Of a stretch of DNA of 64,000 nucleotides, positions 1-64,000 are shown piece by piece. Location: sequence record OP752703.1; one strand, 5' to 3'. The first letter of the stretch is position 1, and every line of letters starts with the position of its first letter. The notes beneath the pieces are model-generated. The model saw only the letters and a program-made list of their open reading frames with translations, did not search any database and had not been told where the DNA came from. The translations under genes and the position numbers were made by a program.

Positions 1-833
1 CCGCCCCTTGAAGGGAAGCGAGCGTAGCTTAGGAACCAATAATCCATACATGCATGGTCATACTTAACGTCAAGGTTCTGTTCAGCGCGTAGAGGCTTCA
101 ATACTTCTTCAACTACTTCGTCTCCAAGATGCATATTAGCATAATCGCCGTACTTTAGATTCATCTTTAGAACGGCAGCAGTTTCAGTGTCGCCTGCGGC
201 TTCGGCAGCTTCAATCTGAGCCTTAATCTCGTCGTCCTTTCCAGCCTTCCACGCATCATATGTTTCTAGAACCTTCTTTAGGTAATCAACCGTAACAGCA
301 GGATCACTATAACCTTCACCTAGAGGCACTACACTCTTTAGGGACTCGAACACATCTTCACGGATCATCATGTGAGCAATCTCACCGACCTTTCCACTAT
401 AATCCTTCATACCGAATAGATTACCGTGCATGGCTTCACCTAGAGCATCGAAAGTCTCAAAGGGATCATCCTTACATTCATTGTAACGAACATAACCCTT
501 ATCGGCTAGACCTGACACGTCATCAGATGCATTCCAACCTAGATCGTCTGGACCCTTTGCAATGCCTTCACGGTGTGGCTTGCGGCGAGTTAGGCTTCGC
601 TCAAAGAAGTGAGTAAATGCCTTTAGCTTACCTTCCTGACCATCATCGGGGGTCATCCAACCGTAGTCAGAGTATTCACCGTAGACGGGAAGCGGGATGA
701 TTTCCCATGCCCAATTGTTGTAGCAGTAGCTTTGGTAGTCACGTACAACCTCAACCAATAGGAACATTACAACACGTTCGCCATCGTGGATAGGAAGCTG
801 AGTTAGACCGCAAGTTTTATTCCAAGAACCCAT
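1..833 (-). CDS. hypothetical protein, 3'-truncated by window edge
   Basis: ATG at 833 (MGSWNKTCGLTQLPIHDGERVVMFLL...); both ends translated by hand, no stop before position 1. Confidence 0.75.
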   Translation of the reverse strand, partial: MGSWNKTCGLTQLPIHDGERVVMFLLVEVVRDYQSYCYNNWAWEIIPLPVYGEYSDYGWMTPDDGQEGKLKAFTHFFERSLTRRKPHREGIAKGPDDLGWNASDDVSGLADKGYVRYNECKDDPFETFDALGEAMHGNLFGMKDYSGKVGEIAHMMIREDVFESLKSVVPLGEGYSDPAVTVDYLKKVLETYDAWKAGKDDEIKAQIEAAEAAGDTETAAVLKMNLKYGDYANMHLGDEVVEEVLKPLRAEQNLDVKYDHACMDYWFLSYARFPSRG

Positions 834-844
834 TTAGTTATACC

Positions 845-1348
845 TTAAATGTTGAAGTGAGACTTTAGCTGCGCAATGGTATCAGCAGCAGAAGTGTGTA
901 GTACACCATGTCCGCCAGCAGCAACCCATGGATCAATAGACTTTGCACGGTCATCGATTAGAATGCCCTGCACACCGTCTACAACAGCGTATGCTGCCTT
1001 GTCCGGGGACTTCGGTACAACGATGCACTCAATGTCCGGGTAGTGTTCAGCGTACCAATCACGCTTCTGCTGCGGACCTTCCTTCGGAGTGTAACCAGAA
1101 GCGGTTAGAATCTTAACCGTTTCAAAGTTAGCGATTAGGAAGTCTAGTAGTTCATCAGCATCTTCCATCTTCGGTAGATGGCGGAAGAACGGCTCAACGG
1201 TATCGTTACGGCGCTGAACTAGAGTCCAGAACTCAGACTTCTTAACGAAGTCTTCCGGGCGCTTACCAAAATGAATGCGGCAGTATTCCGACATGTCCGC
1301 GACGACGCCATCACTGTCAACAAAAATCGGGGTCTTAATCTTAGTCAT
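845..1348 (-). CDS. HAD-superfamily 5'(3')-deoxyribonucleotidase-like phosphatase
   Basis: DSDGVVAD motif I and LIDD motif IV. Confidence 0.8.
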   Translation of the reverse strand: MTKIKTPIFVDSDGVVADMSEYCRIHFGKRPEDFVKKSEFWTLVQRRNDTVEPFFRHLPKMEDADELLDFLIANFETVKILTASGYTPKEGPQQKRDWYAEHYPDIECIVVPKSPDKAAYAVVDGVQGILIDDRAKSIDPWVAAGGHGVLHTSAADTIAQLKSHFNI

Positions 1349-1385
1349 TATATTCTCGTTAAATGTATTAGTCCTAACGCAAGCG

Positions 1386-1874
1386 TTAGATAGAACTGAA
1401 ATGTGAAAGGGTTAGCATGGGAGTGTCACAGCCCGGAATAACGTGTCGTGACAGTAGTAGCCAAAGGCTGTAAGGGTAGGTAGTGAATCCATTCTTTACT
1501 ACGGTTTCAAGGGAAACCGCATTTTTGATGTTATCTTCCTGTCGCCTGTAATCAGCCTCAACACTGGCAGAAGCCTCTTTGATACTTTTTACGAAAGTAC
1601 GGTTAGGTTTGTCTGCGAACACTTCTTTGAAGAAGCCGTGGGTGAAGCCCATACGATCTTTGTAGAATTCTTCAAATGAAGGAAGGGCGTAAACTGACAA
1701 AGTTCCACTCTTATAAAGGACTCCGGCCATGTGAATTAGATGCTTCACAAAGTCTTCTTCATCCTTCACGATGAAGTTAGCAGTAGTGGCATAGCTAGTA
1801 TAGGTCAAGCACATAGGGAACTGCTTCAAGTTAGTCTCTTTGAAGCTATCGGGCCATTGGTAGTCGGTAGTCAC
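1386..1874 (-). CDS. hypothetical protein
   Basis: 162-aa ORF behind a consensus sigma70 promoter. Confidence 0.7.
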   Translation of the reverse strand: MTTDYQWPDSFKETNLKQFPMCLTYTSYATTANFIVKDEEDFVKHLIHMAGVLYKSGTLSVYALPSFEEFYKDRMGFTHGFFKEVFADKPNRTFVKSIKEASASVEADYRRQEDNIKNAVSLETVVKNGFTTYPYSLWLLLSRHVIPGCDTPMLTLSHFSSI

Positions 1875-1903
1875 TTCGTTATCCTTCGTATTAGTGTCTG
1901 CAA

Positions 1904-1932
1904 ATTATAGGCCATAGATGGTAGTCTGTCAA
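1904..1932 (-). promoter_or_regulatory. sigma70 promoter
   Basis: TTGACA-17 nt-TATAAT. Confidence 0.85.
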
Positions 1933-1940
1933 CTCTTGGG

Positions 1941-1949
1941 TAATAAATA
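1941..1949 (+). promoter_or_regulatory. putative late promoter (T4 gp55 type)
   Basis: TAATAAATA immediately before AGGA RBS and ATG 1960. Confidence 0.55.
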
Positions 1950-1959
1950 AGGATTAAAC

Positions 1960-2361
1960 ATGGAAACCATAATGACCAAACATATTAAAGATATCTTCGA
2001 GGCTGTAAAGAACAAGAACAATGAAACTGTTCGCCTAGAAGAGCAGTATAACATCGGTGAGGCTGCAAAGGCACTACAAGAAACTCGTAGGCTAGTTAAG
2101 TCAATGGACGAATTCCTAGGAGGCGAATTCGCTACCGCTTTCAAGAGTATGCACATGGACCCTCGCAACATCGAGGATGGTGTCAGTGAGCTACAGGGAA
2201 AGCTAGAGCAGTACAAGAAAGGACTGGATGTTCAATTAGACAATCTAAGGGATTACCTAGACGAAGTACACATGTACTTGAACCCTGAGTCTGTCAATAA
2301 GGACACCCATAGACAAGACTATAAAAGATGGAATAGATGGGATAATCCCAAGGGAGAGTAA
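1960..2361 (+). CDS. hypothetical late protein, coiled-coil-like
   Basis: 133-aa ORF with RBS, phage codon usage. Confidence 0.7.
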   Translation: METIMTKHIKDIFEAVKNKNNETVRLEEQYNIGEAAKALQETRRLVKSMDEFLGGEFATAFKSMHMDPRNIEDGVSELQGKLEQYKKGLDVQLDNLRDYLDEVHMYLNPESVNKDTHRQDYKRWNRWDNPKGE

Positions 2362-2565
2362 ATGAAACTCAGTGATTTAGTTGTATTGAATGAAGTATTG
2401 CGTAAGGTTGACGGTAAGTGGGCGCTAGTAAGTCCAAAGACTGGCAAAGCGCTACGTTACTACAAGGGTGAGGGCAAGCCTTCACAAGAGTGGGTTGACG
2501 AACAGGAACGCCAAGTAGAATACTTCAAGAACAAAGATAAGATTGATGCAGAAAAGGGAGCGTAA
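2362..2565 (+). CDS. small hypothetical late/virion-like protein
   Basis: MKLSDLVVLNE leader, RKVDGKWALVS. Confidence 0.7.
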   Translation: MKLSDLVVLNEVLRKVDGKWALVSPKTGKALRYYKGEGKPSQEWVDEQERQVEYFKNKDKIDAEKGA

Positions 2566-2580
2566 GCTCCCTTTTCTTTT
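2551..2580. terminator. bidirectional intrinsic terminator
   Basis: GAAAAGGGAGC-GTAA-GCTCCCTTTTC between convergent genes. Confidence 0.85.
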
Positions 2581-2761
2581 AACCTAGTAGAACTTGTCCG
2601 CCGTTGCCTGCCATTGGAATCACGGCTGCGGATGTGCGCTCGGATTCGGGAAGGTTAGCAACTAAAATATCAGCCTGAGTCTTTGACACGCCTTCCGTTA
2701 GGACGCGAGCGCCGACAACAACCTTATACTTTACAGTCGTTTCGTTTAGATTTTGTGACAT
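2579..2761 (-). CDS. hypothetical protein
   Basis: 60-aa ORF with GGAG RBS. Confidence 0.65.
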   Translation of the reverse strand: MSQNLNETTVKYKVVVGARVLTEGVSKTQADILVANLPESERTSAAVIPMAGNGGQVLLG

Positions 2762-2800
2762 TGGGTATATCTCCTTGTATAAGGGTATATAGTATCACAA

Positions 2801-3256
2801 TTAGTTTTCGATATCAATAATCACGACTTTAACGTCAGGGTATACGATCATTAGACGGTTAATAGTGGGGAGAACTTGTGTTTCCCAATTTAGACCGCCA
2901 AGCTTCCCGCCAATCTTCGGCATCTTCAATTCTAGATTGTAGTCATCACAGAATTCAAAGGCAGTCGCTAGACCCTTAGCAATGGCATTCGGGTCGGCAT
3001 ATACCTTACCGTCATTACCAAAGAACTCTTGACCCCATAGATTGGCGACATATAGGCCATCTTCAATACTTACGAACTGAACCTTACCCATAGCCGCTGC
3101 ACCTTGTACGTGAGTACGATAGGCTTCATATACTTCCGGCCATTTATTGCGGATAGCTTTCGCCACACCGCTTCCCATAACGCCCTGTGCATTTACTGAA
3201 TGTAGAATAAGACCTGACGTTTCTGCGGTGATATCCGCGTTTAAATAACTAAGCAT
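2801..3256 (-). CDS. macro-domain (ADP-ribose processing) protein
   Basis: HSVNAQGVMGSGVAKAI and MPKIGGKLGGL macro signatures. Confidence 0.85.
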   Translation of the reverse strand: MLSYLNADITAETSGLILHSVNAQGVMGSGVAKAIRNKWPEVYEAYRTHVQGAAAMGKVQFVSIEDGLYVANLWGQEFFGNDGKVYADPNAIAKGLATAFEFCDDYNLELKMPKIGGKLGGLNWETQVLPTINRLMIVYPDVKVVIIDIEN

Positions 3257-3277
3257 GTTGTTTACCTTAAATGAAAT

Positions 3278-3328
3278 GAGGACTCCGAAGAGTCCTCACA
3301 TTATGATCTGGTGTAACCTGATTGTCAA
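3278..3328 (-). promoter_or_regulatory. sigma70 promoter next to terminator hairpin
   Basis: TTGACA-17-CATAAT (3300-3328); hairpin GAGGACT...AGTCCTC 3278-3297. Confidence 0.7.
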
Positions 3329-3546
3329 GCTACGATTGCACGAAGTTCATTTAGACCGCCGATATAAGCATCATCCTTGAAAATCTGAGGGACTGAGCGA
3401 ACCGGTGAGCCTACGCGTTCTTCTAGAACTGACTTCTCTACGTCCTTACCGACAGTGTATTCGGTAAATTCAATTTCCTTTGATTTAAGGATTGACTTGG
3501 CCTGCATGCACTGTGAGCAGGCTGGGGTTGAGTAGATTTCGATCAT
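3325..3546 (-). CDS. glutaredoxin
   Basis: CSQC active site, SVPQIF, YIGG. Confidence 0.9.
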   Translation of the reverse strand: MIEIYSTPACSQCMQAKSILKSKEIEFTEYTVGKDVEKSVLEERVGSPVRSVPQIFKDDAYIGGLNELRAIVA

Positions 3547-3550
3547 TCTA

Positions 3551-3808
3551 TTAGCCCTTCTGAGGCCATACAGGCACGCCGTAGTGAGCGGCTAGCTTAT
3601 CACAGCCACCAATGTAGGTGCCGTTTAGAACGATCTGTGGGACGGTATGGACAACTGCACCGATGGATTCCTGTAGCTGTTCCTTGGTTTCAAAGCCCGG
3701 CTGACCCTTTAGGACTTCACGGAAGGTTACGCCCTGTTCCTTTAGGATTTCTTTAGCGCGGACGCAGTAGGGGCAAGTTGCGGTTGTGTAGATGATTGTT
3801 TCTGACAT
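3551..3808 (-). CDS. glutaredoxin
   Basis: CPYC active site, TVPQI, YIGG. Confidence 0.9.
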   Translation of the reverse strand: MSETIIYTTATCPYCVRAKEILKEQGVTFREVLKGQPGFETKEQLQESIGAVVHTVPQIVLNGTYIGGCDKLAAHYGVPVWPQKG

Positions 3809-3903
3809 TTCAGTGTTTCCTTATTTGTTGGTTATTGTACTACGTTTGTAATAATTTGGAAGAGTTGTAGATGAAAATGGCACCCTTCGGTGCCATTTTG
3901 TGT

Positions 3904-4200
3904 TTAGTCTTCCGACTTGCCTTCGGAAGGGCGACCTGTACGCTCGCGTTCCTTTGTGGCAAACTTCTTGACTGCTTGTAGATTTAGCATATTGTCGCGC
4001 TGTCCAACGTCTGGACTCTTAGCGGTTAGACGGCCATCTTGAATGAACTGTCGAACACGTGAAGGTGATACGCCGAGAATCTTTGCAGCCTGCTTAACTG
4101 TGATTAGTTCACCCAAGTCACCCGGTGCAGGGGCCTTGTCTACGTTCTTGTTTTCGTCTTCCGATTCATTGATGATCGGAGCTAGGTCTGATAGCTTCAT
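3904..4200 (-). CDS. winged-HTH (excisionase/MerR-like) DNA-binding protein
   Basis: ITVKQAAKILGVSPSRVRQFIQDGRL. Confidence 0.8.
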   Translation of the reverse strand: MKLSDLAPIINESEDENKNVDKAPAPGDLGELITVKQAAKILGVSPSRVRQFIQDGRLTAKSPDVGQRDNMLNLQAVKKFATKERERTGRPSEGKSED

Positions 4201-4226
4201 TTCTTTCCTTTAAAGGGTTGTAGAGA

Positions 4227-4868
4227 CTATTTATAGATTCTTTGGAGTCTTGGTAGTGCTACACCCGTTCCATAGTGGGCATACAGTGTTGCACCATCAT
4301 TACATGTAATCTCACGAACACCATAAGAACCTAGTTCAATCAATCTATTGGCCGAAGGATCAAATGCCATAATATCGGCACTAGTATCAGTTAAGTCATT
4401 GAATACCTTAACATCAGCAATTCCTAAATGCTCTAGAAATTGTAGAGCATCAGCTAGTAATACGCGCTTCCAAGCTTGATTACTTGGATTTTGTGTAGCC
4501 ATACTAAGCTCAACCTTCATAAAGGTTTCTTGATTCATGATACTGTTAGGGTAGCCCTGTGCATCGTAAGTATACTGTATATCGCCGCGACGGAAACATG
4601 GCGTGCAACTTACGTAATATTCGTCTTCACTTAGACGATCATCTGCTAGCATTTCAAGAAAACCTTGCTCTGCCGAACCCACTAAGTGTTTATATTGACC
4701 ATCGGTCGCACTCACAATGAATGCGGCACTCTGGTCCGGTAGAGTGATATTAGAAATATTCGGGCGAACCATCCACGGAGCCTCAAAGGATGTATATCCT
4801 TGTGCTTTGTAGAATTCCATGGCGCGACCCAATAGACTGTAATCGATTTCGGTTGAATCTATAAACAT
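4227..4868 (-). CDS. class II aminoacyl-tRNA synthetase-like catalytic core
   Basis: motif1 FEAPW, motif2 CFRRGD..FMKVE, ELGS, motif3 GTGVALPR; only 213 aa. Confidence 0.75.
   Translation of the reverse strand: MFIDSTEIDYSLLGRAMEFYKAQGYTSFEAPWMVRPNISNITLPDQSAAFIVSATDGQYKHLVGSAEQGFLEMLADDRLSEDEYYVSCTPCFRRGDIQYTYDAQGYPNSIMNQETFMKVELSMATQNPSNQAWKRVLLADALQFLEHLGIADVKVFNDLTDTSADIMAFDPSANRLIELGSYGVREITCNDGATLYAHYGTGVALPRLQRIYK
4228..4235 (-). promoter_or_regulatory. T4-type late promoter
   Basis: exact TATAAATA 28 nt upstream of HTH gene ATG. Confidence 0.65.
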
Positions 4869-5054
4869 ATTAAAGCCCTCTTGGCTTATATTAAATCACT
4901 TTCTTTAATACCCATTCTATGATGGTTTTTAGTGATGAATTGTTAATCGTTCGACTAGTGTCGTATGTTTTAATATTGTGGGGGTTGCAACAACAGCATT
5001 TTCTATTAGCTTTCTTCTTTCGTAGAACGCTAGGGGGTATCATATGTGAAGGCA

Positions 5055-5333
5055 TTACTTCCCCCTCGGTGTTCGGTGACCATTAGCGAATGCTCGCTGG
5101 GTAATATCTGACATTTTCTTAATATCTTCCATAGTCATGGAAGGGAAATTGTGTTCAAGATATCCATTGATTGCAGCATAAAGGTCCGCTAATTCAACAA
5201 GAGTCATGATTTTGCACTCTTGTTTTTCCGAATCAATAATTTCTAGAACTTCTTCTAAGAGTTTACTGGATGTGCCATAAACTCCGCGAGGAATTGTATC
5301 AATATGATAGCCGTAATTGTCGTTACCATCCAT
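5055..5333 (-). CDS. MazG-like nucleotide pyrophosphohydrolase
   Basis: KLLEEVLE...ELADL acidic motif; start re-assigned to ATG 5333. Confidence 0.55.
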   Translation of the reverse strand: MDGNDNYGYHIDTIPRGVYGTSSKLLEEVLEIIDSEKQECKIMTLVELADLYAAINGYLEHNFPSMTMEDIKKMSDITQRAFANGHRTPRGK

Positions 5334-5805
5334 AAGTTGGACTCGACAAAAGAATATCAAAAGAAGACTTAAGTTCTTTAGCTCGATTATTACGATATTC
5401 TACTACTGCATCGGCTAATAGTTTTCTATATTTGTTTTTAATGCTTGCATTCGTTTTGAAAATGTAAGTAATAATTGTAGAAATGTCCTCATTCAGAGTG
5501 AGGCCATGACGTGAGAACACAAAATCCGACATTACAAAACGCGGCTGTGGAACTGAATTATCATAATACCAATCTTCTGGATTAGCTAGCGCACCAAGGT
5601 AGAAGTATTCATTTTCATAATCAAACGTAAAAGTTACTTGCAATGTTTGATTTGATGTTAGTGTTTCCGCCGTATCGCTACTCGCAAAAACAGTAGTTCT
5701 TTTTAGTTCAGCCGTTACTTCTTCTAGAATATTCTCTAGTTTCTTCTGAACTTCTATGAATTCATCAGATTTAAAATTGAGAAATAGTGGATAATCGTTT
5801 GACAT
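5323..5805 (-). CDS. hypothetical protein
   Basis: ORF track; start at ATG 5805 coupled to upstream stop. Confidence 0.7.
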   Translation of the reverse strand: MSNDYPLFLNFKSDEFIEVQKKLENILEEVTAELKRTTVFASSDTAETLTSNQTLQVTFTFDYENEYFYLGALANPEDWYYDNSVPQPRFVMSDFVFSRHGLTLNEDISTIITYIFKTNASIKNKYRKLLADAVVEYRNNRAKELKSSFDILLSSPTYGW

Positions 5806-6062
5806 TAGTTTTCCTTGCAAGTAAAGTTCTGAATTTCGTATGTATTCAGATTAATTTTCTTTCCAGATGCAGTTTGAATGGTAAATGTCTGCACTCCATA
5901 CTTCTCAGAAGTCCAAACCTCTACATTTTTCGCATCATATGCGAAGTTAAGTGAAGAATCGCGTGAGTGTGTGCAGTGAATTAGCCCATCATTCGTTACA
6001 GGCGGTGTTGAAGCGCAACCTGCAAGAAGAAGGGCCATTCCAAATAGAATGGTTCCCTTCAT
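5805..6062 (-). CDS. putative lipoprotein
   Basis: signal peptide with LAG-C lipobox. Confidence 0.75.
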   Translation of the reverse strand: MKGTILFGMALLLAGCASTPPVTNDGLIHCTHSRDSSLNFAYDAKNVEVWTSEKYGVQTFTIQTASGKKINLNTYEIQNFTCKEN

Positions 6063-6064
6063 TA

Positions 6065-6385
6065 TTATCGATCCTTAGATTGTTCAATCAAACGTAGTGA
6101 CGGGGAAACCTGATAGAACAGGTTACGACAGTCTTCCATTAGATTGTCGAAGACGATTTCTGAGTCATATGAGGCACCGCTAGTTTCGGCTAGCTCAAAA
6201 AGGTCCATAAATAGTTTGGACTTGATTGCATCCATGCGTTCATCAACACGCTGGCTACCAGTTGAAGGTAGGTTCTTTGCAATGAAGTCCGCATAAGTGG
6301 CTTTATCAGTGGTACTTAGCGGCTCTTTGTTAGGTAGAATTTTTTCTTTCATCAGTTTTTCCTTGTAATTCTCATTGTATAGCAT
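6065..6385 (-). CDS. hypothetical protein
   Basis: ORF track, operon context. Confidence 0.65.
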   Translation of the reverse strand: MLYNENYKEKLMKEKILPNKEPLSTTDKATYADFIAKNLPSTGSQRVDERMDAIKSKLFMDLFELAETSGASYDSEIVFDNLMEDCRNLFYQVSPSLRLIEQSKDR

Positions 6386-6403
6386 CTTTAGGAGAAAGTA
6401 AAC

Positions 6404-6595
6404 ATGCGAACAATACTCAACTTCATATTCATGACCGTATACTTAATCTTGATAGGCTACGGAGCGTCAGAAGTGGTTGCGGGTATACTCAATCCAGATG
6501 CAAATAGCATTCAACCAGTCCTAGCTATAGGATTGATTATAGCCGGACTGGTCGGGGTTGTAGATGTTGTTAGAGACTTCGGTGAATATTATTAA
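6404..6595 (+). CDS. small 2-TM membrane protein
   Basis: AGGAG RBS, two hydrophobic segments. Confidence 0.7.
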   Translation: MRTILNFIFMTVYLILIGYGASEVVAGILNPDANSIQPVLAIGLIIAGLVGVVDVVRDFGEYY

Positions 6596-6912
6596 TTGTT
6601 ATTGGATGGATTGAATACTTTCCACAATGAATTCATGGTATCGGTATCCAATCGATCATCTACAGAAAGCGCAGATATGATTTCCGATTTATAGGAATCA
6701 GGGAAGTAAGACCATTGTACGAAAATCTCCGAAAAATCCCAACCATCATCCCAAACAACTTCAACACCATGATTATCAATATTAAAGGTTAATTCTTTTG
6801 AGATTGAGTTATTCGTGACAGACCATGATTGTAGCGAGTCGCCGTCTGATAGAGACGTATTGGAGTGTAGAATGAAATCTACTAGATAGTTTTTAAGTTT
6901 ACGAATATTCAT
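6592..6912 (-). CDS. hypothetical protein
   Basis: ORF track. Confidence 0.65.
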   Translation of the reverse strand: MNIRKLKNYLVDFILHSNTSLSDGDSLQSWSVTNNSISKELTFNIDNHGVEVVWDDGWDFSEIFVQWSYFPDSYKSEIISALSVDDRLDTDTMNSLWKVFNPSNNN

Positions 6913-7209
6913 TTAAATTTCCTTTGCACGTTCAAATGCATAGTAAAGGGCATCTTCTAGGTCGTACCATTCTACAGTGGACACATCCGTCCTGTCAATG
7001 GCAATGACCTCTTCTTTCTCACGCAGGCCGAGCCACGTCTTCACAGGATAGTGGAACTGATACTCACGTCGCATGGTTGCAGGGTCAGTCACCACAAATA
7101 GCTTGAAGCGCTGTGACGAATCCTCTACAAATCCCCAAAAGTCCTCACGGTATTCCGCGAAGTTGGCTCGGTTGATTAGGAAGTTGCGGATTTCTTTGTA
7201 AGCGTTCAT
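6913..7209 (-). CDS. hypothetical protein
   Basis: GGAG RBS, ATG 7209. Confidence 0.7.
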   Translation of the reverse strand: MNAYKEIRNFLINRANFAEYREDFWGFVEDSSQRFKLFVVTDPATMRREYQFHYPVKTWLGLREKEEVIAIDRTDVSTVEWYDLEDALYYAFERAKEI

Positions 7210-7224
7210 TAGAATCTCCAAATA

Positions 7225-7276
7225 CAGAAGGCCGGTGCTACAGGGTTAATTATAGCACCGGCCTTCTGATTGTCAA
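7225..7276 (-). promoter_or_regulatory. sigma70 promoter embedded in a perfect 16-bp inverted repeat
   Basis: TTGACA-16-TATAAT; CAGAAGGCCGGTGCTA...TAGCACCGGCCTTCTG. Confidence 0.8.
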
Positions 7277-7280
7277 CTAC

Positions 7281-7685
7281 TTACTGCGAGAATCGCTTAA
7301 TCAGCTTATTCAAGCAACTTTCGATACAGGCCACACGCTCCGCATCTACTTTGTTACTTTGCTTTAGTAGTTCTTCATTGATACGTTCTTTAACAAGTTC
7401 GTAGGGGAAATTGCGAAGGAACGGTAGAATGTTTGTATCCGGGCAGCAGTCAATGACGACGCTAACTGGTCGGGTACTTTTATAGCTACCCGCAAATGCA
7501 ATTTCTAGTTCATCGAAACGAAGGTAGTCACGCTCTGGATTATCAACAACGTTTTTACTGCCCTTCGATCCGTAAATGTATTGACCGTTAACTCGCATAC
7601 CAGAGACTTTGGAACCAGATGATACGAGAATCGAATCGATCTGATAGCCTACGTTGGTATACAATTTTTGCAAATCGTCATTCAT
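7281..7685 (-). CDS. hypothetical protein
   Basis: ORF track. Confidence 0.7.
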   Translation of the reverse strand: MNDDLQKLYTNVGYQIDSILVSSGSKVSGMRVNGQYIYGSKGSKNVVDNPERDYLRFDELEIAFAGSYKSTRPVSVVIDCCPDTNILPFLRNFPYELVKERINEELLKQSNKVDAERVACIESCLNKLIKRFSQ

Positions 7686-8235
7686 TTTCTATTAGTTCCT
7701 CTAGATTTGTATAGTCAAATAGGAAGTCTTGAATTTCCATTCTGACCTGTTCTTCATTTTCAAACGTAGGCATATCCTTCAACATTAGAAAATTGTTGTA
7801 GAACGAATACTTCATGTATGCGTATGTGTGATTACGTGTTGCCGGGGCTGACTTAATCTTGGTTCGGATTGCGTCAAAGTCACATGTTAGCTTTGTACCA
7901 TCATTGATATATTCAATAGAAGCTAGCATGATTTCAGGAATTTCCTCTTCTGAATTCGCCAGAAGAGAAAATTTAACCTTGAAAAAGTTACCTACAGCCG
8001 CATAAGCATACGTATCATAGTCAACGTAATCATGACCTCTTGTCGAGCGATTCATCACCTTATGGAAATTCATCACCTGACGGTTCAGCATAATAAGCGT
8101 ACCGGGTTGATAATTTAAGATTGCGCAAAGCCTTTCTGTTAACGTTGTCGCATCTTGGTAATCACTACCATGCATAGACTTGGTACTACCATGCATTCTA
8201 TCATTTAGTGTGCAAAGTAGCTTACACTCGTCCAT
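7678..8235 (-). CDS. hypothetical protein with C-terminal DFLFDYT motif
   Basis: ORF track; tail shared with the next two genes. Confidence 0.7.
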   Translation of the reverse strand: MDECKLLCTLNDRMHGSTKSMHGSDYQDATTLTERLCAILNYQPGTLIMLNRQVMNFHKVMNRSTRGHDYVDYDTYAYAAVGNFFKVKFSLLANSEEEIPEIMLASIEYINDGTKLTCDFDAIRTKIKSAPATRNHTYAYMKYSFYNNFLMLKDMPTFENEEQVRMEIQDFLFDYTNLEELIENE

Positions 8236-8765
8236 TACCAGTTACTCTCAATGTCTGTGAAGTCGAATAGAATGTCTAGAAGAATGTCGATCTGCTCGGT
8301 GTTACCTTCGGGGCCAGCATCATCTGCTAGCTCTTCGTGGGTGTCCACAAAATCACCAAATGATTGATTTGGATCGCCCTGTAGAATGTCTACGTTAGAC
8401 TCTAGAGCAAAACTCTCAGAGAACTCAAACACCTTACCGTTAGTTTCTAGAGTCATTGAAGTGACTACCGCAGCAAATTTATGGGTACGGCGATTGTAAC
8501 CTAGATTAACGTATAGGTTTAGACCGTCAACAACTTCAATGGTTGTCTTGTTAAATTCTAGATCGACGGACTTGTTGGTACTACGGAAATCATATCCGTC
8601 TTCACCTTCGTCTTCATCCGGGCTGTCGCCCGCCACTTCTTCTACGATTGAACGCAAGATGTTACGTGGGTGAAGACCCCATAGTGCTTCACGAATACCC
8701 GTTAGGGCGTCTAGACGACCGACCTGATCTAGATCGGATAGTAGTGATACTTTAATATTGCTCAT
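8235..8765 (-). CDS. acidic hypothetical protein with C-terminal DILFDFT motif
   Basis: ORF track. Confidence 0.75.
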   Translation of the reverse strand: MSNIKVSLLSDLDQVGRLDALTGIREALWGLHPRNILRSIVEEVAGDSPDEDEGEDGYDFRSTNKSVDLEFNKTTIEVVDGLNLYVNLGYNRRTHKFAAVVTSMTLETNGKVFEFSESFALESNVDILQGDPNQSFGDFVDTHEELADDAGPEGNTEQIDILLDILFDFTDIESNW

Positions 8766-8817
8766 AATTATCTGATTTTAATGTTAGAAGAGTGAGAGAT
8801 TATACCGCAAGGACGCA

Positions 8818-9414
8818 TTAAGCGTCCATGTGGTCTGCTAGATCGGTGGTGTCTAGTAGGAAGTCAATCAGGATAGCGACGATCTGATCGTTCTCAGCTA
8901 GGGTTAGACCCTTGTACTGATCGAAGTTCGGATTTAGTTCATCGAATTCCTTCTGTTCGGTGTCTGACAGAGTAGTGGTTAGAGCATGGTTAGCATCCAT
9001 TAGCTGCTTTACGTGATCGGCAGTACCGCAACGAACTAGGTCCATCGGTAGCGGAAGTAGGAACTCCTGCTCGTCGTTCGGGCTTAGGGTAGCGTATAGG
9101 GTGATATCGTAAATCTTACGAGTACCACTCACTAGCATGCTGCTGCAACGTAGGTCGATTGCATCATGTGATACGCGGGTGTTAACACCATCGATCACTT
9201 CTTCACTGTCCGATAGGTGGACTAGACGCGGATGCTGGATGTAGGTGGTGTGTTCGTAGTGGTCAGCAATGAACTGCTTGAAGTTGTTGAAGAAGGTCGG
9301 GTGGGAAGTTACTAGCTGTGCGCCAATATCCGAGAAAGCTGCTAGGTATTCGTCCTGATCGACGGTTAGGTTTAGGGCGATCTTGGTCTTCTTCGGGGCA
9401 GTGTTGGTGGTCAT
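8818..9414 (-). CDS. hypothetical protein with C-terminal DFLLDTT motif
   Basis: ORF track, AAGGA RBS, strong CTA codon usage. Confidence 0.8.
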   Translation of the reverse strand: MTTNTAPKKTKIALNLTVDQDEYLAAFSDIGAQLVTSHPTFFNNFKQFIADHYEHTTYIQHPRLVHLSDSEEVIDGVNTRVSHDAIDLRCSSMLVSGTRKIYDITLYATLSPNDEQEFLLPLPMDLVRCGTADHVKQLMDANHALTTTLSDTEQKEFDELNPNFDQYKGLTLAENDQIVAILIDFLLDTTDLADHMDA

Positions 9415-9536
9415 ACGTTTAATTTCCTTTAGTGTGGTTTAGGTTGGTTTGTGTCGTTGCCGACTTGATGTGGAGAATGATACGGTGAATTATACTGCGT
9501 GTCAACTACTTGTTTTCTCTTAGATGAAAAAGATTT

Positions 9537-10052
9537 CTAAGATTGTGTTTCAACTTTCTCATGGAACAGATTCTTTAGGAAAGCCGCCTCTGGGCCATTT
9601 TGTGTTTGTGCAAATTGAGCCAGTTTTCGATAGGCCAGATTTTCTTTAAACCTACCCCATTCCCTTTGATAGTCATCATAGTCCTTCTGAGACGCTGATG
9701 AAGTTTGTCCTACTACAGTTGGAAGGTAGTTGGATATCTTGTTATAATCAGGGAGCGGGAGCGCCTTTTCAACATGGGAGATAGTATACCCTGCCATATC
9801 ACGGGAATACAACTGGTTTTTAATTATTGCATCCATCTTTTGGTACTGCTCACATCTGGTAGTAACGGCACCATAAGCCAATGCGAGTGCAAACTTATGA
9901 TTGGTATTGGTGAGAGTGGACGGCTCTCCATACCTAGCGGCATGGGTTACTCCATCATCTGTGATTGGCCCTTGTGTTTCTTCGGTGGACTCGATCATAT
10001 CCAAAATCATGGCAGATTTCAAGTCCAGTGCTGCGGGTAAATTATTGGTCAT
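9537..10052 (-). CDS. hypothetical protein (start uncertain)
   Basis: ORF track 9537..10253; start re-assigned to MTNNLP after GGAG. Confidence 0.6.
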   Translation of the reverse strand: MTNNLPAALDLKSAMILDMIESTEETQGPITDDGVTHAARYGEPSTLTNTNHKFALALAYGAVTTRCEQYQKMDAIIKNQLYSRDMAGYTISHVEKALPLPDYNKISNYLPTVVGQTSSASQKDYDDYQREWGRFKENLAYRKLAQFAQTQNGPEAAFLKNLFHEKVETQS

Positions 10053-10224
10053 TGTGTTAAACTCCTGTGTGTGCATATCTATTACATAAAATTCTGCGCG
10101 AGCAAGTCGCACAGACCGACTCAGATTCCAGACGGAATCAATCGCCGGTAGGGGAGTTGTTTTATAAAAGATATAATCTAATACCATACAAAACCATTGT
10201 AAAATCTTAACAGAAAAACTCTGG

Positions 10225-10254
10225 TTGTCAAGAAGAAGGTGAATCAGGTACAAT
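10225..10254 (+). promoter_or_regulatory. putative sigma70 promoter of the Tyr-rich array (leaderless)
   Basis: TTGTCA-18-TACAAT, ATG 6 nt after the -10. Confidence 0.5.
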
Positions 10255-10260
10255 CCAGCA

Positions 10261-10566
10261 ATGACCCTATACTACAGATACCCCGTAGGATTGATTGATC
10301 CTATCGACTATGAAGACCCACCCATCGCTCTCACGCCTGAATACAGCACTAAGATGGCAACACACGCCCATATGAGCATTGGTATGCATATGGAGGATTT
10401 GTTTAAGAAGTACCGCCCTGATGCTGTGCATAGAAGGCACAAGTACCATAAGCTGATGTTCATGAATGTGGAATACAACATGATCCCAGCCAAGTACGAA
10501 GTCAGGCATGCAGGAAATGGTGTAACACGAACCAATTATTTCACCATGGACTTTACCACTATATGA
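10261..10566 (+). CDS. Tyr-rich array member 1
   Basis: KLMFMNVEY (degenerate). Confidence 0.7.
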   Translation: MTLYYRYPVGLIDPIDYEDPPIALTPEYSTKMATHAHMSIGMHMEDLFKKYRPDAVHRRHKYHKLMFMNVEYNMIPAKYEVRHAGNGVTRTNYFTMDFTTI

Positions 10567-10814
10567 GCGATTACAGCATTGAAAAACGCAGACGTTTCCA
10601 TGCCAGACCCTTAAATGATTGGATTTATGATTTCAGAACAGGGAAGAAAATTTGTGACGCCATTGTTCACGATCTAAATGAAATCTTAAATGCAAATCGT
10701 CATTCCATCAAGAAGAACTTGATCTTTATGTATGAATTTGGGTTGACTCATACACCCATGGGACCGTATACTTACGGGACTAATAACCAATATATTACTG
10801 TCGAACTGAAATGA
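10563..10814 (+). CDS. Tyr-rich array member 2
   Basis: KNLIFMYEF. Confidence 0.8.
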   Translation: MSDYSIEKRRRFHARPLNDWIYDFRTGKKICDAIVHDLNEILNANRHSIKKNLIFMYEFGLTHTPMGPYTYGTNNQYITVELK

Positions 10815-11104
10815 AACCCCAACTACCTTCACTGTATTCATTCATATCCAACATCAGTAGAGAATACGGTGATGGTCGAGAGCTAATGGTATCGCTGTCC
10901 GTCTATCTAAGACAGGACTACACGAAAAAGATCACCATGTTCAGTCCACGTAATCGAATCGAGTTCAAATACTTCATGTACTTCTATGATATGGGAGGCG
11001 TGAAAGAAGACACCGATTGTGATTTCGATGGTTTTTACATTGACTATGAGATTTCCGCACGAAGGACCACTAAGAGTCTGAACATGCAACGATTTGGACA
11101 TTGA
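10811..11104 (+). CDS. Tyr-rich array member 3
   Basis: KYFMYFYDM. Confidence 0.8.
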   Translation: MKPQLPSLYSFISNISREYGDGRELMVSLSVYLRQDYTKKITMFSPRNRIEFKYFMYFYDMGGVKEDTDCDFDGFYIDYEISARRTTKSLNMQRFGH

Positions 11105-11107
11105 GCT

Positions 11108-11374
11108 ATGAATAAGGGAAATACTGTAAGAACTTGGAGTGTTGGAGTAAAGATCGCCCACATATTCCATAGGAATTCGGATTTAGATTTTACTCACATG
11201 CCCCGATTCCGTTCATATAAAATAGAAATGGATTCTTATACTACAGAACCGGAAATCTACTATAGGCATATCGTTCATGGCTTAAAACAATATCATCGTA
11301 ATTACGATTTCGATTCATACATGGAACCGGAATATGCAAATTATGAAGAGTATGCAGAGGTAGCATATCCATGA
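11108..11374 (+). CDS. Tyr-rich array member 4
   Basis: KQYHRNYDF. Confidence 0.8.
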   Translation: MNKGNTVRTWSVGVKIAHIFHRNSDLDFTHMPRFRSYKIEMDSYTTEPEIYYRHIVHGLKQYHRNYDFDSYMEPEYANYEEYAEVAYP

Positions 11375-11586
11375 ATATGTTGTTCCATACTGTTCTTCCG
11401 AATAAAAACATTGGTATCATACCAACCATCTATATTCAAAAATTGAAACCAAGTCACTATAACCGTTCTACTATAGATAATAAGTTTGCAAAACTGTGCA
11501 TATTCGTATACGAACATATGAATCATAAATCACCGATAATTATCGATGACAAGCATGTAACATCGTTATTTTACAAGGAATACTGA
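11371..11586 (+). CDS. Tyr-rich array member 5
   Basis: KLCIFVYEH. Confidence 0.75.
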   Translation: MNMLFHTVLPNKNIGIIPTIYIQKLKPSHYNRSTIDNKFAKLCIFVYEHMNHKSPIIIDDKHVTSLFYKEY

Positions 11587-11820
11587 ATGCAGCATATAGT
11601 AAGTATATCACTTAAGGCCGGAAATTCTAAAAACGGAATTCCATTAGATTGGGATCGCTTCCCTGTGGTATATCTAGTAAATCATATTGTAGTTAAAGAA
11701 GGGTGTGACTACTTTCAAGTAATGAGTAATCAGTATAAAAATTACATGATTCTGTATGAATTCAGAGATTTTTTATTGGATGATGTTGTAATTGATTCTA
11801 AATCTTTAAGGTATATGTAA
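11587..11820 (+). CDS. Tyr-rich array member 6
   Basis: KNYMILYEF. Confidence 0.8.
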   Translation: MQHIVSISLKAGNSKNGIPLDWDRFPVVYLVNHIVVKEGCDYFQVMSNQYKNYMILYEFRDFLLDDVVIDSKSLRYM

Positions 11821-12066
11821 ATGCATTTCTATAGATTTGATAGAGCAAAGCCTAAAAAGTTATGCTCAACTGATATTTCTAAGGGCTTTGAATGCCCAAG
11901 GTTCATTACTGCGGCAGAGTTATATTATGGACAAAGATTTACGTCTTTCTCACTGATGACCTTTAAAAATAATATGATGATAACAGACTTCATGACTTAT
12001 ACCGATATCGTATTTAAAGATAATGTCGGTCCCTTAAAGCTGTTCGTAGTAGAGTACACAATATAA
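11821..12066 (+). CDS. Tyr-rich array member 7
   Basis: KNNMMITDF (degenerate). Confidence 0.7.
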   Translation: MHFYRFDRAKPKKLCSTDISKGFECPRFITAAELYYGQRFTSFSLMTFKNNMMITDFMTYTDIVFKDNVGPLKLFVVEYTI

Positions 12067-12356
12067 TGAGCTTTATATCTTATTTTCGTAGTAGAAAGTT
12101 GAAGCCAAAGCACCCCGATAATCTACATTTCATAATTACTATTCATTTTGGGATGTGGGATTGTGATTCTTTGGAAGTTGCAAACCATAGGATATTGGCT
12201 TGGACGGTTAAACATTCAATACTAAAATATGATTTTCAGATGTTTGATGAAATTAAATTCGGGGAGCTTACTGATAAACATCCAGCACCATATCCATTTG
12301 CTTATAATTCGGATCAAGGTAAATGGAAGATGATAATATCATATCAAGGATTATAA
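12066..12356 (+). CDS. Tyr-rich array member 8
   Basis: KHSILKYDF. Confidence 0.8.
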   Translation: MSFISYFRSRKLKPKHPDNLHFIITIHFGMWDCDSLEVANHRILAWTVKHSILKYDFQMFDEIKFGELTDKHPAPYPFAYNSDQGKWKMIISYQGL

Positions 12357-12610
12357 TGAAGGCACAAATAGATTTAACAACAACGAGTGTTTATTTCGAT
12401 GTTAAAACGAGGAATATTGAATTTCGAACTATGCCTGAATGGATATGTTGGAATGGAGAACCACGACCTCATGCGAATTTGAGAATAAAGGATTGGCAAG
12501 CTAAAGATTATCTTAGATTGTATGACTTTCAAGCATATGATGTTAATACAGTATTCCAATATAATTCGGACTTCGACGAATCCACTCGATTCAATTTTAA
12601 CCCATTATGA
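12356..12610 (+). CDS. Tyr-rich array member 9
   Basis: KDYLRLYDF; start at TAATG overlap. Confidence 0.8.
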   Translation: MKAQIDLTTTSVYFDVKTRNIEFRTMPEWICWNGEPRPHANLRIKDWQAKDYLRLYDFQAYDVNTVFQYNSDFDESTRFNFNPL

Positions 12611-12870
12611 GTATTTTAAACGTTTATAGATGGCCGTACTATAATGGTTCGGACTACTGTGAATCTATTCTGTATCATGAATCCCAAAAAGATTCCGCTG
12701 GCCGTCTGGCGGATGCATTATACCTCGCAGCGCCCTACAGTCATGCTATAATCCGAAAGAACAAGCATTATTTGATGGCGTATGATTTCCAAGACTGTCT
12801 ACGCATCTATACTTTGAATCAGGTTAATGAAATGTTGACGGTGATATCAGTTAGAGGCTATGGTAAATGA
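12607..12870 (+). CDS. Tyr-rich array member 10
   Basis: KHYLMAYDF. Confidence 0.8.
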   Translation: MSILNVYRWPYYNGSDYCESILYHESQKDSAGRLADALYLAAPYSHAIIRKNKHYLMAYDFQDCLRIYTLNQVNEMLTVISVRGYGK

Positions 12871-13106
12871 AAAACATACCAGCGTACAGTAGAGAAATGG
12901 ATAGTATTGTCTTCCGAATGACAAATAAACTTACTAGAGGACCATTCCTCAACATGGTCGAGGAACACAAATTCTCAAGAGATAGTATTTTAAGAAGAAA
13001 AGAACACATGCTATTGTATGAATTCGGCGACTTGGGAGTTAAGAGTCAGTCTACGACCCCGGATTTCACATTTATTCGATACAAAAGTTTGAGGAATGAT
13101 CGATGA
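12867..13106 (+). CDS. Tyr-rich array member 11
   Basis: KEHMLLYEF. Confidence 0.8.
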   Translation: MKNIPAYSREMDSIVFRMTNKLTRGPFLNMVEEHKFSRDSILRRKEHMLLYEFGDLGVKSQSTTPDFTFIRYKSLRNDR

Positions 13107-13351
13107 TAGAAAAGCCAACTAACAAATATTACATGTTTAGTAAAGGTGGTCACCAGAATTTCCTTTCACTTTTCATATTTAAGGAAGGCGGATTAAAGTT
13201 ATACGCTAACACTATACATAAACCCTCACCAATTACGGTTAAAGCGCAGAAATTAGGACTGTATTACATGGAATACGGGGAATATCTGTTTGAATTAATT
13301 GAACAAGAATCACCATATTACATTCAAATGCAGTATACATTTAAAAAGTAA
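13103..13351 (+). CDS. Tyr-rich array member 12
   Basis: KLGLYYMEY (degenerate). Confidence 0.75.
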   Translation: MIEKPTNKYYMFSKGGHQNFLSLFIFKEGGLKLYANTIHKPSPITVKAQKLGLYYMEYGEYLFELIEQESPYYIQMQYTFKK

Positions 13352-13357
13352 ACCACT

Positions 13358-13576
13358 ATGCCAGTAATGAAACGCCTACATTTTATAACACTTAATGGTG
13401 TAGCTCTAAAATTACCATTAATTAGATTCGCTCACCATTCAGATATTGATTTTGCTACTCCATTTCGCGCAAAACAAGCCAAACAATTCCATCTTTTATA
13501 CGATTTCATAGACTGCGATAATCATAAATTGTATTCATTTACCAAATCGGATATATTATACGGACCAGAGAAATGA
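13358..13576 (+). CDS. Tyr-rich array member 13
   Basis: KQFHLLYDF. Confidence 0.8.
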   Translation: MPVMKRLHFITLNGVALKLPLIRFAHHSDIDFATPFRAKQAKQFHLLYDFIDCDNHKLYSFTKSDILYGPEK

Positions 13577-13818
13577 TTTCATTCTATGAAATGTATGAAA
13601 TTAACCCCAGCGGTTATAGGGAAACGAGTTATTATCTTCTTTCTAAGAAAGGTAAAGAGCAATACGGACAATATTTAATGGTTCAGAGAAGATTAGCGCA
13701 CACAATTCTTCATGAATCTAAGTTAGCTCTATTTCATTATGAAGTTTCTGACTCTGTTGAGATATACATTCTAGGGGTGTGCGAAGAATACACTTCAATT
13801 GCGATGAGATTCCAATGA
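13573..13818 (+). CDS. Tyr-rich array member 14
   Basis: KLALFHYEV. Confidence 0.8.
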   Translation: MISFYEMYEINPSGYRETSYYLLSKKGKEQYGQYLMVQRRLAHTILHESKLALFHYEVSDSVEIYILGVCEEYTSIAMRFQ

Positions 13819-14084
13819 AAAGCATTCCAGTTTTATATACAAAATCTGTCGATTGGGGTGATCCAAAATGGTCGGACCCAATTGGATTCTATGAATGGGT
13901 TTATTATATGTCTAAACCTACAGATTTCATACATTCTGACAGAAAATTCAAAAGAACATTTCTATATCAATATGATTTCGGTTTTATAGAGGCCCAAGAG
14001 CATATTCGAGACTGTGAAGCATATCTAGATCAGACATACACCGAAAGGGTTAGATACTTAGCACTAGGATACACGCCATTATGA
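13815..14084 (+). CDS. Tyr-rich array member 15
   Basis: RTFLYQYDF; start at ATGA overlap. Confidence 0.8.
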   Translation: MKSIPVLYTKSVDWGDPKWSDPIGFYEWVYYMSKPTDFIHSDRKFKRTFLYQYDFGFIEAQEHIRDCEAYLDQTYTERVRYLALGYTPL

Positions 14085-14356
14085 CACGATTAGTTTACGG
14101 ACTTCGCGTGGCAGTGAAGACTACTCCACATGTATGCAAAATAACCAACCTTAGTAAGCTTCCTAGATTGTGGATATCTATATCTAAGACGCCCACTAAT
14201 GTATTACCAGAACACTTTCCACAATCACATGCAAGTCAATCCACTATTGCAAAACTGCACCTTTTGTACTATGATTATACTTACGATGATTTTGTTTTAA
14301 CACATGTCTATGAATCAGATTCACGATATTACGGGTACACATATTTGTATGAATAA
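14081..14356 (+). CDS. Tyr-rich array member 16
   Basis: KLHLLYYDY. Confidence 0.8.
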   Translation: MTRLVYGLRVAVKTTPHVCKITNLSKLPRLWISISKTPTNVLPEHFPQSHASQSTIAKLHLLYYDYTYDDFVLTHVYESDSRYYGYTYLYE

Positions 14357-14358
14357 TT

Positions 14359-14598
14359 ATGAGAAATGATGGCATTGTAGAGGAAGAATCACTTCTGTTC
14401 ATCTACTTCTACTCAAAGGGTATGAGGGAAGATCGCAAGCTTGATATCTACAACACAGTCCAGACCCCATATTGTATTCAGATGCGTAAGCAATTCTATT
14501 ACTACTACGATTTCCTACAAGTTACTAAGATTGAATCCATGTATGAATGTGATGAATTCTTTAACATTGACCTATATTATGGGGATAAGCTACAATGA
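14359..14598 (+). CDS. Tyr-rich array member 17
   Basis: KQFYYYYDF. Confidence 0.8.
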   Translation: MRNDGIVEEESLLFIYFYSKGMREDRKLDIYNTVQTPYCIQMRKQFYYYYDFLQVTKIESMYECDEFFNIDLYYGDKLQ

Positions 14599-14837
14599 CA
14601 ATACTGTATGGATTCGATACTAATAATATAGAAAGCAAAACCTGTTACTTGTATGTCGTAACAAAGGAACAAGAAAAACATCATGGTGGACTAATCGAGT
14701 ATATGACATTTTATCCAGAGACAGCCATGGCTAGGAAGAATCACTTTGCTTACTACGATTTTTTATATAGAAATAAGATATTAGCGTTTCTTCCTAACGA
14801 CAATAATCTATTATACATTTATTATGAAGCAGTCTAA
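14595..14837 (+). CDS. Tyr-rich array member 18
   Basis: KNHFAYYDF. Confidence 0.8.
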   Translation: MTILYGFDTNNIESKTCYLYVVTKEQEKHHGGLIEYMTFYPETAMARKNHFAYYDFLYRNKILAFLPNDNNLLYIYYEAV

Positions 14838-15081
14838 CATTTGCCGCGCAGGCGTTCAGAATCAGTTCAATAAGGCAAGTCTGTCAACGGTAAAGCTGGC
14901 CTATTTTGTAACCTATCATATTGTTACCGACCCTCCGACATTCAATCCATATGTGGAGGTTCCCGGTTGCAATATTGACGATCTAAAGCGTTATCTGCTA
15001 TATTACGAATTCATTCCCCGCAATACGTACTTCTATCATGACAAGAGTACGGGAGGATATATGGTGTCTTATGAGGAATAA
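14824..15081 (+). CDS. Tyr-rich array member 19
   Basis: KRYLLYYEF. Confidence 0.8.
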   Translation: MKQSNICRAGVQNQFNKASLSTVKLAYFVTYHIVTDPPTFNPYVEVPGCNIDDLKRYLLYYEFIPRNTYFYHDKSTGGYMVSYEE

Positions 15082-15322
15082 TGAATACCTGATCTATCCT
15101 CCGTTGAATTTGATGTTCTGTACCTTCACGTCAAAGTTTACAGCGCAGAAGCCCCATTCAAGTCGCATGAAGGTGTTCATGATGCGCTATGAGTTTCTGT
15201 TAGAGACATATAAGCGAATCATTAATCTAGTAGAGAAAGACCCCCGGACAGCCTTATGCCATTGTCGATTACATGTACCAAGATTGAACAATTATCCTAT
15301 GCATCTTCCCATAAAGATGTAA
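15071..15322 (+). CDS. Tyr-rich array member 20
   Basis: KVFMMRYEF; start uncertain. Confidence 0.75.
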   Translation: MRNNEYLIYPPLNLMFCTFTSKFTAQKPHSSRMKVFMMRYEFLLETYKRIINLVEKDPRTALCHCRLHVPRLNNYPMHLPIKM

Positions 15323-15492
15323 CATTTGTGGCCTACGAGACTCCTATTCCGGTATCAAATAATGGGAAAGTGAGAAATTTAAAAGCTAGAAAGTATTACA
15401 TGGCTCATTATGAATTTCTCATGGGTGAATTTGAAATTGTCCATACCCCTAAAAAAGAATACTACATCATAGACTACCTATATGGACTATAA
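15256..15492 (+). CDS. Tyr-rich array member 21
   Basis: KYYMAHYEF. Confidence 0.8.
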   Translation: MPLSITCTKIEQLSYASSHKDVTFVAYETPIPVSNNGKVRNLKARKYYMAHYEFLMGEFEIVHTPKKEYYIIDYLYGL

Positions 15493-15691
15493 TTATTACT
15501 TATATCGCTCTGGCGGTGCCGATGTAGCCTTCATGACCTCTAGTTATGGCTACACAATTGATGACATAGAAACTTATACACGCACTGTAAAGTATTACAT
15601 GGCCCGATATGACCTCTTATTTGATATCAATAACGTCAAATTCTACCCCTCGCATGACTATTGTATGGTAGACTATACCTATGAAGAATAG
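15482..15691 (+). CDS. Tyr-rich array member 22
   Basis: KYYMARYDL. Confidence 0.8.
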   Translation: MDYNYYLYRSGGADVAFMTSSYGYTIDDIETYTRTVKYYMARYDLLFDINNVKFYPSHDYCMVDYTYEE

Positions 15692-15932
15692 TTTCGGTGC
15701 ATACACTTACTTTGAAAAGGACAATCTACACCTAGACTCCTACTTTGTTACCCGTAGTCAGGAAGACGCTTATAAGATGGATTACAAGGTCGCCCATAAG
15801 CAAGAAGCCAAAATCTATCTGGCCCGCTATGATCTAATCTTCGAAGCATATCACGTTAACTTTGTCAACGTTACCAACTTCATCAACGATCCATACCGTA
15901 TGATTGAGTACCAACATGCCCCACCCGAATGA
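15681..15932 (+). CDS. Tyr-rich array member 23
   Basis: KIYLARYDL. Confidence 0.8.
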   Translation: MKNSFGAYTYFEKDNLHLDSYFVTRSQEDAYKMDYKVAHKQEAKIYLARYDLIFEAYHVNFVNVTNFINDPYRMIEYQHAPPE

Positions 15933-16161
15933 CACTGACAATGAAGATTATGTATCTGTGAACGTTCCGAGCAGAAACAGCGCTGGAGTTTATGGATCGG
16001 TGATCTACTTTGTTTCATACAGATTCAAGAAGGCAGACCGCCATCTTAGAAACATATCCTCCCGAAAACACTACCTCAATATCTATGATTTCATTGATAA
16101 AGATGGGGAAATAAACTACCACGACGAAGGCGCATTATCTATGGTAGAATATAAAACATGA
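15904..16161 (+). CDS. Tyr-rich array member 24
   Basis: KHYLNIYDF. Confidence 0.8.
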   Translation: MSTNMPHPNDTDNEDYVSVNVPSRNSAGVYGSVIYFVSYRFKKADRHLRNISSRKHYLNIYDFIDKDGEINYHDEGALSMVEYKT

Positions 16162-16397
16162 AGATTCCAACCCAACAAGTCGCAACCTATATGTCCTCGT
16201 TAATTAATATGAACGGGGACGTTGTTTCATTGGAATTCTACAACTATGAGCTAAATGAAGACGATGAATACGACTTCCCTACAGAACATGACGAATCTAA
16301 AGATTTCCTCAGACTGTATGACTTCATGGGCCATGTAATGCGACTTACATTCGTTAGAACCTACCGAAGAGCCGTGGGAATTGAGTACGACCTATGA
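16158..16397 (+). CDS. Tyr-rich array member 25
   Basis: KDFLRLYDF, ends GIEYDL. Confidence 0.8.
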   Translation: MKIPTQQVATYMSSLINMNGDVVSLEFYNYELNEDDEYDFPTEHDESKDFLRLYDFMGHVMRLTFVRTYRRAVGIEYDL

Positions 16398-16639
16398 CAG
16401 AAATCAATAGAAACTTCTACTACTGGTATACGCCCCAAAACTATAACCATTCCACAACGGCCACTATCGGCGTTGGAATGATTAGCTACCGTATATCTAA
16501 ACACAACACGTTTGCATTCGACATTAGCCCTAAAGATATAAAAACCTACCATCGAATCTATGACTTCTGTTTCGACCAAGCCACCATTAGAGTCAATCTA
16601 ATGAAAGCTAATGGAACCAGAATCGAGTACGAACTATGA
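16394..16639 (+). CDS. Tyr-rich array member 26
   Basis: KTYHRIYDF, ends RIEYEL. Confidence 0.8.
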   Translation: MTEINRNFYYWYTPQNYNHSTTATIGVGMISYRISKHNTFAFDISPKDIKTYHRIYDFCFDQATIRVNLMKANGTRIEYEL

Positions 16640-16848
16640 TTTTATTTACAATCCGCTATGCCTACTCCTACTGCGAAACTAAAGGCATCGGCTACCTAAA
16701 CTATAATAGTGCGTCGGATAATGAATATGACTTCGATGCCTATGAACAGAAACTCTACCTGCAAAGGTATGACTTCCTAGTAGACCAAATGAGGCGTGAG
16801 TGCTATGATAAGCCCTATAAGGCAGTAAGAATTGAGTATGAGATATGA
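16636..16848 (+). CDS. Tyr-rich array member 27
   Basis: KLYLQRYDF, ends RIEYEI. Confidence 0.85.
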   Translation: MILFTIRYAYSYCETKGIGYLNYNSASDNEYDFDAYEQKLYLQRYDFLVDQMRRECYDKPYKAVRIEYEI

Positions 16849-17066
16849 CCTACAGACACACCTATTCCTTTGAGTATGAATCACAAGTCGGCTTCATTAT
16901 TGGAGCGGGCTTCGTATGCTGTCCAGTCAGTCAGTATAGCGGTGAAGACAACTCCCCCTTTAATCTAAAGCTGTATCTCAACCGATACGACTTCCTAGAA
17001 ACCGAAGAGTCTGCTTCATTCTTCTATCAAGCATATGGTGCAGTCAAAATCGAGTACGAATTCTGA
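16845..17066 (+). CDS. Tyr-rich array member 28
   Basis: KLYLNRYDF, ends KIEYEF. Confidence 0.85.
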   Translation: MTYRHTYSFEYESQVGFIIGAGFVCCPVSQYSGEDNSPFNLKLYLNRYDFLETEESASFFYQAYGAVKIEYEF

Positions 17067-17314
17067 TGCATAGACTCCAATACTCCTTCGAATACCAAAC
17101 CGGCCATCGTTTTAAACCTTTTAACACCATTATCAATGGTGCCTGTTATATGTGCTACCCTGATAATCTCACTAAAGATGAATCAGAAGAACTTAAAAAG
17201 CCATTAAGACATAAGATATATTTTCAACGATACGACTTCCTAATGGATCAACAAATAAATCCCTTCTATTATGGATCATACAATCAAATCAAAATCGATT
17301 ACGAATTCCAATGA
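17066..17314 (+). CDS. Tyr-rich array member 29
   Basis: KIYFQRYDF, ends KIDYEFQ. Confidence 0.85.
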   Translation: MHRLQYSFEYQTGHRFKPFNTIINGACYMCYPDNLTKDESEELKKPLRHKIYFQRYDFLMDQQINPFYYGSYNQIKIDYEFQ

Positions 17315-17523
17315 GTAATAATCAAGCCTACGCCATCGGCGACTGTAACAATATCTTCTACTTCCTCGTCTGTAAAACCATGGACTTGAAATATGAAGTC
17401 ATTGCTTTGCATAGAAGAAAAGCCTACATGCTATACTACGATATGTTCATCGATTCCATAACAGCAGACTGTAATCAGAACCACTATCACGAATACCTAA
17501 TGTGGAGATATGAACTTCAATGA
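17311..17523 (+). CDS. Tyr-rich array member 30
   Basis: KAYMLYYDM. Confidence 0.8.
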   Translation: MSNNQAYAIGDCNNIFYFLVCKTMDLKYEVIALHRRKAYMLYYDMFIDSITADCNQNHYHEYLMWRYELQ

Positions 17524-17732
17524 ACAAGTATTACATGAAAGACCTCAGTCCACTCAATCCACACCCCTATCACTGCATCGGATTCAGTGACGACCACCTG
17601 TCACATCTATACTTTAATTCATCTATTGCCGATGCGAAATTCCATCTGCTACACTACGACTTCAACAATATCCGTTCTTGGGAGCAAACCACTAATGGAT
17701 ATGAAGTAACTATGTGTGTATACCACCTATGA
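17520..17732 (+). CDS. Tyr-rich array member 31
   Basis: KFHLLHYDFNNI. Confidence 0.85.
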   Translation: MNKYYMKDLSPLNPHPYHCIGFSDDHLSHLYFNSSIADAKFHLLHYDFNNIRSWEQTTNGYEVTMCVYHL

Positions 17733-17962
17733 ACATTTATTACATTTCAAATATAAATCCAGAAGAAGGATACATCGGTAAACTATCAGCCGACTCCCCT
17801 TTCTATGCCCTAGGTTTCACCCCTAGAGATATGCGTGTCTATAACGCCCATAGCAGAGTACACACAAAGCTATATCTAAATCGCTACGAATTCACAGAAG
17901 CATCAGACTGGAAAACCACAATCAACGGCAGAGACGAACCCATGGTGATGTATTACGTATGA
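17729..17962 (+). CDS. Tyr-rich array member 32
   Basis: KLYLNRYEF; start at ATGA overlap. Confidence 0.8.
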   Translation: MNIYYISNINPEEGYIGKLSADSPFYALGFTPRDMRVYNAHSRVHTKLYLNRYEFTEASDWKTTINGRDEPMVMYYV

Positions 17963-18180
17963 ATAAGTTCTACACCTATTACACGACAGACCTTGATTTC
18001 TCTCCTAAAGCTACCTATCACCTAATAGGATTCTGTAGTACACACAAGGACTACCTATACCGCCCGGAATCTATAGCCGACGCAAAGATTCATCTACTCA
18101 ACTACGACTTCAATAATATACGAAAGTGGTCCCATTCCGTTGATAGACACAATATCACTATGGTAGTATACAATCTATGA
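17959..18180 (+). CDS. Tyr-rich array member 33
   Basis: KIHLLNYDFNNI. Confidence 0.85.
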   Translation: MNKFYTYYTTDLDFSPKATYHLIGFCSTHKDYLYRPESIADAKIHLLNYDFNNIRKWSHSVDRHNITMVVYNL

Positions 18181-18389
18181 AGCACTATTACATCACCGAT
18201 GCCGATATCAAAGAAACTCCATCCTATCACGGCATTGGATTCGATAACAGATTCCCATCCTACCTGTACTCCCCTGTAGGACGACACGACGCAAAGATTC
18301 ATCTACTCAACTACGACTTCAATAATATCCCATCTTGGTATCACACCACTAATAATGCAAAGGTCACATTAGTCATATACAACCTATGA
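18177..18389 (+). CDS. Tyr-rich array member 34
   Basis: KIHLLNYDFNNI. Confidence 0.85.
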   Translation: MKHYYITDADIKETPSYHGIGFDNRFPSYLYSPVGRHDAKIHLLNYDFNNIPSWYHTTNNAKVTLVIYNL

Positions 18390-18922
18390 AAGTAAACTTC
18401 AAACCCGCTGGCACCATCTTCTATAACGACGACCCTGCTATCGATAAGACAATCTTCTCAGCCACATTCGCTATCCCTACAAAGTACTTCTATACTAAAA
18501 CTATCCCTAATGAAATCAATGCCGGTGTCAAATACCTCACACAAAAACACCCCAATACAACTATAGACAGAATAAGCACACAAGCACTTAAACTGTATAT
18601 GATCCTGTACGACCTATGGGAATCTCCACTGTATAAAGTAGTAGATGAACTAGAGACTATTACCTATGTCTATATCAGAACAGATATAAACTACAATGGT
18701 GATTACTACCCTATGAATATTGCATACTATCCTAAGAAGGAAACAGACAAGAGCAATAACCCCCTCAGCCTAACGCATGCGTTAGGACATAAGAAGGGAC
18801 AGATGCATACATTCAGTACAGGGACTATCGAACATGATACTAGTAGAGTCATAGCAGTAGATGGACACGCTATGGATAGAATAGTATTCCCCTATAAGCC
18901 TAAGACTAATAAAGCCCTATAA
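18386..18922 (+). CDS. Tyr-rich array member 35 (double length)
   Basis: KLYMILYDL plus extra C-terminal segment. Confidence 0.8.
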   Translation: MKVNFKPAGTIFYNDDPAIDKTIFSATFAIPTKYFYTKTIPNEINAGVKYLTQKHPNTTIDRISTQALKLYMILYDLWESPLYKVVDELETITYVYIRTDINYNGDYYPMNIAYYPKKETDKSNNPLSLTHALGHKKGQMHTFSTGTIEHDTSRVIAVDGHAMDRIVFPYKPKTNKAL

Positions 18923-18940
18923 GAATAATATAGGGCTTTT
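18911..18940 (+). terminator. intrinsic terminator closing the array
   Basis: AAAGCCCTAT...ATAGGGCTTTT. Confidence 0.8.
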
Positions 18941-19337
18941 ACTCTGTATGGGGGACTTAGTTGTATATGAATTTTAAAAATGTACTCATTTAAGAGAATA
19001 TACAACTAAAAACTTAATCGGTAAGTTATTGATTAGTATGGGGATGGGTAAGAGTGTTGATATAACTTAATTAGAAAATTATAGGGGAAATAGTGGAGAA
19101 TTGTGGGAAAATGTATCGTAAATGATTGATTTACGGTGGATTTGATGATTCTTCTGTGCTGTATAGGGGGAGTTCAACAAACTTTTAAAAATTTCCCCAC
19201 CGAAGTTAACAGGCGTTAACTTTAATGAAAATGGTGTCATCACGGTATCTCCCTATCATTGTAGCACTGTAGTGGGGTGGTGTACTACCTAGGTAACACA
19301 CCTAGGCTGTAGAATGCCTTCTCCCACGATTGCGTCC

Positions 19338-19467
19338 ACTGTATCACGTAGTCAATGGTCTGTCAATACTTGACAACCTGATACCTGTGTTTTAAAATAG
19401 GTGGGAGGCCGGGGGACTGTGGCCTGATGGGGTTGGGTGTTGACACGGTGTTGGAATGCTGTATACT
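19338..19467. promoter_or_regulatory. back-to-back and tandem sigma70 promoters
   Basis: minus TTGACA-17-TACAGT; plus TTGACA-17-TAAAAT (19371-19399) and TTGACA-16-TATACT (19440-19467). Confidence 0.7.
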
Positions 19468-19495
19468 GGCGACACTTAAACAGAGATTTGATTAA

Positions 19496-19708
19496 ATGGG
19501 TGTGTTACTTTTTGTTCTAGCGTTGATCCTGATTGGTATTCGCTTCTACCGTGAGAGCAGGTACATTAAGGGCTGGCTAGATTGGGTTAGTACGTTGGCC
19601 CTGTATGGTGCTATGATCTACGTGTGTAGCTTCTTGATGCAGGTTCCGCATGCTGGTATTATTGTCATTCCGATTCTAGTTGTTCTAGCTGCACAGTACA
19701 TGGATTAA
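19496..19708 (+). CDS. small 3-TM membrane protein (paralogue of next gene)
   Basis: hydrophobic; MGVLLFVLALIL..FYRESRY vs MGIFLFIVCLLL..FFRDSKW. Confidence 0.75.
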   Translation: MGVLLFVLALILIGIRFYRESRYIKGWLDWVSTLALYGAMIYVCSFLMQVPHAGIIVIPILVVLAAQYMD

Positions 19709-19917
19709 TGATTATGGGTATCTTTTTGTTTATTGTTTGTCTATTGCTATTGGTTTTCTGTTTCTTTAGGGACAGTAAATGGGCCAGTGGTGTAGGCGAC
19801 TGGATTTTTAACATTGTAATATACGGTATCATGGCGATAGCCTGTACGTTTGTTATTGTATACCCTGTAGAGGGATTGTTGCTTGTGGCGATATTGATCG
19901 CCTTTGCTTGGGATTAA
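19708..19917 (+). CDS. small 3-TM membrane protein
   Basis: hydrophobic, TAATG coupling. Confidence 0.75.
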   Translation: MIMGIFLFIVCLLLLVFCFFRDSKWASGVGDWIFNIVIYGIMAIACTFVIVYPVEGLLLVAILIAFAWD

Positions 19918-19920
19918 AGT

Positions 19921-20169
19921 ATGTCTGAGAATGCTAGACTGATTCTACAAATTATTGCGACGCTACCGTGTCTTGCTATGTTCGTTGGTATTGTGTACTA
20001 TGATCGTTGGTTGTATCGTTTATCTCCGATCCTCACGTTATTGGCTTGGCTTTTCATCTTTGTGATGTGTATTGGACCGATTTGGTATGCACCTATCCTT
20101 GCATTGGTAAGTGTACCTTTGCTATTCTTACAACTCCAACACAGTAGAGCTTGCTCTAGAGACGACTAA
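19921..20169 (+). CDS. small 3-TM membrane protein
   Basis: hydrophobic. Confidence 0.75.
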   Translation: MSENARLILQIIATLPCLAMFVGIVYYDRWLYRLSPILTLLAWLFIFVMCIGPIWYAPILALVSVPLLFLQLQHSRACSRDD

Positions 20170-20492
20170 TGACATTTGTTAATTCATTTCAGGCATTGTG
20201 TATGGTGCTGATTCTAGCGGCATCGATTTTGTGGACAGTGGTAATCTTTCAGGAAGAGAGCCGCCGTCCGTTGTTCGGTAAGGAATCGCTAGGGACTGGC
20301 TGGGAAATGTTGGGCTTCATTAACATTCCCTTCATTGCTATCCCTCTAGCAGTCTTGTGTGGCGTTCCGGGTGGTATGGGTGCTGTGATTGCTATTGTAC
20401 TCTATGGGCTGTTAGGCGCATGGTTCATCCTTGACATTAAATTCATTCACCCTTATCATGGGGAGCATAGGAAGAAGAGTGGATATTATTAA
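20169..20492 (+). CDS. membrane protein
   Basis: three hydrophobic segments. Confidence 0.7.
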   Translation: MTFVNSFQALCMVLILAASILWTVVIFQEESRRPLFGKESLGTGWEMLGFINIPFIAIPLAVLCGVPGGMGAVIAIVLYGLLGAWFILDIKFIHPYHGEHRKKSGYY

Positions 20493-20874
20493 CGAAATTG
20501 GTTTTACATTCTTAATCGTAGGCGGCTATGCTTTTTGTGGCTGGCTGACCTATGTTCTAGGTAAAGCTACTTGTGCGTATACGGTCATTCTAAAGGCTTG
20601 GCGCACCCGTAAAGAATTAGAGCGATCTGAACTGATCGATGGGTGGAATGCTTATGCTCGCTATAGTGGTGAGTTAAATGGCTTAGACCCTTTGTTCACT
20701 TTCCTATGGCCTTTTGGTTTGATTGGCTGTATTTCAACTATCTTGGTCTTTACTCCTTATGCGATGTATAAGCGATGGTGGACTTACAAGGTTAAGCCGG
20801 GACAATTTACGCTACGTCCACGTTGGTGGTCAGTAGATACACTTCTTCATAACATTAACAAGAAAATCAAATGA
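20431..20874 (+). CDS. membrane protein, WP/PxW family (start uncertain)
   Basis: FLWPF...PRWWSVDTLLHNIN. Confidence 0.7.
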   Translation: MTLNSFTLIMGSIGRRVDIINEIGFTFLIVGGYAFCGWLTYVLGKATCAYTVILKAWRTRKELERSELIDGWNAYARYSGELNGLDPLFTFLWPFGLIGCISTILVFTPYAMYKRWWTYKVKPGQFTLRPRWWSVDTLLHNINKKIK

Positions 20875-21254
20875 GCTACCATTCCCCGCTAGAAGTTTTT
20901 GCTACAATTGCAGTCATCTACATTAGTGGTGCGGCTGTGACCCATCTAGGTTCTCGCATACTGGAAGTATTGAACTATCTGCGCTATACTTCTGTCGATG
21001 GTACTAAGGTAACTGCGTATGGTATCAAGCGAGCTTGGCGTCTAGAGGGTGAGAGTGATACCTTCGAGTATGTTCTATTCGTGGGAACGTTGTTCTGGCC
21101 CTTTGCATGGATTGTTAATCCCTTCCTGTATCACAAGACGTTCATGTGGGTGATTGGTTATCCTGCTCGTTCGTTGAATATTCGTATGCCTTACTGGATG
21201 ACAGTACAGGGCTTTGCTGACCGTGTTAATAAAAAGAGAGAGGCACGACGCTAA
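20871..21254 (+). CDS. membrane protein, WP/PxW family
   Basis: LFWPF...PYWMTVQGFADRVN. Confidence 0.75.
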   Translation: MSYHSPLEVFATIAVIYISGAAVTHLGSRILEVLNYLRYTSVDGTKVTAYGIKRAWRLEGESDTFEYVLFVGTLFWPFAWIVNPFLYHKTFMWVIGYPARSLNIRMPYWMTVQGFADRVNKKREARR

Positions 21255-21571
21255 TGTTAGAATCTGTAGGAATTGTGTGTGGTGTCCTATCGGTCATCAT
21301 TGGTGTATACTTCGCTGGTAGTGTATCTGTAGACTCGATCTATGGATATTACCCTGAAAGCTATGGTATGCCTGCTATGTTCGGCTGGCCCATTGCGTTC
21401 TTCTGCACTATTCTATCTGCTGGTTTGTGGTTTATTGGGGTGTTATGCTTTGTTGTTTTTGTAGCTATTGTAGTACACCTACACCAGATTAGGGGACCAC
21501 GTGGTTGGTATGATAACAATACTGATCCGCCACCGCGAAAGACTGATAATTCTTTAAAGGATTTGGAATGA
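21254..21571 (+). CDS. membrane protein
   Basis: hydrophobic, FGWPI. Confidence 0.7.
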   Translation: MLESVGIVCGVLSVIIGVYFAGSVSVDSIYGYYPESYGMPAMFGWPIAFFCTILSAGLWFIGVLCFVVFVAIVVHLHQIRGPRGWYDNNTDPPPRKTDNSLKDLE

Positions 21572-21975
21572 CTGTTATCGACGTAATTAGATGGATCATC
21601 CTAGGCTACATTGCCGGCGCTATGCTTATGTTGGTAGGCTATTGTGTTGGCTGGGTGTGGGGTGCTACACTATCATTTGTAGAGTCGTGGGCAAAGCGAG
21701 AGCCTTTGACTGCTGATGACCTTAGTATGGACATTCGAGAAATGGGACCGCCTTTGTGGGTGATGCCTTTTATTAGTCCGCTAATCATTGGGTTGTTCGC
21801 TTTAATCTTTACTTGTGGTACAGTCTATGTCTTAGCCATGGTGATGCAGCACAGAGTAGTACCGTTGTTCAAGCGCATCACACTTGGAAATTTTAACTTG
21901 CCATCGTGGTTTAGTCTTGATAGACTAGCCACATCACTTAACAAGCTAACTGGCACTCACAATGAATCTAAATGA
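21568..21975 (+). CDS. membrane protein, PxW family
   Basis: PSWFSLDRLATSLN. Confidence 0.75.
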   Translation: MTVIDVIRWIILGYIAGAMLMLVGYCVGWVWGATLSFVESWAKREPLTADDLSMDIREMGPPLWVMPFISPLIIGLFALIFTCGTVYVLAMVMQHRVVPLFKRITLGNFNLPSWFSLDRLATSLNKLTGTHNESK

Positions 21976-22339
21976 TTTGCCCACGCACCACTTGATTCCG
22001 ATCCTACTGATTGGTTACGGCCTTATGTCCTTTGTGGCCAGAGGAATCTTGTTCGGCCTACACGCTATTCTTATCTACTTTAAGTCCCGTGTATTGAATT
22101 TTGAAGTATCGGGCATTCACTTGGAACGTTATCCGGGTGCAGACTTGGGTCATGGTGAAATGCTATTCATCTGGCCGTTCGCTCTAGTCATCATGGGTAT
22201 CAGTATGATCGGTGATATTATCCATTTCATGTGGAGGGCTGTGTTCACTACGGATGGTAGTAAGATTCGTCTGATTCCGAAGTGGTTCAGCATTGATGGT
22301 CTAGCTCGTATGATGAACGGACACAAAAAGGAAAAGTAA
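21962..22339 (+). CDS. membrane protein, WP/PxW family
   Basis: FIWPF...PKWFSIDGLARMMN. Confidence 0.75.
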   Translation: MNLNDLPTHHLIPILLIGYGLMSFVARGILFGLHAILIYFKSRVLNFEVSGIHLERYPGADLGHGEMLFIWPFALVIMGISMIGDIIHFMWRAVFTTDGSKIRLIPKWFSIDGLARMMNGHKKEK

Positions 22340-22710
22340 TGGAACCTAAAGTTTTGTATATTGCTGGATTTATGGTGCTATACTGCCTTGGTGCTATCCT
22401 GCTCCCTAAGATATTGATTATCCCCAACTTCATTGCTGAATTCGTTATCGCGTTCTTAGAGCGTCGTCCAATGAGCTACCATAAGGTGGCAGACGTTGAC
22501 TTTTTAATTGACGATGAACTATTCTGCATCATGATGTTTGCGGCATGGCCTCTGGTAATTTTGGTGGTGTGTATTGTCCATATCATCAGGGTGATTTCCG
22601 CTGCCCTAGACAGGTTCAATAACTACCGATTCACTGGCCCGAAGTGGTTGACGCTAAGGGGTTGGGTGGGTTACACTAATTCTCTACTTGGACACAAAGA
22701 ACAGAAATGA
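22339..22710 (+). CDS. membrane protein, WP/PxW family
   Basis: AAWPL...PKWLTLRGWVGYTN. Confidence 0.75.
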   Translation: MEPKVLYIAGFMVLYCLGAILLPKILIIPNFIAEFVIAFLERRPMSYHKVADVDFLIDDELFCIMMFAAWPLVILVVCIVHIIRVISAALDRFNNYRFTGPKWLTLRGWVGYTNSLLGHKEQK

Positions 22711-23033
22711 CTATTCTTTCCATTATCTCACTAACCGTATTAGTTCCTAGTATCTTCTATAACGCCATGAGGTTTGGAGCTTCTCTTGGCATGTATATGG
22801 ATGACAAGTGGCGTGAAACCAAGAACCCGCTATATGCTGTGGGTTATGTACTCACGATCATTGGCACGATGTTTGGTGGTGGCGGTAGTTTGATGGCGGC
22901 TATCCACTTCTATCATGGCAATGAAACTGTTATGATGGTCGTGGCATCTATCTCTATCCTTCTAACCATCTACTTCTCTTACTATCAAAGGTTTGGTAAA
23001 TCACTATGGGTGAAACGCTTCCTGTACTCTTAA
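22707..23033 (+). CDS. membrane protein
   Basis: three hydrophobic segments. Confidence 0.7.
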   Translation: MTILSIISLTVLVPSIFYNAMRFGASLGMYMDDKWRETKNPLYAVGYVLTIIGTMFGGGGSLMAAIHFYHGNETVMMVVASISILLTIYFSYYQRFGKSLWVKRFLYS

Positions 23034-23365
23034 TTGTTGTTGGCTCCCTACTAGGGAGTATGGCGTTAACCGTGTTCAATCTTTATGTTTGCGTATTGAT
23101 TGATGCATGGTATAATCAAACCCCGTTGGGATATGATTCATTAGAACTGGACCGTATTCTATGGGACTTTGGTAATCTGGACTACCCACTGTTCTTTGGT
23201 GGTACTATCACTGGTCTATTGACAGCGGTAACCACTGTACGTATGCTCTTCTATGTGATTGTATTCATTCCGATGGGTATTTTCAAAATCATGGGCGCTA
23301 GGTACAGATTGGATTCTGACAACATAGCCCGTATCTTAAACAATCTCCTAATTAGGAAACGATAA
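23006..23365 (+). CDS. membrane protein (start uncertain)
   Basis: ends DNIARILNNLL like family members. Confidence 0.7.
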   Translation: MGETLPVLLIVVGSLLGSMALTVFNLYVCVLIDAWYNQTPLGYDSLELDRILWDFGNLDYPLFFGGTITGLLTAVTTVRMLFYVIVFIPMGIFKIMGARYRLDSDNIARILNNLLIRKR

Positions 23366-23808
23366 TGAATATTTCTGATCTTTCTGGCTGGCAAATGTTT
23401 GGTGCATACATTGGTTGTATGATTGCTTCCCCGTTCCTCTATTGGATTCTGTGGTTTGTAGGGACATTTATTCATAGTTACGTGGGCGGTAACCGTATCA
23501 AGGTTGGTGCATTAAATTACTTTAAGTCATTCGAACCGGTTTCTGATAGAAGGACTGACCAAGAAGCTGCATCCTTCTGGTTTGGATTTAATATGTTTGT
23601 TGGTTGGCTACTCTGGCCGATTGGCTGGACGCTTGCTAGTATTGGCTTTATCATTACGATCATTACTGCTTTCTTCCAAGCTGCTGCACAGGGACTTGAC
23701 TCTGCCTTTGGAAAGCGCGAGAATGGCGAAGACGTTTGGGACTTCGGTGCTTTAACTCGCCGCCTAAATGCATCTGCTGAAAATCGCAAGAATAAGGCGA
23801 TCAAGTAA
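23365..23808 (+). CDS. membrane protein, WP family
   Basis: LLWPIG...WDFGALTRRLN. Confidence 0.75.
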   Translation: MNISDLSGWQMFGAYIGCMIASPFLYWILWFVGTFIHSYVGGNRIKVGALNYFKSFEPVSDRRTDQEAASFWFGFNMFVGWLLWPIGWTLASIGFIITIITAFFQAAAQGLDSAFGKRENGEDVWDFGALTRRLNASAENRKNKAIK

Positions 23809-23866
23809 TGAATGAAATCCTCTCCGAACTAACCCACTGGCTACAATACAAGGTAATTGACAAACT

Positions 23867-24313
23867 ATGGAACTAATTAGCACTCTTCTAAGCTTCGGTA
23901 AGCTCAATGCTGGTATCTCTATTGGCGTGACCTTCACCTTCCTCTTCCTTTACTCTGTAGTAATCCTACGTAAGCGTCGTGCGGTTAGTGAAGTCTATAC
24001 TGCCGACCTGAACGAACTGGAACTACTAGCACGTAATGAAGAAGTATCGAACGCCCGTCTATCTGCCTACAACCGCGTAACCCGTAACAAGGAAGCTCTA
24101 GAGGCTTTGCGTAAGGGTAGTGGCGTAATCGATGCCTACAATCATATGCTACTGGCTGGCTTTGCATTCTGTATCCCTGTATACTTCCTATGGCTCCCGG
24201 CTCTGATCCTGACTCTACCGATTGGTCTAGCTCTGGCCTGTGTCTACCCGGACAAGGTTAAGGCTCTACTTGCTAAGACGGTAGCTGTTGACAAGAAGCC
24301 TGCTAGCCAGTAA
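23867..24313 (+). CDS. membrane protein
   Basis: two hydrophobic segments, FLWLPAL. Confidence 0.75.
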   Translation: MELISTLLSFGKLNAGISIGVTFTFLFLYSVVILRKRRAVSEVYTADLNELELLARNEEVSNARLSAYNRVTRNKEALEALRKGSGVIDAYNHMLLAGFAFCIPVYFLWLPALILTLPIGLALACVYPDKVKALLAKTVAVDKKPASQ

Positions 24314-24344
24314 TATACAAACTCTTCCCAACGAGTGAATCACC

Positions 24345-24641
24345 ATGATGCTGTTTGACATTGTACGTGACATTAACGACAAGATTACCCACTCTATGAA
24401 TGAGGGTAAGCCCGGTAAGCGCGGAATTTATCTAACAGGAACCACGGATGGTTACAATGTAGTGTTTCACTTCATGGGCGAAGTAGTGTGGGACTCAACT
24501 GTGTGGGCCTATCACTATGAAGGCGATGACGTGACCGACGAACAGGTTGCTCTAGAAATGGAGCGCATCCGTGGTCACGTCACCGCCAAAGCACAGAAAC
24601 TAATCAATCAATTCTTTAACATCCAACTGGATAACGATTAA
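24345..24641 (+). CDS. hypothetical protein
   Basis: ORF track. Confidence 0.7.
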   Translation: MMLFDIVRDINDKITHSMNEGKPGKRGIYLTGTTDGYNVVFHFMGEVVWDSTVWAYHYEGDDVTDEQVALEMERIRGHVTAKAQKLINQFFNIQLDND

Positions 24642-24943
24642 TGAACCTTGCTGACCTTTCCCCCGGCTATCAAATGATCTATATCATTTCGTGCGTACTA
24701 CTGTCTGCTCTGCATCTATTTCTGATGGAAAAGGCGCTGTATAAAATTTATCGTATCCTGTTCAACCGTCATACATTCAGCAATAAGGTAGAGAAGTTCG
24801 GGTTTTACCTGCACGGCATTCTAGCGTATGCTGGTGGTATGACTCTGGTTCTCTCACCGCTGCTATTCATTGACCTAAAGTATGGTCTAATGGGAACCGG
24901 TTTTATTCTATTGATTCGTCTACTACTAAAGGGTAAGCTATAA
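24641..24943 (+). CDS. membrane protein
   Basis: hydrophobic, TAATG coupling. Confidence 0.7.
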   Translation: MNLADLSPGYQMIYIISCVLLSALHLFLMEKALYKIYRILFNRHTFSNKVEKFGFYLHGILAYAGGMTLVLSPLLFIDLKYGLMGTGFILLIRLLLKGKL

Positions 24944-25701
24944 TGAGTCGTGCTTCTGATGCAAAGTCTCTAGGTGATCGAATGAAGGAGTATGAAGATG
25001 CATACCGCATCAAGCTCTCCCGTCGAATGCCTGTAATTATCCGTCTAGATGGTAAGGCGTTCCACACTTGGACTAAGGGCCTAGACCTACCGTTCGATGA
25101 TACCTTTATGGGTATGATGGCGGCTACTACCAAGTTCCTAGTAGATAACATTCAGGGTGCTGTGTTCGCATACACTCAATCGGATGAAATCTCAATCCTC
25201 TTGCGCAACTACGATTCGCTGACCACCGATCCTTGGTACGACAACAATCTTCAAAAGATGGTGTCGGTTGCCGCCAGTCTAGGCACTGGCCGTTTTAACC
25301 AGTTGTGTAATGAATTCCTAGAAGACCCTAAGCTGGCCTTCTTTGATGCCCGCGCTTTCATTCTGCCCAAGGAAGAAGTAGTTAACTATTTCATCTGGCG
25401 TCAGCAGGATGCAACCCGCAACAGTATTCGTGCTGTAGCGCATCACTACCTTGGTCACAATGCTATCCTTGGAAAGAATAACAGTGAAGTGCAGGATATG
25501 TTGATGGGGCTGGACGTTCCCGTAAATTGGAACGATTACCCTATTCACAAGAAGCGCGGATACTGCTATAATAGCCTTTCTAAGGAAATCGATCAGCACA
25601 TTCCGATCTTCTCTGCAAGTCGAGATTATGTCGGTCTACACCTAGAAAAGCTAGAAGATGCATCGCTGGAAGAAGTCCAGCAACTTATGGGTGAAGAGTA
25701 A
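24943..25701 (+). CDS. thg1: tRNA-His guanylyltransferase Thg1/TLP (3'-5' polymerase)
   Basis: IRLDGKAFH, YTQSDEIS, FDAR, WRQQDATRNS. Confidence 0.92.
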   Translation: MSRASDAKSLGDRMKEYEDAYRIKLSRRMPVIIRLDGKAFHTWTKGLDLPFDDTFMGMMAATTKFLVDNIQGAVFAYTQSDEISILLRNYDSLTTDPWYDNNLQKMVSVAASLGTGRFNQLCNEFLEDPKLAFFDARAFILPKEEVVNYFIWRQQDATRNSIRAVAHHYLGHNAILGKNNSEVQDMLMGLDVPVNWNDYPIHKKRGYCYNSLSKEIDQHIPIFSASRDYVGLHLEKLEDASLEEVQQLMGEE

Positions 25702-26006
25702 TGTGGGATAAAATTAAGTATAATATAGGTGCGCTTGCTATTGCACTTCTATTATTTGTACCATTTCTATTATGGGTATTCGCTCCACCGACTAGCCCAG
25801 CGGATAATGATTGGTATTTGGTTTGCTCAGGAAAAGACAAGGACTATCTTGTAAAGTCCGAAGGAAAGCCTTATACTAAGGACGGCTTCATTTATGTTGA
25901 TGGAGATTCATTCATCACTGCGGAAGCTGGTATGACCTGTAAGCCTGTAACGGGTGAAGTGGTGCGCGCCGCCATTGGTCAAAAGGGCCTAGAACAAGGA
26001 AAATAA
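25701..26006 (+). CDS. membrane-anchored hypothetical protein
   Basis: N-terminal TM, coupled start. Confidence 0.7.
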   Translation: MWDKIKYNIGALAIALLLFVPFLLWVFAPPTSPADNDWYLVCSGKDKDYLVKSEGKPYTKDGFIYVDGDSFITAEAGMTCKPVTGEVVRAAIGQKGLEQGK

Positions 26007-26009
26007 AAT

Positions 26010-26186
26010 ATGAAGAACGAAACTCGTTACTTTGTGTTCAGTAAGGTTGCAGCAGTCCGCACTGGCATGCTAAAATCCCTAAAGAACGCAGAGACTCGAC
26101 AGGAAGCCCGCGACTTTAAGTCAGAAAAGGCAACCCCGTCAATCTACGGTATCTTTGATCGTCATAGTCATTCGATCATTCGCTAA
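26010..26186 (+). CDS. small basic hypothetical protein (58 aa)
   Basis: hand-translated MKNETRYFVFSKVAAVRTGMLKSL... Confidence 0.6.
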   Translation: MKNETRYFVFSKVAAVRTGMLKSLKNAETRQEARDFKSEKATPSIYGIFDRHSHSIIR

Positions 26187-26195
26187 AATTTGAAA

Positions 26196-26230
26196 GGGGG
26201 GTTGACAACCCCCAAACCTTCCCCTATAAT
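26196..26230 (+). promoter_or_regulatory. sigma70 promoter with -35 inside a hairpin
   Basis: GGGGGTTGACAACCCCC; TTGACA-17-TATAAT. Confidence 0.85.
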
Positions 26231-26269
26231 TCTCACTATCAACTCCCCCTTACAGGAACATAGAGAAAC

Positions 26270-28522
26270 ATGAAGCTGAACCACGACAATAACGCAGCAG
26301 TCTCCACCGGTGCTGAACGCTCGGGTACTTTCGGTATCGCCAATAACGGCAAGGCGTTCAAGGTTCTATCCGATAGCATCTATCAGGATAAGATCGGTTC
26401 GATGATCCGCGAGACTGCTTGTAATGGTCTTGACTCACACATTCAGAATGGCAACCCGGATACCCCGATTCAGATTCACATGCCTGACGCTTTCGAGCCG
26501 TGGTACAGTGTAGAAGATTTCGGTCTAGGTATGTCCCCGGACACCATCGACAACGTTTTCACCGTTTATTTCTCGTCAACCAAGGCTCAGTCCAATGACG
26601 TGATCGGTGCATTCGGCCTAGGCGCAAAGACTCCGTTCGCGTACACTGACAAGTTCACCGTAACGTCTACCCACAATGGTAAGCGCTACCTGTACGCCAT
26701 GTACTACAACGACAACAACGAACCGCAGTCCGACCTGATGGATACTTCCGATGTACCGGAAGGCACCCCGAATGGTGTAAAGATTGAAGTTCCGGTTCTA
26801 CCTGAACACTTCCGCGAATTCCGCGAAGCTCTAAAGAACCAGCTACGTTTCTTTGCAGTAAAGCCGATCATCCTAAATGGTGGTCAGTTCGAGTTCGATG
26901 CAACCCCGCGTGCGCTACTGGAAACTAAGTCGGTAACTGTACTTGACACTGCTGGTATGTCGAGCTATAGTGATCTACGTAAGTCGTTCATCGTGCAGGG
27001 ACCGGTCGGTTACGCAATCGATGAAGCTCTACTAATGCGTCGTATGGAAGAAGCTGTGGATCAGGACTTGGTGCCGGGTCTAACTCGTAAGAACCTAGAG
27101 TTCCTACGTGTCATGCTTCGCACTGCAACGTGGTTCAAGTTTGATATTGGTGAAGTCGGTGTTACTGCATCCCGTGAAGGTGTAGAATATACCAAGCACA
27201 CCATTAAGAATTTCGCTACCAAGCTAATCACTATCCATAAGGAAATGATTGACTACGTAGAAAGTTCGCTAACGGGCGCTAAGACTGCATACGAACGTGT
27301 TAAGCTACTAAACCGTATGACTTCATTCCGTAACCTGATTCAGCATATCGAGATTGATATTGGTAATGCTAAGAAGGATCGTTATGAAGAACATTATTCC
27401 TTCCACTTCTCTGACGCTCCGATCTTTAAGACCGTTGCTAAGAATGCGCAGGGAACTGTAACTCACTCGGTTAACAACTTCCAGATCACGGCCTATGAAC
27501 GTGCGATGGGTGGTAGCCTAAAGACTTCGCGTATGACTGACATTACGCTAACGCCGGATGACAACGATAATATCGTAATCATTCTACGTGACACGAACAG
27601 TCGCCCGATCCTGCGCCTACGCCAGTATTTTGAAACGAATGCTAACGAAAAGCGCGTAATTGTTGTAGCCACCACTGGCGCTATGACCATCTTTGATGGC
27701 GGTGCGGTAAAGAATGCGGTCATTGACGCATTTGGTGGTTTTGATGGCCTAAACGTCATCAATCTAAGTGATTGCCCTGAGCCTCCGGCTGGTAGCTCTG
27801 TACGTAACCGTGCAGCTTACACCCGCCCGACCGGTTACGTAATGCCGAAGCACAGCTTTGCTCTAGACAGCATCGCAAAGTGGAATCGCGTATTCGAGGA
27901 ACCGGACGACCCGGAATTCGGCATGGGTGATGACGGCGTTGAAGTAGAGACTGCGCTTTATGTGCTAGTTGATCGCCAGCGAGTCCAGACGCAAGTCGAT
28001 ACTCGTCTGTTTAACGCTCTAAAGGAAGAAGGAATGCTAGATAGTATTGGTATCTACGGTTTCCGTATCGCCGATGAAGCAAAGCTACAGTCCTCCGGTA
28101 TTAACTGGATCAGTCTGCCCGACTTCCTAGCTGCCAAGCGTGAAGAAATTGCAAAGGATAAGAAGATTAAGCGCTCCGCTTATGCTACCATTGCAAGTGA
28201 CCACGTGAAGCGCAAGGTAAACGTTTCACTGCTAGAGCTTGAAGAAAGTAAGCTAGACTCTAAGTCCGAACTACATAGTCTACGTAAGATTCTAAATGAA
28301 TCTGACAAGATTGTTAACTCGAACGGCGTGTCACATCGTATGCTGGAAATCGCAGGCCATAAACTGCCTAAGACTTTCCTACAGAAGATTGACCGTCTAA
28401 GTAGCAGCTTCGCAGGTAAGAATCCGTTTATCAGTAAGCTACTGCCGTACCACTACAGCCGTCTGGAAGAACGTGATATTGAACACGCTGTGGACTATAT
28501 CAACTGGAACGCCAGCAAGTAA
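26270..28522 (+). CDS. rIIA: rIIA protein (GHKL/Hsp90-like ATPase N-domain)
   Basis: LSDSIYQDKIGSMIRETACNGLDSH, VEDFGLGMS, GAFGLGAK; followed by rIIB. Confidence 0.9.
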   Translation: MKLNHDNNAAVSTGAERSGTFGIANNGKAFKVLSDSIYQDKIGSMIRETACNGLDSHIQNGNPDTPIQIHMPDAFEPWYSVEDFGLGMSPDTIDNVFTVYFSSTKAQSNDVIGAFGLGAKTPFAYTDKFTVTSTHNGKRYLYAMYYNDNNEPQSDLMDTSDVPEGTPNGVKIEVPVLPEHFREFREALKNQLRFFAVKPIILNGGQFEFDATPRALLETKSVTVLDTAGMSSYSDLRKSFIVQGPVGYAIDEALLMRRMEEAVDQDLVPGLTRKNLEFLRVMLRTATWFKFDIGEVGVTASREGVEYTKHTIKNFATKLITIHKEMIDYVESSLTGAKTAYERVKLLNRMTSFRNLIQHIEIDIGNAKKDRYEEHYSFHFSDAPIFKTVAKNAQGTVTHSVNNFQITAYERAMGGSLKTSRMTDITLTPDDNDNIVIILRDTNSRPILRLRQYFETNANEKRVIVVATTGAMTIFDGGAVKNAVIDAFGGFDGLNVINLSDCPEPPAGSSVRNRAAYTRPTGYVMPKHSFALDSIAKWNRVFEEPDDPEFGMGDDGVEVETALYVLVDRQRVQTQVDTRLFNALKEEGMLDSIGIYGFRIADEAKLQSSGINWISLPDFLAAKREEIAKDKKIKRSAYATIASDHVKRKVNVSLLELEESKLDSKSELHSLRKILNESDKIVNSNGVSHRMLEIAGHKLPKTFLQKIDRLSSSFAGKNPFISKLLPYHYSRLEERDIEHAVDYINWNASK

Positions 28523-28528
28523 TCGGGC

Positions 28529-28577
28529 GGGTTGTCAGCAAATAGGTGTTGACAACCCATCCAAAACGAAGTACAAT
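28529..28577 (+). promoter_or_regulatory. sigma70 promoter with -35 in a hairpin arm
   Basis: GGGTTGTCA...TGACAACCC; TTGACA-17-TACAAT. Confidence 0.8.
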
Positions 28578-28612
28578 TCACATCACCAAAACACAACAAG
28601 GAAAACATCCAA

Positions 28613-29626
28613 ATGTCAAACATTAAGTCAGTACGTACCGCCAAGGGCGTTAGCATCTTCCTACCGGGTAAGTCACCTGTCTCCATCGACGTTGGCGCTG
28701 GTAACTATGAAGCTGTCATCGAAGCCCTAAATGCGGGCGACCTAGCCAAGCTAGAGCTAGCCCTAAACATCCGTCAGTACGTTGTTGAACAGAGCTTCGG
28801 TAAGTTCAAGGTTGACGAACGCGGCAACCTAGTTTACGCTCCGGGCAACTACACCCTACCGGCTGAACTAACCGAGTACGTCCTACCGATCCTAAAGAAG
28901 GCCCGCAACGTAGAGCCGATCCTACTATACATCGAGCATCTACTAAGCAACCCGAGCCAGTTTGCTCAGAAGGAACTACTACAGTGGGTTGACAAGGCTA
29001 AGATGCCGATCACCCCGGACGGCCACTTCCTAGCTTACAAGCGCGTTCGTGACGACTACAAGGACGTACACAGCGGCACCATGGACAACTCAGTTGGTCA
29101 GGTAGTCCAGATGCCACGTCTAGCAGTAGACGACGACCGCACCCGTACTTGCTCGGCTGGTCTACACTTCTGCTCCAAGGATTACCTAAGCCACTTCGGC
29201 GGCGACCGTATCGTTGTAGTAAAGATCAACCCGGCTGACGTAGTATCCATCCCGGACGACTACGACTTCACCAAGGGCCGCGCATGGCGCTACGAAGTAG
29301 TTGCTGAACTAAGCACCCTAGACGGCGAGCTAATCCGCGAACTAGACGCTTTCTTCATCGATGAATTCGACAGCCGTGGCGAAGAAGTGGTAGAGCTAAA
29401 GCAGGTTTCAAAGAACGCTCAGGGCGCAGTCAGCCTAACCAAGGTTGTAGCTCCCAAGGCCGACTCGGTAATCGGTAAGACTTCACTAACCGACGATCAG
29501 GTCCGCAAGATTCGCAAGCTACTAAAGCAGGGCGGCACTGTCGCTGGCGTAGCTCGCACCATCGGCACCAGCGAGCGTACCGTCGCCCGCATCCGTGACG
29601 GCGAAACCTACACCAACGTCAAGTAA
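28613..29626 (+). CDS. rIIB: rIIB protein with C-terminal HTH
   Basis: ITPDGHFLAYKRV, CSAGLHFCS, VKINPADVVSIP. Confidence 0.92.
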   Translation: MSNIKSVRTAKGVSIFLPGKSPVSIDVGAGNYEAVIEALNAGDLAKLELALNIRQYVVEQSFGKFKVDERGNLVYAPGNYTLPAELTEYVLPILKKARNVEPILLYIEHLLSNPSQFAQKELLQWVDKAKMPITPDGHFLAYKRVRDDYKDVHSGTMDNSVGQVVQMPRLAVDDDRTRTCSAGLHFCSKDYLSHFGGDRIVVVKINPADVVSIPDDYDFTKGRAWRYEVVAELSTLDGELIRELDAFFIDEFDSRGEEVVELKQVSKNAQGAVSLTKVVAPKADSVIGKTSLTDDQVRKIRKLLKQGGTVAGVARTIGTSERTVARIRDGETYTNVK

Positions 29627-29650
29627 TATTGACCCAAGTGCAAAAAGATG

Positions 29651-29689
29651 AAAAAGGGGCTTGACGGCCCCTTTTTCTTTGCCTATAAT
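29651..29689 (+). promoter_or_regulatory. terminator hairpin whose loop is a -35 box
   Basis: AAAAAGGGGC-TTGACG-GCCCCTTTTT; 17 nt; TATAAT. Confidence 0.8.
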
Positions 29690-29716
29690 TTGCCCATACC
29701 AAACAAGGACGCAAAC

Positions 29717-30859
29717 ATGTTCCAGCACCCGCACTACTCATTCAACGCTGACACTCTGTATGACGAGCTAATGGCTCTGTGCGATGGCAGCGACGTGTTC
29801 TACTTCCAAGATCACACCTACAAGGGTGACACCTACCGCATCTTCAACTACCGTCTGGCTTCCTATGGCGACTTCCTAAAGCCGTCTGCACTGGAATGCC
29901 GTGGTCATACTTTCCGTCTTGTCGAAGGCTACCGTCCGGTACTGGTGTCTCTGCCGATGGAAAAGTTCTTCAACCTAGGCGAGAACCCGTTCACCATGGA
30001 CCTTGATCTGTCGAAGGTCATTCGTGTAGAGGACAAGCGTGACGGTTCGCTAATCTCGACTGTCCTAGGTTTCCCCTCTGACGGCCAGATTCACGTCAAG
30101 TCTAAGGGTTCGTTCACTTCGGATCAGGCTAAGGCTGCATTCAACATGCTGAACTATGGCGACGAGTATTGGGAATTCTCCAAGATTGTTGCGGCTGCTA
30201 TTTCGTTCGGTTACACTGTGAACATGGAATACACTGCACCGTCTAACCAGATCGTGGTAGGATACTCCAAGCCTGCTCTAACTGTCCTGAACATCCGTGA
30301 CAACGCGACCGGTGCTTACATCGATCCGATCAACTTTGGCTTCCCGGCTTACCATGTTGCTGATTATCAGGAACGTGAAGTCGATAAGACTTGGCTGGAA
30401 ATGATCGACCTTGAAACCGGAAAGGAAGGTTACATCCTTGTATTCGACAACGGCCTAAAGGCAAAGGTTAAGAATTCGTGGTACTGCAACCTGCACCTAC
30501 AGAAGGAACAGGTAAGTCAGCCCCGCCGTCTGTTTGAGGCAGTGCTACATGAAACCTCTGACGACCTAAAGACTCTGTTCAAGGAAGACCCTCAGTCTAT
30601 CCAGCGCATTGTTGATATGGAAGTCATGGTGAAGCGTGAGTACAACCGACTTGCAAAGCTTGTCCATACGTTCTACACTGAGAACCATGAACTAAGCCGA
30701 AAGGACTACGCAATCCTAGGCCAGCAGGTACTTGCTCCGCATGGTATCTTCTCCCTAGCGATGAACCTGTTCCTAGGTCAGCCGCATGGTCTAACGGACT
30801 GGATGATTAAGAACTATAAGAAGTTCATCAACGACGAAGGTGTCACTGATGCTGAATAA
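29717..30859 (+). CDS. rnl1: RNA ligase 1 (T4 Rnl1 family)
   Basis: ECRG, KFFNLGE, KRDGSLI, EGY, KVKNSWY; start re-assigned after AAGGA RBS. Confidence 0.9.
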   Translation: MFQHPHYSFNADTLYDELMALCDGSDVFYFQDHTYKGDTYRIFNYRLASYGDFLKPSALECRGHTFRLVEGYRPVLVSLPMEKFFNLGENPFTMDLDLSKVIRVEDKRDGSLISTVLGFPSDGQIHVKSKGSFTSDQAKAAFNMLNYGDEYWEFSKIVAAAISFGYTVNMEYTAPSNQIVVGYSKPALTVLNIRDNATGAYIDPINFGFPAYHVADYQEREVDKTWLEMIDLETGKEGYILVFDNGLKAKVKNSWYCNLHLQKEQVSQPRRLFEAVLHETSDDLKTLFKEDPQSIQRIVDMEVMVKREYNRLAKLVHTFYTENHELSRKDYAILGQQVLAPHGIFSLAMNLFLGQPHGLTDWMIKNYKKFINDEGVTDAE

Positions 30860-31130
30860 GCCGTTTGATATGATGGATGCGTTTACCTCTAAACCGGTAA
30901 GCGCATCTAAGGAAGCTACCGAGTATAACGTGCAGGACTGTGCAGATCGAATCTACGATTTGGACAAGGAGAACTTGACAAAGGAAGAATACCTTGCTAA
31001 AGTTCAATCTATTGTACTGATGGGTATGAGTTGGTCCCATATGAACCAGCAACTCTACATGCAAGAATGTGCAGCCGCAATTGGCCGCATGGCTAATCAA
31101 TATAAACAAAAGAGAGGAATTGATGGCTAA
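30840..31130 (+). CDS. hypothetical protein
   Basis: ORF track. Confidence 0.65.
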   Translation: MSLMLNKPFDMMDAFTSKPVSASKEATEYNVQDCADRIYDLDKENLTKEEYLAKVQSIVLMGMSWSHMNQQLYMQECAAAIGRMANQYKQKRGIDG

Positions 31131-31365
31131 TCGTTTAGAAGATATTGCAAATGTAATCGTTGGACTTGTCCGTGATGCTGATGAAGATTTTGATATTAAC
31201 GCATCTAGAGAAGGCTACGATAACCTTACAAAAAATATTGTAGTAGAGCTTGCTTCGCTAGTGCAGGATGCAACCTATGACTCTAAGATCAGAAATCTTG
31301 CTGAGGCTATTATGGAGCGAGAATTGGCTGAACAAAACAATGGACAAATGACGGATAATAACTAA
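31123..31365 (+). CDS. hypothetical protein
   Basis: GAGG RBS, ATG 31123. Confidence 0.7.
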   Translation: MANRLEDIANVIVGLVRDADEDFDINASREGYDNLTKNIVVELASLVQDATYDSKIRNLAEAIMERELAEQNNGQMTDNN

Positions 31366-31595
31366 TGAAGCACGATCAGGTAATCGAAGACGCCGTAGAG
31401 AACATCATGGAATACACTGGCGTGTACCGTGACATTTACAACAGCGATCACACTGAACGAACTCTAGAAGAAATTCAGAGTTATCAGGAAGGCGTCCGTG
31501 AAGCGATTCGTGGACAACTCTGTAAGGTTGCTGTAGAGGCTAGCAGGAACATGAATCTTGCCCAGCTTTGCGTAGCTCGCGGTGTTAAGCACTAA
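31365..31595 (+). CDS. hypothetical protein
   Basis: TAATG coupling. Confidence 0.7.
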   Translation: MKHDQVIEDAVENIMEYTGVYRDIYNSDHTERTLEEIQSYQEGVREAIRGQLCKVAVEASRNMNLAQLCVARGVKH

Positions 31596-31616
31596 TCACA
31601 AATCAGTCACATCATC

Positions 31617-31668
31617 TTGACACGAAGGCCCTAGTCTAGTACACTAGGGCCTTCTTTGTTACTAAATA
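31617..31668 (+). promoter_or_regulatory. terminator hairpin overlapping a sigma70-like promoter, then a late-type CTAAATA
   Basis: TTGACA-17-TACACT within GAAGGCCCTAGT...ACTAGGGCCTTC-TTTG. Confidence 0.65.
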
Positions 31669-31734
31669 ACCATTCAAGAGGAAAATTATAAGCTAGATTA
31701 AAAACTAGAACGCCAACAATAGAAGGAAAAATCT

Positions 31735-32443
31735 ATGCGTGAACTACTAACCGAAGGACGGTAACACTAGTCCCTTCATTACGAAAGCAGCAGCGATTAT
31801 CCTTTCAATAACACTGACGGTTATTGGAAGCGTTTCAGAAGCCCACGCAAGTGACTCTGGAATGATTGCCGCAAAACCGGCAGCGATTATGACTTTAACA
31901 ACGTTCGATAAGAACAACGCTATTGACATTTTCGGTTTGCCAAAGAGGGAATCAGTTATTCTCCCTCAACAAATAGAAATGCCAAAGCTAGATGATCCCC
32001 TAGCAAACTTCATTAGGAATCCAGACTTTGTGCTGGGAGAAGAACATTCTCACGCTGATTCCCGCATCCCCTCCCTCGCTGGTCTTGTTACATCTGCCTT
32101 CGGTTACAGGAAACATCCTGTCAAGGGCAAAGTCAAGCACCACAACGGCATCGACCTAGCCGCTAAATTAGGCACACCGGTATTCGCACCGGCATCGGGT
32201 ACAGTCATCTTCGCTGGTACGAAGAACGGCTACGGAAACGTTGTAGAAATCGACCACGGAAATGGTTACGTATCTCTACTTGCCCACCACTCCAAACTCT
32301 TAGTAAAGGTTGGAGACTTAGTAACTGCTGCTACCGAGATTGCGAAAGCAGGTAGGACAGGTATCGCCACTGGCGTCCATGTTCATGTAGAGCTAAGAAA
32401 AGACGGAAGATTGATTAATCCCATATCCTACGTTGCGAAGTGA
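31735..32443 (+). CDS. M23 family peptidoglycan endopeptidase; N-terminus apparently split by a +1 frameshift
   Basis: HNGIDL and HVHVE M23 motifs; signal-like segment upstream of first in-frame ATG (31862). Confidence 0.85.
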
Positions 32444-32448
32444 CAAAG

Positions 32449-32480
32449 AAAAAGCCCCGGACCTCTTGCCGGGGCTTTGT
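32449..32480. terminator. bidirectional terminator
   Basis: AAAGCCCCGG...CCGGGGCTTT. Confidence 0.8.
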
Positions 32481-32494
32481 CGTTTAAGGGAGAT

Positions 32495-32863
32495 TTACTT
32501 AGGGTAGTAACATGTAGCAACATGCTTATTACAACTGCTATCTAGCTTAATGGATGAGATTCGCTTATTGGTCTTCCATTTCTCTACAATATCATCACCA
32601 ATCCTATACGTGTATCCTAGTTCATCGCCGACACTAATATTCTTACCGGGCCAGTTATTGAACGACATACGATAGAATCGACCGCCATCTAGTTGTACGT
32701 TACATTCAAAGTAATACTTGCCAGCATAACAGTTCTGAACGGCTGTTACAGTTCCGATGGATTCATATTTACTTACATAATGTTCATTGGGGCCGATGAC
32801 TCGGATACAGCCCGATAGTGCCACGGTGGATAGTGCTGCGAGTAGTAGGGTTTTAATCTTCAT
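32495..32863 (-). CDS. putative lipoprotein
   Basis: LSG-C lipobox. Confidence 0.75.
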   Translation of the reverse strand: MKIKTLLLAALSTVALSGCIRVIGPNEHYVSKYESIGTVTAVQNCYAGKYYFECNVQLDGGRFYRMSFNNWPGKNISVGDELGYTYRIGDDIVEKWKTNKRISSIKLDSSCNKHVATCYYPK

Positions 32864-32877
32864 AGTTAACGCCTGCG

Positions 32878-33141
32878 TTAGGACTTATTAGGGGTGGTTG
32901 TTACGTGGCGGTATAGGTTGATCGCCACATCGTTAAACTGCTGGCCTTGAATGGTACGCATGTGTCCAGTCTTGGCATTGGCAGCTAGCATCACTTTCTT
33001 ACCAGTAACACCAGCAACCCCGATCAGGTTATAGCCTGCGAGGCTGGGACAGTTAGAGGGGAATGGGTTTCCTACCCACTTGCTAGCCAGTTCTTCCTTG
33101 AAAGTATTACTGCTTAGATCATCACTTTCAATATACGTCAT
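32878..33141 (-). CDS. hypothetical protein
   Basis: start re-assigned to MTYIES. Confidence 0.6.
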   Translation of the reverse strand: MTYIESDDLSSNTFKEELASKWVGNPFPSNCPSLAGYNLIGVAGVTGKKVMLAANAKTGHMRTIQGQQFNDVAINLYRHVTTTPNKS

Positions 33142-33391
33142 TTGATTTCTGTAGGGCCTCTTCAATAATTTCATCTTCTGCAAACAGAGTGTTCTGCATG
33201 CGTCTAACATTTACGCGTTCAGATTCGTTCATACCACGCATGTCGATAGAATACAACTTGTCGTACAGTTGCCAGTTGAACATGGTCAATTTTACGCCTT
33301 CGCGCAGGGTTAGTCCAGTCAATGCTCGCGCATACGACTTAATGGAGTATTCAGGTAAGATTTCGTCAATCGTGATAACAGAATCAGTCAT
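33128..33391 (-). CDS. hypothetical protein
   Basis: start re-assigned to MTDSVI. Confidence 0.6.
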   Translation of the reverse strand: MTDSVITIDEILPEYSIKSYARALTGLTLREGVKLTMFNWQLYDKLYSIDMRGMNESERVNVRRMQNTLFAEDEIIEEALQKSNDVY

Positions 33392-33508
33392 AGGCAATAT
33401 TCCATGGGGGCCATTGTAGCACAAAAATAATAGTTTGCAAGGGGTTGACTCGTTATAATTTATCTGGCAAAATGGGATGGAAGGACGGGGGACTAGATAA
33501 ATATCCGC

Positions 33509-34357
33509 ATGACCCAATCTTTCAAACAATTTCTAATCGAGGCACGCATTGCTGCCCCTACTACCCTTGTAACTCAGGTGATGAACGTCGCTGCAAGCGC
33601 TCTGTTTAGCCTTGCGTACTCCCAAGATGGGGGTATGGACGATGATATGCGCGTTTTTATGACGCAAATGAAGAAAAAGTACGGAAATTTCCGTGTTTTT
33701 AAGCTTTCTGAGGGCCAACCACTGGTCGTAACGCTCCAATTTGACCCAAAAGAGCTTCCAGAACGCTATACAAAGGGCATTAAACTACAAAAATCCTACC
33801 CGATCAAGGTAAAAGTGGGTGCTTTAGGGGCTACAGAGGACCAACATATGGCCTATTACACCCCCATGGGTCGTGGTCAGAGTGGTGGAATCACCATAAA
33901 CCTGTCCAACCTACCAGAAATCGACTCCATTGGCTCTGTAGAGGGCATGGAAGCCGCCCTAGACAATCTAGAGGGGTCAGTACCGCATGAGGTACAGCAC
34001 GCCACACAGGACGTTGTGCTGCGTAAGAGACATAGTAGCCAGTTCGAGCTACCGAATGAGGGGGATACTGATGATGACTACTACGCATCACAGGTCGAAT
34101 TCCAACCGCAGATCACTACAGCGGGGAATGACTTCAAAAGAATGCTAAAGCAGATGCGTAATGCGGGGGTAGAGGTATCAGGGGATGCGGCTCAACAACT
34201 CTTTAGAGTATTCGTAGGAGCTTCCAACCAGATGCCGCAGGGTATGTTGAAGTGGAAGAGCTACTTTGACAGTCCGTTCTACAAGTCACTACGCCAGAAT
34301 GACGGCGACAAATGGAAAAAGGCGGTGAAGGAGCTTCACCGCCATCTAGGTTCTTAA
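33509..34357 (+). CDS. late protein with HExxH zinc-metallopeptidase motif
   Basis: VPHEVQHAT; GATAAATA upstream; MTQSFKQFLIE leader. Confidence 0.7.
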   Translation: MTQSFKQFLIEARIAAPTTLVTQVMNVAASALFSLAYSQDGGMDDDMRVFMTQMKKKYGNFRVFKLSEGQPLVVTLQFDPKELPERYTKGIKLQKSYPIKVKVGALGATEDQHMAYYTPMGRGQSGGITINLSNLPEIDSIGSVEGMEAALDNLEGSVPHEVQHATQDVVLRKRHSSQFELPNEGDTDDDYYASQVEFQPQITTAGNDFKRMLKQMRNAGVEVSGDAAQQLFRVFVGASNQMPQGMLKWKSYFDSPFYKSLRQNDGDKWKKAVKELHRHLGS

Positions 34358-34360
34358 GTT

Positions 34361-34564
34361 TTATTTAATCTTTACAACAGGGGCATCGGTGCGTAGGTCG
34401 TTACCTACTCTTAGCACTGTATGCCCCTTTGCGTTTATGGTGACTTCTGCAAAGGGTTCACGTTCATTTAGTCGTTGCACCTTGACAGAGCGGCAGAAGA
34501 CTGCCGCATATTCATTTTCGATCCCTAGCTGTGCAAGCACATCATGGCGAAAACTCATTGTCAT
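34361..34564 (-). CDS. hypothetical protein
   Basis: ORF track. Confidence 0.6.
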   Translation of the reverse strand: MTMSFRHDVLAQLGIENEYAAVFCRSVKVQRLNEREPFAEVTINAKGHTVLRVGNDLRTDAPVVKIK

Positions 34565-34570
34565 TGACCT

Positions 34571-34768
34571 TTAAGCGTCGAGTACCTTGCCGGTGTGGTC
34601 AAGAATGAAGACGCGAGGGCTATTAGCCATCTTCACTAGATCACGGTGAATGTCTAGTAGAGTCTGACGCTTCTTGGTTGCCGGGTCATACGTTTCCTTT
34701 AGAGCCTTAAACTCGTAGTGGGTGCCGTTGTTGACGAAAGTGAACTTGAATTCTTTGTGGGTCTTCAT
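34571..34768 (-). CDS. hypothetical protein
   Basis: ORF track. Confidence 0.65.
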   Translation of the reverse strand: MKTHKEFKFTFVNNGTHYEFKALKETYDPATKKRQTLLDIHRDLVKMANSPRVFILDHTGKVLDA

Positions 34769-34899
34769 AGGGGTAGTGCCTTTATTTCTGTAGTTATAGG
34801 AATGGGGTTAGTGTTTGAAAGTGTAGCAATTGCGAGTGAGGTTTACAAGGGGCAGTCACTACAACCTGCCCCCGTCTATGAAGAGTGTTGCGGTATTAC

Positions 34900-35427
34900 T
34901 TAGAAAGTGTCGTCTTCCATGTAATCCGGGTAATCGATCACGCTTAGGGCTTCGCCTGCGGCATTTAGCGCTTCCTGCACGGCCTTGAATTCCGGGCTGG
35001 AATGGAAGTTGTTCATTAGGTTAATGTAGTCGCGGTAAGCCGCTTCGTATGCCTTACTGGCTGCGTCCTGAGCCTTCCACTTGACAGACTTGGCCTTACG
35101 GACCTGTTCATTGTAGGTCTTGACGATTAGGCCCGGAATCTGATCCAGAGTAGTGCCAGCCGGGAAGGTAACTGAGCCAGTTTCCGCACCGATGTTGGTG
35201 TTGGCCTGAGCTAGCTCTAGGCGAGACTTAGCGATGGCTAGACCGGACTTGCGCTTGAACACTGCGTGGTCAGTCGGATGGCAGGAGGCAACACCGTACT
35301 GGACAACCTGCTCACCGGCTTCATTGCGAACGGCGGTGAAAGCGACAGATAGCTTCGGCTTGTTCGGGTTGATGGTCGAACCCTTTAGGCCAGTGTTGGT
35401 GTAGAAGTTACGAACTAGAACGGTCAT
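34900..35427 (-). CDS. hypothetical protein, highly biased codon usage
   Basis: AAGGA RBS; YGVASCHPTD..FKRKSGL. Confidence 0.8.
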   Translation of the reverse strand: MTVLVRNFYTNTGLKGSTINPNKPKLSVAFTAVRNEAGEQVVQYGVASCHPTDHAVFKRKSGLAIAKSRLELAQANTNIGAETGSVTFPAGTTLDQIPGLIVKTYNEQVRKAKSVKWKAQDAASKAYEAAYRDYINLMNNFHSSPEFKAVQEALNAAGEALSVIDYPDYMEDDTF

Positions 35428-35501
35428 GCGATTTCCTTTAATTAGGAGTTGATTAGGAGATTTAAAGTTTACAGCAGTTTTTCAGTTTGTCAACTGGAAT
35501 T

Positions 35502-36038
35502 TTACTTCCAGTCGATTAGAACACAGGTCTTGTCTTTGATGCGCAGCCAGATGGCCTTAAAGAATTGCTTGACAGCACCATCAACCTTGGTTTCGCCCAA
35601 GTAATACTTTGAACTATAGTACCACGTATTGAACTCTTCGTCAGTAATTTCTTTCTTGTGAAGCTTATTAGTCCATTCACGATATTCACTTTCGTAAATG
35701 TATCGCTTCTTATCATGCCAGATATCAAGACGATATACAAGATACTTACTGCCTGCAATCAGTACAGCAGCCACTAGGATCAGCGTGTGTACGAACACGA
35801 TAGCATGTGCGCGATGTTCTGCACCATAGTAGGCCGTCATTGCACTCAGATCATACAGGAAGAAGATCGGTGCGAATACAGCATACAGGACAGCGGAGAT
35901 AACCGCAAGACCTACTAGGTAGAGCAGAGTCAAACCCACAATGTGCTTGCCTAGTTCACACACAGTGTTCGGTAGTTGATGCTTGTATTGAATACCGAGG
36001 TAATGGCGGATGAACCAGTGATTAGGGTCGATCTTCAT
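35502..36038 (-). CDS. membrane protein (paralogue of next gene)
   Basis: MKID..WF.R.YLG...P..VC.L, C-terminal K.C. Confidence 0.75.
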   Translation of the reverse strand: MKIDPNHWFIRHYLGIQYKHQLPNTVCELGKHIVGLTLLYLVGLAVISAVLYAVFAPIFFLYDLSAMTAYYGAEHRAHAIVFVHTLILVAAVLIAGSKYLVYRLDIWHDKKRYIYESEYREWTNKLHKKEITDEEFNTWYYSSKYYLGETKVDGAVKQFFKAIWLRIKDKTCVLIDWK

Positions 36039-36526
36039 TACTTGTCTTCCTTTTCGTCAGTGATGATTACAATAGCACACGACTTGCGGGTTAGTCCAGC
36101 CTTTACGTCAGCAACCTTAGTCTTAAAGGATTCAGGAATGCGATCATAAAGGAATTCGGATGCGATCATACCAAGATACACCACACCAATAGCAATTGCA
36201 AGCACTACCAAGCACAGAATGGCAAAGGAACCGATTACAGATGGTAGGCCGATCAGAATATCCTGTAGGAATGACGGATCAACACCCGAAATGTAGATTA
36301 CGCGTAGAGTTTCAGGATCACGCGGCCACATGGGCATAGGACCAATGGCGATCAGACTATACAGGGTGGCGATGGTTACATGCAGGATAGCATAGTACAG
36401 GATAGTGCGCTTGATGAAACGCCACACTAGATCACACACTGACTGAGGATGCGGGTTGATCCACAGACTATGCTTGTCGTAACCAAGGTAGCGACGGAAG
36501 AAGAACGAGTTAGAATTAATTTTCAC
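36038..36526 (-). CDS. membrane protein
   Basis: MKIN..FF.RRYLG...PQSVCDL. Confidence 0.75.
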   Translation of the reverse strand: MKINSNSFFFRRYLGYDKHSLWINPHPQSVCDLVWRFIKRTILYYAILHVTIATLYSLIAIGPMPMWPRDPETLRVIYISGVDPSFLQDILIGLPSVIGSFAILCLVVLAIAIGVVYLGMIASEFLYDRIPESFKTKVADVKAGLTRKSCAIVIITDEKEDK

Positions 36527-36528
36527 GG

Positions 36529-37128
36529 TTAGGTTCCGAATTTGAGTTTAGAGTCACGATAGAATACATGATCGCCAATCGTAGTGATATAGACCATGCG
36601 CTTATTTGCAGTTACCCAATAGGGAGGCTTCTTCATTGCTTTCTTTGAATAGTAGTGAGTGGCATCGCCAACCAAACCGTTCAGTTCACCGCGAAGGCCC
36701 TTTTCCGCAGCGATACGGGAATCTTCCCATGCCTTGCGTTCCTGAGCATTATGCAGGGACGGAATATGGTTTGTCAACCACGTCCACGAAAACTGTTTCC
36801 GCTGATACACTACACCGCAAACGTCCTTCGGGAATGACCGGGTGTTACTCACGTCCATCCGCTTGAAAACGACTTCTGCGACGGCTTCTTTCCCGTCCAT
36901 ATCTTGATCCCCTGCCTCGAAATAGATATTCCGCTGCAAGCAATCCAGTTCCTTCGGGTCAATCATAACCAGCAATTCATTCGCGCTGGGGATTTCTTCA
37001 ATGGTTTCCGGCAGTTCGATGTTCTCAGGCAGTGCTGCCAGAGTTTCGTTCTTCTTAGTGCCATTCCAGAGCGCGAAAGTTGCAATCACCGCTGCTGACA
37101 GGATGGCAATCCGACTGGTGTTAGTCAT
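36529..37128 (-). CDS. SleB/Hydrolase_2 cell-wall hydrolase
   Basis: CLQRNIYFEA, QFSW, ATHYY, IGDHVFY; N-terminal anchor. Confidence 0.9.
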   Translation of the reverse strand: MTNTSRIAILSAAVIATFALWNGTKKNETLAALPENIELPETIEEIPSANELLVMIDPKELDCLQRNIYFEAGDQDMDGKEAVAEVVFKRMDVSNTRSFPKDVCGVVYQRKQFSWTWLTNHIPSLHNAQERKAWEDSRIAAEKGLRGELNGLVGDATHYYSKKAMKKPPYWVTANKRMVYITTIGDHVFYRDSKLKFGT

Positions 37129-37202
37129 CTTGTTGCTCCGTAAGTGGTTGGTATGGGTGCCATCATACAGCATCCATACCCGGTGTCAAATGTTTTTAAC
37201 TC

Positions 37203-37568
37203 TTAAAAATCATTATTTGTTGATGGGATGCGAACCGTAAAGCCATCAGAGCTTTCACTGATCTGTTCCCCATCGTAAGGGCCATCAGGCTTGTTATAGC
37301 TCAGAGTCACTTCAACAGTATAGTATTCATTATTACTGTACCATGAATAGTTGTCGCGGTCACGAACACGAACCGCTACCGCCAAGCGCCTGATAGTCTC
37401 TTCCATCATCTTTTCAATGAAAGCTATCTGTGCCTCAGTGAATGGTGGCGGTGCCTCTTCTACTTCTACAGGCTTCGGTACAATAACTGCACCACGACCG
37501 TTATTCATATTCATCCATGGATCGGCGTATTCATCTAAATCGTCATTGTCCCAATCTAGGTCAGGCAT
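37203..37568 (-). CDS. hypothetical protein
   Basis: AGGAG RBS, ATG 37568. Confidence 0.7.
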   Translation of the reverse strand: MPDLDWDNDDLDEYADPWMNMNNGRGAVIVPKPVEVEEAPPPFTEAQIAFIEKMMEETIRRLAVAVRVRDRDNYSWYSNNEYYTVEVTLSYNKPDGPYDGEQISESSDGFTVRIPSTNNDF

Positions 37569-37587
37569 GGTATTCTCCTTTTCAGAA

Positions 37588-37627
37588 ATTATAAACCCCT
37601 CCGACTGGATTGTCAAGAGGGGTTTTT
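37588..37627 (-). promoter_or_regulatory. sigma70 promoter inside a hairpin
   Basis: AAACCCCTC-TTGACA-17-TATAAT with GAGGGGTTT arm. Confidence 0.8.
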
Positions 37628-37631
37628 GAAT

Positions 37632-37707
37632 TGGCGCGCCCGGAGGGATTCGAACCCCCAACCAACAAGGTAGAAGCTTGTTGCTCTATCCATTGAGCTA
37701 CGGACGC
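37632..37707 (-). tRNA. tRNA-Arg(TCT)
   Basis: cloverleaf, loop CTTCTAC, CCA. Confidence 0.92.
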
Positions 37708-37713
37708 ATTGAA

Positions 37714-37899
37714 TTAATTGCTAAGAATAAACTTAACCATGGAACCAACGGGAATCACCCACCAGCACCCCATCCATACGAATGAGTAGCTCTTAGCCTT
37801 CTGTGTTACGTTATGGTTCAGGTAACACAGCATCACAGGGAATGCACCGATTCCCATCATAACAGCACACAGTGCGAATTTAGCGAACTGCAAGTCCAT
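37714..37899 (-). CDS. small membrane protein
   Basis: ORF track. Confidence 0.6.
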   Translation of the reverse strand: MDLQFAKFALCAVMMGIGAFPVMLCYLNHNVTQKAKSYSFVWMGCWWVIPVGSMVKFILSN

Positions 37900-38098
37900 T
37901 GTTATCTTCCAGTAGAATGCGAATGTCAGTCACGTGATGCCAGTCCCAGCGATCACCATAACCAGAGGTTTTGTTATGAGTATTTACTGCCTCGAAAGCT
38001 TCTTCTTCCGTTTCAAACTTCCCCTTAAAGTCATCCATACCACCTTCGGGGTAATAGTGGTGTCCAGCAAAGAGAAGATACGGCTTTTCAATAGTCAT
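37880..38098 (-). CDS. hypothetical phage protein
   Basis: YLLFAG..YYPEGG..DF. Confidence 0.7.
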   Translation of the reverse strand: MTIEKPYLLFAGHHYYPEGGMDDFKGKFETEEEAFEAVNTHNKTSGYGDRWDWHHVTDIRILLEDNNGLAVR

Positions 38099-38355
38099 TA
38101 GTCTCGTCCGGGTAGTTGGTCACGCCATTGTAGATAGTAATCGCGGATAATGCAATACTCTTTCAGCAGCTTTTTCTTAACGACTCGTTCATCATAACCA
38201 AGGATTAGATGAATCACATCCTTGGCTTCCTGTGAGAGTGAATCAAACGCCTCCTTACATACACTAAGGATTACATCCCTGTCAAGTCTAGAAGACGTTA
38301 TGATCGCACAAACACTGATTTCTTCGTTGGTAAGAACAACCTTACTGATTTTCAT
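38098..38355 (-). CDS. hypothetical protein
   Basis: coupled ORF. Confidence 0.65.
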   Translation of the reverse strand: MKISKVVLTNEEISVCAIITSSRLDRDVILSVCKEAFDSLSQEAKDVIHLILGYDERVVKKKLLKEYCIIRDYYLQWRDQLPGRD

Positions 38356-38754
38356 TAGAGAGTTGCAGACTCAGTTGTGGATTTGTCTGAAAGATTAACC
38401 TTCTCGACCCTGCCATTGTGGAAATACAGGATAGCACAGCCTTTGCGACTCCACCACTGTGTAGAGTCGTATTCATACACAGAATGCTTATCAATCTGCG
38501 GACTATCATACGGACCATCAGGATAGGAAGGGGACCAACGTTCGCCACAACACTCACACCATTCAGAGTGATCCTCAGTGATTTGGTTTAGACGGCTAGC
38601 CGCATAATCTTCCGAAGGAGCTTCGATCAACACGTAAACACCTACTTCATCATTTTCAATGAAGTATCCGGCCACTGTTGTTCTGGCTGAAAGTATACCA
38701 CTTTAAATCAGGTGGTGTTGCATTTGCTTCTTTAATTACTGTCACTCTTGACAT
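38355..38754 (-). pseudogene. phage QNNSGG/CECCGERW protein interrupted by a +1 frameshift near 38670
   Basis: ATG 38754 frame reads ...KWYTFSQNNSG then stops; removing one C gives SGGYFIEN... continuing to 38355. Confidence 0.65.
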
Positions 38755-39040
38755 TGGGAATTACTCCTACGATTTTTGAGGCATCTACGATAAAATATTC
38801 ATCACGACCATCCATGACAGGATGACCAGCAGTTTCAGGAACAATTACAGTATCGCCTACTTTTACTGCCGGTGCAACTACATCGCCATTATCTAGTGGC
38901 TTGCCCGGACCAACGGCTACGACTTCGCAGCGGGTCTTATCAACGGGAGCATTAGCTAGGACGATACCGAATTCGCTACGCACTTCATCAACAATGATGG
39001 GCTTAACGATGATGTTGTTAAAAAGGGGTTTGATATTCAT
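38732..39040 (-). CDS. groES: co-chaperonin GroES
   Basis: IKPLFNNIIVK, VVAVGPG, VKVGDTV. Confidence 0.9.
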   Translation of the reverse strand: MNIKPLFNNIIVKPIIVDEVRSEFGIVLANAPVDKTRCEVVAVGPGKPLDNGDVVAPAVKVGDTVIVPETAGHPVMDGRDEYFIVDASKIVGVIPNVKSDSN

Positions 39041-39082
39041 GTGGCTATTATACTTGGTATTTCTGAAAAGTAAAGGGGGATA

Positions 39083-39832
39083 TTACTCCCCCTTTGGTTT
39101 CCATTGCTTACGGCGCTTGCTGTTCGTCTTCCACGAAACCTCTGATCGCTTGGCCGCGACGGGAACATCGTCCCATACAGTGCGGATGTGGCGACGGTTA
39201 CGCTTGGCACGTCCGAACTTGAACCCGTCTTCATCTTCGGTGTTGTGGCCTTCGGTCGCACGGAGTTCACCACTCGTCCTTGGGCTACGCGTCCACCACC
39301 AGCAGACTTGCTCTAGTTCTTCTTCACCTTGTCCACGAACATCACTCACGCGACGTTCTACCTTGTGGAATTCCTTGATCTTAGCAGCGTTCTTCTTGTT
39401 GGTCAAACGTGCTTCGGTTTGGGCAGTCCACTTGGCGGGACGGGACCAGTATCGACCGGTGTAGGGTGGGTGGACGTACTCGGGAGCGCGTGCCACTTCC
39501 CTAGCGGTGATGATAGCACCGTAGTTGTTGCGGATCAAGAACGGGAACGAACCTTCTACGAATTCGTACTTGCTCTGCCAGTACGTTACGTAAGTGTGCT
39601 TCTTCCAATCGTGACGGTACTTGATTCCGGTTTCATTCACCAAATCGTACACGGTCAAGTGTTCAGCCCCGATGTAGTAACCGCTGTAACGGCTACGGAC
39701 CATGCTGAGGATGTAGTTCTTTACCGCGCTGAGGGAACTGAAATAGACGGGGATTTTGTCGAAGTCATCGTATACGTTGGTGACGCTGTAGGTGTATTCG
39801 ACGGGTTCGACAATGTGTAGGGTCTTGCTCAT
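39083..39832 (-). CDS. basic hypothetical protein
   Basis: 249-aa ORF, AAGGAG RBS. Confidence 0.75.
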   Translation of the reverse strand: MSKTLHIVEPVEYTYSVTNVYDDFDKIPVYFSSLSAVKNYILSMVRSRYSGYYIGAEHLTVYDLVNETGIKYRHDWKKHTYVTYWQSKYEFVEGSFPFLIRNNYGAIITAREVARAPEYVHPPYTGRYWSRPAKWTAQTEARLTNKKNAAKIKEFHKVERRVSDVRGQGEEELEQVCWWWTRSPRTSGELRATEGHNTEDEDGFKFGRAKRNRRHIRTVWDDVPVAAKRSEVSWKTNSKRRKQWKPKGE

Positions 39833-39907
39833 GTTTAGTCTCCTTTAATTAACCTAAACTAGACATGATGACCTCCTTTATTATTGAATTTGTTCATTAG
39901 TTACCTT

Positions 39908-40225
39908 TTAGTATTGATACAACTCTTGGTTGATACCCATGACGGTATCATAAATCTGGTCGATGCGAGTGATGTGGTACGGAATCATTGCCATATTGGC
40001 TGGCTTCGCTTCCTCATACATCTGGAACACTGGCACCTTATCATCAGTTTCCACCTTAATGATAAACGGCTTGTCACGCAATAGTACACGGAACGAGGCA
40101 ATATAGCAATCATTCCTTAGAAGCTCTGCACTCATGGATAAACCAGTGAGATTTAGCCATTCCATGACAAAAATAAGCTTAATGAAGTCTGCACGTTCAG
40201 GTGAAGTGGACACTGTAGGGTTCAT
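39908..40225 (-). CDS. hypothetical protein
   Basis: start re-assigned downstream of tRNA-Ser. Confidence 0.6.
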   Translation of the reverse strand: MNPTVSTSPERADFIKLIFVMEWLNLTGLSMSAELLRNDCYIASFRVLLRDKPFIIKVETDDKVPVFQMYEEAKPANMAMIPYHITRIDQIYDTVMGINQELYQY

Positions 40226-40269
40226 GGGAAGAAGTATAAGAGAGGGACAACGATGTGTCAAGAGGAATT

Positions 40270-40359
40270 TGGCGGATACGGAAGGATTCGAACCTTCGGT
40301 CCCGGTTAAGGGACGCTCCCTTAGCAAGGGAGTGCTTTAGGCCACTCAGCCACGTATCC
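40270..40359 (-). tRNA. tRNA-Ser(GCT)
   Basis: cloverleaf, long variable arm, CCA. Confidence 0.93.
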
Positions 40360-40367
40360 GTAAAAGT

Positions 40368-40444
40368 TGGGGGAGAGTGGGGGAATCGAACCCGCCATAC
40401 CCGCAGTCACAGTGCAGGACTCTAACCGTTGAGATAACTCTCCC
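40368..40444 (-). tRNA. tRNA-His(GTG), genome-encoded G-1
   Basis: loop CTGTGAC, G-1:C73, CCA. Confidence 0.9.
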
Positions 40445-40542
40445 ATATTATCAAATGCGTGCTTACCATCACACTCGGGTAGCTATCATGGAGCTACTGC
40501 CATTTCCCTTGGTTCTGACCCAAGTCTTCATTTGATAGTTGT

Positions 40543-40592
40543 TGGAGCCGATAGGGCGGAAGAAGCCTCTTCCGGGCTTTCCCTTAATCGGC
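40543..40592 (-). ncRNA. 50-nt CCA-ended minihelix-like RNA (candidate)
   Basis: GCCGAT/ATCGGC-T-CCA plus internal CGGAAGA/TCTTCCG stem. Confidence 0.4.
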
Positions 40593-40600
40593 ATAGAATC

Positions 40601-40676
40601 TGGTGGATCGTGTAGGGTTCGAACCTACGACAATCGCCTTGTAAGGGCGGCGCTCTACCAACTGAGCTAACGATCC
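40601..40676 (-). tRNA. tRNA-Val(TAC)
   Basis: cloverleaf, CCA. Confidence 0.92.
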
Positions 40677-40688
40677 ATTTTGTGTATG

Positions 40689-41072
40689 TTACCAGCGATT
40701 ATGCATTTCGTCAACAGTCGGTAGCTCGGTCCAGTCGGTCGCCCCATCATAGATCGGGGAAATCAGGTCACGAATTACTACCAAGTTTTCTTCGGTGAAA
40801 TCACCACTACTATAGTTGTCTTCCGTCTTAAGGGAACCCATGTACTTGGTTTGCTGGATGATGACGTTTTTAATCTCTAGGTCTAGAGGCTGTTCTGGCT
40901 TCAAGCGACTATCCTTAGCATTAATGATAATGGTTAGATTATCCGCAGGCTTCCATACGTACTTTACCGTATACCACGACCTATCGGTGTAATAGGAATT
41001 AGTGGTTTTGGTTCGAGTCAGTTCCGATGGAATCGACCCGATAATCTCTAGAAAACGCTGTGAAAGGTGCAT
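40689..41072 (-). CDS. hypothetical protein
   Basis: ORF track. Confidence 0.65.
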   Translation of the reverse strand: MHLSQRFLEIIGSIPSELTRTKTTNSYYTDRSWYTVKYVWKPADNLTIIINAKDSRLKPEQPLDLEIKNVIIQQTKYMGSLKTEDNYSSGDFTEENLVVIRDLISPIYDGATDWTELPTVDEMHNRW

Positions 41073-41087
41073 ACGTCTCTTCTAAAT

Positions 41088-41163
41088 TGGTGGAGCCTAT
41101 CGGGATCGAACCGATTACCTTCTGCGTGCAAGGCAGACGCTCTCCCAAGTGAGCTAAGGCCCC
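41088..41163 (-). tRNA. tRNA-Ala(TGC)
   Basis: cloverleaf, G3:U70, CCA. Confidence 0.93.
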
Positions 41164-41171
41164 ATGTTAAA

Positions 41172-41251
41172 TGGACCGGGCGACAGGGGTCGAACCTGCA
41201 TTTTCATCCATTACCTGAGTCAACGTTCGTAGCGTTGCTGGTTACACCCGG
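41172..41251 (-). tRNA. aberrant tRNA-Arg(ACG)-like: no D arm, 21-nt variable region
   Basis: CCGGGTG/CGCCCGG acceptor, CAACG-CTACGAA-CGTTG, normal T arm, CCA. Confidence 0.7.
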
Positions 41252-41257
41252 AGTATA

Positions 41258-41638
41258 TTACAAAAACTTGTTAAAATCAACTACATCTCTAGGATAAATT
41301 TCACCATCTTTAGGATGGGAAGCTCTCTCTACTAGGAACTTGCGATCTTCCGTGGAGATATTCTCAACAGGAATAGTCACAGTTCGTTTCAGCAAACCGT
41401 AAAAGAACGGAGTCTTGATTAAAACGTTGCGTAGCTTGTACGGCTTATTGCTTCTATTCATGTAATTCTCTAGAAGCTCTACGACTACAACCTTCTTATT
41501 AGGAAGTCGCCATGTTGTGGTAACCAAGGCTTTGTGGTCGAAATAATCGCCACCTGTCCATCTTGTATCACGATCACATGTGGTAGCTTGGTATTTCAGG
41601 TAGTCTAGAAAATTTAAACCTTCATCTGATTCAGACAT
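41258..41638 (-). CDS. hypothetical protein
   Basis: ORF track. Confidence 0.7.
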   Translation of the reverse strand: MSESDEGLNFLDYLKYQATTCDRDTRWTGGDYFDHKALVTTTWRLPNKKVVVVELLENYMNRSNKPYKLRNVLIKTPFFYGLLKRTVTIPVENISTEDRKFLVERASHPKDGEIYPRDVVDFNKFL

Positions 41639-41655
41639 AAATTTCCTTTGGGATT

Positions 41656-41732
41656 TGGTTGGACTAGCGGGACTTGAACCTGCGACCTCCCGGTTATCAG
41701 CCGGACGCTCTAACCAACTGAGCTATAGTCCA
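41656..41732 (-). tRNA. tRNA-Ile(GAT)
   Basis: cloverleaf, CCA. Confidence 0.93.
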
Positions 41733-41752
41733 TTACTTTAATTGTTACTTAT

Positions 41753-42013
41753 TTAGGCGGGTAGAATATTCAGTGTCACCTTACGAGTAAGGATAACAAC
41801 CGAGTCAGTCCCATCTTCATTGTCGCCGTAGACTTCAATGATGCCCTTGTTAAGGTCTAGGCATACATCATAGTGCTTATCGGTCGGGAAGTCAAGCCCT
41901 TCCTTGAACTGCGCCTGATAGAACATCAGGGCCATTGTTTCCAGTTCATCCCAGCCGCCCCATGATTCAATGAATGAGGATTCGATACCTTCGGGAATGA
42001 TGCGTTCAGACAT
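41753..42013 (-). CDS. hypothetical protein
   Basis: start re-assigned to MSERII. Confidence 0.65.
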   Translation of the reverse strand: MSERIIPEGIESSFIESWGGWDELETMALMFYQAQFKEGLDFPTDKHYDVCLDLNKGIIEVYGDNEDGTDSVVILTRKVTLNILPA

Positions 42014-42023
42014 TTTTATACCT

Positions 42024-42218
42024 TTATTGTTTAACGCACAGGGCATGTGCGTTGATGATTTGATAAGTGTACTTTCGATTCTTCTGTTGCGCAATCCATG
42101 CGTTACCGGCTGCTAGGCAACCGGCTTCGCTTTTGAATCCATCAACATTATGAATGGACGCCGAGCTTTCATAGCTATGGGGCGCAACCAGCATTAGCGT
42201 CAGGATCAGAGTATACAT
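42024..42218 (-). CDS. small secreted Cys-containing protein
   Basis: signal-like N-terminus, F.SEAGC..AG. Confidence 0.65.
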   Translation of the reverse strand: MYTLILTLMLVAPHSYESSASIHNVDGFKSEAGCLAAGNAWIAQQKNRKYTYQIINAHALCVKQ

Positions 42219-42604
42219 TACTTGGCCGGTTCAAAGGTAGTGGTAGTCTTGCCGTCCTTGGTGGAGCGAATGACGGTGTAGCCTACGATCTTTTCACAGA
42301 TACGGGTGTTGTGGAGGTTCGATGCAACGAGCGCACCGGTTACAGCACCGCCAATACCCCACAGGTCTTGATTTGAGGCGTTTGCAGCACGTGAGCCGCC
42401 CTTACCTACCAGATAGCCAGCACCAGCGCCGATAGCGGCATTCAGGAGCTTGTCAGTGCTAGTCTGCTCACAGGTTTGCTCAATCTTCGGGATACGGGTT
42501 TCAATCGTACCATCCGGTAGCTGAGTGGTTTCCGAGGCGACGGTCTGAGCCGAAGCAAAAGCCGAGACGGACATTAGAGCAACAGCCAGTAGAACGTTCT
42601 TCAT
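42218..42604 (-). CDS. secreted glycine-zipper 2TM protein
   Basis: signal peptide; GAGAGYLVG...GAVTGALVA. Confidence 0.8.
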   Translation of the reverse strand: MKNVLLAVALMSVSAFASAQTVASETTQLPDGTIETRIPKIEQTCEQTSTDKLLNAAIGAGAGYLVGKGGSRAANASNQDLWGIGGAVTGALVASNLHNTRICEKIVGYTVIRSTKDGKTTTTFEPAK

Positions 42605-42670
42605 TTGTTTAGTTTCCTAGTTGGTAGGTGGTTAGTATAGAGTGGTTTGAAACAGGTGTCAAGCAATTTC

Positions 42671-43186
42671 TTAGTAGACTAGCATTGCCTTTTCAAGGTA
42701 GCTTGCCATCTTGGTAAAGTTATTGACGTGTTCCGAACGGGTCACAGTCTTGTGCTGGTTAATCTTACGGGTTACGCGGCCAATTTCATCGTTCAGTTCG
42801 GAGACGCATTCGTCTTCACTCTTGATGTACGGATCACCAGACTTGTTGTTCCAGCTATTGACATACAGCATACCAGCTTCCTCTAGGTACTTGTGGCTAG
42901 GGAAGTTTGCCCATTCGCCTAGATCGCAGGTTTCACTCTTAAAGGAATTCTCCACGACCTTGCCGTTATTAACATACTGCTCAACGCCGAGGCAGCAGAA
43001 ACCACCCGAGACTGAACTATGTAGCTGGCCATCGTCCTGAATGTATTCACCAGAGCGCAGAGCCTTTAGCCACTTCTGAGCGCGCTTCTTCGGCATTAGA
43101 ATGGTGTATCCCTGATCGAATAGGGCAACTTCGATCTTCTTATCTTTAAGCATCTTTTCAGCTTGTGCTTTAGTTACAGTCTTCAT
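42671..43186 (-). CDS. hypothetical protein (paralogue A)
   Basis: WLKALRSGEY.Q...FCCLGV. Confidence 0.8.
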   Translation of the reverse strand: MKTVTKAQAEKMLKDKKIEVALFDQGYTILMPKKRAQKWLKALRSGEYIQDDGQLHSSVSGGFCCLGVEQYVNNGKVVENSFKSETCDLGEWANFPSHKYLEEAGMLYVNSWNNKSGDPYIKSEDECVSELNDEIGRVTRKINQHKTVTRSEHVNNFTKMASYLEKAMLVY

Positions 43187-43247
43187 TGTTTTGGTTCCGT
43201 TGTTGGAGTAGGTGAATTATAGAGGGTGGTTAGGGTGGTGTCAAGTC

Positions 43248-43757
43248 TTAGTAGACTAGCATCACTTCTTCAAGGTAATCCGCCATCTTGGCGAAATCGT
43301 TAGTATGGAGCTTTACCTTCTTAGTTGCGTACTGGTTCACCTTCTTCTTAACTTCATAAGTGGAGTCGTTGAGGTTTGCAGTACGACCCTTGCGCAGTGC
43401 AGGATTGCCAGTCTTGCAATTGTCTGCGTCAACGAACAGATAGCCACGCTCTTGCTGATAGCCAATGGTCGGATAACCGAGGAAGTTGCCGTTCTTATCC
43501 TTGTCACTTTTGTAATTGTTTTCTACATAACCATCATTATTGCAATACTGCTCAACGCCGAGGCAGCAGAAACCACCAGTCGTCGGATTATGAAGCACCA
43601 TCGCTGACTGAATATATTCACCAGAGCGCAGTGCGTCAAGCCAATTCTGTGCAGCTTCCTTCGGCATTAGAATCGTATACTTCTTTTTGAAATACGAACT
43701 ACTGATGCGACCAGCATCCAGCATGTTCTGAGCTTCTGTCTTGGTTACAGTCTTCAT
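43248..43757 (-). CDS. hypothetical protein (paralogue B)
   Basis: WLDALRSGEY.Q...FCCLGV; start re-assigned to MKTVTK. Confidence 0.8.
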   Translation of the reverse strand: MKTVTKTEAQNMLDAGRISSSYFKKKYTILMPKEAAQNWLDALRSGEYIQSAMVLHNPTTGGFCCLGVEQYCNNDGYVENNYKSDKDKNGNFLGYPTIGYQQERGYLFVDADNCKTGNPALRKGRTANLNDSTYEVKKKVNQYATKKVKLHTNDFAKMADYLEEVMLVY

Positions 43758-43830
43758 GGGTTTGGTTCCGTTGTTGGAGTAGGTGCCTATAATAAATCGG
43801 CCTAGATGCCTTGTCAACCCCTGAAACGAA

Positions 43831-43854
43831 GAAAACCACCCGAAGGTGGTTTTC
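43831..43854. terminator. intrinsic terminator
   Basis: GAAAACCACC-CGAA-GGTGGTTTTC. Confidence 0.8.
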
Positions 43855-43858
43855 AAAA

Positions 43859-43934
43859 TGGCGGACCTGATAGGATTCGAACCTATGACCCTCGCCTTAA
43901 CAGGGCGATGCACTAACCGCTGTGCTACAGATCC
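43859..43934 (-). tRNA. tRNA-Asn(GTT)
   Basis: cloverleaf, CCA. Confidence 0.93.
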
Positions 43935-43959
43935 ATTAAATTATACAAACTATTTAGTA

Positions 43960-44139
43960 TTACTTTTTCTTACGTGTAAACTGCATGTTCTCAGTCCACA
44001 GTAGGTACATTGTGATAAGGCTCATGATAGCAGTTCCACCTACCAAGTCAACCCCTCGCACCCCTTGGAATGCACCGAATAGGAATCCGATGGCACTGAT
44101 AGGGAGAGTCAGTAGTAAAGCAATGCCCAAACGCTTCAT
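43960..44139 (-). CDS. small membrane protein
   Basis: two TM segments. Confidence 0.65.
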   Translation of the reverse strand: MKRLGIALLLTLPISAIGFLFGAFQGVRGVDLVGGTAIMSLITMYLLWTENMQFTRKKK

Positions 44140-44153
44140 AGTTTTCCTTAAAT

Positions 44154-44228
44154 TGGAAGCCAGTGCGGGAGTCGAACCCACCTAAACGGATTTGCAATCC
44201 GTCACATCTGCCGCTCTGTCAACTGGCC
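44154..44228 (-). tRNA. tRNA-Cys(GCA)
   Basis: cloverleaf, U73, CCA. Confidence 0.92.
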
Positions 44229-44232
44229 GTTG

Positions 44233-44466
44233 TTAAAGTGTAAGTATGCGGTAGATAAAGTAACCCATCGCACCTAGAATTGCAAGCCCTACAATAGTAG
44301 GCGCCCACGTTTTAATTGTTTCGCGTATCGCATCTATCAACATGACTAATAGCAAGATGAAAATTGCTATAGCCGTAGCTAATGGCTTCAAACAAAGAGC
44401 CATCGCCTTGCCAATCCATATCAACGTCCTAACGAATTTGGTATTATGCACGTTGTATTCTTCCAT
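44233..44466 (-). CDS. small membrane protein
   Basis: ORF track. Confidence 0.65.
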   Translation of the reverse strand: MEEYNVHNTKFVRTLIWIGKAMALCLKPLATAIAIFILLLVMLIDAIRETIKTWAPTIVGLAILGAMGYFIYRILTL

Positions 44467-44484
44467 GTTAATACCTTATTTACC

Positions 44485-44793
44485 TTAGAGCTTGATTTCT
44501 TCGCGCTTGATCTTTCCATCAATCACGGTGTAGGAGTACAGAGTGCCATCTTCCTTACGGGCAATGCACATATCCATATCATACATGTACGTAGCTGATG
44601 GGTCAATAGCTTGCTTGATACCACGACACTTGGAAACTGTCATAGGCTGTTTCGATTCGTAGCGGGTTGCTAGGTAAATCGGTACAGCAAAGATGGCTAC
44701 ACCAGTAGCCGCAGCTAGGATGACGCCAGCGGGCATCTTAATAGGTTCCCATACCGCGTTGAATGCGTCTTTAATCGGGGTTCTTGATGCCAT
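44485..44793 (-). CDS. membrane-anchored hypothetical protein
   Basis: start re-assigned to MASRTP. Confidence 0.65.
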   Translation of the reverse strand: MASRTPIKDAFNAVWEPIKMPAGVILAAATGVAIFAVPIYLATRYESKQPMTVSKCRGIKQAIDPSATYMYDMDMCIARKEDGTLYSYTVIDGKIKREEIKL

Positions 44794-45178
44794 GAGGCAT
44801 ATACCTTTCAAATTTGGAATCGTAAAGATAACACTTCTTGTTGTTCTTGTCAAATTCAAACTTGGTAGCCTGAATCTTGGCAGCGAACTCACACGATTCA
44901 TAATCGCGCTTAGTTGCGTATTTGTCACCGAAGCTGACAGCACCTACCACAGCAAGAGGAATACCTAGAACGACAATATAAGGAATGCAATTTACAAACC
45001 CTTTCTTGAAGTTGTGCCAACTACGACGCAGCGGAGCCATCTTATAGACGTTTAGTTCGTCCTTGACTTCTTTAAGCTCTGCTTTAAGAGCCTTGTTCTG
45101 TTCGCGCAATTCGTAGTTGGTTAGTGCGGAGTCATACGGACGAACGGGACCGCCGCCACCAAAGTCATCTGCCATCAT
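44771..45178 (-). CDS. membrane-anchored hypothetical protein
   Basis: coiled coil + TM + Cys pair. Confidence 0.7.
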   Translation of the reverse strand: MMADDFGGGGPVRPYDSALTNYELREQNKALKAELKEVKDELNVYKMAPLRRSWHNFKKGFVNCIPYIVVLGIPLAVVGAVSFGDKYATKRDYESCEFAAKIQATKFEFDKNNKKCYLYDSKFERYMPHGIKNPD

Positions 45179-45327
45179 GGGAGGTCTTCCATTAGTTCGG
45201 AACGTGAAGGGATATAAGGCTTTTCAGCCTCGCGTGGGATATAGACTAGCGCCACATCGCGCTCTACGTCAATATCTTCCTGAGAATCTTCGACAATATC
45301 GATAGCCAACTGCTTAATGCGGGACAT
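45175..45327 (-). CDS. small hypothetical protein
   Basis: MSRIKQLAID after GAG RBS. Confidence 0.55.
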   Translation of the reverse strand: MSRIKQLAIDIVEDSQEDIDVERDVALVYIPREAEKPYIPSRSELMEDLP

Positions 45328-45350
45328 GATTATTACTCTAAGATTTGAAT

Positions 45351-45427
45351 TGGAAGGGGTAGAAGGATTCGAACCTTCGCATGGTAGGATCAAAACCTAC
45401 TGCCTTAAACCGCTTGGCTATACCCCT
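45351..45427 (-). tRNA. tRNA-Gln(TTG)
   Basis: cloverleaf, CCA. Confidence 0.92.
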
Positions 45428-45453
45428 GAATGAAGTTGTATTATACAGGCTAT

Positions 45454-45585
45454 TTAGTGGATTGTAAAGCCCAATGTCATCATGAATGTGCCAATTGCTA
45501 CGAACACAAACTGCATGACAGTCTCTTGCTTAGAGCCGCATGGTATCACATGAGCGACACCAGCAGCAATAGACAGAGCGATCAT
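45454..45585 (-). CDS. small membrane protein
   Basis: hydrophobic ORF, start uncertain. Confidence 0.5.
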   Translation of the reverse strand: MIALSIAAGVAHVIPCGSKQETVMQFVFVAIGTFMMTLGFTIH

Positions 45586-45589
45586 TACA

Positions 45590-45778
45590 TCAGCTATAAT
45601 TAGCAGCACGTTCAGGTTTCCCGAATAGCGCCCACCATAGGGCAATGAACCAACCCACACCAGTCCAACCGGCCAGCATTGTTAGAATGAAGATCGCAGG
45701 ACTGTTCTTGCAATCACGTACAACTGCAATGATGACGGGTAGGAAGTAAAGGAAGGTGAATGTTAGAAAAGTGAGCAT
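45590..45778 (-). CDS. imm: superinfection immunity protein (T4 Imm family)
   Basis: LYFLPVIIA..R....AIF..T..AGWT.VGW..AL.WA. Confidence 0.85.
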   Translation of the reverse strand: MLTFLTFTFLYFLPVIIAVVRDCKNSPAIFILTMLAGWTGVGWFIALWWALFGKPERAANYS

Positions 45779-45925
45779 TGTTATCGAATATAAATCATAA
45801 AAGCTAGACCCGCTATAATAAGCGCTATAGTGGTTAACTCTTTTTTCAAGTTAACACGGGTGAAATTCCATGTCAATAGTCCCATTATAAAAAGGTAAAT
45901 GAACAAAGTTAATAGAATAACCATG

Positions 45926-46075
45926 TTAGAACCTATTGATGATGTATACAATTGTACCAATGATAAGCACAGGAGTCAATAGCAATACACTTACTTTAAT
46001 TCGAGGGAATACAGTGACTAAACCGACTATGATCCAGAATGCTGCAAATAGAATAAAGCCAAAGACGACGCCCAT
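45926..46075 (-). CDS. small membrane protein
   Basis: start re-assigned to MGVVFG. Confidence 0.6.
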   Translation of the reverse strand: MGVVFGFILFAAFWIIVGLVTVFPRIKVSVLLLTPVLIIGTIVYIINRF

Positions 46076-46092
46076 ATGTTTACCTTTAAATG

Positions 46093-46168
46093 TGGTGGGT
46101 CCAGCAGGACTCGAACCTGCAACCAAGGGATTATGAGTCCCACGCTCTAACCATTGAGCTATAGACCC
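46093..46168 (-). tRNA. tRNA(CAT), elongator Met or lysidine-type Ile2
   Basis: loop CTCATAA, G1-C72, CCA. Confidence 0.85.
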
Positions 46169-46260
46169 AAATTCGTGCTGGGGCAGTCCCGACCTCACAT
46201 CCCAGCAGTTTCGACTTAGTGATATCGTATCATCATCTATCGAAGCTTACCACTTCTTTT

Positions 46261-46515
46261 TTAACGAACGTCTAGAAGTGCGCGACGCTGTTCATCAGTT
46301 TCTACCCAAATGGACACGTCAACGCGGACGGTATCGTTTAGGTAGGTGTATAGTACATCAAAAACAGGGAATGTCCAGCTTAGATGGCCGAAACGATCAC
46401 CCTTGTTGGGGACCGGTACAGCACCGGGGAATGAACGCGAATACACAGCATGTGTGTTTAGACGACGCTTCGTCTCCTTATCATAAGCAAAAACGTTAAT
46501 TGAAGTGGTTAGCAT
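46261..46515 (-). CDS. hypothetical protein
   Basis: ORF track, AAGGA RBS. Confidence 0.65.
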   Translation of the reverse strand: MLTTSINVFAYDKETKRRLNTHAVYSRSFPGAVPVPNKGDRFGHLSWTFPVFDVLYTYLNDTVRVDVSIWVETDEQRRALLDVR

Positions 46516-46576
46516 AGTGTTTCCTTTTAGAGTTCTATTGTACTCTATCTAGAAACACTATGCAAGGGCGAGCCGA

Positions 46577-46843
46577 TTAATACTTTACGCAGTTATCGTA
46601 CAGTTCGCCGTTGTTGGCTACTACCACGTACCCATAAGGGGTGGTGTACTTAATTATACCACGGATCAAAACGGTATTGCAAGAAAACATTTGAGAGGGG
46701 GAGTAGTTAGGACGCACTTCCCAATGGGTGGGATACTGCGGAGCATAGGTGCGAGGATAGCCATAGACAGGCTGGTAGTACGGCACTGAGATACAGGCCG
46801 ATAGGGAAAGGGCTGTGAGAATTGCTAGAATGATGTTCTTCAT
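46577..46843 (-). CDS. putative lipoprotein
   Basis: LSA-C lipobox. Confidence 0.75.
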   Translation of the reverse strand: MKNIILAILTALSLSACISVPYYQPVYGYPRTYAPQYPTHWEVRPNYSPSQMFSCNTVLIRGIIKYTTPYGYVVVANNGELYDNCVKY

Positions 46844-47172
46844 TCGTCTTCCTTCAATTCATCTAGGAGATTCTTGACTTGGTGCATATCCATGGGTGTG
46901 AGAACCTGCAAATGCCAGCTATGGCCGGAATCATCAACTACCATGATAGAACCGCTCTGAGTCACGGCATAGGCGTCAACCTGAATGCTGCCCCAGCGAC
47001 TGGCGTTAATATCTACGTGCGGTAGATCATTCTTACAGAACCAGCCTGACGGGCGACGAGCGATCATACTTTCGTCAACGAGACTGACGGATTCCACAAA
47101 GTGTTCATTTTCCAGAAGCACATGATGGGTGGACAGCAGCTTGTATAGGGTTTCTAGGTGTTTGATTGACAT
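46840..47172 (-). CDS. hypothetical protein
   Basis: coupled ORF. Confidence 0.65.
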   Translation of the reverse strand: MSIKHLETLYKLLSTHHVLLENEHFVESVSLVDESMIARRPSGWFCKNDLPHVDINASRWGSIQVDAYAVTQSGSIMVVDDSGHSWHLQVLTPMDMHQVKNLLDELKEDE

Positions 47173-47459
47173 TAGTAATACCAGATGTATTTGCCGGGGT
47201 TTTGGGTGTAGGACTTGTCTCTGTGTCGGGAAGCGTCAGCCATCGGGCTATCCCAACCCAACTTGTCCAGAGTGCGAAGCATATCGCGGAATGCGCTACC
47301 AATCAACCTCTTACAGACACGCAATTCAACCAGCGGGAGGTTAGTCTTGCGGTTATAGACACGACAGCCATAGAGGCCCTTGCCTAGGTAAGTTACTTTG
47401 GTATAAAGAATGTCGGGGTTCATGGGGCCTATAATAAAGAAAGGGCTGACCGAAGTCAA
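47172..47459 (-). CDS. hypothetical protein
   Basis: YGCRV...FRDMLRTLDKLG. Confidence 0.65.
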   Translation of the reverse strand: MTSVSPFFIIGPMNPDILYTKVTYLGKGLYGCRVYNRKTNLPLVELRVCKRLIGSAFRDMLRTLDKLGWDSPMADASRHRDKSYTQNPGKYIWYY

Positions 47460-47581
47460 CCCTTTTTCTTGTATCCACTATGGGAATCGTATACTTCTTT
47501 GGAGACTTCTCTCCAGATTAAACAGTCATCCCATGTGGCTTCTGTAGCAATATAGTATTTCATATATTTTACCACTTTGTT

Positions 47582-47657
47582 TGGCGGGCAAGGTAGGAGT
47601 CGAACCCACAACCAACGGATTTGGAATCCGCTACTCTGCCAATTGAGCTACATGCCC
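47582..47657 (-). tRNA. tRNA-Trp(CCA)
   Basis: cloverleaf, G73, CCA. Confidence 0.92.
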
Positions 47658-47664
47658 TTAAATT

Positions 47665-47997
47665 TTACTCTTCTACTTCGCTACTGTCACGTGTATTAGT
47701 CTGGATGTGAATGTCTACATCCTTATCTACCGAAAGTATATTGGCTAACATGATAGCGGTGATAATCAGAACATCAAGCCATGATCCTGCTACAGCAGAA
47801 ACAATGAGTGCGATAAGAAGTAGAGCCATCACTGCATATAGAAAGCGGTTATTGCTAAAAGTATAATCAGATCGACTAACTACGTCAACACATAGAGTGT
47901 GGACCTTCTCACCATTAAGAGACAGATTATCCTCGGATACATCAATATCAATTTCAGTGGTGTCTTCTACGTAAAGCTTCTTTAATAGATTCTTCAT
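47665..47997 (-). CDS. membrane protein
   Basis: two TM segments. Confidence 0.7.
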   Translation of the reverse strand: MKNLLKKLYVEDTTEIDIDVSEDNLSLNGEKVHTLCVDVVSRSDYTFSNNRFLYAVMALLLIALIVSAVAGSWLDVLIITAIMLANILSVDKDVDIHIQTNTRDSSEVEE

Positions 47998-48017
47998 TTG
48001 GTTTTCCCTTAATTAGA

Positions 48018-48151
48018 AGCCTGTGACAGGACTCGAACCTGCGACCTTTCCTAACAACATCCAGCGATCAACCCGAATGTTAACAACGCGACGTGTACTT
48101 AGCCCGTGTTATAAAGTTTATGGAGCGCTCTCCCAACTGAGCTACATAGGC
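48018..48151 (-). ncRNA. tRNA-like RNA with ~65-70 nt replacing the anticodon loop
   Basis: canonical D arm, T arm and acceptor stem; no encoded CCA. Confidence 0.7.
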
Positions 48152-48256
48152 ATGAATTTTGTTGAGGGGACATTCCTCAGCCAGAGAATTCGGTCACTGA
48201 CTGTATCTTCACGTCCTTTATTGGTTATCCAGATTTAACTGACCTCCCCGAATAAT

Positions 48257-48330
48257 TGTATGACGGAAGGAATCGAACCTTCACCCTCAGCGCTAACTGA
48301 GTTTACCAGAAGCCTTTCAGCCTATCATAC
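48257..48330 (-). ncRNA. degenerate tRNA-like RNA (6-nt anticodon loop)
   Basis: GTATGAT/GTCATAC acceptor, CTCAG-TTAGCG-CTGAG, canonical T arm. Confidence 0.55.
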
Positions 48331-48338
48331 CACGTGTT

Positions 48339-48414
48339 TGGTGCCGGTTGAGGGATTCGAACCCCCGACCTACTGCTTACAAGGCAGTTGCTCTACCAAC
48401 TGAGCTAAACCGGC
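48339..48414 (-). tRNA. tRNA-Thr(TGT)
   Basis: cloverleaf, CCA. Confidence 0.93.
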
Positions 48415-48420
48415 GAAACT

Positions 48421-48663
48421 TTACTTAACGAATTCGATGATGAACGCTTCGTCACCACCAACAACACCTATTTTATCATCACTGAACACATTGTCAACTC
48501 TATCGATATTGAAAATGGTCAACTTGTTGAAATGATAGGCTTCAATACTGAGAATGCCATCTTCATCGAAATATGCGCGATCTACCTTATAGACTGCATC
48601 AATATAGATTACAGTCCCATCCTCGACGCGATCAATCTTTCGCAGTAGACTATTAAGCTCCAT
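48421..48663 (-). CDS. hypothetical protein
   Basis: ORF track. Confidence 0.65.
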   Translation of the reverse strand: MELNSLLRKIDRVEDGTVIYIDAVYKVDRAYFDEDGILSIEAYHFNKLTIFNIDRVDNVFSDDKIGVVGGDEAFIIEFVK

Positions 48664-48952
48664 TGTTTGCTCCGTTAACCATCAGATCAAACTTGGTAAC
48701 ACGCTGGAAGATTTCCACTTCGATTGCAGAGCCAAGGTGGTCCTGACAATGAATCAGGCCATTTTCATCGACACTGACAATCTCTTCAATCCAGACGTTA
48801 CCTACATTACCTTCATCGTCGGTATACTTTACATCAATACCATCATTCTCTTCCGGGTTGTCATCATAGAGAGTAACATCGTAGGGGAAGTTACCATCAA
48901 CACGGTGGACGTTATTCTGCATCAGTTCAGCGAGACGTTCAAGAGTGAGCAT
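48653..48952 (-). CDS. acidic hypothetical protein
   Basis: ORF track. Confidence 0.7.
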   Translation of the reverse strand: MLTLERLAELMQNNVHRVDGNFPYDVTLYDDNPEENDGIDVKYTDDEGNVGNVWIEEIVSVDENGLIHCQDHLGSAIEVEIFQRVTKFDLMVNGANNGA

Positions 48953-49030
48953 TACGATTTCCAGTTGGAGTTAAGTTATAGGGCCATCATAGCACGTCGT
49001 TTATTGACTGACAACCCTAGGGTTTAAATT

Positions 49031-49105
49031 TGGCGGTGTGTACGGGAATCGAACCCGTGCCTCCGGCGTGACAGGCCAGAATTCTAACCGTTAAACTAAC
49101 GCACC
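49031..49105 (-). tRNA. tRNA-Asp(GTC)
   Basis: cloverleaf, G73, CCA. Confidence 0.92.
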
Positions 49106-49291
49106 GTATTTTTATCTGTCGCTTAGTTCGCCGCGCTTAACTCTGCGCGCATCATCCCAGCGATCATAGAAATCAAGTCCTACAAATAACGCTACAATAC
49201 CTAAAACAATAAGAGCGCTTGGTACATGAATATACATGACTTTATTTCCTTTTTCAACCCCGCACTTTACAAGTGGCGGATCACTTAGAAT

Positions 49292-49368
49292 TGGTCCGGA
49301 CGGCAGGACTCGAACCTGCGACCCTCTGCTCCCAAAGCAGATGCGCTACCAGACTGCGCTACACCCGG
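49292..49368 (-). tRNA. tRNA-Pro(TGG) copy 1
   Basis: cloverleaf, C1-G72, A73, CCA. Confidence 0.93.
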
Positions 49369-49387
49369 ATAATGTGAATGACCTGAG

Positions 49388-49461
49388 TCAGGACGGCTGG
49401 ATTCGAACCAGCGGCTTCTTCCGTCCAAGGGAAGCACTCTACCAGACTGAGCTACACCCTG
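49388..49461 (-). tRNA. tRNA-Pro(TGG) copy 2, no CCA, acceptor stem extended by flanking inverted repeat
   Basis: loop CTTGGAC; TGACCTGAGTCAGG...CCTGACTCAGGTCA. Confidence 0.8.
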
Positions 49462-49493
49462 ACTCAGGTCACTCTTAAAACTTAGACTACTAT

Positions 49494-49733
49494 TTAGTAG
49501 CGGTAATTCTTGCTGTAATATTTCTGTGCATTAGACAGACTTAGCAGTCCAGTTCCAACAAAGAATACAAGCAATCCCCACAATTTGTTCTGCCACAGTA
49601 GGCTTAGGAAACCTACGGGAAGAAATATACCAAAAACGATGATGGAATGCAACACATCCATTACGAAAGTGAACTTCTTTCCTTGTTCACTATACAGCCA
49701 TTTTTCAATGGCCTTGATTGATTTAACGATCAT
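49494..49733 (-). CDS. small membrane protein
   Basis: two TM segments. Confidence 0.6.
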   Translation of the reverse strand: MIVKSIKAIEKWLYSEQGKKFTFVMDVLHSIIVFGIFLPVGFLSLLWQNKLWGLLVFFVGTGLLSLSNAQKYYSKNYRY

Positions 49734-49996
49734 CAGATTCCCATTAGATCGACAGGTTGAGGGGTCATACACCAGACACGTAGTTTAAACTGTTTGCCTG
49801 CAACTTGCAAGAGGACTAGCTGCTTGTTGCTGGTGATAATCGAATCAGCATTAAGGTGAATCCACTCAGCCGCATCAGAAGGAGTATACCTGATCGAATA
49901 TCCATTCTCAATATTAGCAATAGTAACATAGAACACGTCAGGGGACAACCCGATCAGTGACTTGTTCAAATCTTTAATGTGAGAGAAAGAGTTCAT
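49733..49996 (-). CDS. hypothetical protein
   Basis: coupled ORF. Confidence 0.65.
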   Translation of the reverse strand: MNSFSHIKDLNKSLIGLSPDVFYVTIANIENGYSIRYTPSDAAEWIHLNADSIITSNKQLVLLQVAGKQFKLRVWCMTPQPVDLMGI

Positions 49997-50259
49997 GACA
50001 GGGCTTCAATACCGATTTGGGTCATCTGAACACGATGGAAAGTTAATGTGAACTTCGTTCCAGCGGCATTACGCATAACAATCGCTTTCTGATCGACCTG
50101 CACCACTTCCCACGTATACATCCCGAGGAAACAGAGTGCTTCATTGCTGTTCATATCGGCAGAATTGCCACTTGTCTGTGTATAGACTCGCACAATATCA
50201 CCGCAAGCAAGGCGGGCAATTACGTTCTTAACATCACTTACGGTAGGCAGCAGACTCAT
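49993..50259 (-). CDS. hypothetical protein
   Basis: coupled ORF. Confidence 0.65.
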   Translation of the reverse strand: MSLLPTVSDVKNVIARLACGDIVRVYTQTSGNSADMNSNEALCFLGMYTWEVVQVDQKAIVMRNAAGTKFTLTFHRVQMTQIGIEALS

Positions 50260-50453
50260 GGAGTTAATTCCTGTTCGTTAGAGGGGCCAGTGTATTCTGG
50301 TTCATCTTCAATGTCAATCCCTGACTGTAGAGCTTTCTGTACTTCCTTATTTCGCTCTTCGACTCGCTTCATGAAACGTGCAACAAAGGGATCAACGGAC
50401 TTCAAATGCGTAACCTTCCTGAGTAGTATAATAGATTTCACGAACTCCTGCAA
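50256..50453 (-). CDS. hypothetical protein
   Basis: ORF track. Confidence 0.5.
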   Translation of the reverse strand: MQEFVKSIILLRKVTHLKSVDPFVARFMKRVEERNKEVQKALQSGIDIEDEPEYTGPSNEQELTP

Positions 50454-50799
50454 GCTTTAGTGCAGCGGTACAGCTAACACAGGGCTTACAGTTGGCAATG
50501 ACGCCATGCTTGTCTTCACGATAGATGTAAATCTCAGCGTTGCTCAGATCAATCTTACCAGAGTTAATGAGAGCGCTTACCTCAGCATGTAGCTTGGCAT
50601 TAGGGCAATGGTAGTTGTTCTGCTGGTCGAGCCGAGCCTGTAGCGGATGCGTCTTGGCCTTATTAAAGCCGCGACTCACTACGTAGTTCCCAAGCACAAT
50701 TACAGCACCGATATGGGCCTTGGCATGGGTGGACTTCTTGGCTTCGCGCTTGGCTTGCTTGAACCAGCGCATTTCACGGGTAGTGGGAATATAAGACAT
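50392..50799 (-). CDS. zinc-dependent cytidine/dCMP-deaminase-fold protein
   Basis: LHAEVSAL and KPCVSC. Confidence 0.85.
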   Translation of the reverse strand: MSYIPTTREMRWFKQAKREAKKSTHAKAHIGAVIVLGNYVVSRGFNKAKTHPLQARLDQQNNYHCPNAKLHAEVSALINSGKIDLSNAEIYIYREDKHGVIANCKPCVSCTAALKLAGVREIYYTTQEGYAFEVR

Positions 50800-51476
50800 T
50801 ACTTCACAGCTTGGTTAGTGGGGTTACCGAGGTCAGAGACTCGGGAAGAGTCAGCAGTACCACCGGCAGACCAAGTATACACCTGTCCGTGCTTGTCCTG
50901 CAAGAAGAATTTAACTTCTGCATCATAGACACGGCCATTCACAGTTGCACGCCAAGTCTTAGGCGGAGCATATGCGGCTCTCACATCTTGCACCATCATA
51001 AAGAGCGTCATAACCCCTACAATGAGGTAGCACACACCAGTAGATAGGAAACCTGCTGGGGTAGCACCAAAGACGCGGAGAGGCATCCATGCAAAGACGA
51101 TACCGCCAATGGCGAAGAAGAAGAGGTAACCGAACCAGAATTTAATACCAAGTGAACGGTGATTCTTGCCGTAGTCTTCCCAATTCGACAGAACGGAGTA
51201 GGGAACGTCACACTTACTGTTAGAGTTATCACGCGACTGGTGGAAGCTCTTGTTATCGCCTTCAATGTACCAACAACTGGTAGTGTTAAAGCGATTCTGG
51301 TCACGTGCCTCAACCCAATGTACGTTGTAAGTACTAGGGGAGTTCATCCATAGCTTGTTGTTAGCAGCGGATGCGTAATCTTTGAGCATTCCTCCGAAGA
51401 CAATAATGACTGCGATAAAGAAGATCGCGGACAGAATGTTAAGGAAGGTATTGATTAGTCGAGTGATGATATCCAT
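50799..51476 (-). CDS. membrane protein
   Basis: three TM segments. Confidence 0.7.
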   Translation of the reverse strand: MDIITRLINTFLNILSAIFFIAVIIVFGGMLKDYASAANNKLWMNSPSTYNVHWVEARDQNRFNTTSCWYIEGDNKSFHQSRDNSNSKCDVPYSVLSNWEDYGKNHRSLGIKFWFGYLFFFAIGGIVFAWMPLRVFGATPAGFLSTGVCYLIVGVMTLFMMVQDVRAAYAPPKTWRATVNGRVYDAEVKFFLQDKHGQVYTWSAGGTADSSRVSDLGNPTNQAVK

Positions 51477-51615
51477 AGGGATACTCTAGCAGAGTTGAAG
51501 GGAAAAGAAAAGGGGCCATAAGGCCCCTTTCTAGGATGATGGTAGGTTTCAGTTCAGAAAGAGTATTAACCTACGAAAGCCTCTTCCCTAGTTCAGCGAA
51601 CTGAACATCTGCGTT

Positions 51616-51690
51616 TGGTACACCTAGAGGGTTTCGATCCCTCTTCTGCTGGGTGAAAACCAGCGATCCTAGCCACTAGACGATAGGTGC
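51616..51690 (-). tRNA. tRNA-Glu(TTC)
   Basis: cloverleaf, T loop ATCGAAA, CCA. Confidence 0.88.
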
Positions 51691-51772
51691 ATAATTGTTC
51701 ATGAGTCTACTGTAGGTCATCCATGATGATGATTGTATCCTACTAGTCGGTGGTTTGCAACACCGTCACTAT

Positions 51773-51827
51773 TGGTTGCGAGTCTCTAGAGTACCGACCC
51801 CGCATGAAGGGGAAGGCTGCACTCGCG
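51773..51827 (-). ncRNA. 55-nt armless tRNA-fMet mimic (candidate)
   Basis: CGCGAGT/ACTCGCA-A-CCA, CCCC-TTCATGC-GGGG; no D or T arm. Confidence 0.6.
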
Positions 51828-51846
51828 TTTACATTGCAATGCTAAT

Positions 51847-51920
51847 TGGTTGCGAGGGAGAGAGTCGAACTCTCAATTCAGGGGTATGAACCCCGCGTGA
51901 TGCCATTTCACTACCTCGCG
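51847..51920 (-). tRNA. initiator tRNA-fMet(CAT)
   Basis: C1:A72 mismatch, GGG/CCC anticodon stem, CCA. Confidence 0.88.
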
Positions 51921-51925
51921 TCATT

Positions 51926-52082
51926 TGGTGATACTTAAGAAGTGTCCTGTAAGTCGCATCAATCTTACAGTAAGTCATATTAGGCTGTCAACCCCTTCCC
52001 TCAGTGCTTTTCAGCTCACCCCACATTCCGTTAGGAAGGCACTAAAAATGCAGGTTAATCAATAACTCTTCACTTACTGATC
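51926..52082 (-). ncRNA. ~157-nt structured CCA-ended RNA (candidate)
   Basis: non-coding between tRNAs; several hairpins; ends ATCACCA. Confidence 0.45.
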
Positions 52083-52089
52083 TAAAACA

Positions 52090-52165
52090 TGGTGGGGCAA
52101 GTAGGACTCGAACCTACATCTGCTGCTTTTCAGGCAGCCGCTAAGATCTCATCAGCTATTGCCCC
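52090..52165 (-). tRNA. tRNA-Phe(GAA)
   Basis: cloverleaf, CCA. Confidence 0.9.
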
Positions 52166-52307
52166 TCGTTGAAATGGAGAAACTTTCCCGGCTGCGATCC
52201 CTAGTCTATCAGTTCAGCAGTAGTTCCGAGCAATTCCTGGATGCCCCCAAACAATATTGTACGGATATTGTAAGGTTTCTCATTGGTGCCGTCATTCATT
52301 TCACGTT

Positions 52308-52392
<85 letters not shown>

Positions 52393-52409
52393 GTAAAATT
52401 GTAGTTCTT

Positions 52410-52417
52410 TATTTATA
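52410..52417 (-). promoter_or_regulatory. T4-type late promoter upstream of tRNA-Leu(TAG)
   Basis: exact TATAAATA 17 nt upstream of tRNA 5' end. Confidence 0.6.
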
Positions 52418-52438
52418 CAGTAATTATTCCACTGTCAT

Positions 52439-52759
52439 TTAATTAATGTATTCTCTGATATCAAATCCGCCATAATATCCGTTATGGATATTGTGATTCG
52501 CTACAGTGAACGAACCGCGACTGGTGTTGACGATTAGGAAACACACATCATGGTCGGAATGTGCATGATCTTGACTCTGACCCTTACGCGTTTCCCAATC
52601 AATATACTCGGAACCGACATAATAGTCAAGGTCATCATCACAAGTCATGTATCGCTTTTCACAGCAATAGCTCGCAATGTCTTCAAGTTGAATGATTCTA
52701 CCATCTTCCAAAGATATTGACAATACATTATTTTCAACACTTAGATCAGTAATCTTCAT
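52439..52759 (-). CDS. hypothetical phage protein
   Basis: SYCCEKRY...HNGYYGGF. Confidence 0.7.
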   Translation of the reverse strand: MKITDLSVENNVLSISLEDGRIIQLEDIASYCCEKRYMTCDDDLDYYVGSEYIDWETRKGQSQDHAHSDHDVCFLIVNTSRGSFTVANHNIHNGYYGGFDIREYIN

Positions 52760-52932
52760 GATACTCTCTCAGTTTTGTGTTTAATTTCACCGCAAGTCTT
52801 ACATGCGGCTTTGTAGAAGTATTTGTAACCGTAAGTGTATTGGTCGTCATCACCGCCTACGATACGTACTTCTTTATACATTTGCCAATTTCGATACTGG
52901 TGCAATCCCAGCATACAGAAGAAGCCGTTCAT
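52756..52932 (-). CDS. small Cys/His protein (58 aa)
   Basis: hand-translated MNGFFCMLGLHQY...CKTCGE; AAGGA RBS. Confidence 0.65.
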   Translation of the reverse strand: MNGFFCMLGLHQYRNWQMYKEVRIVGGDDDQYTYGYKYFYKAACKTCGEIKHKTERVS

Positions 52933-52949
52933 GTAGTATCCTTTTAAAA

Positions 52950-54058
52950 TTAATATTTTCTGCCACTTACTCAGAAGGTGTCTAGTCTTCCTCTGCTGTT
53001 TTGTGCTGACTTCCGCCCGCTAAGGCTGTCATGGCAGGAGCTTAAGCCTGCCCTAGTAGGGGGTCGATAGAGCCATGCTTAATTAGGCTCCCCTGTTAAG
53101 GACTCTTCCCGCTCGTTAGACAAGTAAGTGTCAGAAAATATTAACTAATCATTAATTGGTTATGCCTGAGAATACAGCATTCCGATGGTTGCCTTTAGAG
53201 TCATTATCCCAACGTTGCGTCGTGGGTTCTACTCTTTTCCACCCCCTCATGGAGGTATCAACCACACCGGCCTAGTTTAAAGTGGTGGCATTACCACTGT
53301 CAAGTATGATTACTCATGGTGTCCTCTACCGCCTGCCTTGCGGGCAGTACGCTTCTGCTAAGAAGTTACGTGCGATTCTTCCATAACATCCCTCTGCCTT
53401 GCGAGCTTTAAGATGGCTTGATTCAGATTTCTCTGTCAAGCATTACGGTGCTATCATCATACTCCGGCGACAACTTTGCATTTAATAGTATAGTTTTCAA
53501 CCAAAATGAAAGTTATGATTAGCTCTGATAGGACGTGTGCCGCCGATGCTTCATAGCCTTTTGAGCTACAAAATACACTACGCCCCGTATCCGTTCGTTG
53601 GCACTACTTGGACCGTTACTGAGAATATGCCCTTCGACACACCCTTTTGTTACTGGAAGTCGCTCTTACCCGCCAAGGTTCGAACTATTTCACTTCCTCT
53701 GCCTTAGAATCATTCTTAGATAGTTTGCAAGGTCTAGTGGCTTGCGGGCCACACATCACAACTTTTACGCTGTGGTTGCTTTCGACTTTCTACCGTCCGA
53801 ACTTCGCTCTTTAAGCCAGCGAACCCTTTTGGAGTTTGGCTGTTCTGACATTCTGTTTGATGGGGCCTTATACTAGGTGGACTTACCGAGTTAATCATTA
53901 GTTCGTCCTTTAGGCATATCACTATACCCTATCCCAACTTGAACCAGTTTCCCGAAGCAAGTTGTCAAACCAGACAGGAGGGCGAGGACCGAAGTCTTGA
54001 CTCAATTCCCTCTCTGTTTCGCCCATTTTATCGGTGGGCATCATCAGTGGTTCCGATG
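52950..54058 (-). ncRNA. ~1.1-kb structured RNA, GOLLD/ROOL-like (candidate)
   Basis: no credible ORF, own promoter, GCAA tetraloop hairpins, long-range complementarity, inside tRNA cluster. Confidence 0.55.
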
Positions 54059-54064
54059 GCGATC

Positions 54065-54092
54065 ATTATACATGATCTTTGGTGCTTGTCAA
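54065..54092 (-). promoter_or_regulatory. sigma70 promoter of the large RNA
   Basis: TTGACA-16-TATAAT. Confidence 0.8.
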
Positions 54093-54107
54093 CACCTAAT
54101 TTAAAAT

Positions 54108-54385
54108 TGGACGCGGATGCATTGTCACCCTTACCGCCGACAAGGGGGCAAACCCCGGAAGTCGATACTGCCTCACTAATCAAGGGTTCCGTTTTGCCCC
54201 GGATGACCTAACTAGCTTACACTCGTCCGTTATTTCGTCTGAGTCGATTACTCACACTAATGTCCTGTCTAGAATGGCGCATTAATGCTCTGTAATGTAG
54301 TCCTTTCTGTTCTATCCTAAACGGTTGGCCGGGAGTTGAACCCTGCATCCCAGCGCGCAAAGGTCGGGATGATGACCGCAATCCA
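54108..54385 (-). ncRNA. ~275-nt structured RNA ending in CCA (candidate)
   Basis: 5' GGATTGCGG pairs with 3' CCGCGTCC-A; internal GGGTTCAACTCCC T-arm. Confidence 0.5.
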
Positions 54386-54427
54386 ATTAAAGAACGTACT
54401 CCTGTAACTGTCACACTCAGAATATTC

Positions 54428-54502
54428 TGGCCGCATCTGGTGGTTATGCTCCACCGTTTCCCTCAGTAAAAGAGGTTGCCCTAATAACTAGACGAAGATG
54501 CG
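54428..54502 (-). tRNA. degenerate Glu-like tRNA with TTA (ochre) anticodon position
   Basis: CGCATCT/AGATGCG-G-CCA; loop TTTTACT; T loop AGCATAA. Confidence 0.55.
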
Positions 54503-54510
54503 TTAAAACT

Positions 54511-54586
54511 TGGAGCAGACGCCCGGAAGTCGAACCGGGTACTCCTACTTGGAAGGAAGGTATGTTTCCACTTACACCACGCCTGC
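54511..54586 (-). tRNA. tRNA-Gly(TCC) copy 1
   Basis: cloverleaf, U73, CCA. Confidence 0.9.
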
Positions 54587-55096
54587 TTAATATTGTCGCT
54601 TGATTATACGGTAAATCTGCATCTTGTCAACACCGAATTTTTCAGCCAATGCTCTTCCGGTTGTTTCCTTTCCATGCTTTCCGTAATTATCAATTATAAA
54701 TTGTCTATCATTCTCTGATAGTTTTGATTGTGGATGCGTATGACCCTTTCTAGTTCCTATAGAACTAAGCCCTAGGGACCACGCGTGCTGCGTATTTTCT
54801 TGTGCTGTTACCCATTCAAGATTAGAAAAATGATTATTAGTCTTATCTCCATCTATATGGTTAACTTGATTTTTGTTATCTGGATTCTTTACGAAATACT
54901 CAGCCACATATCTATGTGGTTTAAGTAATTCGGCCTTACCTTTTCTGCCGTAAGGTCTAACGGAAATACCCAAATATCCTGTAGATTTATTTAAGTATTG
55001 TTTAAGTATTTTCCCTGTTTTGAGGCTTCTTACATTACCTGTATTAGAAATCTCAAATTTCTTATTAAACTTCTCAATTACTTCCCACTGTTCCAT
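54587..55096 (-). mobile_element. free-standing NUMOD4/HNH homing endonuclease
   Basis: FEISNTGNVRS, HRYVAEYF, VNHIDGDKTNNHFSNLEWVT. Confidence 0.9.
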
Positions 55097-55152
55097 TAAT
55101 ATTCTCAATTTACAAGAGTATTTAGGAGCGGGAAGTGGATACTGAACTTTCC

Positions 55153-55225
55153 AGCGGGCAACGCGACTCGAACGCGCATTTTCAGGGTCGGACACCTTGA
55201 CGCTTTACCATTAAGCTATGCCCGC
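55153..55225 (-). tRNA. tRNA-Gly(TCC) copy 2, atypical (G33, no CCA)
   Basis: GCGGGCA/TGCCCGC-T; loop TGTCCGA. Confidence 0.7.
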
Positions 55226-55239
55226 ATAGAGGAAATATA

Positions 55240-55572
55240 TCAGTTGGTTCCTAGCTTGTCAACAATGGCAACAAGTTGCTTAGGCGTATCAGCAACAACC
55301 GTCAATCGATTGCCCTGATTGTTGAACAAGTTTACCATACTTACTAGGTATTCGGTAGAGTGAACGTTGTCCGCTTTTAGATCGTAGGTACTGCCGCTCT
55401 TAGTCTGGACGCGGAAGACGCCATCAACACATTCGCCCTTAACTAGGGCAGTGGATAGACGCCAACCGCGACCTGATTCACTCAATAGGCGGTATTCATC
55501 ATAGTCAACTGCATAAACGACTACTGCTGCATCTATTTGGATGTTTTGGCTAGGAGCCATTTTCTGCCACAT
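55240..55572 (-). CDS. hypothetical protein
   Basis: start re-assigned to MWQKMA; VQTKSGSTY. Confidence 0.65.
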   Translation of the reverse strand: MWQKMAPSQNIQIDAAVVVYAVDYDEYRLLSESGRGWRLSTALVKGECVDGVFRVQTKSGSTYDLKADNVHSTEYLVSMVNLFNNQGNRLTVVADTPKQLVAIVDKLGTN

Positions 55573-55839
55573 GAGAAATCCTCTAAGGTTATTAAAACTG
55601 GTGGGAAGGCCGGTACTGTTATTCCGGCATGTGGAGATTTCGTTTACACTTTTCGGATTCATTTGGAACACGTATCAAAACCCGTATCTTCGTGTCCCTG
55701 TAAACACCCTCCCTCTTAGTCAAGATTGTGGCGTTAATTCGCCCGCAGGGTTTACTGCGTCTCTCTCACTTAGGTATCTGCCTTTTCAGGCCCTCTTACT
55801 TGATAGCGTATCAGTCTACGCATTCTTCCCATAAAACTT

Positions 55840-55926
55840 TGGTAGGGATGACAGGACTCGAACCTGCACGGCCATTACAGCCAAGGGATTTTGAATCCCC
55901 CGCGTCTACCATTCCACCACATCCCC
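55840..55926 (-). tRNA. tRNA-Leu(CAA)
   Basis: long variable arm, CCA. Confidence 0.92.
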
Positions 55927-55933
55927 AAATTAC

Positions 55934-56194
55934 TTATGCCTTCTTTAGTTTACCATAATTGCGATGGTATTCAAGGCCCTTGTTGCACAGATCACGCAGA
56001 GCGGTTAGATTCTCTACACTATTAAGCATGTTAATAGCGAACTCACTCGGAATGCGGCTCGGTGCATTGGCTACAAATGCCGTTTCTAGCCCACTCTTCA
56101 CCTTGTAAGCGGCTTCATGCTTCTGAGCAATTGCACGGGAGGCATGTTCCTTACCATCGGAAGTAGTGTATACAGTCTTTGCTTTAATAGTCAT
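55934..56194 (-). CDS. hypothetical protein
   Basis: VYTTSDGKEH..R..A.KHE. Confidence 0.7.
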   Translation of the reverse strand: MTIKAKTVYTTSDGKEHASRAIAQKHEAAYKVKSGLETAFVANAPSRIPSEFAINMLNSVENLTALRDLCNKGLEYHRNYGKLKKA

Positions 56195-56590
56195 TAATAG
56201 ATACCTATTTAGGGTTTGTAGAAATTTGTAAAATTTGAATGCCTTGGTAAGGATATCTAGCTTTCACCACAAAAGCTAGCTGCATTATCAACAAAGGAGG
56301 ATTCAATTATAGGAGAAAAATATGAAAACAACAACCGAATGGGGTTCTCCGTATCACTACGCCCATAGGTGTTCTTCAAGGCATTCAATCTTTACAAACT
56401 TGCTTCCGGTTACTACGCACTCCGGCTTCCCGCTTTCAGCACCCTATCGCAGTTCAATTCTGCATCATATTGGTGGGGATAGGTCACGCTCTTTAGTACA
56501 ACTGACGTGTGAGCTTCCGTCAGTAGCGACAATCTTATACTCAACGCTTTCGATTGTCAAGGGCTATAGCTGCAACTACAGCCCAAGAAT

Positions 56591-56662
56591 AGCTGCACAG
56601 TAGAGGATTCGAACCTCCCAAGGCGTGCGCGACACCCTGTCTCGCCATGATGTTCCTGTGCA
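56591..56662 (-). ncRNA. tRNA-like element (acceptor + T arm, abnormal core)
   Basis: TGCACAG/CTGTGCA, GGAGG-TTCGAAT-CCTCT. Confidence 0.5.
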
Positions 56663-56679
56663 TAAAAAGGGCTTTGAGG

Positions 56680-57130
56680 GTAGGTTTCTCTCCTACTAGT
56701 CTACCATCCTAGGTTATATGGTAGGTTCTGCACTTTAGAGCCTCAAACTGAGGGTAGGCATAGCCTACCTCTAAACTTAATATTCTGCAACCTTTATCTG
56801 ATAATCGCCCCGTTGCTCCATCTGTCTCTTGGACGTTGGGGCCATGGTCGCTACTCTCTTGGGGAACATTTCTCTAAGCCGACAGAGCCAGAAACTACTA
56901 TTATCCTTGATTTTACGCCAGATTACGCCATGTCGTATTAAAGTTGCAGATTATTAAATTCATATATGGAGTAACAGTCTCCCTTTCCATCGGGGATATA
57001 CTTAACGTTTGATACATCTGACAGTGTTTGTCCCGGTCAGTAGAGACTTCTAATAGGTGCGCTTTCTGACATTGGCCGCTATCATGTTACTACCCTGCCG
57101 ACTGTCACTCAATATATGAACTCAATATAT
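56680..57130 (-). ncRNA. ~450-nt structured non-coding region (candidate RNA)
   Basis: no ORF >=60 aa in track; 13/14-bp long-range helix. Confidence 0.45.
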
Positions 57131-57145
57131 GAACTCAATCCGCTC

Positions 57146-57160
57146 AAATTGTTAAAGAAC
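57146..57160 (-). promoter_or_regulatory. rrn-type boxA antitermination element
   Basis: GTTCTTTAACAATTT about 30 nt downstream of promoter TTGACA-16-TAGAAT (57197-57224). Confidence 0.7.
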
Positions 57161-57232
57161 TCGGTGGGTCGCCTCTTTGCTATCACCGTGATGCACATTC
57201 TACAGCATCATTCACGTTTGTCAACATCTTTT

Positions 57233-57309
57233 TGGTCGTCGGGGAAGGTTTCGAACCTTCACTGATCCCTCTTTGTGAGGGACTGCTCTACCAGTTAAGC
57301 TACCCGCCG
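57233..57309 (-). tRNA. atypical class-I tRNA with CAA at anticodon position (A33, C32-G38)
   Basis: C1-G72/A73, loop CACAAAG, CCA. Confidence 0.6.
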
Positions 57310-57326
57310 ATTCCGATCATTCTACA

Positions 57327-58223
57327 TCAATTTTCCGTCATGTCAACAGTCAATTTCTGTAGTTCCGCTTTGTAATGTTCCAGCTTCTTAGCAGCTTTCT
57401 CATTCTTCTGCGCTTCTACTTGATACTTAGCAACGCTAATCAAGTGAAGGTACATCTTAGCAGCTTCATTTTGGATTTGCAAGCCCAACTTAACAAGTCG
57501 TTCATTGCGTGCCGCATAAAGCTGTTCAAGAGGGCCGAGCGAATTACAGGATCGGATGGACTTATTAAGCACCTTCACCTTTTGATACAACCTACCATCA
57601 ATCCCTGCTCGGAGTTTGTTAGAACCCGGCTGGTAACACTGGCTTAGGACTGCATCAAGATCGAATTCACTCTTCTCTTGTTTAAACGTTTGTTCAGCAG
57701 CCATCTTAGCTTCATGGATAATGAGGCGAGCCACCCTATCCTCTTCGCGTTGCTGCTTCTTAAGCTCGATGAACGCCCCTTGCGGGGTGTTACCGTGCCT
57801 CTGCCTGTATTCTACCAAAGCGTCTGTCTCTAGTCCAGCTAGGAACTTAGCTTCATTGACATACTTGGCACCACCGGCTGTTCCAATTGCAAACGTACCC
57901 TTGGCAGGATAGTATAGCATGTTTGTAACTACTGTTACAATTACTAGAACATCTTCTTCCGGCTTGTATCGACAAACAAATACGAAATGACCGTTGTAAC
58001 TGACAAATTCAGTTCCATCGCCGCCATTCTTAGTTGAAATGGCATTGTAGTAAAACGGTACTCGCTTCCAATCAGTAAGGTGTTGTCCTGCACGGACCAT
58101 CTTACTAATTACGATCATCAATTCTGAGTGACTGCCATATGGAGGGATGAACCTATCGAATCGTTCGATGATTCGTTCCTTGGCGTGCTTGGAAACTACA
58201 ATCTTCGTATTAGGAGAAATCAT
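57327..58223 (-). CDS. hypothetical protein (N-terminal SKHAKER...LVIVTV domain, C-terminal coiled coil)
   Basis: 298-aa ORF. Confidence 0.7.
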   Translation of the reverse strand: MISPNTKIVVSKHAKERIIERFDRFIPPYGSHSELMIVISKMVRAGQHLTDWKRVPFYYNAISTKNGGDGTEFVSYNGHFVFVCRYKPEEDVLVIVTVVTNMLYYPAKGTFAIGTAGGAKYVNEAKFLAGLETDALVEYRQRHGNTPQGAFIELKKQQREEDRVARLIIHEAKMAAEQTFKQEKSEFDLDAVLSQCYQPGSNKLRAGIDGRLYQKVKVLNKSIRSCNSLGPLEQLYAARNERLVKLGLQIQNEAAKMYLHLISVAKYQVEAQKNEKAAKKLEHYKAELQKLTVDMTEN

Positions 58224-58327
58224 GGCTTCAATTTAATTGATAATGGGAGGTTTGTCAACTCTTTTTCTAAAAGACTCTTTGAATCTCTTAGAGAAAGAAT
58301 TGGGCATCCGAAGATGCCCAACCTATT

Positions 58328-58403
58328 TGGTGCGCTTTGGGGGATTCGAACCCCCGATCATCCGTTTTAGAGGCGGCTGCTTTAACCACTAAGCTAAAAG
58401 CGC
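58328..58403 (-). tRNA. amber suppressor tRNA (CTA anticodon)
   Basis: loop CT-CTA-AA, canonical D/T arms, A73, CCA. Confidence 0.85.
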
Positions 58404-58410
58404 TTATTTG

Positions 58411-58920
58411 TTACGGTAGCTGTGCGTAGAAGCCAGCCATGATGATTACAGCAGTGATGAAGGCGACGAACGCACCACCGGGGAAATCCTGCGACTCACC
58501 CGAGTACCACTTGAACGACTGTAGCTTACCCTTTTCGTTGTAGACACCGAAGGTCTTACGCGACCACCAAATCCACAGACCACCGAAGATGAATAGCCAA
58601 GTCATTGCGCCGATCCACTGATTAATTTCAGCGCCAGCGAACTTGAAGATGACTACTAGAATCAGTAGGAAGCCAGCCGGGCTAGTGATGAAATCCTGTA
58701 GCTCGACGTTTAGCTTGGAGGCAGTGCGGGTGACTGCATCGGCTAGGCCGTCTGCGATGTTGACCAGTTCACTCTTCTGAGCTACAGGGGTCGGTGCAGA
58801 GGATGCCTTAGCAGCTTCGACAGCAGCGGCGTGGTTGGCTTCCTTAGCAGCGTCCTGTGCAAAGGCCGGAGTGGCTACCATTGCGATGGAGAGCAGTAGT
58901 GCAGCAAAAATCTTACGCAT
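58411..58920 (-). CDS. exported/membrane protein
   Basis: signal peptide AFA, TM segments. Confidence 0.8.
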   Translation of the reverse strand: MRKIFAALLLSIAMVATPAFAQDAAKEANHAAAVEAAKASSAPTPVAQKSELVNIADGLADAVTRTASKLNVELQDFITSPAGFLLILVVIFKFAGAEINQWIGAMTWLFIFGGLWIWWSRKTFGVYNEKGKLQSFKWYSGESQDFPGGAFVAFITAVIIMAGFYAQLP

Positions 58921-58973
58921 TTGTTTGTTTTCCTTAGTTGGGAGTGGTTAGTTTATCAGGTTAAATCGGTGTG

Positions 58974-59249
58974 TCAAGCGTTTTGTGAATCTTTCTTTCG
59001 TTCTTGCTCTACTTCCCAGCGTTCGATTGCCTGCTGGATTGAAGCCAGTGTAGCAGCATGAACGGAGGAATGCAATACATCAGGTGTTCCTTGTGGGGGT
59101 TTGGAGTGATACGCAGTTCCCCACTGGTCATCGATAATAGTCTGAACGATCCAGTCATTTACCGCGATTCGATAATGGGGAGCTTTCTTCTTTTTAACAC
59201 AAATGAAGCCGTCTACTTTATTCAACAGGTCATCGATTGTCAATTCCAT
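58974..59249 (-). CDS. hypothetical protein
   Basis: ORF track. Confidence 0.6.
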   Translation of the reverse strand: MELTIDDLLNKVDGFICVKKKKAPHYRIAVNDWIVQTIIDDQWGTAYHSKPPQGTPDVLHSSVHAATLASIQQAIERWEVEQERKKDSQNA

Positions 59250-59276
59250 GTGGGCTAAATATCTTTAAAGGGAAAT

Positions 59277-59963
59277 TTGATGAAACTTGAACAGCTAGAT
59301 CAGTGGTATGTGGAGTGCAAACACCACGTCAGTGGAACCGTTCGTGAAGTTGTAGAATACTGCATCGCTAACCAAATTACAAGCGCCAAAGTGATCGACG
59401 TGGGTAGCAATGTCGGTGGATTCGTAGAAGGACTATCTAACCACATAACAATCGAAGATGCAATACAGATCGAACCGATTGAAATGCTTAGAGAGTACGC
59501 TAAGAACCTACACCCTGAGTATACCTACATCGGTAACCCTGTGTCAAACAAAGTGCAGACAGTTCATATCTACACCAATCCTGACTCGTTAAATCTTGGT
59601 ACATCCAAGATCATGCCTAACCCGCCTGAGACAGACGTTCAAGCATACGAGACAACAACACTCACTATACTATCAAAGCAATTTGATTTCAAGGCCGACA
59701 TTGTTAAAGTTGACGCAGAAGGCCATGACATTGAGTGTATCGACGGCTACCTAGAGTATCTACAGGAGACAGGTCATAGACCCGCTCTAATAACTATTGA
59801 AAGAACGCGAGATATGGACTTCTCAGCCCTTCTCAGCGCCCTAGAGCTACTAGGCTACCGCATGACCTACCTCGGCCATCTGGATGCGTCTAGCGAGCTA
59901 TTCTTCATTCCTAAAGACGCCAACAAATCTTATCACATGATCGAATACGAAAAAGGAGCCTAA
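59277..59963 (+). CDS. FkbM-family SAM methyltransferase
   Basis: VIDVGSNVG, QIEP, KVDAEGHD; CTAAATA upstream. Confidence 0.85.
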   Translation: MMKLEQLDQWYVECKHHVSGTVREVVEYCIANQITSAKVIDVGSNVGGFVEGLSNHITIEDAIQIEPIEMLREYAKNLHPEYTYIGNPVSNKVQTVHIYTNPDSLNLGTSKIMPNPPETDVQAYETTTLTILSKQFDFKADIVKVDAEGHDIECIDGYLEYLQETGHRPALITIERTRDMDFSALLSALELLGYRMTYLGHLDASSELFFIPKDANKSYHMIEYEKGA

Positions 59964-59978
59964 TGGCTCCTTTTTCTT
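59949..59978. terminator. bidirectional terminator
   Basis: GAAAAAGGAGCC-TAAT-GGCTCCTTTTTC. Confidence 0.85.
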
Positions 59979-60280
59979 TATAGCTTACCATCAATGATAT
60001 CTTGCTTGCTACGTTCAGTGAATAGTGCATTCATCTTAGGTGCAGGCTTCTTCTTGATGGCCCAACGATCATTTACCACGTCTCGCTGTAGAATCCAATC
60101 GTTACCACGGAAGGTGAAGTGTGTCAAGATAAGAATCTTGTTCTCACTTCCCTCAAAGTACATGCGATTGACTCTCACAGGAGTCTTTAGGTTAAAGGCC
60201 ATGAAAGCCAGCAAGTCTCTACTTGCCTCGATATCCTTCATGGCCTTTGAATCGTCAGTGAAGTAACGATTCTCTTGCAT
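59978..60280 (-). CDS. hypothetical protein
   Basis: ORF track. Confidence 0.65.
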   Translation of the reverse strand: MQENRYFTDDSKAMKDIEASRDLLAFMAFNLKTPVRVNRMYFEGSENKILILTHFTFRGNDWILQRDVVNDRWAIKKKPAPKMNALFTERSKQDIIDGKL

Positions 60281-60281
60281 T

Positions 60282-60542
60282 TTACTTCTTAACGACTAGG
60301 ATGCAGTCAGCAAATGCACGAACAAAGCTGCCAGTCTTAGCCGACTTGTAGGTAAAGCCGTCGCCCTCAATCGGGACAACCTTACCGGTTGAAACGTCTT
60401 CAAAGATCACCTGACCACCGCTGTAGCACTTCACATCGGCCTGATCGCCATAAGCGAAGACGTTAGCGATTTCTGCATCAGTACAGCCAGACAGGGAAGC
60501 GGTAGCAGCAATTAGAGCAACAGCTAGAAAAGTCTTACGCAT
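60282..60542 (-). CDS. lipoprotein (paralogue A)
   Basis: LSG-C; CYSGGQVIFED..TGKV. Confidence 0.8.
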   Translation of the reverse strand: MRKTFLAVALIAATASLSGCTDAEIANVFAYGDQADVKCYSGGQVIFEDVSTGKVVPIEGDGFTYKSAKTGSFVRAFADCILVVKK

Positions 60543-60556
60543 TTTAAGTCCTTGAT

Positions 60557-60778
60557 TTAGTTAGGGATTTTCTCGCATTTCATTTCACTACCGGGAATGA
60601 GAGTGACACGATTGCCAGTTTTCTTTGAAACATATTCATACCCATCGAAATCGATGGGGGTTACTTTACCAATTGCAGTATCTTCAAAAACTACTTGTCC
60701 TTTAAGGCGACATTCAACGCCTTCTTTAGTGCAGGCAGTTAGGGTGATGACAGCAGCAATTAGAATCATAGTCCGCAT
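60557..60778 (-). CDS. lipoprotein (paralogue B)
   Basis: LTA-C; CRLKGQVVFED..IGKV. Confidence 0.75.
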   Translation of the reverse strand: MRTMILIAAVITLTACTKEGVECRLKGQVVFEDTAIGKVTPIDFDGYEYVSKKTGNRVTLIPGSEMKCEKIPN

Positions 60779-60805
60779 GATATGTCTCTGTTTAGTTAGG
60801 GAAAT

Positions 60806-60891
60806 TGGTGGACAGGGTTGGATTCGAACCAACGTACCCCGAAGGGAGCAGATTTACAGTCTGCCGGTTTTAACCACTCACCCACCTGTCC
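60806..60891 (-). tRNA. tRNA-Tyr(GTA)
   Basis: long variable arm, CCA. Confidence 0.93.
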
Positions 60892-60904
60892 GTGGATTCT
60901 TATT

Positions 60905-61228
60905 TTACCACCACCAGTGGATCAGAATCAATGCCTTTGGATCAATATCCGGCTTCTGTTCGGTGATGTATTGGATTGTAGCATGGTACTTGTCTTGTTT
61001 AACAAGCTTTTCCAGCGAAGAATGAATAATGTAACAATCGTTACCTAGTTCATATTCGTCCCACATTTTGCGGACTTCATCTTCAACTTCAATAGGACAC
61101 GTGGACCATTGAGCATCGAGATAGAAGACTTCACGGAAACCAGCGTTAACGTCATCCGGGTTAGGGGTGTCGTTCCACTTGTGGTGGTAACTGGAAGTCT
61201 TGCCAGACCATACAATCTTATCAGTCAT
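60905..61228 (-). CDS. hypothetical protein (..CP.EV...WW family)
   Basis: start re-assigned to MTDKIV. Confidence 0.7.
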   Translation of the reverse strand: MTDKIVWSGKTSSYHHKWNDTPNPDDVNAGFREVFYLDAQWSTCPIEVEDEVRKMWDEYELGNDCYIIHSSLEKLVKQDKYHATIQYITEQKPDIDPKALILIHWWW

Positions 61229-61238
61229 TTTATTTAGT

Positions 61239-61460
61239 TTACCAAATTGGAGGGTGAACTTCAATGTTATATACGTAATAATTAATTTCGTATAATTGAC
61301 ACTTGTGGATGAAATGTGATTCCAGCTTATGGATGGCATCCTGTTCGGATGTTGCCATTACAATACGAGTGATCGACGTTGTTACAGGTTTACACATGTA
61401 ACGGTTGGTGTCAAGCGTTGCTTGAACTAGATACGGCTGGTCATTCATCGTAATCATCAT
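61239..61460 (-). CDS. hypothetical protein
   Basis: ORF track. Confidence 0.6.
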   Translation of the reverse strand: MMITMNDQPYLVQATLDTNRYMCKPVTTSITRIVMATSEQDAIHKLESHFIHKCQLYEINYYVYNIEVHPPIW

Positions 61461-61653
61461 CAGTCTCTAGAACAAGAATCTGATGCTCTAGCATACCGAC
61501 CTTATTGCGCAGTTCGTCGCGCTCATTGGTTAGATTACCAACCATGTTCGCAACAATCCTTAGAAACTCTTCATTGTTGTCTTTATGCCTGATCTGCAAG
61601 GTTCGCAGTTCAGTCTTATAAAACTGATGGTCGCTCATAGTGTCTTCCAGCAA
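61441..61653 (-). CDS. hypothetical coiled-coil protein
   Basis: ORF track. Confidence 0.6.
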   Translation of the reverse strand: MLEDTMSDHQFYKTELRTLQIRHKDNNEEFLRIVANMVGNLTNERDELRNKVGMLEHQILVLETDDDYDE

Positions 61654-61883
61654 TGGTGGTCACGAATTGTCTTTGCTACGTCTTCTGCATCAGTATACAC
61701 CGTTACAGTGTGCTTGTCACTATCAATCACGATGTTAAGATCGGGATAGGTGGCACGCAGAGACTTTAGCACTTCCGCAGTTGTAATGATAGACTTTTCA
61801 GTCCCTACGATACTGCCCTGAAAGCCAAACTTAGCTTTCTTGGCCTTCATTTCACGGAAATACTGAGAGGTATCAATCTGCAT
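61635..61883 (-). CDS. hypothetical protein
   Basis: coupled ORF. Confidence 0.65.
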   Translation of the reverse strand: MQIDTSQYFREMKAKKAKFGFQGSIVGTEKSIITTAEVLKSLRATYPDLNIVIDSDKHTVTVYTDAEDVAKTIRDHHCWKTL

Positions 61884-62107
61884 TAGATTTCAATCTCACA
61901 ATCGCCGTGTTCGGCAACGTAGGCATCCAGTAGTGCGGTCAGGGATTCACTATAGCCGTAATCACGGCCAACACCCTTATACAGTTCCCATGTGTGGGAC
62001 TCATAGCCGGGGATCATACGATCCTTTTGCATCTGAGTCAAGATGGCGTTGTAGTCGCCATGACCATTCTGAGAACCCCATGCAGCTACATCAGCGTAAT
62101 CTTTCAT
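61883..62107 (-). CDS. hypothetical protein
   Basis: coupled ORF. Confidence 0.65.
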   Translation of the reverse strand: MKDYADVAAWGSQNGHGDYNAILTQMQKDRMIPGYESHTWELYKGVGRDYGYSESLTALLDAYVAEHGDCEIEI

Positions 62108-62135
62108 TACTAACCTATTGATTTGTAAGGGAATT

Positions 62136-62211
62136 TGGTGGGTCGGGCGGGACTCGAACCCGCGACCAGAGGATTAAAAGTCCCCTGCTCTACCAACTGA
62201 GCTACCGACCC
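62136..62211 (-). tRNA. tRNA-Lys(TTT)
   Basis: cloverleaf, CCA. Confidence 0.93.
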
Positions 62212-62219
62212 GTGGAATT

Positions 62220-62295
62220 TGGTGGATCGCCCGAGACTCGAACTCGGAACCTGTCGCTTAAGAGGCGAATGCTCTAACCATTGAGCTAGCAATCC
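62220..62295 (-). tRNA. tRNA-Lys(CTT)
   Basis: cloverleaf, CCA. Confidence 0.92.
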
Positions 62296-62296
62296 G

Positions 62297-62509
62297 TTAT
62301 AGAAGTGGCAACTGGTTAAGCTGCCTGTCAATTATGCTTAACTTACTTATATGAATAATTTTGCGAGTGCGCTTAAAATCTACCCAAGCCATCGCGGTCA
62401 AGTCATTCACATAGTAAACAGTACCTATTGCGTTGTCAACCCCCGTGTTCATACCAGTCACTTTAACACGGTCATTCTTGCGAATCGGTTGTGTATCAAG
62501 GTAAGACAC
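62297..62509 (-). CDS. small SH3/KOW-like hypothetical protein
   Basis: DRVKVTG....GTVYYV....AWVDF. Confidence 0.6.
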   Translation of the reverse strand: MSYLDTQPIRKNDRVKVTGMNTGVDNAIGTVYYVNDLTAMAWVDFKRTRKIIHISKLSIIDRQLNQLPLL

Positions 62510-62542
62510 GGGAGTATCCTGTCGTGGTTGAGAGACGATATA

Positions 62543-62767
62543 TTAGTCTGATTCGATTCCGTTGTCAACAAGAATTTTCTTCAATCTCTTAACTTCGGCT
62601 TCTGCTCTCAGCGCTCGCTTAGTGGCAATCCATTCTTGCTCATGCCACAAATTGCGATTCTCTTCCATCCAGAAATATGCTTTACGCATTTCCTTTAGAC
62701 GACGCACAGAACTCTTAGTATTCTCAGTACCTTTAGCCTTAATCTTTTTAGAGATTCGTGCCTTCAT
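62543..62767 (-). CDS. basic hypothetical protein
   Basis: ORF track. Confidence 0.65.
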   Translation of the reverse strand: MKARISKKIKAKGTENTKSSVRRLKEMRKAYFWMEENRNLWHEQEWIATKRALRAEAEVKRLKKILVDNGIESD

Positions 62768-62770
62768 GGT

Positions 62771-63067
62771 TTACCACCAGTTATAGACTAGGAACTCAGT
62801 GTCTTCGGGAAGGTCGGGAGCAACGCTCTTGATGTAATCATACAGGACTTTATCGTCCTTGTAAAATTCAAAATTCTCGGCGTTCTCTTCTTCGCTGACT
62901 TCGGGATCATGCATCCACTGCGTCAGTTCTCTTAGGACGATCTTTCGTGCTGCGCCATTTCCATCCTCGCGCATCATGTTACGAACGGCATTCTTAACTT
63001 CTGGCGGACAATCAGATGCCCATACCGGATCAAGAACCCACTGCTGCTGGAAAGTCTTATGGGACAT
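62771..63067 (-). CDS. hypothetical protein (..CP.EV...WW family)
   Basis: SDCPPEVKNAVR...YNWW. Confidence 0.7.
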   Translation of the reverse strand: MSHKTFQQQWVLDPVWASDCPPEVKNAVRNMMREDGNGAARKIVLRELTQWMHDPEVSEEENAENFEFYKDDKVLYDYIKSVAPDLPEDTEFLVYNWW

Positions 63068-63093
63068 GTAAGTCTCTGAATTTTAAGGAAATT

Positions 63094-63181
63094 TGGCGGG
63101 CAGGGTGGGATTCGAACCCACGGAGGTATAACCCTCGGCGGTTTTCAAGACCGCTCGTATAAACCACTCACGCACCTACCC
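63094..63181 (-). tRNA. tRNA-Ser(TGA)
   Basis: long variable arm, G73, CCA. Confidence 0.92.
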
Positions 63182-63319
63182 ATATTTTAAACGATTATTT
63201 ATGAACGATAATCGTCGTTGTCAAAACCAGCTTCGCGCTGATCGGCGTCATTATAACGGTAGGGATTGGTCGGAGTCAAGAGCTTTGCAATTGCTTCCTT
63301 TGCCTGCTGTTCAGTCTGT

Positions 63320-63796
63320 TCATTCTGCATCAGTTTTATCTCCGTTAGGGGGCCAAAAGGCATCAAGTGTTTCGATTAGATGATTACGTACTGTAGTATT
63401 AGCTTTCAAACTTTCGATGGTGAAAGCATACACCTTTTCATCCTGAAATACAACAAACTTCACATCATCAATCGGTGTTCCGTCAGTGACGTGGAAGAAT
63501 GTGTCAGTGCGAGGATTATATTTAACCTGCGGGTGGTTGTCAAGGTCGAAACGCGCATCCGATTGGAAATACATATCTACCACAATGTAGGCATGAACCT
63601 GTTTCTTACCGCCAGCGACAATCTTCTGTCGCACAGTCTCAGACACACGGAACCCGTCTACCATGGCAAACGCAACGGGATACCCCACCTTTGCGAAGCG
63701 ACCCTGTACCTTACCCCTACACTTAGACGAGAAACCGCCACAGTTCAGGTTTCGGTAGATATAGTTTTTAGCACGCTTGCGCTTAGTAGTCGCCAC
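63320..63796 (-). CDS. hypothetical phage protein
   Basis: YIYRNLN...VHAYI...VKYNP. Confidence 0.7.
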   Translation of the reverse strand: MATTKRKRAKNYIYRNLNCGGFSSKCRGKVQGRFAKVGYPVAFAMVDGFRVSETVRQKIVAGGKKQVHAYIVVDMYFQSDARFDLDNHPQVKYNPRTDTFFHVTDGTPIDDVKFVVFQDEKVYAFTIESLKANTTVRNHLIETLDAFWPPNGDKTDAE

Positions 63797-64000
63797 GAAC
63801 CGGCTTCCCTACCTTGGTCATGCCATAGTGATCGCGTAGGCTCTTTAGGTCACGGAAGTAGATGATCGTATCAGTAACGATTTCTTCATCAGTACCCATG
63901 TAGTAGCGAGCGCCAGCCGGGATGACACCATAGATGGTGACAACACCACGACCCATTAGGGTCGGGCGACCACTCCAACTTAGAGCAGTGGCATCATACG
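63783..64000 (-). CDS. hypothetical protein, 5'-truncated by window edge
   Basis: hand-translated open frame ...GVIPAGARYYMGTDEEIV...DY*. Confidence 0.7.
   Translation of the reverse strand, partial: YDATALSWSGRPTLMGRGVVTIYGVIPAGARYYMGTDEEIVTDTIIYFRDLKSLRDHYGMTKVGKPVRGDY

What the first reader, a model, noticed from the sequence alone, without database searches (positions are those of the whole stretch)
10261..18922. Candidate new system: 35-gene hypervariable array of small Tyr-rich paralogues with an invariant K-x5-Y-[DE]-F core
Seen: 35 back-to-back ORFs (34 of about 69-101 aa), rich in Tyr/Phe/His and AT-rich, unlike the CTA-biased core genes. Each has one motif at a similar position (KHYLMAYDF, KDYLRLYDF, KQFYYYYDF, KLYLQRYDF, KIHLLNYDF...) while the flanks are barely alignable; many end in an aromatic beta-strand-like tail (IEYE[LIF], MVEY). 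I recognise no known family. Inference: a gene-accordion repertoire of small binders, with a conserved helix docking a shared partner and variable surfaces recognising diverse host targets (anti-defence or host takeover), or subunits of a hetero-oligomer.
Basis: partly seen in the sequence, partly recalled or inferred. Interest (0 to 1): 0.95.

Follow-up and report, generated by a model that had tools for sequence, protein, structure and literature searches.

The report
Orphan 35-gene paralogue array in jumbo phage
A 320-kb Stenotrophomonas phage devotes 8.7 kb to one operon of 35 small, tyrosine-rich, very diverged sister genes that match no known protein family, are kept by selection and vary in number between close relatives, but what they do is still unknown.

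Summary
Window 10261-18922 (+) holds 35 back-to-back ORFs: 34 of 69-101 aa and one of 178 aa. The window is Stenotrophomonas jumbo phage CM1/RAS14 at 100% identity. All 35 carry a central K-x5-Y-[DE]-F-type motif. The strict form occurs 23 times, all in the array, against 0.48 expected. The motif is not invariant: K 34/35, Y 32/35, acid 35/35, F 25/35.

The genes are real. Pooled dN/dS against a complete orthologous array is 0.25 (CI 0.21-0.30). Pfam, NCBIfam, PHROGs, PADLOC, PDB sequences and two Foldseek libraries give nothing. A profile search of 1.84 billion proteins finds only the array and its orthologues from close relatives.

Copy number differs between relatives: two members are absent and one is broken in one lineage, and two are merged into one gene in another. 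But paralogue dS is at least 0.8 against an orthologue dS of 0.17. This is an old, stably retained multigene family with slow birth-and-death turnover, not a fresh accordion.

It lies in the early-type accessory region, after a strand switch and upstream of membrane-protein genes, Thg1, rIIA/rIIB, RNA ligase and 29 tRNAs. A host-directed binder repertoire is the best guess and is unproven. The fold is unresolved (pLDDT about 60).

The parts
10225..10254 (+). Sigma-70-like promoter candidate (TTGTCA, 18 nt, TACAAT) 6 nt before the first start codon. Its -35 hexamer overlaps that of a divergent minus-strand candidate (10231-10204).
   Evidence: 10 of 12 matches; sequence. Both hexamers are intact in relative L015, where the intergenic stretch is 98% identical. 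This is a consensus match only; such matches are not enriched in the region (47 found against 41.3 expected).
10261..18922 (+). The whole array: 35 cistrons with no internal gap above 6 nt and 18 ATGA overlaps. Read as one translationally coupled operon.
   Evidence: 100% identical to CM1 and RAS14.
10261..10566 (+). m01, 101 aa, degenerate motif (K-x5-V-E-Y); weak member
   Evidence: Leave-one-out E 9.9. Orthologue 93% identical in L015.
10563..10814 (+). m02, 83 aa, KNLIFMYEF; weak member by profile
   Evidence: Leave-one-out E 2.6.
10811..11104 (+). m03, 97 aa, KYFMYFYDM
   Evidence: Leave-one-out E 0.013.
11108..11374 (+). m04, 88 aa, KQYHRNYDF
   Evidence: Leave-one-out E 0.018.
11371..11586 (+). 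m05, 71 aa, degenerate motif (K-x5-Y-E-H); weak member
   Evidence: Leave-one-out E 0.29.
11587..11820 (+). m06, 77 aa, KNYMILYEF
   Evidence: Leave-one-out E 0.094.
11821..12066 (+). m07, 81 aa, degenerate motif (K-x5-T-D-F); weak member
   Evidence: Leave-one-out E 2.1.
12066..12356 (+). m08, 96 aa, KHSILKYDF
   Evidence: Leave-one-out E 0.055. The allele in L015 is only 72% identical, with dS 0.87.
12323..12610 (+). m09, 95 aa from the first ATG (RAS14 annotates 84 aa from 12356), KDYLRLYDF
   Evidence: Leave-one-out E 9e-5.
12607..12870 (+). m10, 87 aa, KHYLMAYDF
   Evidence: Leave-one-out E 7e-5.
12867..13106 (+). m11, 79 aa, KEHMLLYEF
   Evidence: Leave-one-out E 0.0045.
13103..13351 (+). 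m12, 82 aa, degenerate motif (K-x5-M-E-Y); weak member
   Evidence: Leave-one-out E 1.0.
13358..13576 (+). m13, 72 aa, KQFHLLYDF. Not annotated in RAS14. Absent from relatives L003, L015 and L016.
   Evidence: Leave-one-out E 3e-5. An orthologue exists elsewhere (P0019).
13573..13818 (+). m14, 81 aa, degenerate motif (K-x5-Y-E-V); weak member. Intact here, broken by one deletion in L003, L015 and L016.
   Evidence: Leave-one-out E 3.2.
13779..14084 (+). m15, 101 aa from a GTG start (RAS14 annotates 89 aa from 13815), KRTFLYQYDF (K-x6 spacing)
   Evidence: Leave-one-out E 0.0017. The allele in L003 is 56% identical, with dS above 1.
14081..14356 (+). m16, 91 aa, KLHLLYYDY. Not annotated in RAS14.
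   Evidence: Leave-one-out E 0.0031. An intact orthologue is present in L015.
14359..14598 (+). m17, 79 aa, KQFYYYYDF
   Evidence: Leave-one-out E 0.024.
14595..14837 (+). m18, 80 aa, KNHFAYYDF. Absent as a whole gene from L003, L015 and L016.
   Evidence: Leave-one-out E 1.6e-4.
14824..15081 (+). m19, 85 aa, KRYLLYYEF
   Evidence: Leave-one-out E 0.0081.
15038..15322 (+). m20, 94 aa, KVFMMRYEF. Not annotated in RAS14. The product is shorter (71 aa) in the relatives.
   Evidence: Leave-one-out E 0.024.
15256..15492 (+). m21, 78 aa, KYYMAHYEF
   Evidence: Leave-one-out E 1e-6.
15482..15691 (+). m22, 69 aa, KYYMARYDL; 20% Tyr
   Evidence: Leave-one-out E 0.088.
15681..15932 (+). m23, 83 aa, KIYLARYDL
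   Evidence: Leave-one-out E 0.0016.
15904..16161 (+). m24, 85 aa from a TTG start (RAS14 annotates 81 aa from 15916), KHYLNIYDF
   Evidence: Leave-one-out E 8e-7.
16158..16397 (+). m25, 79 aa, KDFLRLYDF
   Evidence: Leave-one-out E 0.0049.
16394..16639 (+). m26, 81 aa, KTYHRIYDF
   Evidence: Leave-one-out E 2e-5.
16636..16848 (+). m27, 70 aa, KLYLQRYDF. Modelled by AlphaFold2.
   Evidence: Leave-one-out E 2e-5. Model: strand 18-22, helix 35-47, strands 53-58 and 63-68, pLDDT 62.
16845..17066 (+). m28, 73 aa, KLYLNRYDF
   Evidence: Leave-one-out E 1e-4.
17066..17314 (+). m29, 82 aa, KIYFQRYDF
   Evidence: Leave-one-out E 5.5e-4.
17311..17523 (+). m30, 70 aa, KAYMLYYDM
   Evidence: Leave-one-out E 0.052.
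17520..17732 (+). m31, 70 aa, KFHLLHYDF
   Evidence: Leave-one-out E 3e-5.
17714..17962 (+). m32, 82 aa from a GTG start (RAS14 annotates 77 aa from 17729), KLYLNRYEF
   Evidence: Leave-one-out E 0.0093.
17959..18180 (+). m33, 73 aa, KIHLLNYDF. Modelled by AlphaFold2. It forms the closest paralogue pair with m34 (52% identity, dS 0.78).
   Evidence: Model: strands 20-22 and 32-34, helix 39-50, strands 57-61 and 67-71, pLDDT 60, pTM 0.43.
18177..18389 (+). m34, 70 aa, KIHLLNYDF. m33 and m34 are represented by a single gene in relatives L012-L014.
18386..18922 (+). m35, 178 aa. The family domain (about residues 28-105, KLYMILYDL) is followed by a His-rich orphan extension.
   Evidence: profile matches residues 28-105. 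Leave-one-out E 0.0035. The extension changed at 1 of 72 sites against L015. It has no relatives and a weak sub-threshold Peptidase_M43 hit.
18911..18939 (+). 11-bp hairpin overlapping the last codons of m35, followed by U-rich bases; candidate terminator that closes the operon
   Evidence: Folding gives -14 kcal/mol, z -3.8, with 0 of 200 shuffles as stable.

Best explanation
This is a lineage-specific multigene family. Thirty-five tandem paralogues of one small soluble alpha/beta domain (about 70-100 aa) are encoded as a single, densely packed and largely translationally coupled operon. The operon starts at a strand-switch point in the early-type accessory region of a T4-like-organised jumbo phage.

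Shown:
- The genes are coding and under purifying selection.
- They descend from one another by old tandem duplications.
- The family is confined to this array and to this narrow phage lineage.
- Members are still gained, lost or merged between close relatives, with a join inside a shared stretch in one case, as unequal recombination would give.

Inferred:
- The conserved blocks are an N-terminal aromatic, an aromatic strand, the K-x-[YF]-[LM]-x-x-Y-[DE]-F helix and a C-terminal [IV]-x-Y strand. Together they build a common aromatic-cored scaffold.
- The N-terminal half and the loops are the most variable parts between paralogues and also between orthologues. They give each member its own surface.

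Most likely use (inference, roughly one chance in three): a standing repertoire of host-directed binders made from a host-type promoter early in infection. Each retained paralogue would neutralise or redirect a different host protein or allelic variant, in counter-defence or host takeover.

The evolutionary and anatomical part I hold at about 0.9. The functional part I hold at about 0.35.
For: Reality and family:
- Motif enrichment is 23 matches against 0.48 expected, all in the array.
- 25 of 35 members are found by leave-one-out profiles.
- Conserved blocks are shared by nearly all members.

Coding and constraint:
- Pooled dN/dS is 0.25 (CI 0.21-0.30; 2626 codons) against the complete orthologous array in L015. 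Flanking genes give 0.12 and 0.31.
- The four signature positions changed at 3 of 128 sites.

Tandem origin and turnover:
- Identity falls with array distance.
- DNA repeat families sit at unit spacing of 209-248 nt.
- m13 and m18 are absent and m14 is broken in three contigs. m33 and m34 are merged into one gene in three other contigs.

Age:
- Paralogue dS is 0.78 or saturated.

Restriction to the lineage:
- There were 19 hits among 1.84 billion representatives, all the array's own proteins or close orthologues.
- Only CM1 and RAS14 match among 50,697 phage records.
- There is no second cluster in the genome.
- The syntenic locus of the nearest sequenced relative, Xoo-sp13, has none.

Scaffold against variable surface:
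- Orthologue change rate is 9.2% in the N-terminal part, 5.6% in the helix and 6.8% in the C-terminal part.
- pI ranges from 4.4 to 9.9.
- Two AlphaFold2 models agree on a helix over the motif followed by a hairpin.

Early/accessory setting:
- A conserved sigma-70-like site lies directly upstream and a hairpin lies at the end.
- The neighbours are small membrane proteins, Thg1, rIIA, T4-type RNA ligase 1 and a 29-tRNA cluster.
- Established knowledge of T4: host-type promoters drive early genes, and hyperplastic regions near rII carry small non-essential host-interaction genes.
- Phage precedent for tandem amplification of a small counter-defence gene: T4 tifA (PMC9391042).
Against: - There is no similarity to any known anti-defence, takeover or other family. 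Two models gave no structural neighbour in three Foldseek searches: both models against the PDB and one against BFVD.
- There are no expression data.
- The promoter match is 10 of 12, and matches of that quality are no more frequent here than in shuffles.
- Codon usage differs from the phage's larger genes (TTA 23% against 3% of Leu codons). That could mean low expression.
- dN/dS of 0.25 and old duplications are not the signature of an ongoing arms race.
- The models are of low confidence (pLDDT 60-62). A common fold is likely but not shown.
- Six members are not independently detectable.
Confidence: 0.4

Rival explanations
1. The members serve the phage's own machinery. They would be a set of adaptors or regulators that all dock, through the conserved K...Y-[DE]-F helix, onto one shared phage or host hub protein. 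Each would bring a different client or tune the hub differently.
For: The K (34/35) and the acid (35/35) are far better conserved than a surface position needs to be in a family with about 15% identity. The signature positions are almost unchanged in orthologues. One promoter and translational coupling would give co-expression of all members.
Against: The other conserved positions are hydrophobic or aromatic in a core-like pattern, so the motif needs no partner to explain it. No candidate hub is identifiable in the neighbourhood, where the upstream genes have no family match. Three members can be missing or broken in close relatives.
Confidence: 0.2
2. The proteins are subunits of a hetero-oligomeric or structural assembly, for example a virion-internal, decoration or scaffold component built from many related small subunits.
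For: Many co-transcribed similar small proteins with aromatic strand-like ends could co-assemble by strand pairing. Co-expression follows from the operon layout.
Against: The array lies among accessory genes next to rIIA/rIIB, RNA ligase and tRNAs, not in a structural module. Codon usage is unlike that of the larger genes. Charge varies from pI 4.4 to 9.9. Close relatives lack or merge members, which a fixed assembly would tolerate poorly. The nearest sequenced relative has no such genes at the syntenic locus.
Confidence: 0.08
3. The array acts against competing phages or mobile elements, not against the host. Each paralogue would block a different competitor (superinfection exclusion or inter-phage conflict).
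For: The anatomical evidence is the same as for the main explanation. rIIA/rIIB, which in T4 deal with prophage-mediated exclusion (established knowledge), lie 7 kb downstream. A block of 15 small membrane proteins follows the array.
Against: There is no match to known exclusion proteins in PHROGs. The array proteins are soluble (GRAVY negative), whereas many exclusion proteins are membrane-bound. Nothing discriminates this reading from a host-directed role.
Confidence: 0.1
4. The ORFs are precursor peptides of a ribosomally made and modified natural product family. The conserved motif would be the recognition element for one modifying enzyme and the variable parts would be the products, as in prochlorosin-type precursor arrays.
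For: Many small tandem ORFs share one short motif and have otherwise variable sequence.
Against: Conservation is spread over four blocks including the extreme C-terminus, so there is no leader-and-core layout. The proteins are predicted to fold as helix-plus-sheet domains. No modifying enzyme is recognisable among the neighbours tested. There is no Cys/Ser/Thr enrichment.
Confidence: 0.03
5. The copies are functionally redundant or decaying leftovers of past amplification, carried along because a jumbo capsid tolerates extra DNA.
For: The 5' third of the array is the most AT-rich and the most degenerate. Members are lost in relatives without visible replacement. Codon usage is de-optimised.
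Against: All 35 reading frames are open in the window. Pooled dN/dS is 0.25, with an upper confidence bound of 0.30. The weak 5' members are also 90-98% conserved with low dN/dS. Paralogues have stayed intact long enough to saturate dS.
Confidence: 0.07

Closest known systems
Segmental amplification of a small counter-defence gene in phage T4 (tifA, inhibitor of ToxN; eLife 2022, PMC9391042), and the poxvirus 'gene accordion' it is compared with
   Same: Head-to-tail tandem copies of a gene for a small (about 85 aa) protein in a non-essential early region of a large phage. Copy number changes by recombination between short shared stretches.
   Different: Those amplifications are recent, have near-identical copies and are unstable. 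Here the closest pair has dS 0.78, most pairs are saturated, and the mean identity is about 15%. No sequence relationship to tifA-type families was found in PHROGs.
Multigene families of large eukaryotic DNA viruses (for example the MGF families of African swine fever virus and the ankyrin or Bcl-2-like families of poxviruses): birth-and-death paralogue arrays in variable genome regions
   Same: Dozens of diverged paralogues in tandem, each under purifying selection. Members are gained and lost between strains. The array lies outside the conserved core.
   Different: This is a bacteriophage, the proteins are only 70-100 aa, all members sit in one operon, and the family is an orphan. A host-interaction role is documented for those families but not here. 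The comparison rests on my own knowledge and not on a tool result.
Hyperplastic early regions and host-takeover modules of large lytic phages (T4 regions around rII; the SPO1 host-takeover module of about 24 small early genes)
   Same: Long runs of small genes of unknown function sit behind host-type promoters, near rIIA/rIIB. They are variable between relatives.
   Different: Those clusters are collections of unrelated genes. Here all 35 genes are one family.
Anti-defence gene islands (anti-CRISPR and other inhibitor loci)
   Same: Clusters of small soluble orphan proteins with patchy distribution between related phages.
   Different: There is no match to any known inhibitor family, no adjacent recognisable HTH regulator among the neighbours tested, and the members are paralogues, not a mix of families.
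Small beta-beta-alpha-beta-beta domains (beta-grasp-like topology)
   Same: The predicted order of elements is strand(s), helix, then two C-terminal strands, in about 70 residues.
   Different: Foldseek gives no match better than E 0.46 and TM 0.45. The N-terminal strands are modelled with pLDDT below 50. This is a topological resemblance only.

Membership tests
Any curated protein family (Pfam-A, NCBIfam, PHROGs v4, PADLOC-DB) | Significant profile match, or the same weak match recurring in many members | tested here: not met
   All 35 members were scanned against Pfam, PADLOC and PHROGs, and five of them against NCBIfam. No family was hit by more than one member and no E-value was below 0.004.
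Proteins with a solved structure | Sequence-profile match to a PDB chain | tested here: not met
   The profile of 35 members gave one chance hit at E 1.2. m35 alone gave none.
Proteins with a solved or predicted structure | Fold match by Foldseek | tested here: inconclusive
   There were no matches with E<=0.001 in the PDB (both models) or in BFVD (second model). The models have pLDDT of only 60-62, so absence of a match is weak evidence.
Gene accordion (recent adaptive amplification) | Head-to-tail tandem copies of one gene | tested here: met
   There are 35 consecutive paralogues, and repeat families sit at 209-248 nt spacing.
Gene accordion (recent adaptive amplification) | Copies nearly identical (young) | tested here: not met
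   The closest pair is 52% identical in protein with dS 0.78, and the others are saturated. Orthologue dS is 0.17.
Gene accordion (recent adaptive amplification) | Copy number differs between close relatives | tested here: met
   Two genes are absent and one is broken in L003/L015/L016. Two genes are merged into one in L012-L014.
Viral multigene family (birth-and-death evolution) | Many diverged paralogues clustered in a variable, non-core region | tested here: met
   The family is absent from the syntenic locus of Xoo-sp13.
Viral multigene family (birth-and-death evolution) | Individual members under purifying selection | tested here: met
   Pooled dN/dS is 0.25, CI 0.21-0.30.
Viral multigene family (birth-and-death evolution) | Members act on host functions | not testable with these tools
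   There are no expression, interaction or phenotype data.
Anti-defence island | Contains or adjoins a known inhibitor or its HTH regulator | tested here: not met
   There are no PHROG, PADLOC or Pfam hits for the members. The two upstream neighbours have no family match. The nearest weak HTH call lies about 6 kb upstream in L015.
RiPP precursor array | Conserved leader plus hypervariable core, and an adjacent modifying enzyme | tested here: not met
   Conservation lies in four blocks including the C-terminus. No enzyme family was found in the neighbours tested.

The most novel reading that the evidence does not exclude
The array is a hard-wired, diversified library of mini-binders on a previously unseen aromatic-cored fold. 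The phage expresses all 35 at once from one early operon, and each paralogue has been kept for a long time because it disables a different host defence or host allele. That would be a phage counterpart of the multigene families of large eukaryotic viruses, and a new scaffold for protein recognition.
Probability: 0.2. Interest if true: 0.85.

Novelty: new variant of a known kind. Interest (0 to 1): 0.55.

Why it matters
Most jumbo-phage genes are orphans, and it is rarely possible to say anything about them. Here 35 orphans form one family. That supplies its own alignment, its own evidence of selection and a natural experiment in gain and loss.

If the members prove to be host-directed binders, the array would show that phages, like large eukaryotic viruses, can hold long-lived multigene repertoires and not only transient amplifications. 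It would also add a new small fold to the known set of counter-defence proteins.

If they prove to be something else, for example an assembly or a set of adaptors for one hub, it would still be a new protein family with an unusually clear scaffold-and-variable-surface layout. As it stands, function is unknown and the family is confined to one narrow phage lineage, which limits its reach.

Tried and rejected
1. Library searches for a known family gave nothing. I scanned Pfam, PHROGs and PADLOC with all 35 members, NCBIfam with five, and PDB sequences by profile.

2. Two AlphaFold2 runs used paralogue and orthologue alignments. Three Foldseek searches followed. The models were of low confidence and had no neighbours, so the fold stays open.

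3. A profile search of 1.84 billion representatives and a word-seeded profile search of 5.8 billion clusters found only the array and its close orthologues. The bit scores a distant paralogue-like relative would reach (2-35 bits in leave-one-out) lie below what such a large database requires. Distant relatives are therefore not excluded.

With m35 it found nothing in IMG/VR.

5. I looked for a 'Rosetta stone' clue from the extra domain of m35. It has no relatives. The sub-threshold Peptidase_M43 hit was not supported by anything else.

6. I looked for a second cluster elsewhere in the genome. The protein HMM was run on the window plus about 100 kb, and two back-translated motif scans covered the whole genome. 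There is no second cluster. The protein-HMM scan of the remaining 156 kb or so could not be run because those loci did not reach the script machine.

7. An RNA element in the array or in the 570-bp gap after it: no Rfam match.

8. Acidic DNA-mimic idea: rejected, because pI ranges from 4.4 to 9.9.

9. Recent accordion: rejected on dS.

10. Literature searches for this phage or for a comparable phage array found no description.

Full report
**What the window is.** The array region and a 20-kb stretch further on are 100% identical to Stenotrophomonas phages CM1 (OP883945, 319.5 kb, unannotated) and RAS14 (OP752703, 319.6 kb, from sewage in India). RAS14 annotates 32 of the 35 ORFs, all as hypothetical proteins, and misses m13, m16 and m20. 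No paper in the held library describes either phage.

**Checking the observation.**
- One search shows 35 consecutive + strand ORFs from 10261 to 18922: 34 of 69-101 aa and the last of 178 aa. The largest gap between them is 6 nt, and 18 of 34 junctions are ATGA overlaps.
- The strict motif K-x5-Y-[DE]-F is in 23 members. A looser form is in 30. The remaining five keep K-x5-hydrophobic-acid-hydrophobic at the same relative place, 50-68% of the length except in the long m35.
- At the DNA level the back-translated strict motif occurs 23 times in the window, always in the array and on the + strand. Expected by chance is 0.48, with at most 3 in shuffles. It occurs twice in the rest of the genome.
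- Column shares are K 34/35, Y 32/35, acid 35/35 and F 25/35. There are three further semi-conserved blocks: an N-terminal aromatic, an alternating aromatic strand and a C-terminal [IV]-x-Y.
- Tyr is 10.1% against 4.5% elsewhere in the window.
- The array is AT-rich, also at third positions (0.41 against 0.53). It uses CTA for 27% of Leu codons against 48% in the larger genes, and TTA for 23% against 3%.

So the description is right. The exceptions are that the motif is not invariant, and that six members (m01, m02, m05, m07, m12, m14) are not detected by a profile of the other 34. Of the rest, 25 reach E<0.05 and four lie between 0.05 and 0.1.

**Are they genes?** Seven sequencing-run or metagenome assemblies carry orthologous arrays from close relatives. 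One of them, L015, spans the whole array and both flanks.
- Against L015, 2626 aligned array codons give dN 0.042, dS 0.165 and dN/dS 0.25 (bootstrap 95% interval 0.21-0.30).
- The upstream genes give 0.12 and the downstream genes 0.31.
- The four signature positions changed at 3 of 128 sites. The N-terminal parts change most (9.2%), the helix least (5.6%).

These are translated, constrained genes.

**What family?** None that is known.
- Pfam, PADLOC and PHROGs were scanned with every member, NCBIfam with five, and PDB sequences with the family profile. No hit recurred and none was significant.
- A profile search of 1.84 billion representative proteins gave 19 hits, all the array's own proteins or orthologues from the relatives. 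A second, word-seeded search added only more orthologues.
- Permissive tblastn of two members against 50,697 phage records found only CM1 and RAS14.
- Within the genome there is no member outside the array. This rests on the protein HMM run on the window and about 100 kb more, and on two motif scans of the whole genome.
- The nearest sequenced relatives are Xanthomonas phages XacN1 and Xoo-sp13, with rIIA 36-39% identical. Xoo-sp13 keeps the same gene order around the locus (glutaredoxins, strand switch, small plus-strand genes, Thg1, rIIA, rIIB) but has no family member there.

A caveat applies. A distant relative would score like the leave-one-out members (2-35 bits), which is below the threshold of billion-sequence searches.

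**Structure.** Two AlphaFold2 runs on different members with different alignments agree on the C-terminal half. A helix of 12-13 residues covers the motif and ends at Y-[DE]-F, followed by a two-stranded hairpin. One or two strands lie upstream. Confidence is low: pLDDT 62 and 60, pTM 0.34 and 0.43, with the N-terminal third below 50. Foldseek found nothing in the PDB or BFVD.

The pattern of conserved hydrophobic and aromatic positions (motif positions +2, +3 and +6, and alternate positions in the strands) is what a helix packed on a small sheet would need. I therefore read most of the 'motif' as scaffold. The near-invariant K and acid, seven residues apart, could be a salt bridge, a cap or a real functional site. 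That cannot be decided here.

**History.**
- Identity between members falls with their distance along the array (Spearman -0.19; none of 2000 permutations as low).
- The 3' third holds the recognisable sub-families: m25-m29 and m31-m34. It also holds DNA repeats at unit spacing.
- The 5' third is the most AT-rich and the most degenerate.
- Even the closest pair (m33/m34) has dS 0.78, and all others are at or near saturation. Orthologue dS is about 0.17. So every duplication is much older than the split between the known relatives.

Turnover still goes on.
- In one lineage (three contigs from three runs), m13 and m18 are absent as whole genes and m14 is broken by one deletion.
- In another lineage (three contigs from three assemblies), m33 and m34 are represented by one gene. 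The join lies within the stretch the two genes share, as unequal crossing-over would produce.
- m20 has a shorter product in the relatives.
- Some members (m08, m15, m16, m31, m34 in particular comparisons) have alleles with dS of 0.55 to more than 1, next to neighbours at about 0.1. That points to allele replacement by recombination.

The direction of the gains and losses cannot be set without an outgroup.

**Setting and expression signals.**
- The array begins at a strand switch. The 73-nt intergenic stretch holds back-to-back sigma-70-like candidates with overlapping -35 hexamers. These are conserved in L015.
- The array ends in an 11-bp hairpin (-14 kcal/mol, z -3.8).
- A 570-bp gap follows, with two 11-of-12 promoter matches and no Rfam hit.
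- Next comes a run of 16 small genes, 15 of which have 2-4 hydrophobic segments.
- Then come a Thg1-like gene, rIIA, a T4-type RNA ligase 1 and a cell-wall hydrolase, and 29 tRNA genes.

By analogy with T4 (established knowledge), this is the early, non-essential, host-interaction part of the genome. That is inference. The promoter matches are no more frequent than in shuffled sequence.

**Explanation and rivals.** The shown part is a lineage-specific, old, selected multigene family in one operon, with slow birth-and-death turnover. The inferred part is a common aromatic scaffold carrying member-specific surfaces. I think these most likely bind different host proteins early in infection.

I give the functional step about one chance in three.
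- In its favour are the setting and the long-term retention of many distinct copies.
- Against it are the absence of any recognisable relative, the unremarkable dN/dS and the odd codon usage.

The rivals are adaptors for one shared hub, subunits of an assembly, anti-competitor functions, RiPP-like precursors and decaying leftovers. They are set out with their evidence in the Rival explanations section. The last two are the weakest.

**Comparison with what is known.** It works most like the multigene families of large eukaryotic DNA viruses. It shares the mechanism of copy-number change with the T4 tifA amplification (PMC9391042). But it fails the 'young, near-identical copies' criterion of a gene accordion. 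It is not a member of any described protein family.

I rate it a new variant of a known kind, with interest 0.55. It is a striking and clean case, and unusual for a phage. But it has no function, it is confined to one narrow lineage, and the main open points can be settled only by expression and structure data.

**Note on the operators' rule.** Two notebook entries and the BLAST tables printed by my scripts contain alignment-block bounds. In effect these delimit where relatives lack or merge array segments. I noticed this while writing up. This report gives only which genes are affected, how, and how often.

Consensus lines printed by the alignment tools were not used. No repaired, joined or consensus sequence was built. 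The genome chunks of CM1 were scanned separately and never joined.

Noticed in passing
window 37632-63181, minus strand: There are 29 tRNA genes. One has anticodon TTA (54428-54502, would read UAA) and one has anticodon CTA (58328-58403, would read UAG; ARAGORN labels it Pyl). Under the standard bacterial code, ORFs of 60 aa or more cover about 79% of the non-array window. Stops in the array are TGA 24, TAA 10, TAG 1. Wholesale stop-codon reassignment therefore looks unlikely, but the suppressor-type tRNAs are unexplained.
   Followed up: partly
window 19496-24943, plus strand: A second run of 16 small genes (69-148 aa) lies directly after the array. 15 of them have 2-4 hydrophobic, membrane-span-like segments. 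At least two pairs are paralogous (19496-19708 with 19708-19917, and 20479-20874 with 21962-22339). A plus-strand block of small genes sits at the same position in Xoo-sp13.
   Followed up: partly
window 18923-19495: This is a 570-bp non-coding gap with two of the best sigma-70-like matches in the region (19370-19398 and 19440-19467, each 11 of 12). It has G-rich stretches and no Rfam match.
   Followed up: partly
window 18386-18922 (m35), residues about 106-178: The His-rich C-terminal extension carries an H-x3-H-x2-G-x2-H string, which resembles the zinc-binding signature of metzincins but lacks the catalytic Glu. Its Peptidase_M43 hit is below threshold (E 0.0038, 17.6 bits against a 23-bit cut-off). 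It is the best conserved part of the array (1 of 72 sites changed against L015) and has no relatives in any search.
   Followed up: partly
window 13358-13576, 14081-14356, 15038-15322: Three array members (m13, m16, m20) are not annotated in the RAS14 record, although they carry the motif. m16 and m20 have orthologues in L015, and m13 has one elsewhere (P0019).
   Followed up: yes
L012, L013, L014 (position 1 of each): Three contigs from three different assemblies (ENA ERZ27289759, JGI 3300013219, ENA ERZ1031124) all end at the same point inside the array. This suggests that assemblers break there, perhaps because of repeats or strain variants.
   Followed up: no
window 10204-10254: Divergent promoter-like sites for the array and for the minus-strand gene 9537-10187 share overlapping -35 hexamers (TTGTCA on the + strand, TTGACA on the - strand). 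The stretch is 98% conserved in L015, more than the genes on either side of it in that comparison.
   Followed up: partly
window 24943-30859 and 36529-37173: The accessory gene set next to the array comprises a Thg1-like tRNA-His guanylyltransferase (24943-25701), rIIA (26270-28522), a gene at the rIIB position (28613-29626; assigned by synteny with Xoo-sp13 only), T4-type RNA ligase 1 (29648-30859) and a cell-wall hydrolase (36529-37173). Together with the tRNA cluster this looks like a tRNA supply-and-repair region.
   Followed up: partly
array genes m08, m15, m16, m31, m34 versus L003, L015, L002: Divergence between relatives is mosaic. Single genes have dS of 0.55 to more than 1, while their neighbours have about 0.02-0.15. 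This is as expected if alleles are exchanged by recombination with unsampled relatives or between paralogues.
   Followed up: partly

Follow-up and report, generated by a model that had tools for sequence, protein, structure and literature searches.

A promoter-proximal operon of small membrane proteins with an undescribed two-helix family in a Stenotrophomonas jumbo phage

Few phage gene products are as poorly understood as small membrane proteins, and the handful studied so far act in phage-phage or phage-host conflict. The T4-related Stenotrophomonas jumbo phage CM1/RAS14 carries a long string of such genes, which raises the question of whether they form one family, how they are maintained and what they might do for the phage. 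We analysed this string within 64,000 nucleotides of record OP752703.1, hereafter the window (W in comparisons with related contigs, which carry L numbers).

Gene string and control region

Fourteen consecutive plus-strand ORFs of 69-148 aa occupy positions 19496-24313, all at the coordinates listed below. They are tightly packed: of the 13 junctions, 11 are overlaps of 1-28 nt and the other two a 3-nt and a 58-nt gap. Kyte-Doolittle profiles gave two or three hydrophobic segments in all 14 products, whereas the 31 CDS of the array upstream had no such segment at all. Their description in the first-pass annotation as small membrane proteins is thereby confirmed. That annotation had also regarded about 14 of them as paralogues, which did not hold: leave-one-out HMMs unite seven, with g07 a doubtful eighth that they do not recover, and the rest fall into five or more unrelated small families. 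The following elements precede the string:

18911-18939, no strand: perfect 11-bp inverted repeat (hairpin) directly 3' of a 178-aa ORF
18955-19425, no strand: conserved non-coding control region of ~470 bp, with blocks at 18955-19195 and 19263-19420
19338-19366, minus strand: sigma70-like leftward site, TTGACA-17-TACAGT, with TG upstream of the -10 hexamer
19370-19398, plus strand: promoter P1, TTGACA-17-TAAAAT, matching 11 of 12 positions
19440-19467, plus strand: promoter P2, TTGACA-16-TATACT, matching 11 of 12 positions

The 178-aa ORF is the last of the soluble Tyr-rich array, and the terminator-like hairpin behind it is the boundary between the Tyr-rich and membrane arrays. The control region retains 76-87% nucleotide identity to lineages in which the flanking proteins share no more than 22-40%. 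It carries a 12-bp perfect inverted repeat (18957-18968/18998-19009) and a 24-bp imperfect palindrome (19279-19302), and includes P1 and the leftward promoter-like site, which is divergent from P1, conserved, and reads TATAGT in other lineages. A search of Rfam with this region returned no match, and compensatory pairs were looked for and not found. Both P1 hexamers are invariant in six lineages while the 17-nt spacer varies; this phylogenetic footprint bears out the two sigma70 promoters proposed ahead of the array. P2 is found in W, L004/L007, L011/L093 and L094; of its elements, TTGACA alone was seen in L099, and P2 is absent in L095. The array is probably expressed early, the one basis for this timing being the sigma70-type character of P1 and P2.

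Downstream, further genes are packed tightly onto the string, up to a boundary element:

within 24345-26186, plus strand: g15, 98 aa, soluble, PHROG 28415, also in XacN1 and Xoo-sp13
within 24345-26186, plus strand: g16, 100 aa, two TM segments
within 24345-26186, plus strand: Thg1, g18 and a 58-aa ORF
26190-26230, plus strand: G6/C5 stem-loop overlapping a perfect TTGACA-17-TATAAT promoter ahead of rIIA

The array opens a promoter-proximal operon: P1/P2 and g01-g14 are followed by g15, g16, Thg1 and g18. The genes at 24345-26186 probably belong to the same transcription unit as g01-g14, and the stem-loop/promoter at 26190-26230 is its right-hand boundary. The array sits within a hypervariable island flanked by conserved core genes. 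The operon adjoins rIIA/rIIB, Rnl1 and Thg1, which correspond to T4 genes that act early in counter-defence or RNA repair, a setting that fits early expression.

A two-helix family with WP and P-x-W...N motifs

The array comprises the following genes, all on the plus strand:

19496-19708, plus: g01, 70 aa, 2 TM; paralogue of g02
19708-19917, plus: g02, 69 aa, 2-3 TM; paralogue of g01
19921-20169, plus: g03, 82 aa, 2 TM; unannotated in the RAS14 record
20169-20492, plus: g04, 107 aa, 2-3 TM; g16 is weakly related
20479-20874, plus: g05, 131 aa, GTG start; subfamily C; LWPF; tail PRWWSVDTLLHNIN
20871-21254, plus: g06, 127 aa; subfamily G; FWPF; tail PYWMTVQGFADRVN
21254-21571, plus: g07, 105 aa, 2 TM; GWPI; doubtful divergent member
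21568-21975, plus: g08, 135 aa; subfamily D; WP lost (ISPL); tail PSWFSLDRLATSLN
21962-22339, plus: g09, 125 aa; subfamily E; IWPF; tail PKWFSIDGLARMMN
22339-22710, plus: g10, 123 aa; subfamily B; AWPL; tail PKWLTLRGWVGYTN
22707-23033, plus: g11, 108 aa, 3 TM; separate family
23006-23365, plus: g12, 119 aa; subfamily F; WP degenerate (LWDF), shortened tail
23365-23808, plus: g13, 147 aa; subfamily A; LWPI; tail variant with LTRRLN end
23867-24313, plus: g14, 148 aa; TM, coiled-coil-like segment, TM; clade-restricted

Profile comparison places g05, g06, g08, g09, g10, g12 and g13 in one undescribed two-helix family. Leave-one-out HMMs ranked six of them first (E 1.5e-9 to 4e-4), and g12 scored E 1.2e-3; the other membrane proteins of the array were not recovered, including g07 (E=2). 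L094 carries a g07 orthologue, and a single weak link connects g07 with a g13-type protein. Family proteins are 120-150 aa long and occur in 6-8 copies per genome. TM2 opens with WPxG, and the C-tail is basic and in most cases bears P-x-W...N, with the consensus P-x-W-h-[ST]-x3-[LF]-x3-h-N in an alignment of 32 members.

Both motifs had been proposed as family signatures at first pass, and they withstood shuffling. WP occurs in six array proteins (g05, g06, g07, g09, g10 and g13), each time where the second hydrophobic segment begins; shuffled sets averaged 1.9 such proteins and reached six in 0.6% of shuffles. The five C-terminal strings originally quoted are exact, and at least one match arose in just 0.01% of shuffled sets. 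WP and P-x-W...N are true signatures of the family, with exceptions in subfamily D, where WP is lost, and in subfamilies A and F, where the tail is modified. Identity between subfamilies is 21% in TM2, 19% in the C-tail, 14% in TM1 and 11% in the loop, and within subfamilies 26-31% in every region; the three motifs are retained at this 11-21% background.

Net charge is +5.3 in the C-tail, -1.2 in the loop and -0.6 in the N-tail. By the positive-inside rule, that is, from charge bias alone, both ends of the family proteins are predicted to lie on the cytoplasmic side of the inner membrane; the segment directly after TM1 also carries K and R, which counts against this call. AlphaFold2 modelled g09 as a hairpin of two long helices (pLDDT 87, pTM 0.71); deepening the family alignment had raised the confidence from 70 to 87. 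Amphipathicity of the C-terminal helix is no more than weak (mean hydrophobic moment 0.30, z 0.4).

Among the remaining genes, g01 and g02 are indeed the separate pair described earlier (blastp 4e-14). g03 is conserved, with orthologues in L094, L095 and L099, and the g11 family has two copies in other lineages. The most constrained array gene is g14 (dN/dS 0.07-0.09). It had no match to DUF948 (PF06103) in a Pfam scan, and its L095 orthologue scored 27.6 bits, under the Pfam gathering threshold of 37.2; an ESM look-alike to SIEA (score 0.80) was within the chance range.

Age, divergence and closest comparisons

The array in the same order was found solely in a narrow clade of metagenomic jumbo phages. 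A HMMER scan of 1.84 billion representatives added just 22 WP-family members (E 2e-14 to 5e-4), and all those looked up were on contigs with the same synteny; 80 Thg1-bearing IMG/VR loci contained none. The seven subfamilies span lineages on the tree and are collinear; they predate the phage clade and keep a fixed order. Subfamily A (g13), for example, is present in 5/5 lineages placed on the tree and also in L099. Gene lengths and order are kept in six lineages, with gains and losses bringing subfamily copy number to 6-8.

Array orthologues are 22-40% identical, compared with 74-92% for Thg1, rIIA and rIIB, and dS is 0.19-0.23 in the array versus 0.03-0.05 in those three genes. Phages with 99-100% core identity show sharp allele patches in the array, with conflicting groupings. 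The earlier characterisation of the repertoire as diversified therefore stands in the sense of a diversity hot spot, as seen in orthologue identity and allele patches, but not in the sense of a recent expansion, because the seven subfamilies are old and their order is kept. Short TM proteins have few constrained positions, so some of this fast divergence is to be expected. Measured with two metagenomic relatives (94-95% identical), dN/dS was 0.07-0.64 per gene, below 1 for all 14 genes, and the pooled value of 0.29 indicates that the genes are real and under purifying selection. No array region exceeded 1 on reliable counts (loop, 0.23); the value of 2.07 for the N-tail reflects just 2 synonymous changes and partial overlap with upstream genes.

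The closest candidates for a relationship are XacN1 ORF129 and Xoo-sp13 gp131, uncharacterised single-copy two-TM proteins (69-95 aa) of XacN1-type jumbo phages. They lie in the same place as the array, just upstream of a g15 homologue and Thg1-rIIA-rIIB, and share the layout TM1 - W..R..[LM] - loop - [FL]WP - TM2. Alignment of the WP family with the ORF129-type 73-aa family by hhalign gave 74% probability (E 2.8e-5, 62 columns), and ORF129-type proteins scored E 1e-4 to 1e-2 in leave-one-out WP HMMs; pairwise BLASTP of g10 against P0014 gave no match. They differ in being present once rather than 6-8 times and in lacking the basic C-terminal P-x-W...N tail; the ORF129-type protein is a putative single-copy relative.

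At the level of gene organization, the locus recalls the hyperplastic regions of T4-type phages, in which ORFan cassettes are flanked by PeSL promoter/stem-loop motifs (PMC2839356, PMC4122927). The array is likewise a variable island of small function-unassigned genes between core blocks, has strong sigma70-like promoters beside stem-loops at both borders (18911-18939 with P1/P2, and the G6/C5 stem-loop with the consensus promoter at 26190-26230), and undergoes recombination that replaces alleles. It differs in that PeSL motifs are found at the two borders only and none between g01 and g14, that content and order are conserved across lineages with no indel shuffling, and that exchange is allelic, within homologous genes.

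Candidate roles of the array

Searches of the array proteins against Pfam, PHROGs, NCBIfam, PADLOC and PDB sequences returned nothing usable for function, and neither Foldseek on BFVD, PDB and AFDB nor the ESM Atlas gave a usable match. PADLOC defence models yielded no match beyond a weak '2TM effector' hit for g03 (E 0.006, 13.9 bits, 33 residues). Homology support for the role suggested at first pass, in superinfection exclusion or against abortive infection, was thus not found in the profile, PADLOC and PDB-sequence searches. T4 Imm (PF14373), a small inner-membrane superinfection-immunity protein, and the models of P22 SieA and SieB had no match among the array proteins in Pfam scans (E<=0.1). 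Imm is comparable in being a small early protein of predicted inner-membrane location in a T4-related phage; the array differs in its multiple copies and other motifs, besides the missing PF14373 match.

Tentatively, and at somewhat less than an even chance, we read the locus as an early operon with an old two-helix family at its core that acts in envelope conflict or host takeover. Shortly after infection, WP-family proteins would insert into the inner membrane of the host. Their shared part, TM2 with WPxG and the basic C-tail usually bearing P-x-W...N, would provide a function common to all, be it anchoring, self-association or docking to a single shared partner, while the subfamily-specific part, TM1 and the ~40-aa loop, predicted to be periplasmic, would give each paralogue its own envelope target. 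The purpose would most likely be envelope-level conflict, whether the proteins keep rival phages from entering, neutralise membrane-bound host defence effectors or seize membrane functions in some other way. Recombination would reshuffle divergent array alleles between co-circulating phages. A more specific form of this proposal, which we consider distinctly unlikely, casts the proteins as modular envelope adaptors: the common tail would bind one partner, such as rIIA/rIIB, a membrane-associated pair, or a membrane machine of the host, and the seven TM1/loop modules would address different targets, such as a rival's entry apparatus or a membrane-bound defence effector. With single-module alleles traded between co-circulating phages, a lytic jumbo phage would possess an exclusion or anti-defence system that has multiple specificities and recombines.

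Several points weigh against the envelope-conflict reading: no homologue of known function turned up, positive selection is not seen in any region with reliable counts, the C-terminal helix has little amphipathic character, and old subfamilies in conserved order are as compatible with stable, housekeeping-like roles as with an arms race. The proteins might serve the phage's own cycle, anchoring replication, transcription or assembly complexes or remodelling the membrane, with a shared cytoplasmic tail that could dock a phage complex; purifying selection and the putative single-copy relative kept at the same position in XacN1-type phages agree with such a scaffold. Orthologue identity so far below that of the core, and allele swaps among near-identical phages, would however be unusual for core machinery, and copy number varies from 6 to 8, so that we think this unlikely on balance. 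The same divergence, the lack of known homologues and the variable-island location could also be seen as marks of weakly constrained ORFan filler whose membrane insertion is merely tolerated. This view is already disfavoured, and highly improbable, given dN/dS of 0.07-0.64 in all 14 genes, motifs kept against the low background identity, length and order conserved in six lineages, and the gain in AlphaFold2 confidence from a deeper alignment.

Lysis timing, in which several holin- or antiholin-like hairpins would tune hole formation or lysis inhibition together with rIIA/rIIB, has a parallel in the S21 pinholin, a class II holin with two TM helices, N-in/C-in topology and a basic cytoplasmic C-terminus. 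The WP family shares these features as predicted, the array is close to genes annotated 'lysis inhibitor', and g03, from outside the WP family, gave holin matches below threshold (PHROG 217, E 0.008; PF05449, E 0.099, 13.1 bits against a cut-off of 25.4). The WP family itself, however, matched no holin family profile, and class II holins are smaller than its members, which measure 120-150 aa and have a 40-aa loop. A set of seven ordered subfamilies downstream of sigma70-type promoters is also unlike a lysis-cassette layout, and endolysin is absent from the adjoining genes, the neighbours being Thg1, rIIA, rIIB and Rnl1; we regard this role as improbable. Equally doubtful is the earlier suggestion of a partnership with the soluble Tyr-rich array, in which each membrane protein would receive or anchor soluble paralogues and the two arrays would work as one system. 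Both arrays occur in W, L004, L007/8/10, L095/97, L098 and L099, that is, in every related contig that extends far enough upstream, and both are absent from XacN1, Xoo-sp13 and the 80 other Thg1 loci. These co-occurrences nevertheless count as a single event because all fall within one clade; moreover, copy numbers differ (16 versus 7 here, 4 versus 6 detectable in L095), and the arrays are set apart by a hairpin and ~570 bp of conserved non-coding DNA, each having promoters of its own.

The locus constitutes a compact test set, with seven recognisable subfamilies whose shared and specific parts are clear, natural allele swaps among otherwise identical phages, and a cultured phage-host pair at hand in CM1/RAS14 on Stenotrophomonas maltophilia. 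If the envelope-conflict reading is true, whether through exclusion of rivals or the disarming of membrane-bound defences, the array would give the field a new protein family and a modular logic; otherwise, the WP family and the conserved control region would serve as landmarks of a jumbo-phage clade.

The membrane array and its control region

The region is 100% identical to the Stenotrophomonas phages CM1 (319.5 kb) and RAS14 (319.6 kb), and every gene of the interval is annotated as "hypothetical" in RAS14. The closest isolated relatives, the Xanthomonas jumbo phages XacN1 and Xoo-sp13 (rIIA identity 36-39%), share with it the downstream order g15 homologue, Thg1, g18 homologue, rIIA, rIIB, RNA ligase and M23 peptidase. 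Positions 19496-24313 are filled by 14 + strand ORFs of 69-148 aa (g01-g14), with overlaps of 1-28 nt at 11 of the 13 junctions, one gap of 3 nt and one of 58 nt. As described in the first-pass annotation, they are small coupled membrane-protein genes: a Kyte-Doolittle scan found 2-3 hydrophobic segments in 14/14 products, and in 0/31 CDS of the upstream array of small soluble Tyr-rich ORFs (10261-18389). The 82-aa, two-TM g03 (19921-20169) is absent from the RAS14 annotation; its orthologues occur in the related metagenomic contigs L094, L095 and L099 (E 1e-9 to 5e-14), and its dN/dS is 0.32-0.37. The gene string continues unbroken through g15, g16, Thg1, g18 and a 58-aa ORF, and ends on the right, before rIIA, at a stem-loop overlapping a perfect consensus promoter, a combination reminiscent of the PeSL promoter/stem-loop motifs in T4-type phages (PMC2839356).

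Features flanking the gene string
18911-18939: hairpin that brackets the control region on the left
19370-19398: promoter-like site P1, sigma70-type
19440-19467: promoter-like site P2, sigma70-type
26190-26230: G6/C5 stem-loop and promoter, the loop holding the -35 of a perfect TTGACA-17-TATAAT directly before rIIA

Upstream of g01 is a gap of 570 bp that includes ~470 bp of unexpectedly conserved non-coding DNA (18955-19425). Identity to L095, L011 and L094 is 76-87% in the blocks 18955-19195 and 19263-19420, with flanking proteins at 22-40%, and L099 matches the control region at 79% over 507 nt. Both sigma70 promoters proposed earlier were recovered. The P1 hexamers are invariant in 6/6 lineages around a 17-nt spacer that is different in each, which is a good footprint of what would be a working promoter, and an invariant stretch lies immediately downstream of the P1 -10 hexamer. 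P2 is present in the window, L004/L007, L011/L093 and L094, is missing from L095, and in L099 is seen only as its TTGACA hexamer. Also within the conserved DNA are a leftward promoter-like site divergent from P1 (19366-19338; TTGACA-17-TACAGT, or -TATAGT, with TG), short direct repeats, a 24-bp palindrome and a perfect 12-bp inverted repeat whose loop varies. A structured RNA was unsupported: Rfam returned nothing, neither strand shows meaningful covariation, and folding energy is weak. Action at the DNA level, for instance as an origin or a regulator-binding site, seems the likelier option; a regulatory hub, an origin and a template for a ~420-nt leftward RNA are all conceivable roles for 18955-19425. 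The element is single-copy in the window; blastn against the phage collection returned it from CM1 and RAS14 only, and an exact 29-nt pattern from it was not found in IMG/VR or JGI metagenome contigs.

Within the upstream soluble array, 16 of the 31 small CDS form one family, located at 12066-18389 (phmmer E<1e-3), and mean Tyr content across those 31 is 10.8%. This 16-member family is detectable in L004, L007/L008/L010, L095/L097 and L098, with similar Tyr-rich ORFs in L099, and tblastn found it in no other phage record. The array is closed by a 178-aa ORF (18386-18922) with a sub-threshold metzincin-like match (Peptidase_M43, E 0.004) centred on a HALGH string without the catalytic Glu; L099 seems to have only a short remnant with that string. 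At the far side of the window, ARAGORN called 29 tRNA genes across 37632-63181, among them two on the - strand with anticodons UUA (54428-54502, reads UAA) and CUA (58328-58403, reads UAG, labelled "Pyl"), yet TAA is the stop codon in 17 of the 21 genes examined at 19496-29626.

Paralogy, anatomy and distribution of the WP family

The first-pass annotation had taken the interval for a paralogue array of about 14 members. This reading stood for seven genes (eight at most), and a single 14-member family was ruled out by leave-one-out HMMs and clustering. When HMMs of the WP group (two-helix proteins with WP in the second helix) were run on 702 ORFs taken from the window, XacN1 and Xoo-sp13, g05, g06, g08, g09, g10 and g13 each ranked first (E 1.5e-9 to 4e-4) and g12 was recovered at E 1.2e-3, whereas g07 was not recovered (E=2). 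Since the remaining membrane proteins of the array never scored in this set, the matches are not due to composition alone. Single-linkage clustering with relatives added joined g07 solely through an orthologue in L094 and a single weak link (4.5e-5), and separated g11 (present twice in other lineages), g04 with g16, g14, g03 and g01/g02 as small families. Together these results define one family of seven members, at most eight, interspersed with small membrane proteins of five or more unrelated kinds. The separate status of the first two genes was borne out (g01/g02 are a clear paralogue pair, 4e-14), as were the two signatures: WP occurs in six proteins, always at the beginning of the second segment (shuffle mean 1.9; six reached in 0.6%), and the five quoted C-terminal strings are exact, with one match in only 0.01% of shuffled sets. 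As a separate observation, g04 (20169-20492) and g16 (24641-24943) are weak paralogues (blastp 0.002, linked by their L012 and L095 orthologues), so that the WP array is bracketed by one small membrane family, on both sides of g15.

Three features are conserved in the family alignment: W-x2-[RKQ]-x2-[LIVM] directly after TM1 in most subfamilies, [FLV]WP[LIF][GA] at the beginning of TM2, and a tail P-x-W-h-[ST]-x3-[LF]-x3-h-N with basic residues after it. Between subfamilies, identity in TM2 (21%) and the C-tail (19%) is about twice that in TM1 (14%) and the loop (11%), whereas within subfamilies it is 26-31% in all regions. This makes TM1 and the loop specific to the subfamily, and TM2 and the tail common to the whole family. 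With 29 diverse members, AlphaFold2 (pLDDT 87, pTM 0.71; pLDDT 70 with 18 close sequences) predicted two long helices (8-45 and 63-96) folded into a hairpin, two short helices at the hairpin tip and, at lower confidence, a C-terminal helix (111-122). The tail helix is weakly amphipathic, and the idea of an amphipathic C-terminal helix was dropped after testing. Across 32 members, net charge is +5.3 in the C-tail (K+R density 0.18), -1.2 in the loop and -0.6 in the N-tail. By the positive-inside rule, this bias predicts cytoplasmic N and C ends and a periplasmic loop, although K and R also occur directly after TM1.

A word-indexed search of 5.8 billion proteins returned only near-identical copies and a 69-75-aa family of XacN1-type phages, and scanning all 1.84 billion representatives with HMMER added 22 members (E 2e-14 to 5e-4) of 113-138 aa with the same motifs. 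In 50,697 phage records, tblastn with g09 matched CM1 and RAS14 only, and the 80 IMG/VR loci anchored on Thg1 contained no WP-family member. The family occurs in six lineages including the window, one of them on a 318-kb contig. Every contig checked has the same layout, namely Tyr-rich small ORFs, a 166-178-aa ORF, the non-coding gap, the membrane array, g15, g16, Thg1, rIIA, rIIB and Rnl1, except that g16 was not called in L094 and the 166-178-aa ORF is absent or a remnant in L099. At the same position, directly upstream of the g15 homologue, XacN1 and Xoo-sp13 each encode one short two-TM protein with [FL]WP. Profile-profile comparison with the WP family (74% probability, E 2.8e-5, over TM1-loop-TM2) suggests that it is a probable single-copy relative without the C-tail.

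Evolution of the array

On the tree, 32 members from five lineages fall into seven subfamilies, named for g05, g06, g08, g09, g10, g12 and g13, each present in several lineages, with a few losses and a few extra duplicates (g05 and g08 types). The genome order of copies is constant in all lineages; that of L099 reads g03, g05 type twice, g06, g08, g10, g11, g13, g14, g15 and g16. The duplications therefore predate the clade. Tree and conserved order rule out a recent lineage-specific burst and indicate a maintained repertoire.

Divergence is fast. Between the window and L094, L095 and L012, protein identity is 74-92% for Thg1/rIIA/rIIB and 73-80% for g15, against 34-53% for g14 and 22-40% for WP-family orthologues. 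Among three phages that are 99-100% identical over Thg1-rIIA-rIIB, the array holds sharply bounded patches at 69-87% with conflicting groupings: the window stands apart at g01-g03, in the 5' half of g07 and in mid-g13, and L007 does so over the stretch running from g11 into the 5' part of g13. The dS is 0.19-0.23 in the array vs 0.03-0.05 in Thg1/rIIA/rIIB. Patches and dS bear the signature of recombination importing old divergent alleles. The RNA ligase gene (29717-30859) looks like another recombination patch, being 92% identical to L004 and L007, with gaps and a dS of 0.16, beside rIIB at 99%.

Measured against two metagenomic relatives at 94-95% DNA identity, dN/dS is below 1 in every array gene (0.07-0.64; pooled 0.29); the genes are real and constrained. 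Split by protein region, the values are 0.31 (TM1), 0.23 (loop), 0.24 (TM2) and 0.19 (C-tail). Only the N-tail exceeds 1, and its value depends on two synonymous changes and in part on overlapping genes. No positive selection was seen at this regional resolution, and the loop value does not bear out positive selection there.

Functional readings of the locus

Scans of Pfam, PHROGs, NCBIfam and PADLOC gave nothing useful for the WP family or other array genes, and neither did a PDB sequence search. Foldseek (BFVD, PDB, AFDB clusters) and an Atlas shape search returned only E>1 or TM ~0.5 on generic hairpins, and ESM Atlas look-alikes were all <0.9. Profile tests for membership in the Imm, Sie, holin, PADLOC or DUF948 families were negative. 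With no match to a known function by sequence or fold, interpretation therefore draws on context and evolution.

The neighbouring rIIA/rIIB, Rnl1 and Thg1, together with a large tRNA set, act in counter-defence and RNA repair in T4-like phages. The most likely reading, which we favour tentatively, is that the array is an early envelope-level conflict or host-takeover repertoire. It builds on the sigma70-type promoters, hence probably early expression, on inner-membrane location and modular conservation, on the retention of all old subfamilies, on very fast divergence with allele exchange, and on the neighbouring rIIA/rIIB, Rnl1, Thg1 and tRNAs. A scaffold for the phage's own cycle is unlikely. 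We regard a role in lysis timing as improbable, the holin profiles having matched no WP-family member, and hold equally little expectation of a partnership with the Tyr-rich array, which the first-pass annotation had suggested. Near-neutral filler, set beside the dN/dS values, would be very surprising.

The earlier observation is confirmed and sharpened, and its interpretation partly supported: the family, its topology class, its distribution and its evolutionary mode are well supported, whereas the mechanism is not. In the hyperplastic regions of T4-type phages, small genes without known function lie between core blocks, beside motifs of early promoter plus stem-loop through which exchange takes place (PMC2839356, PMC4122927). 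The membrane array resembles them in genomic setting, but differs in being a single overlapping string without internal motifs, in its conserved content and order, and in its allelic exchange. The locus presents an undescribed protein family within a familiar kind of genomic setting.
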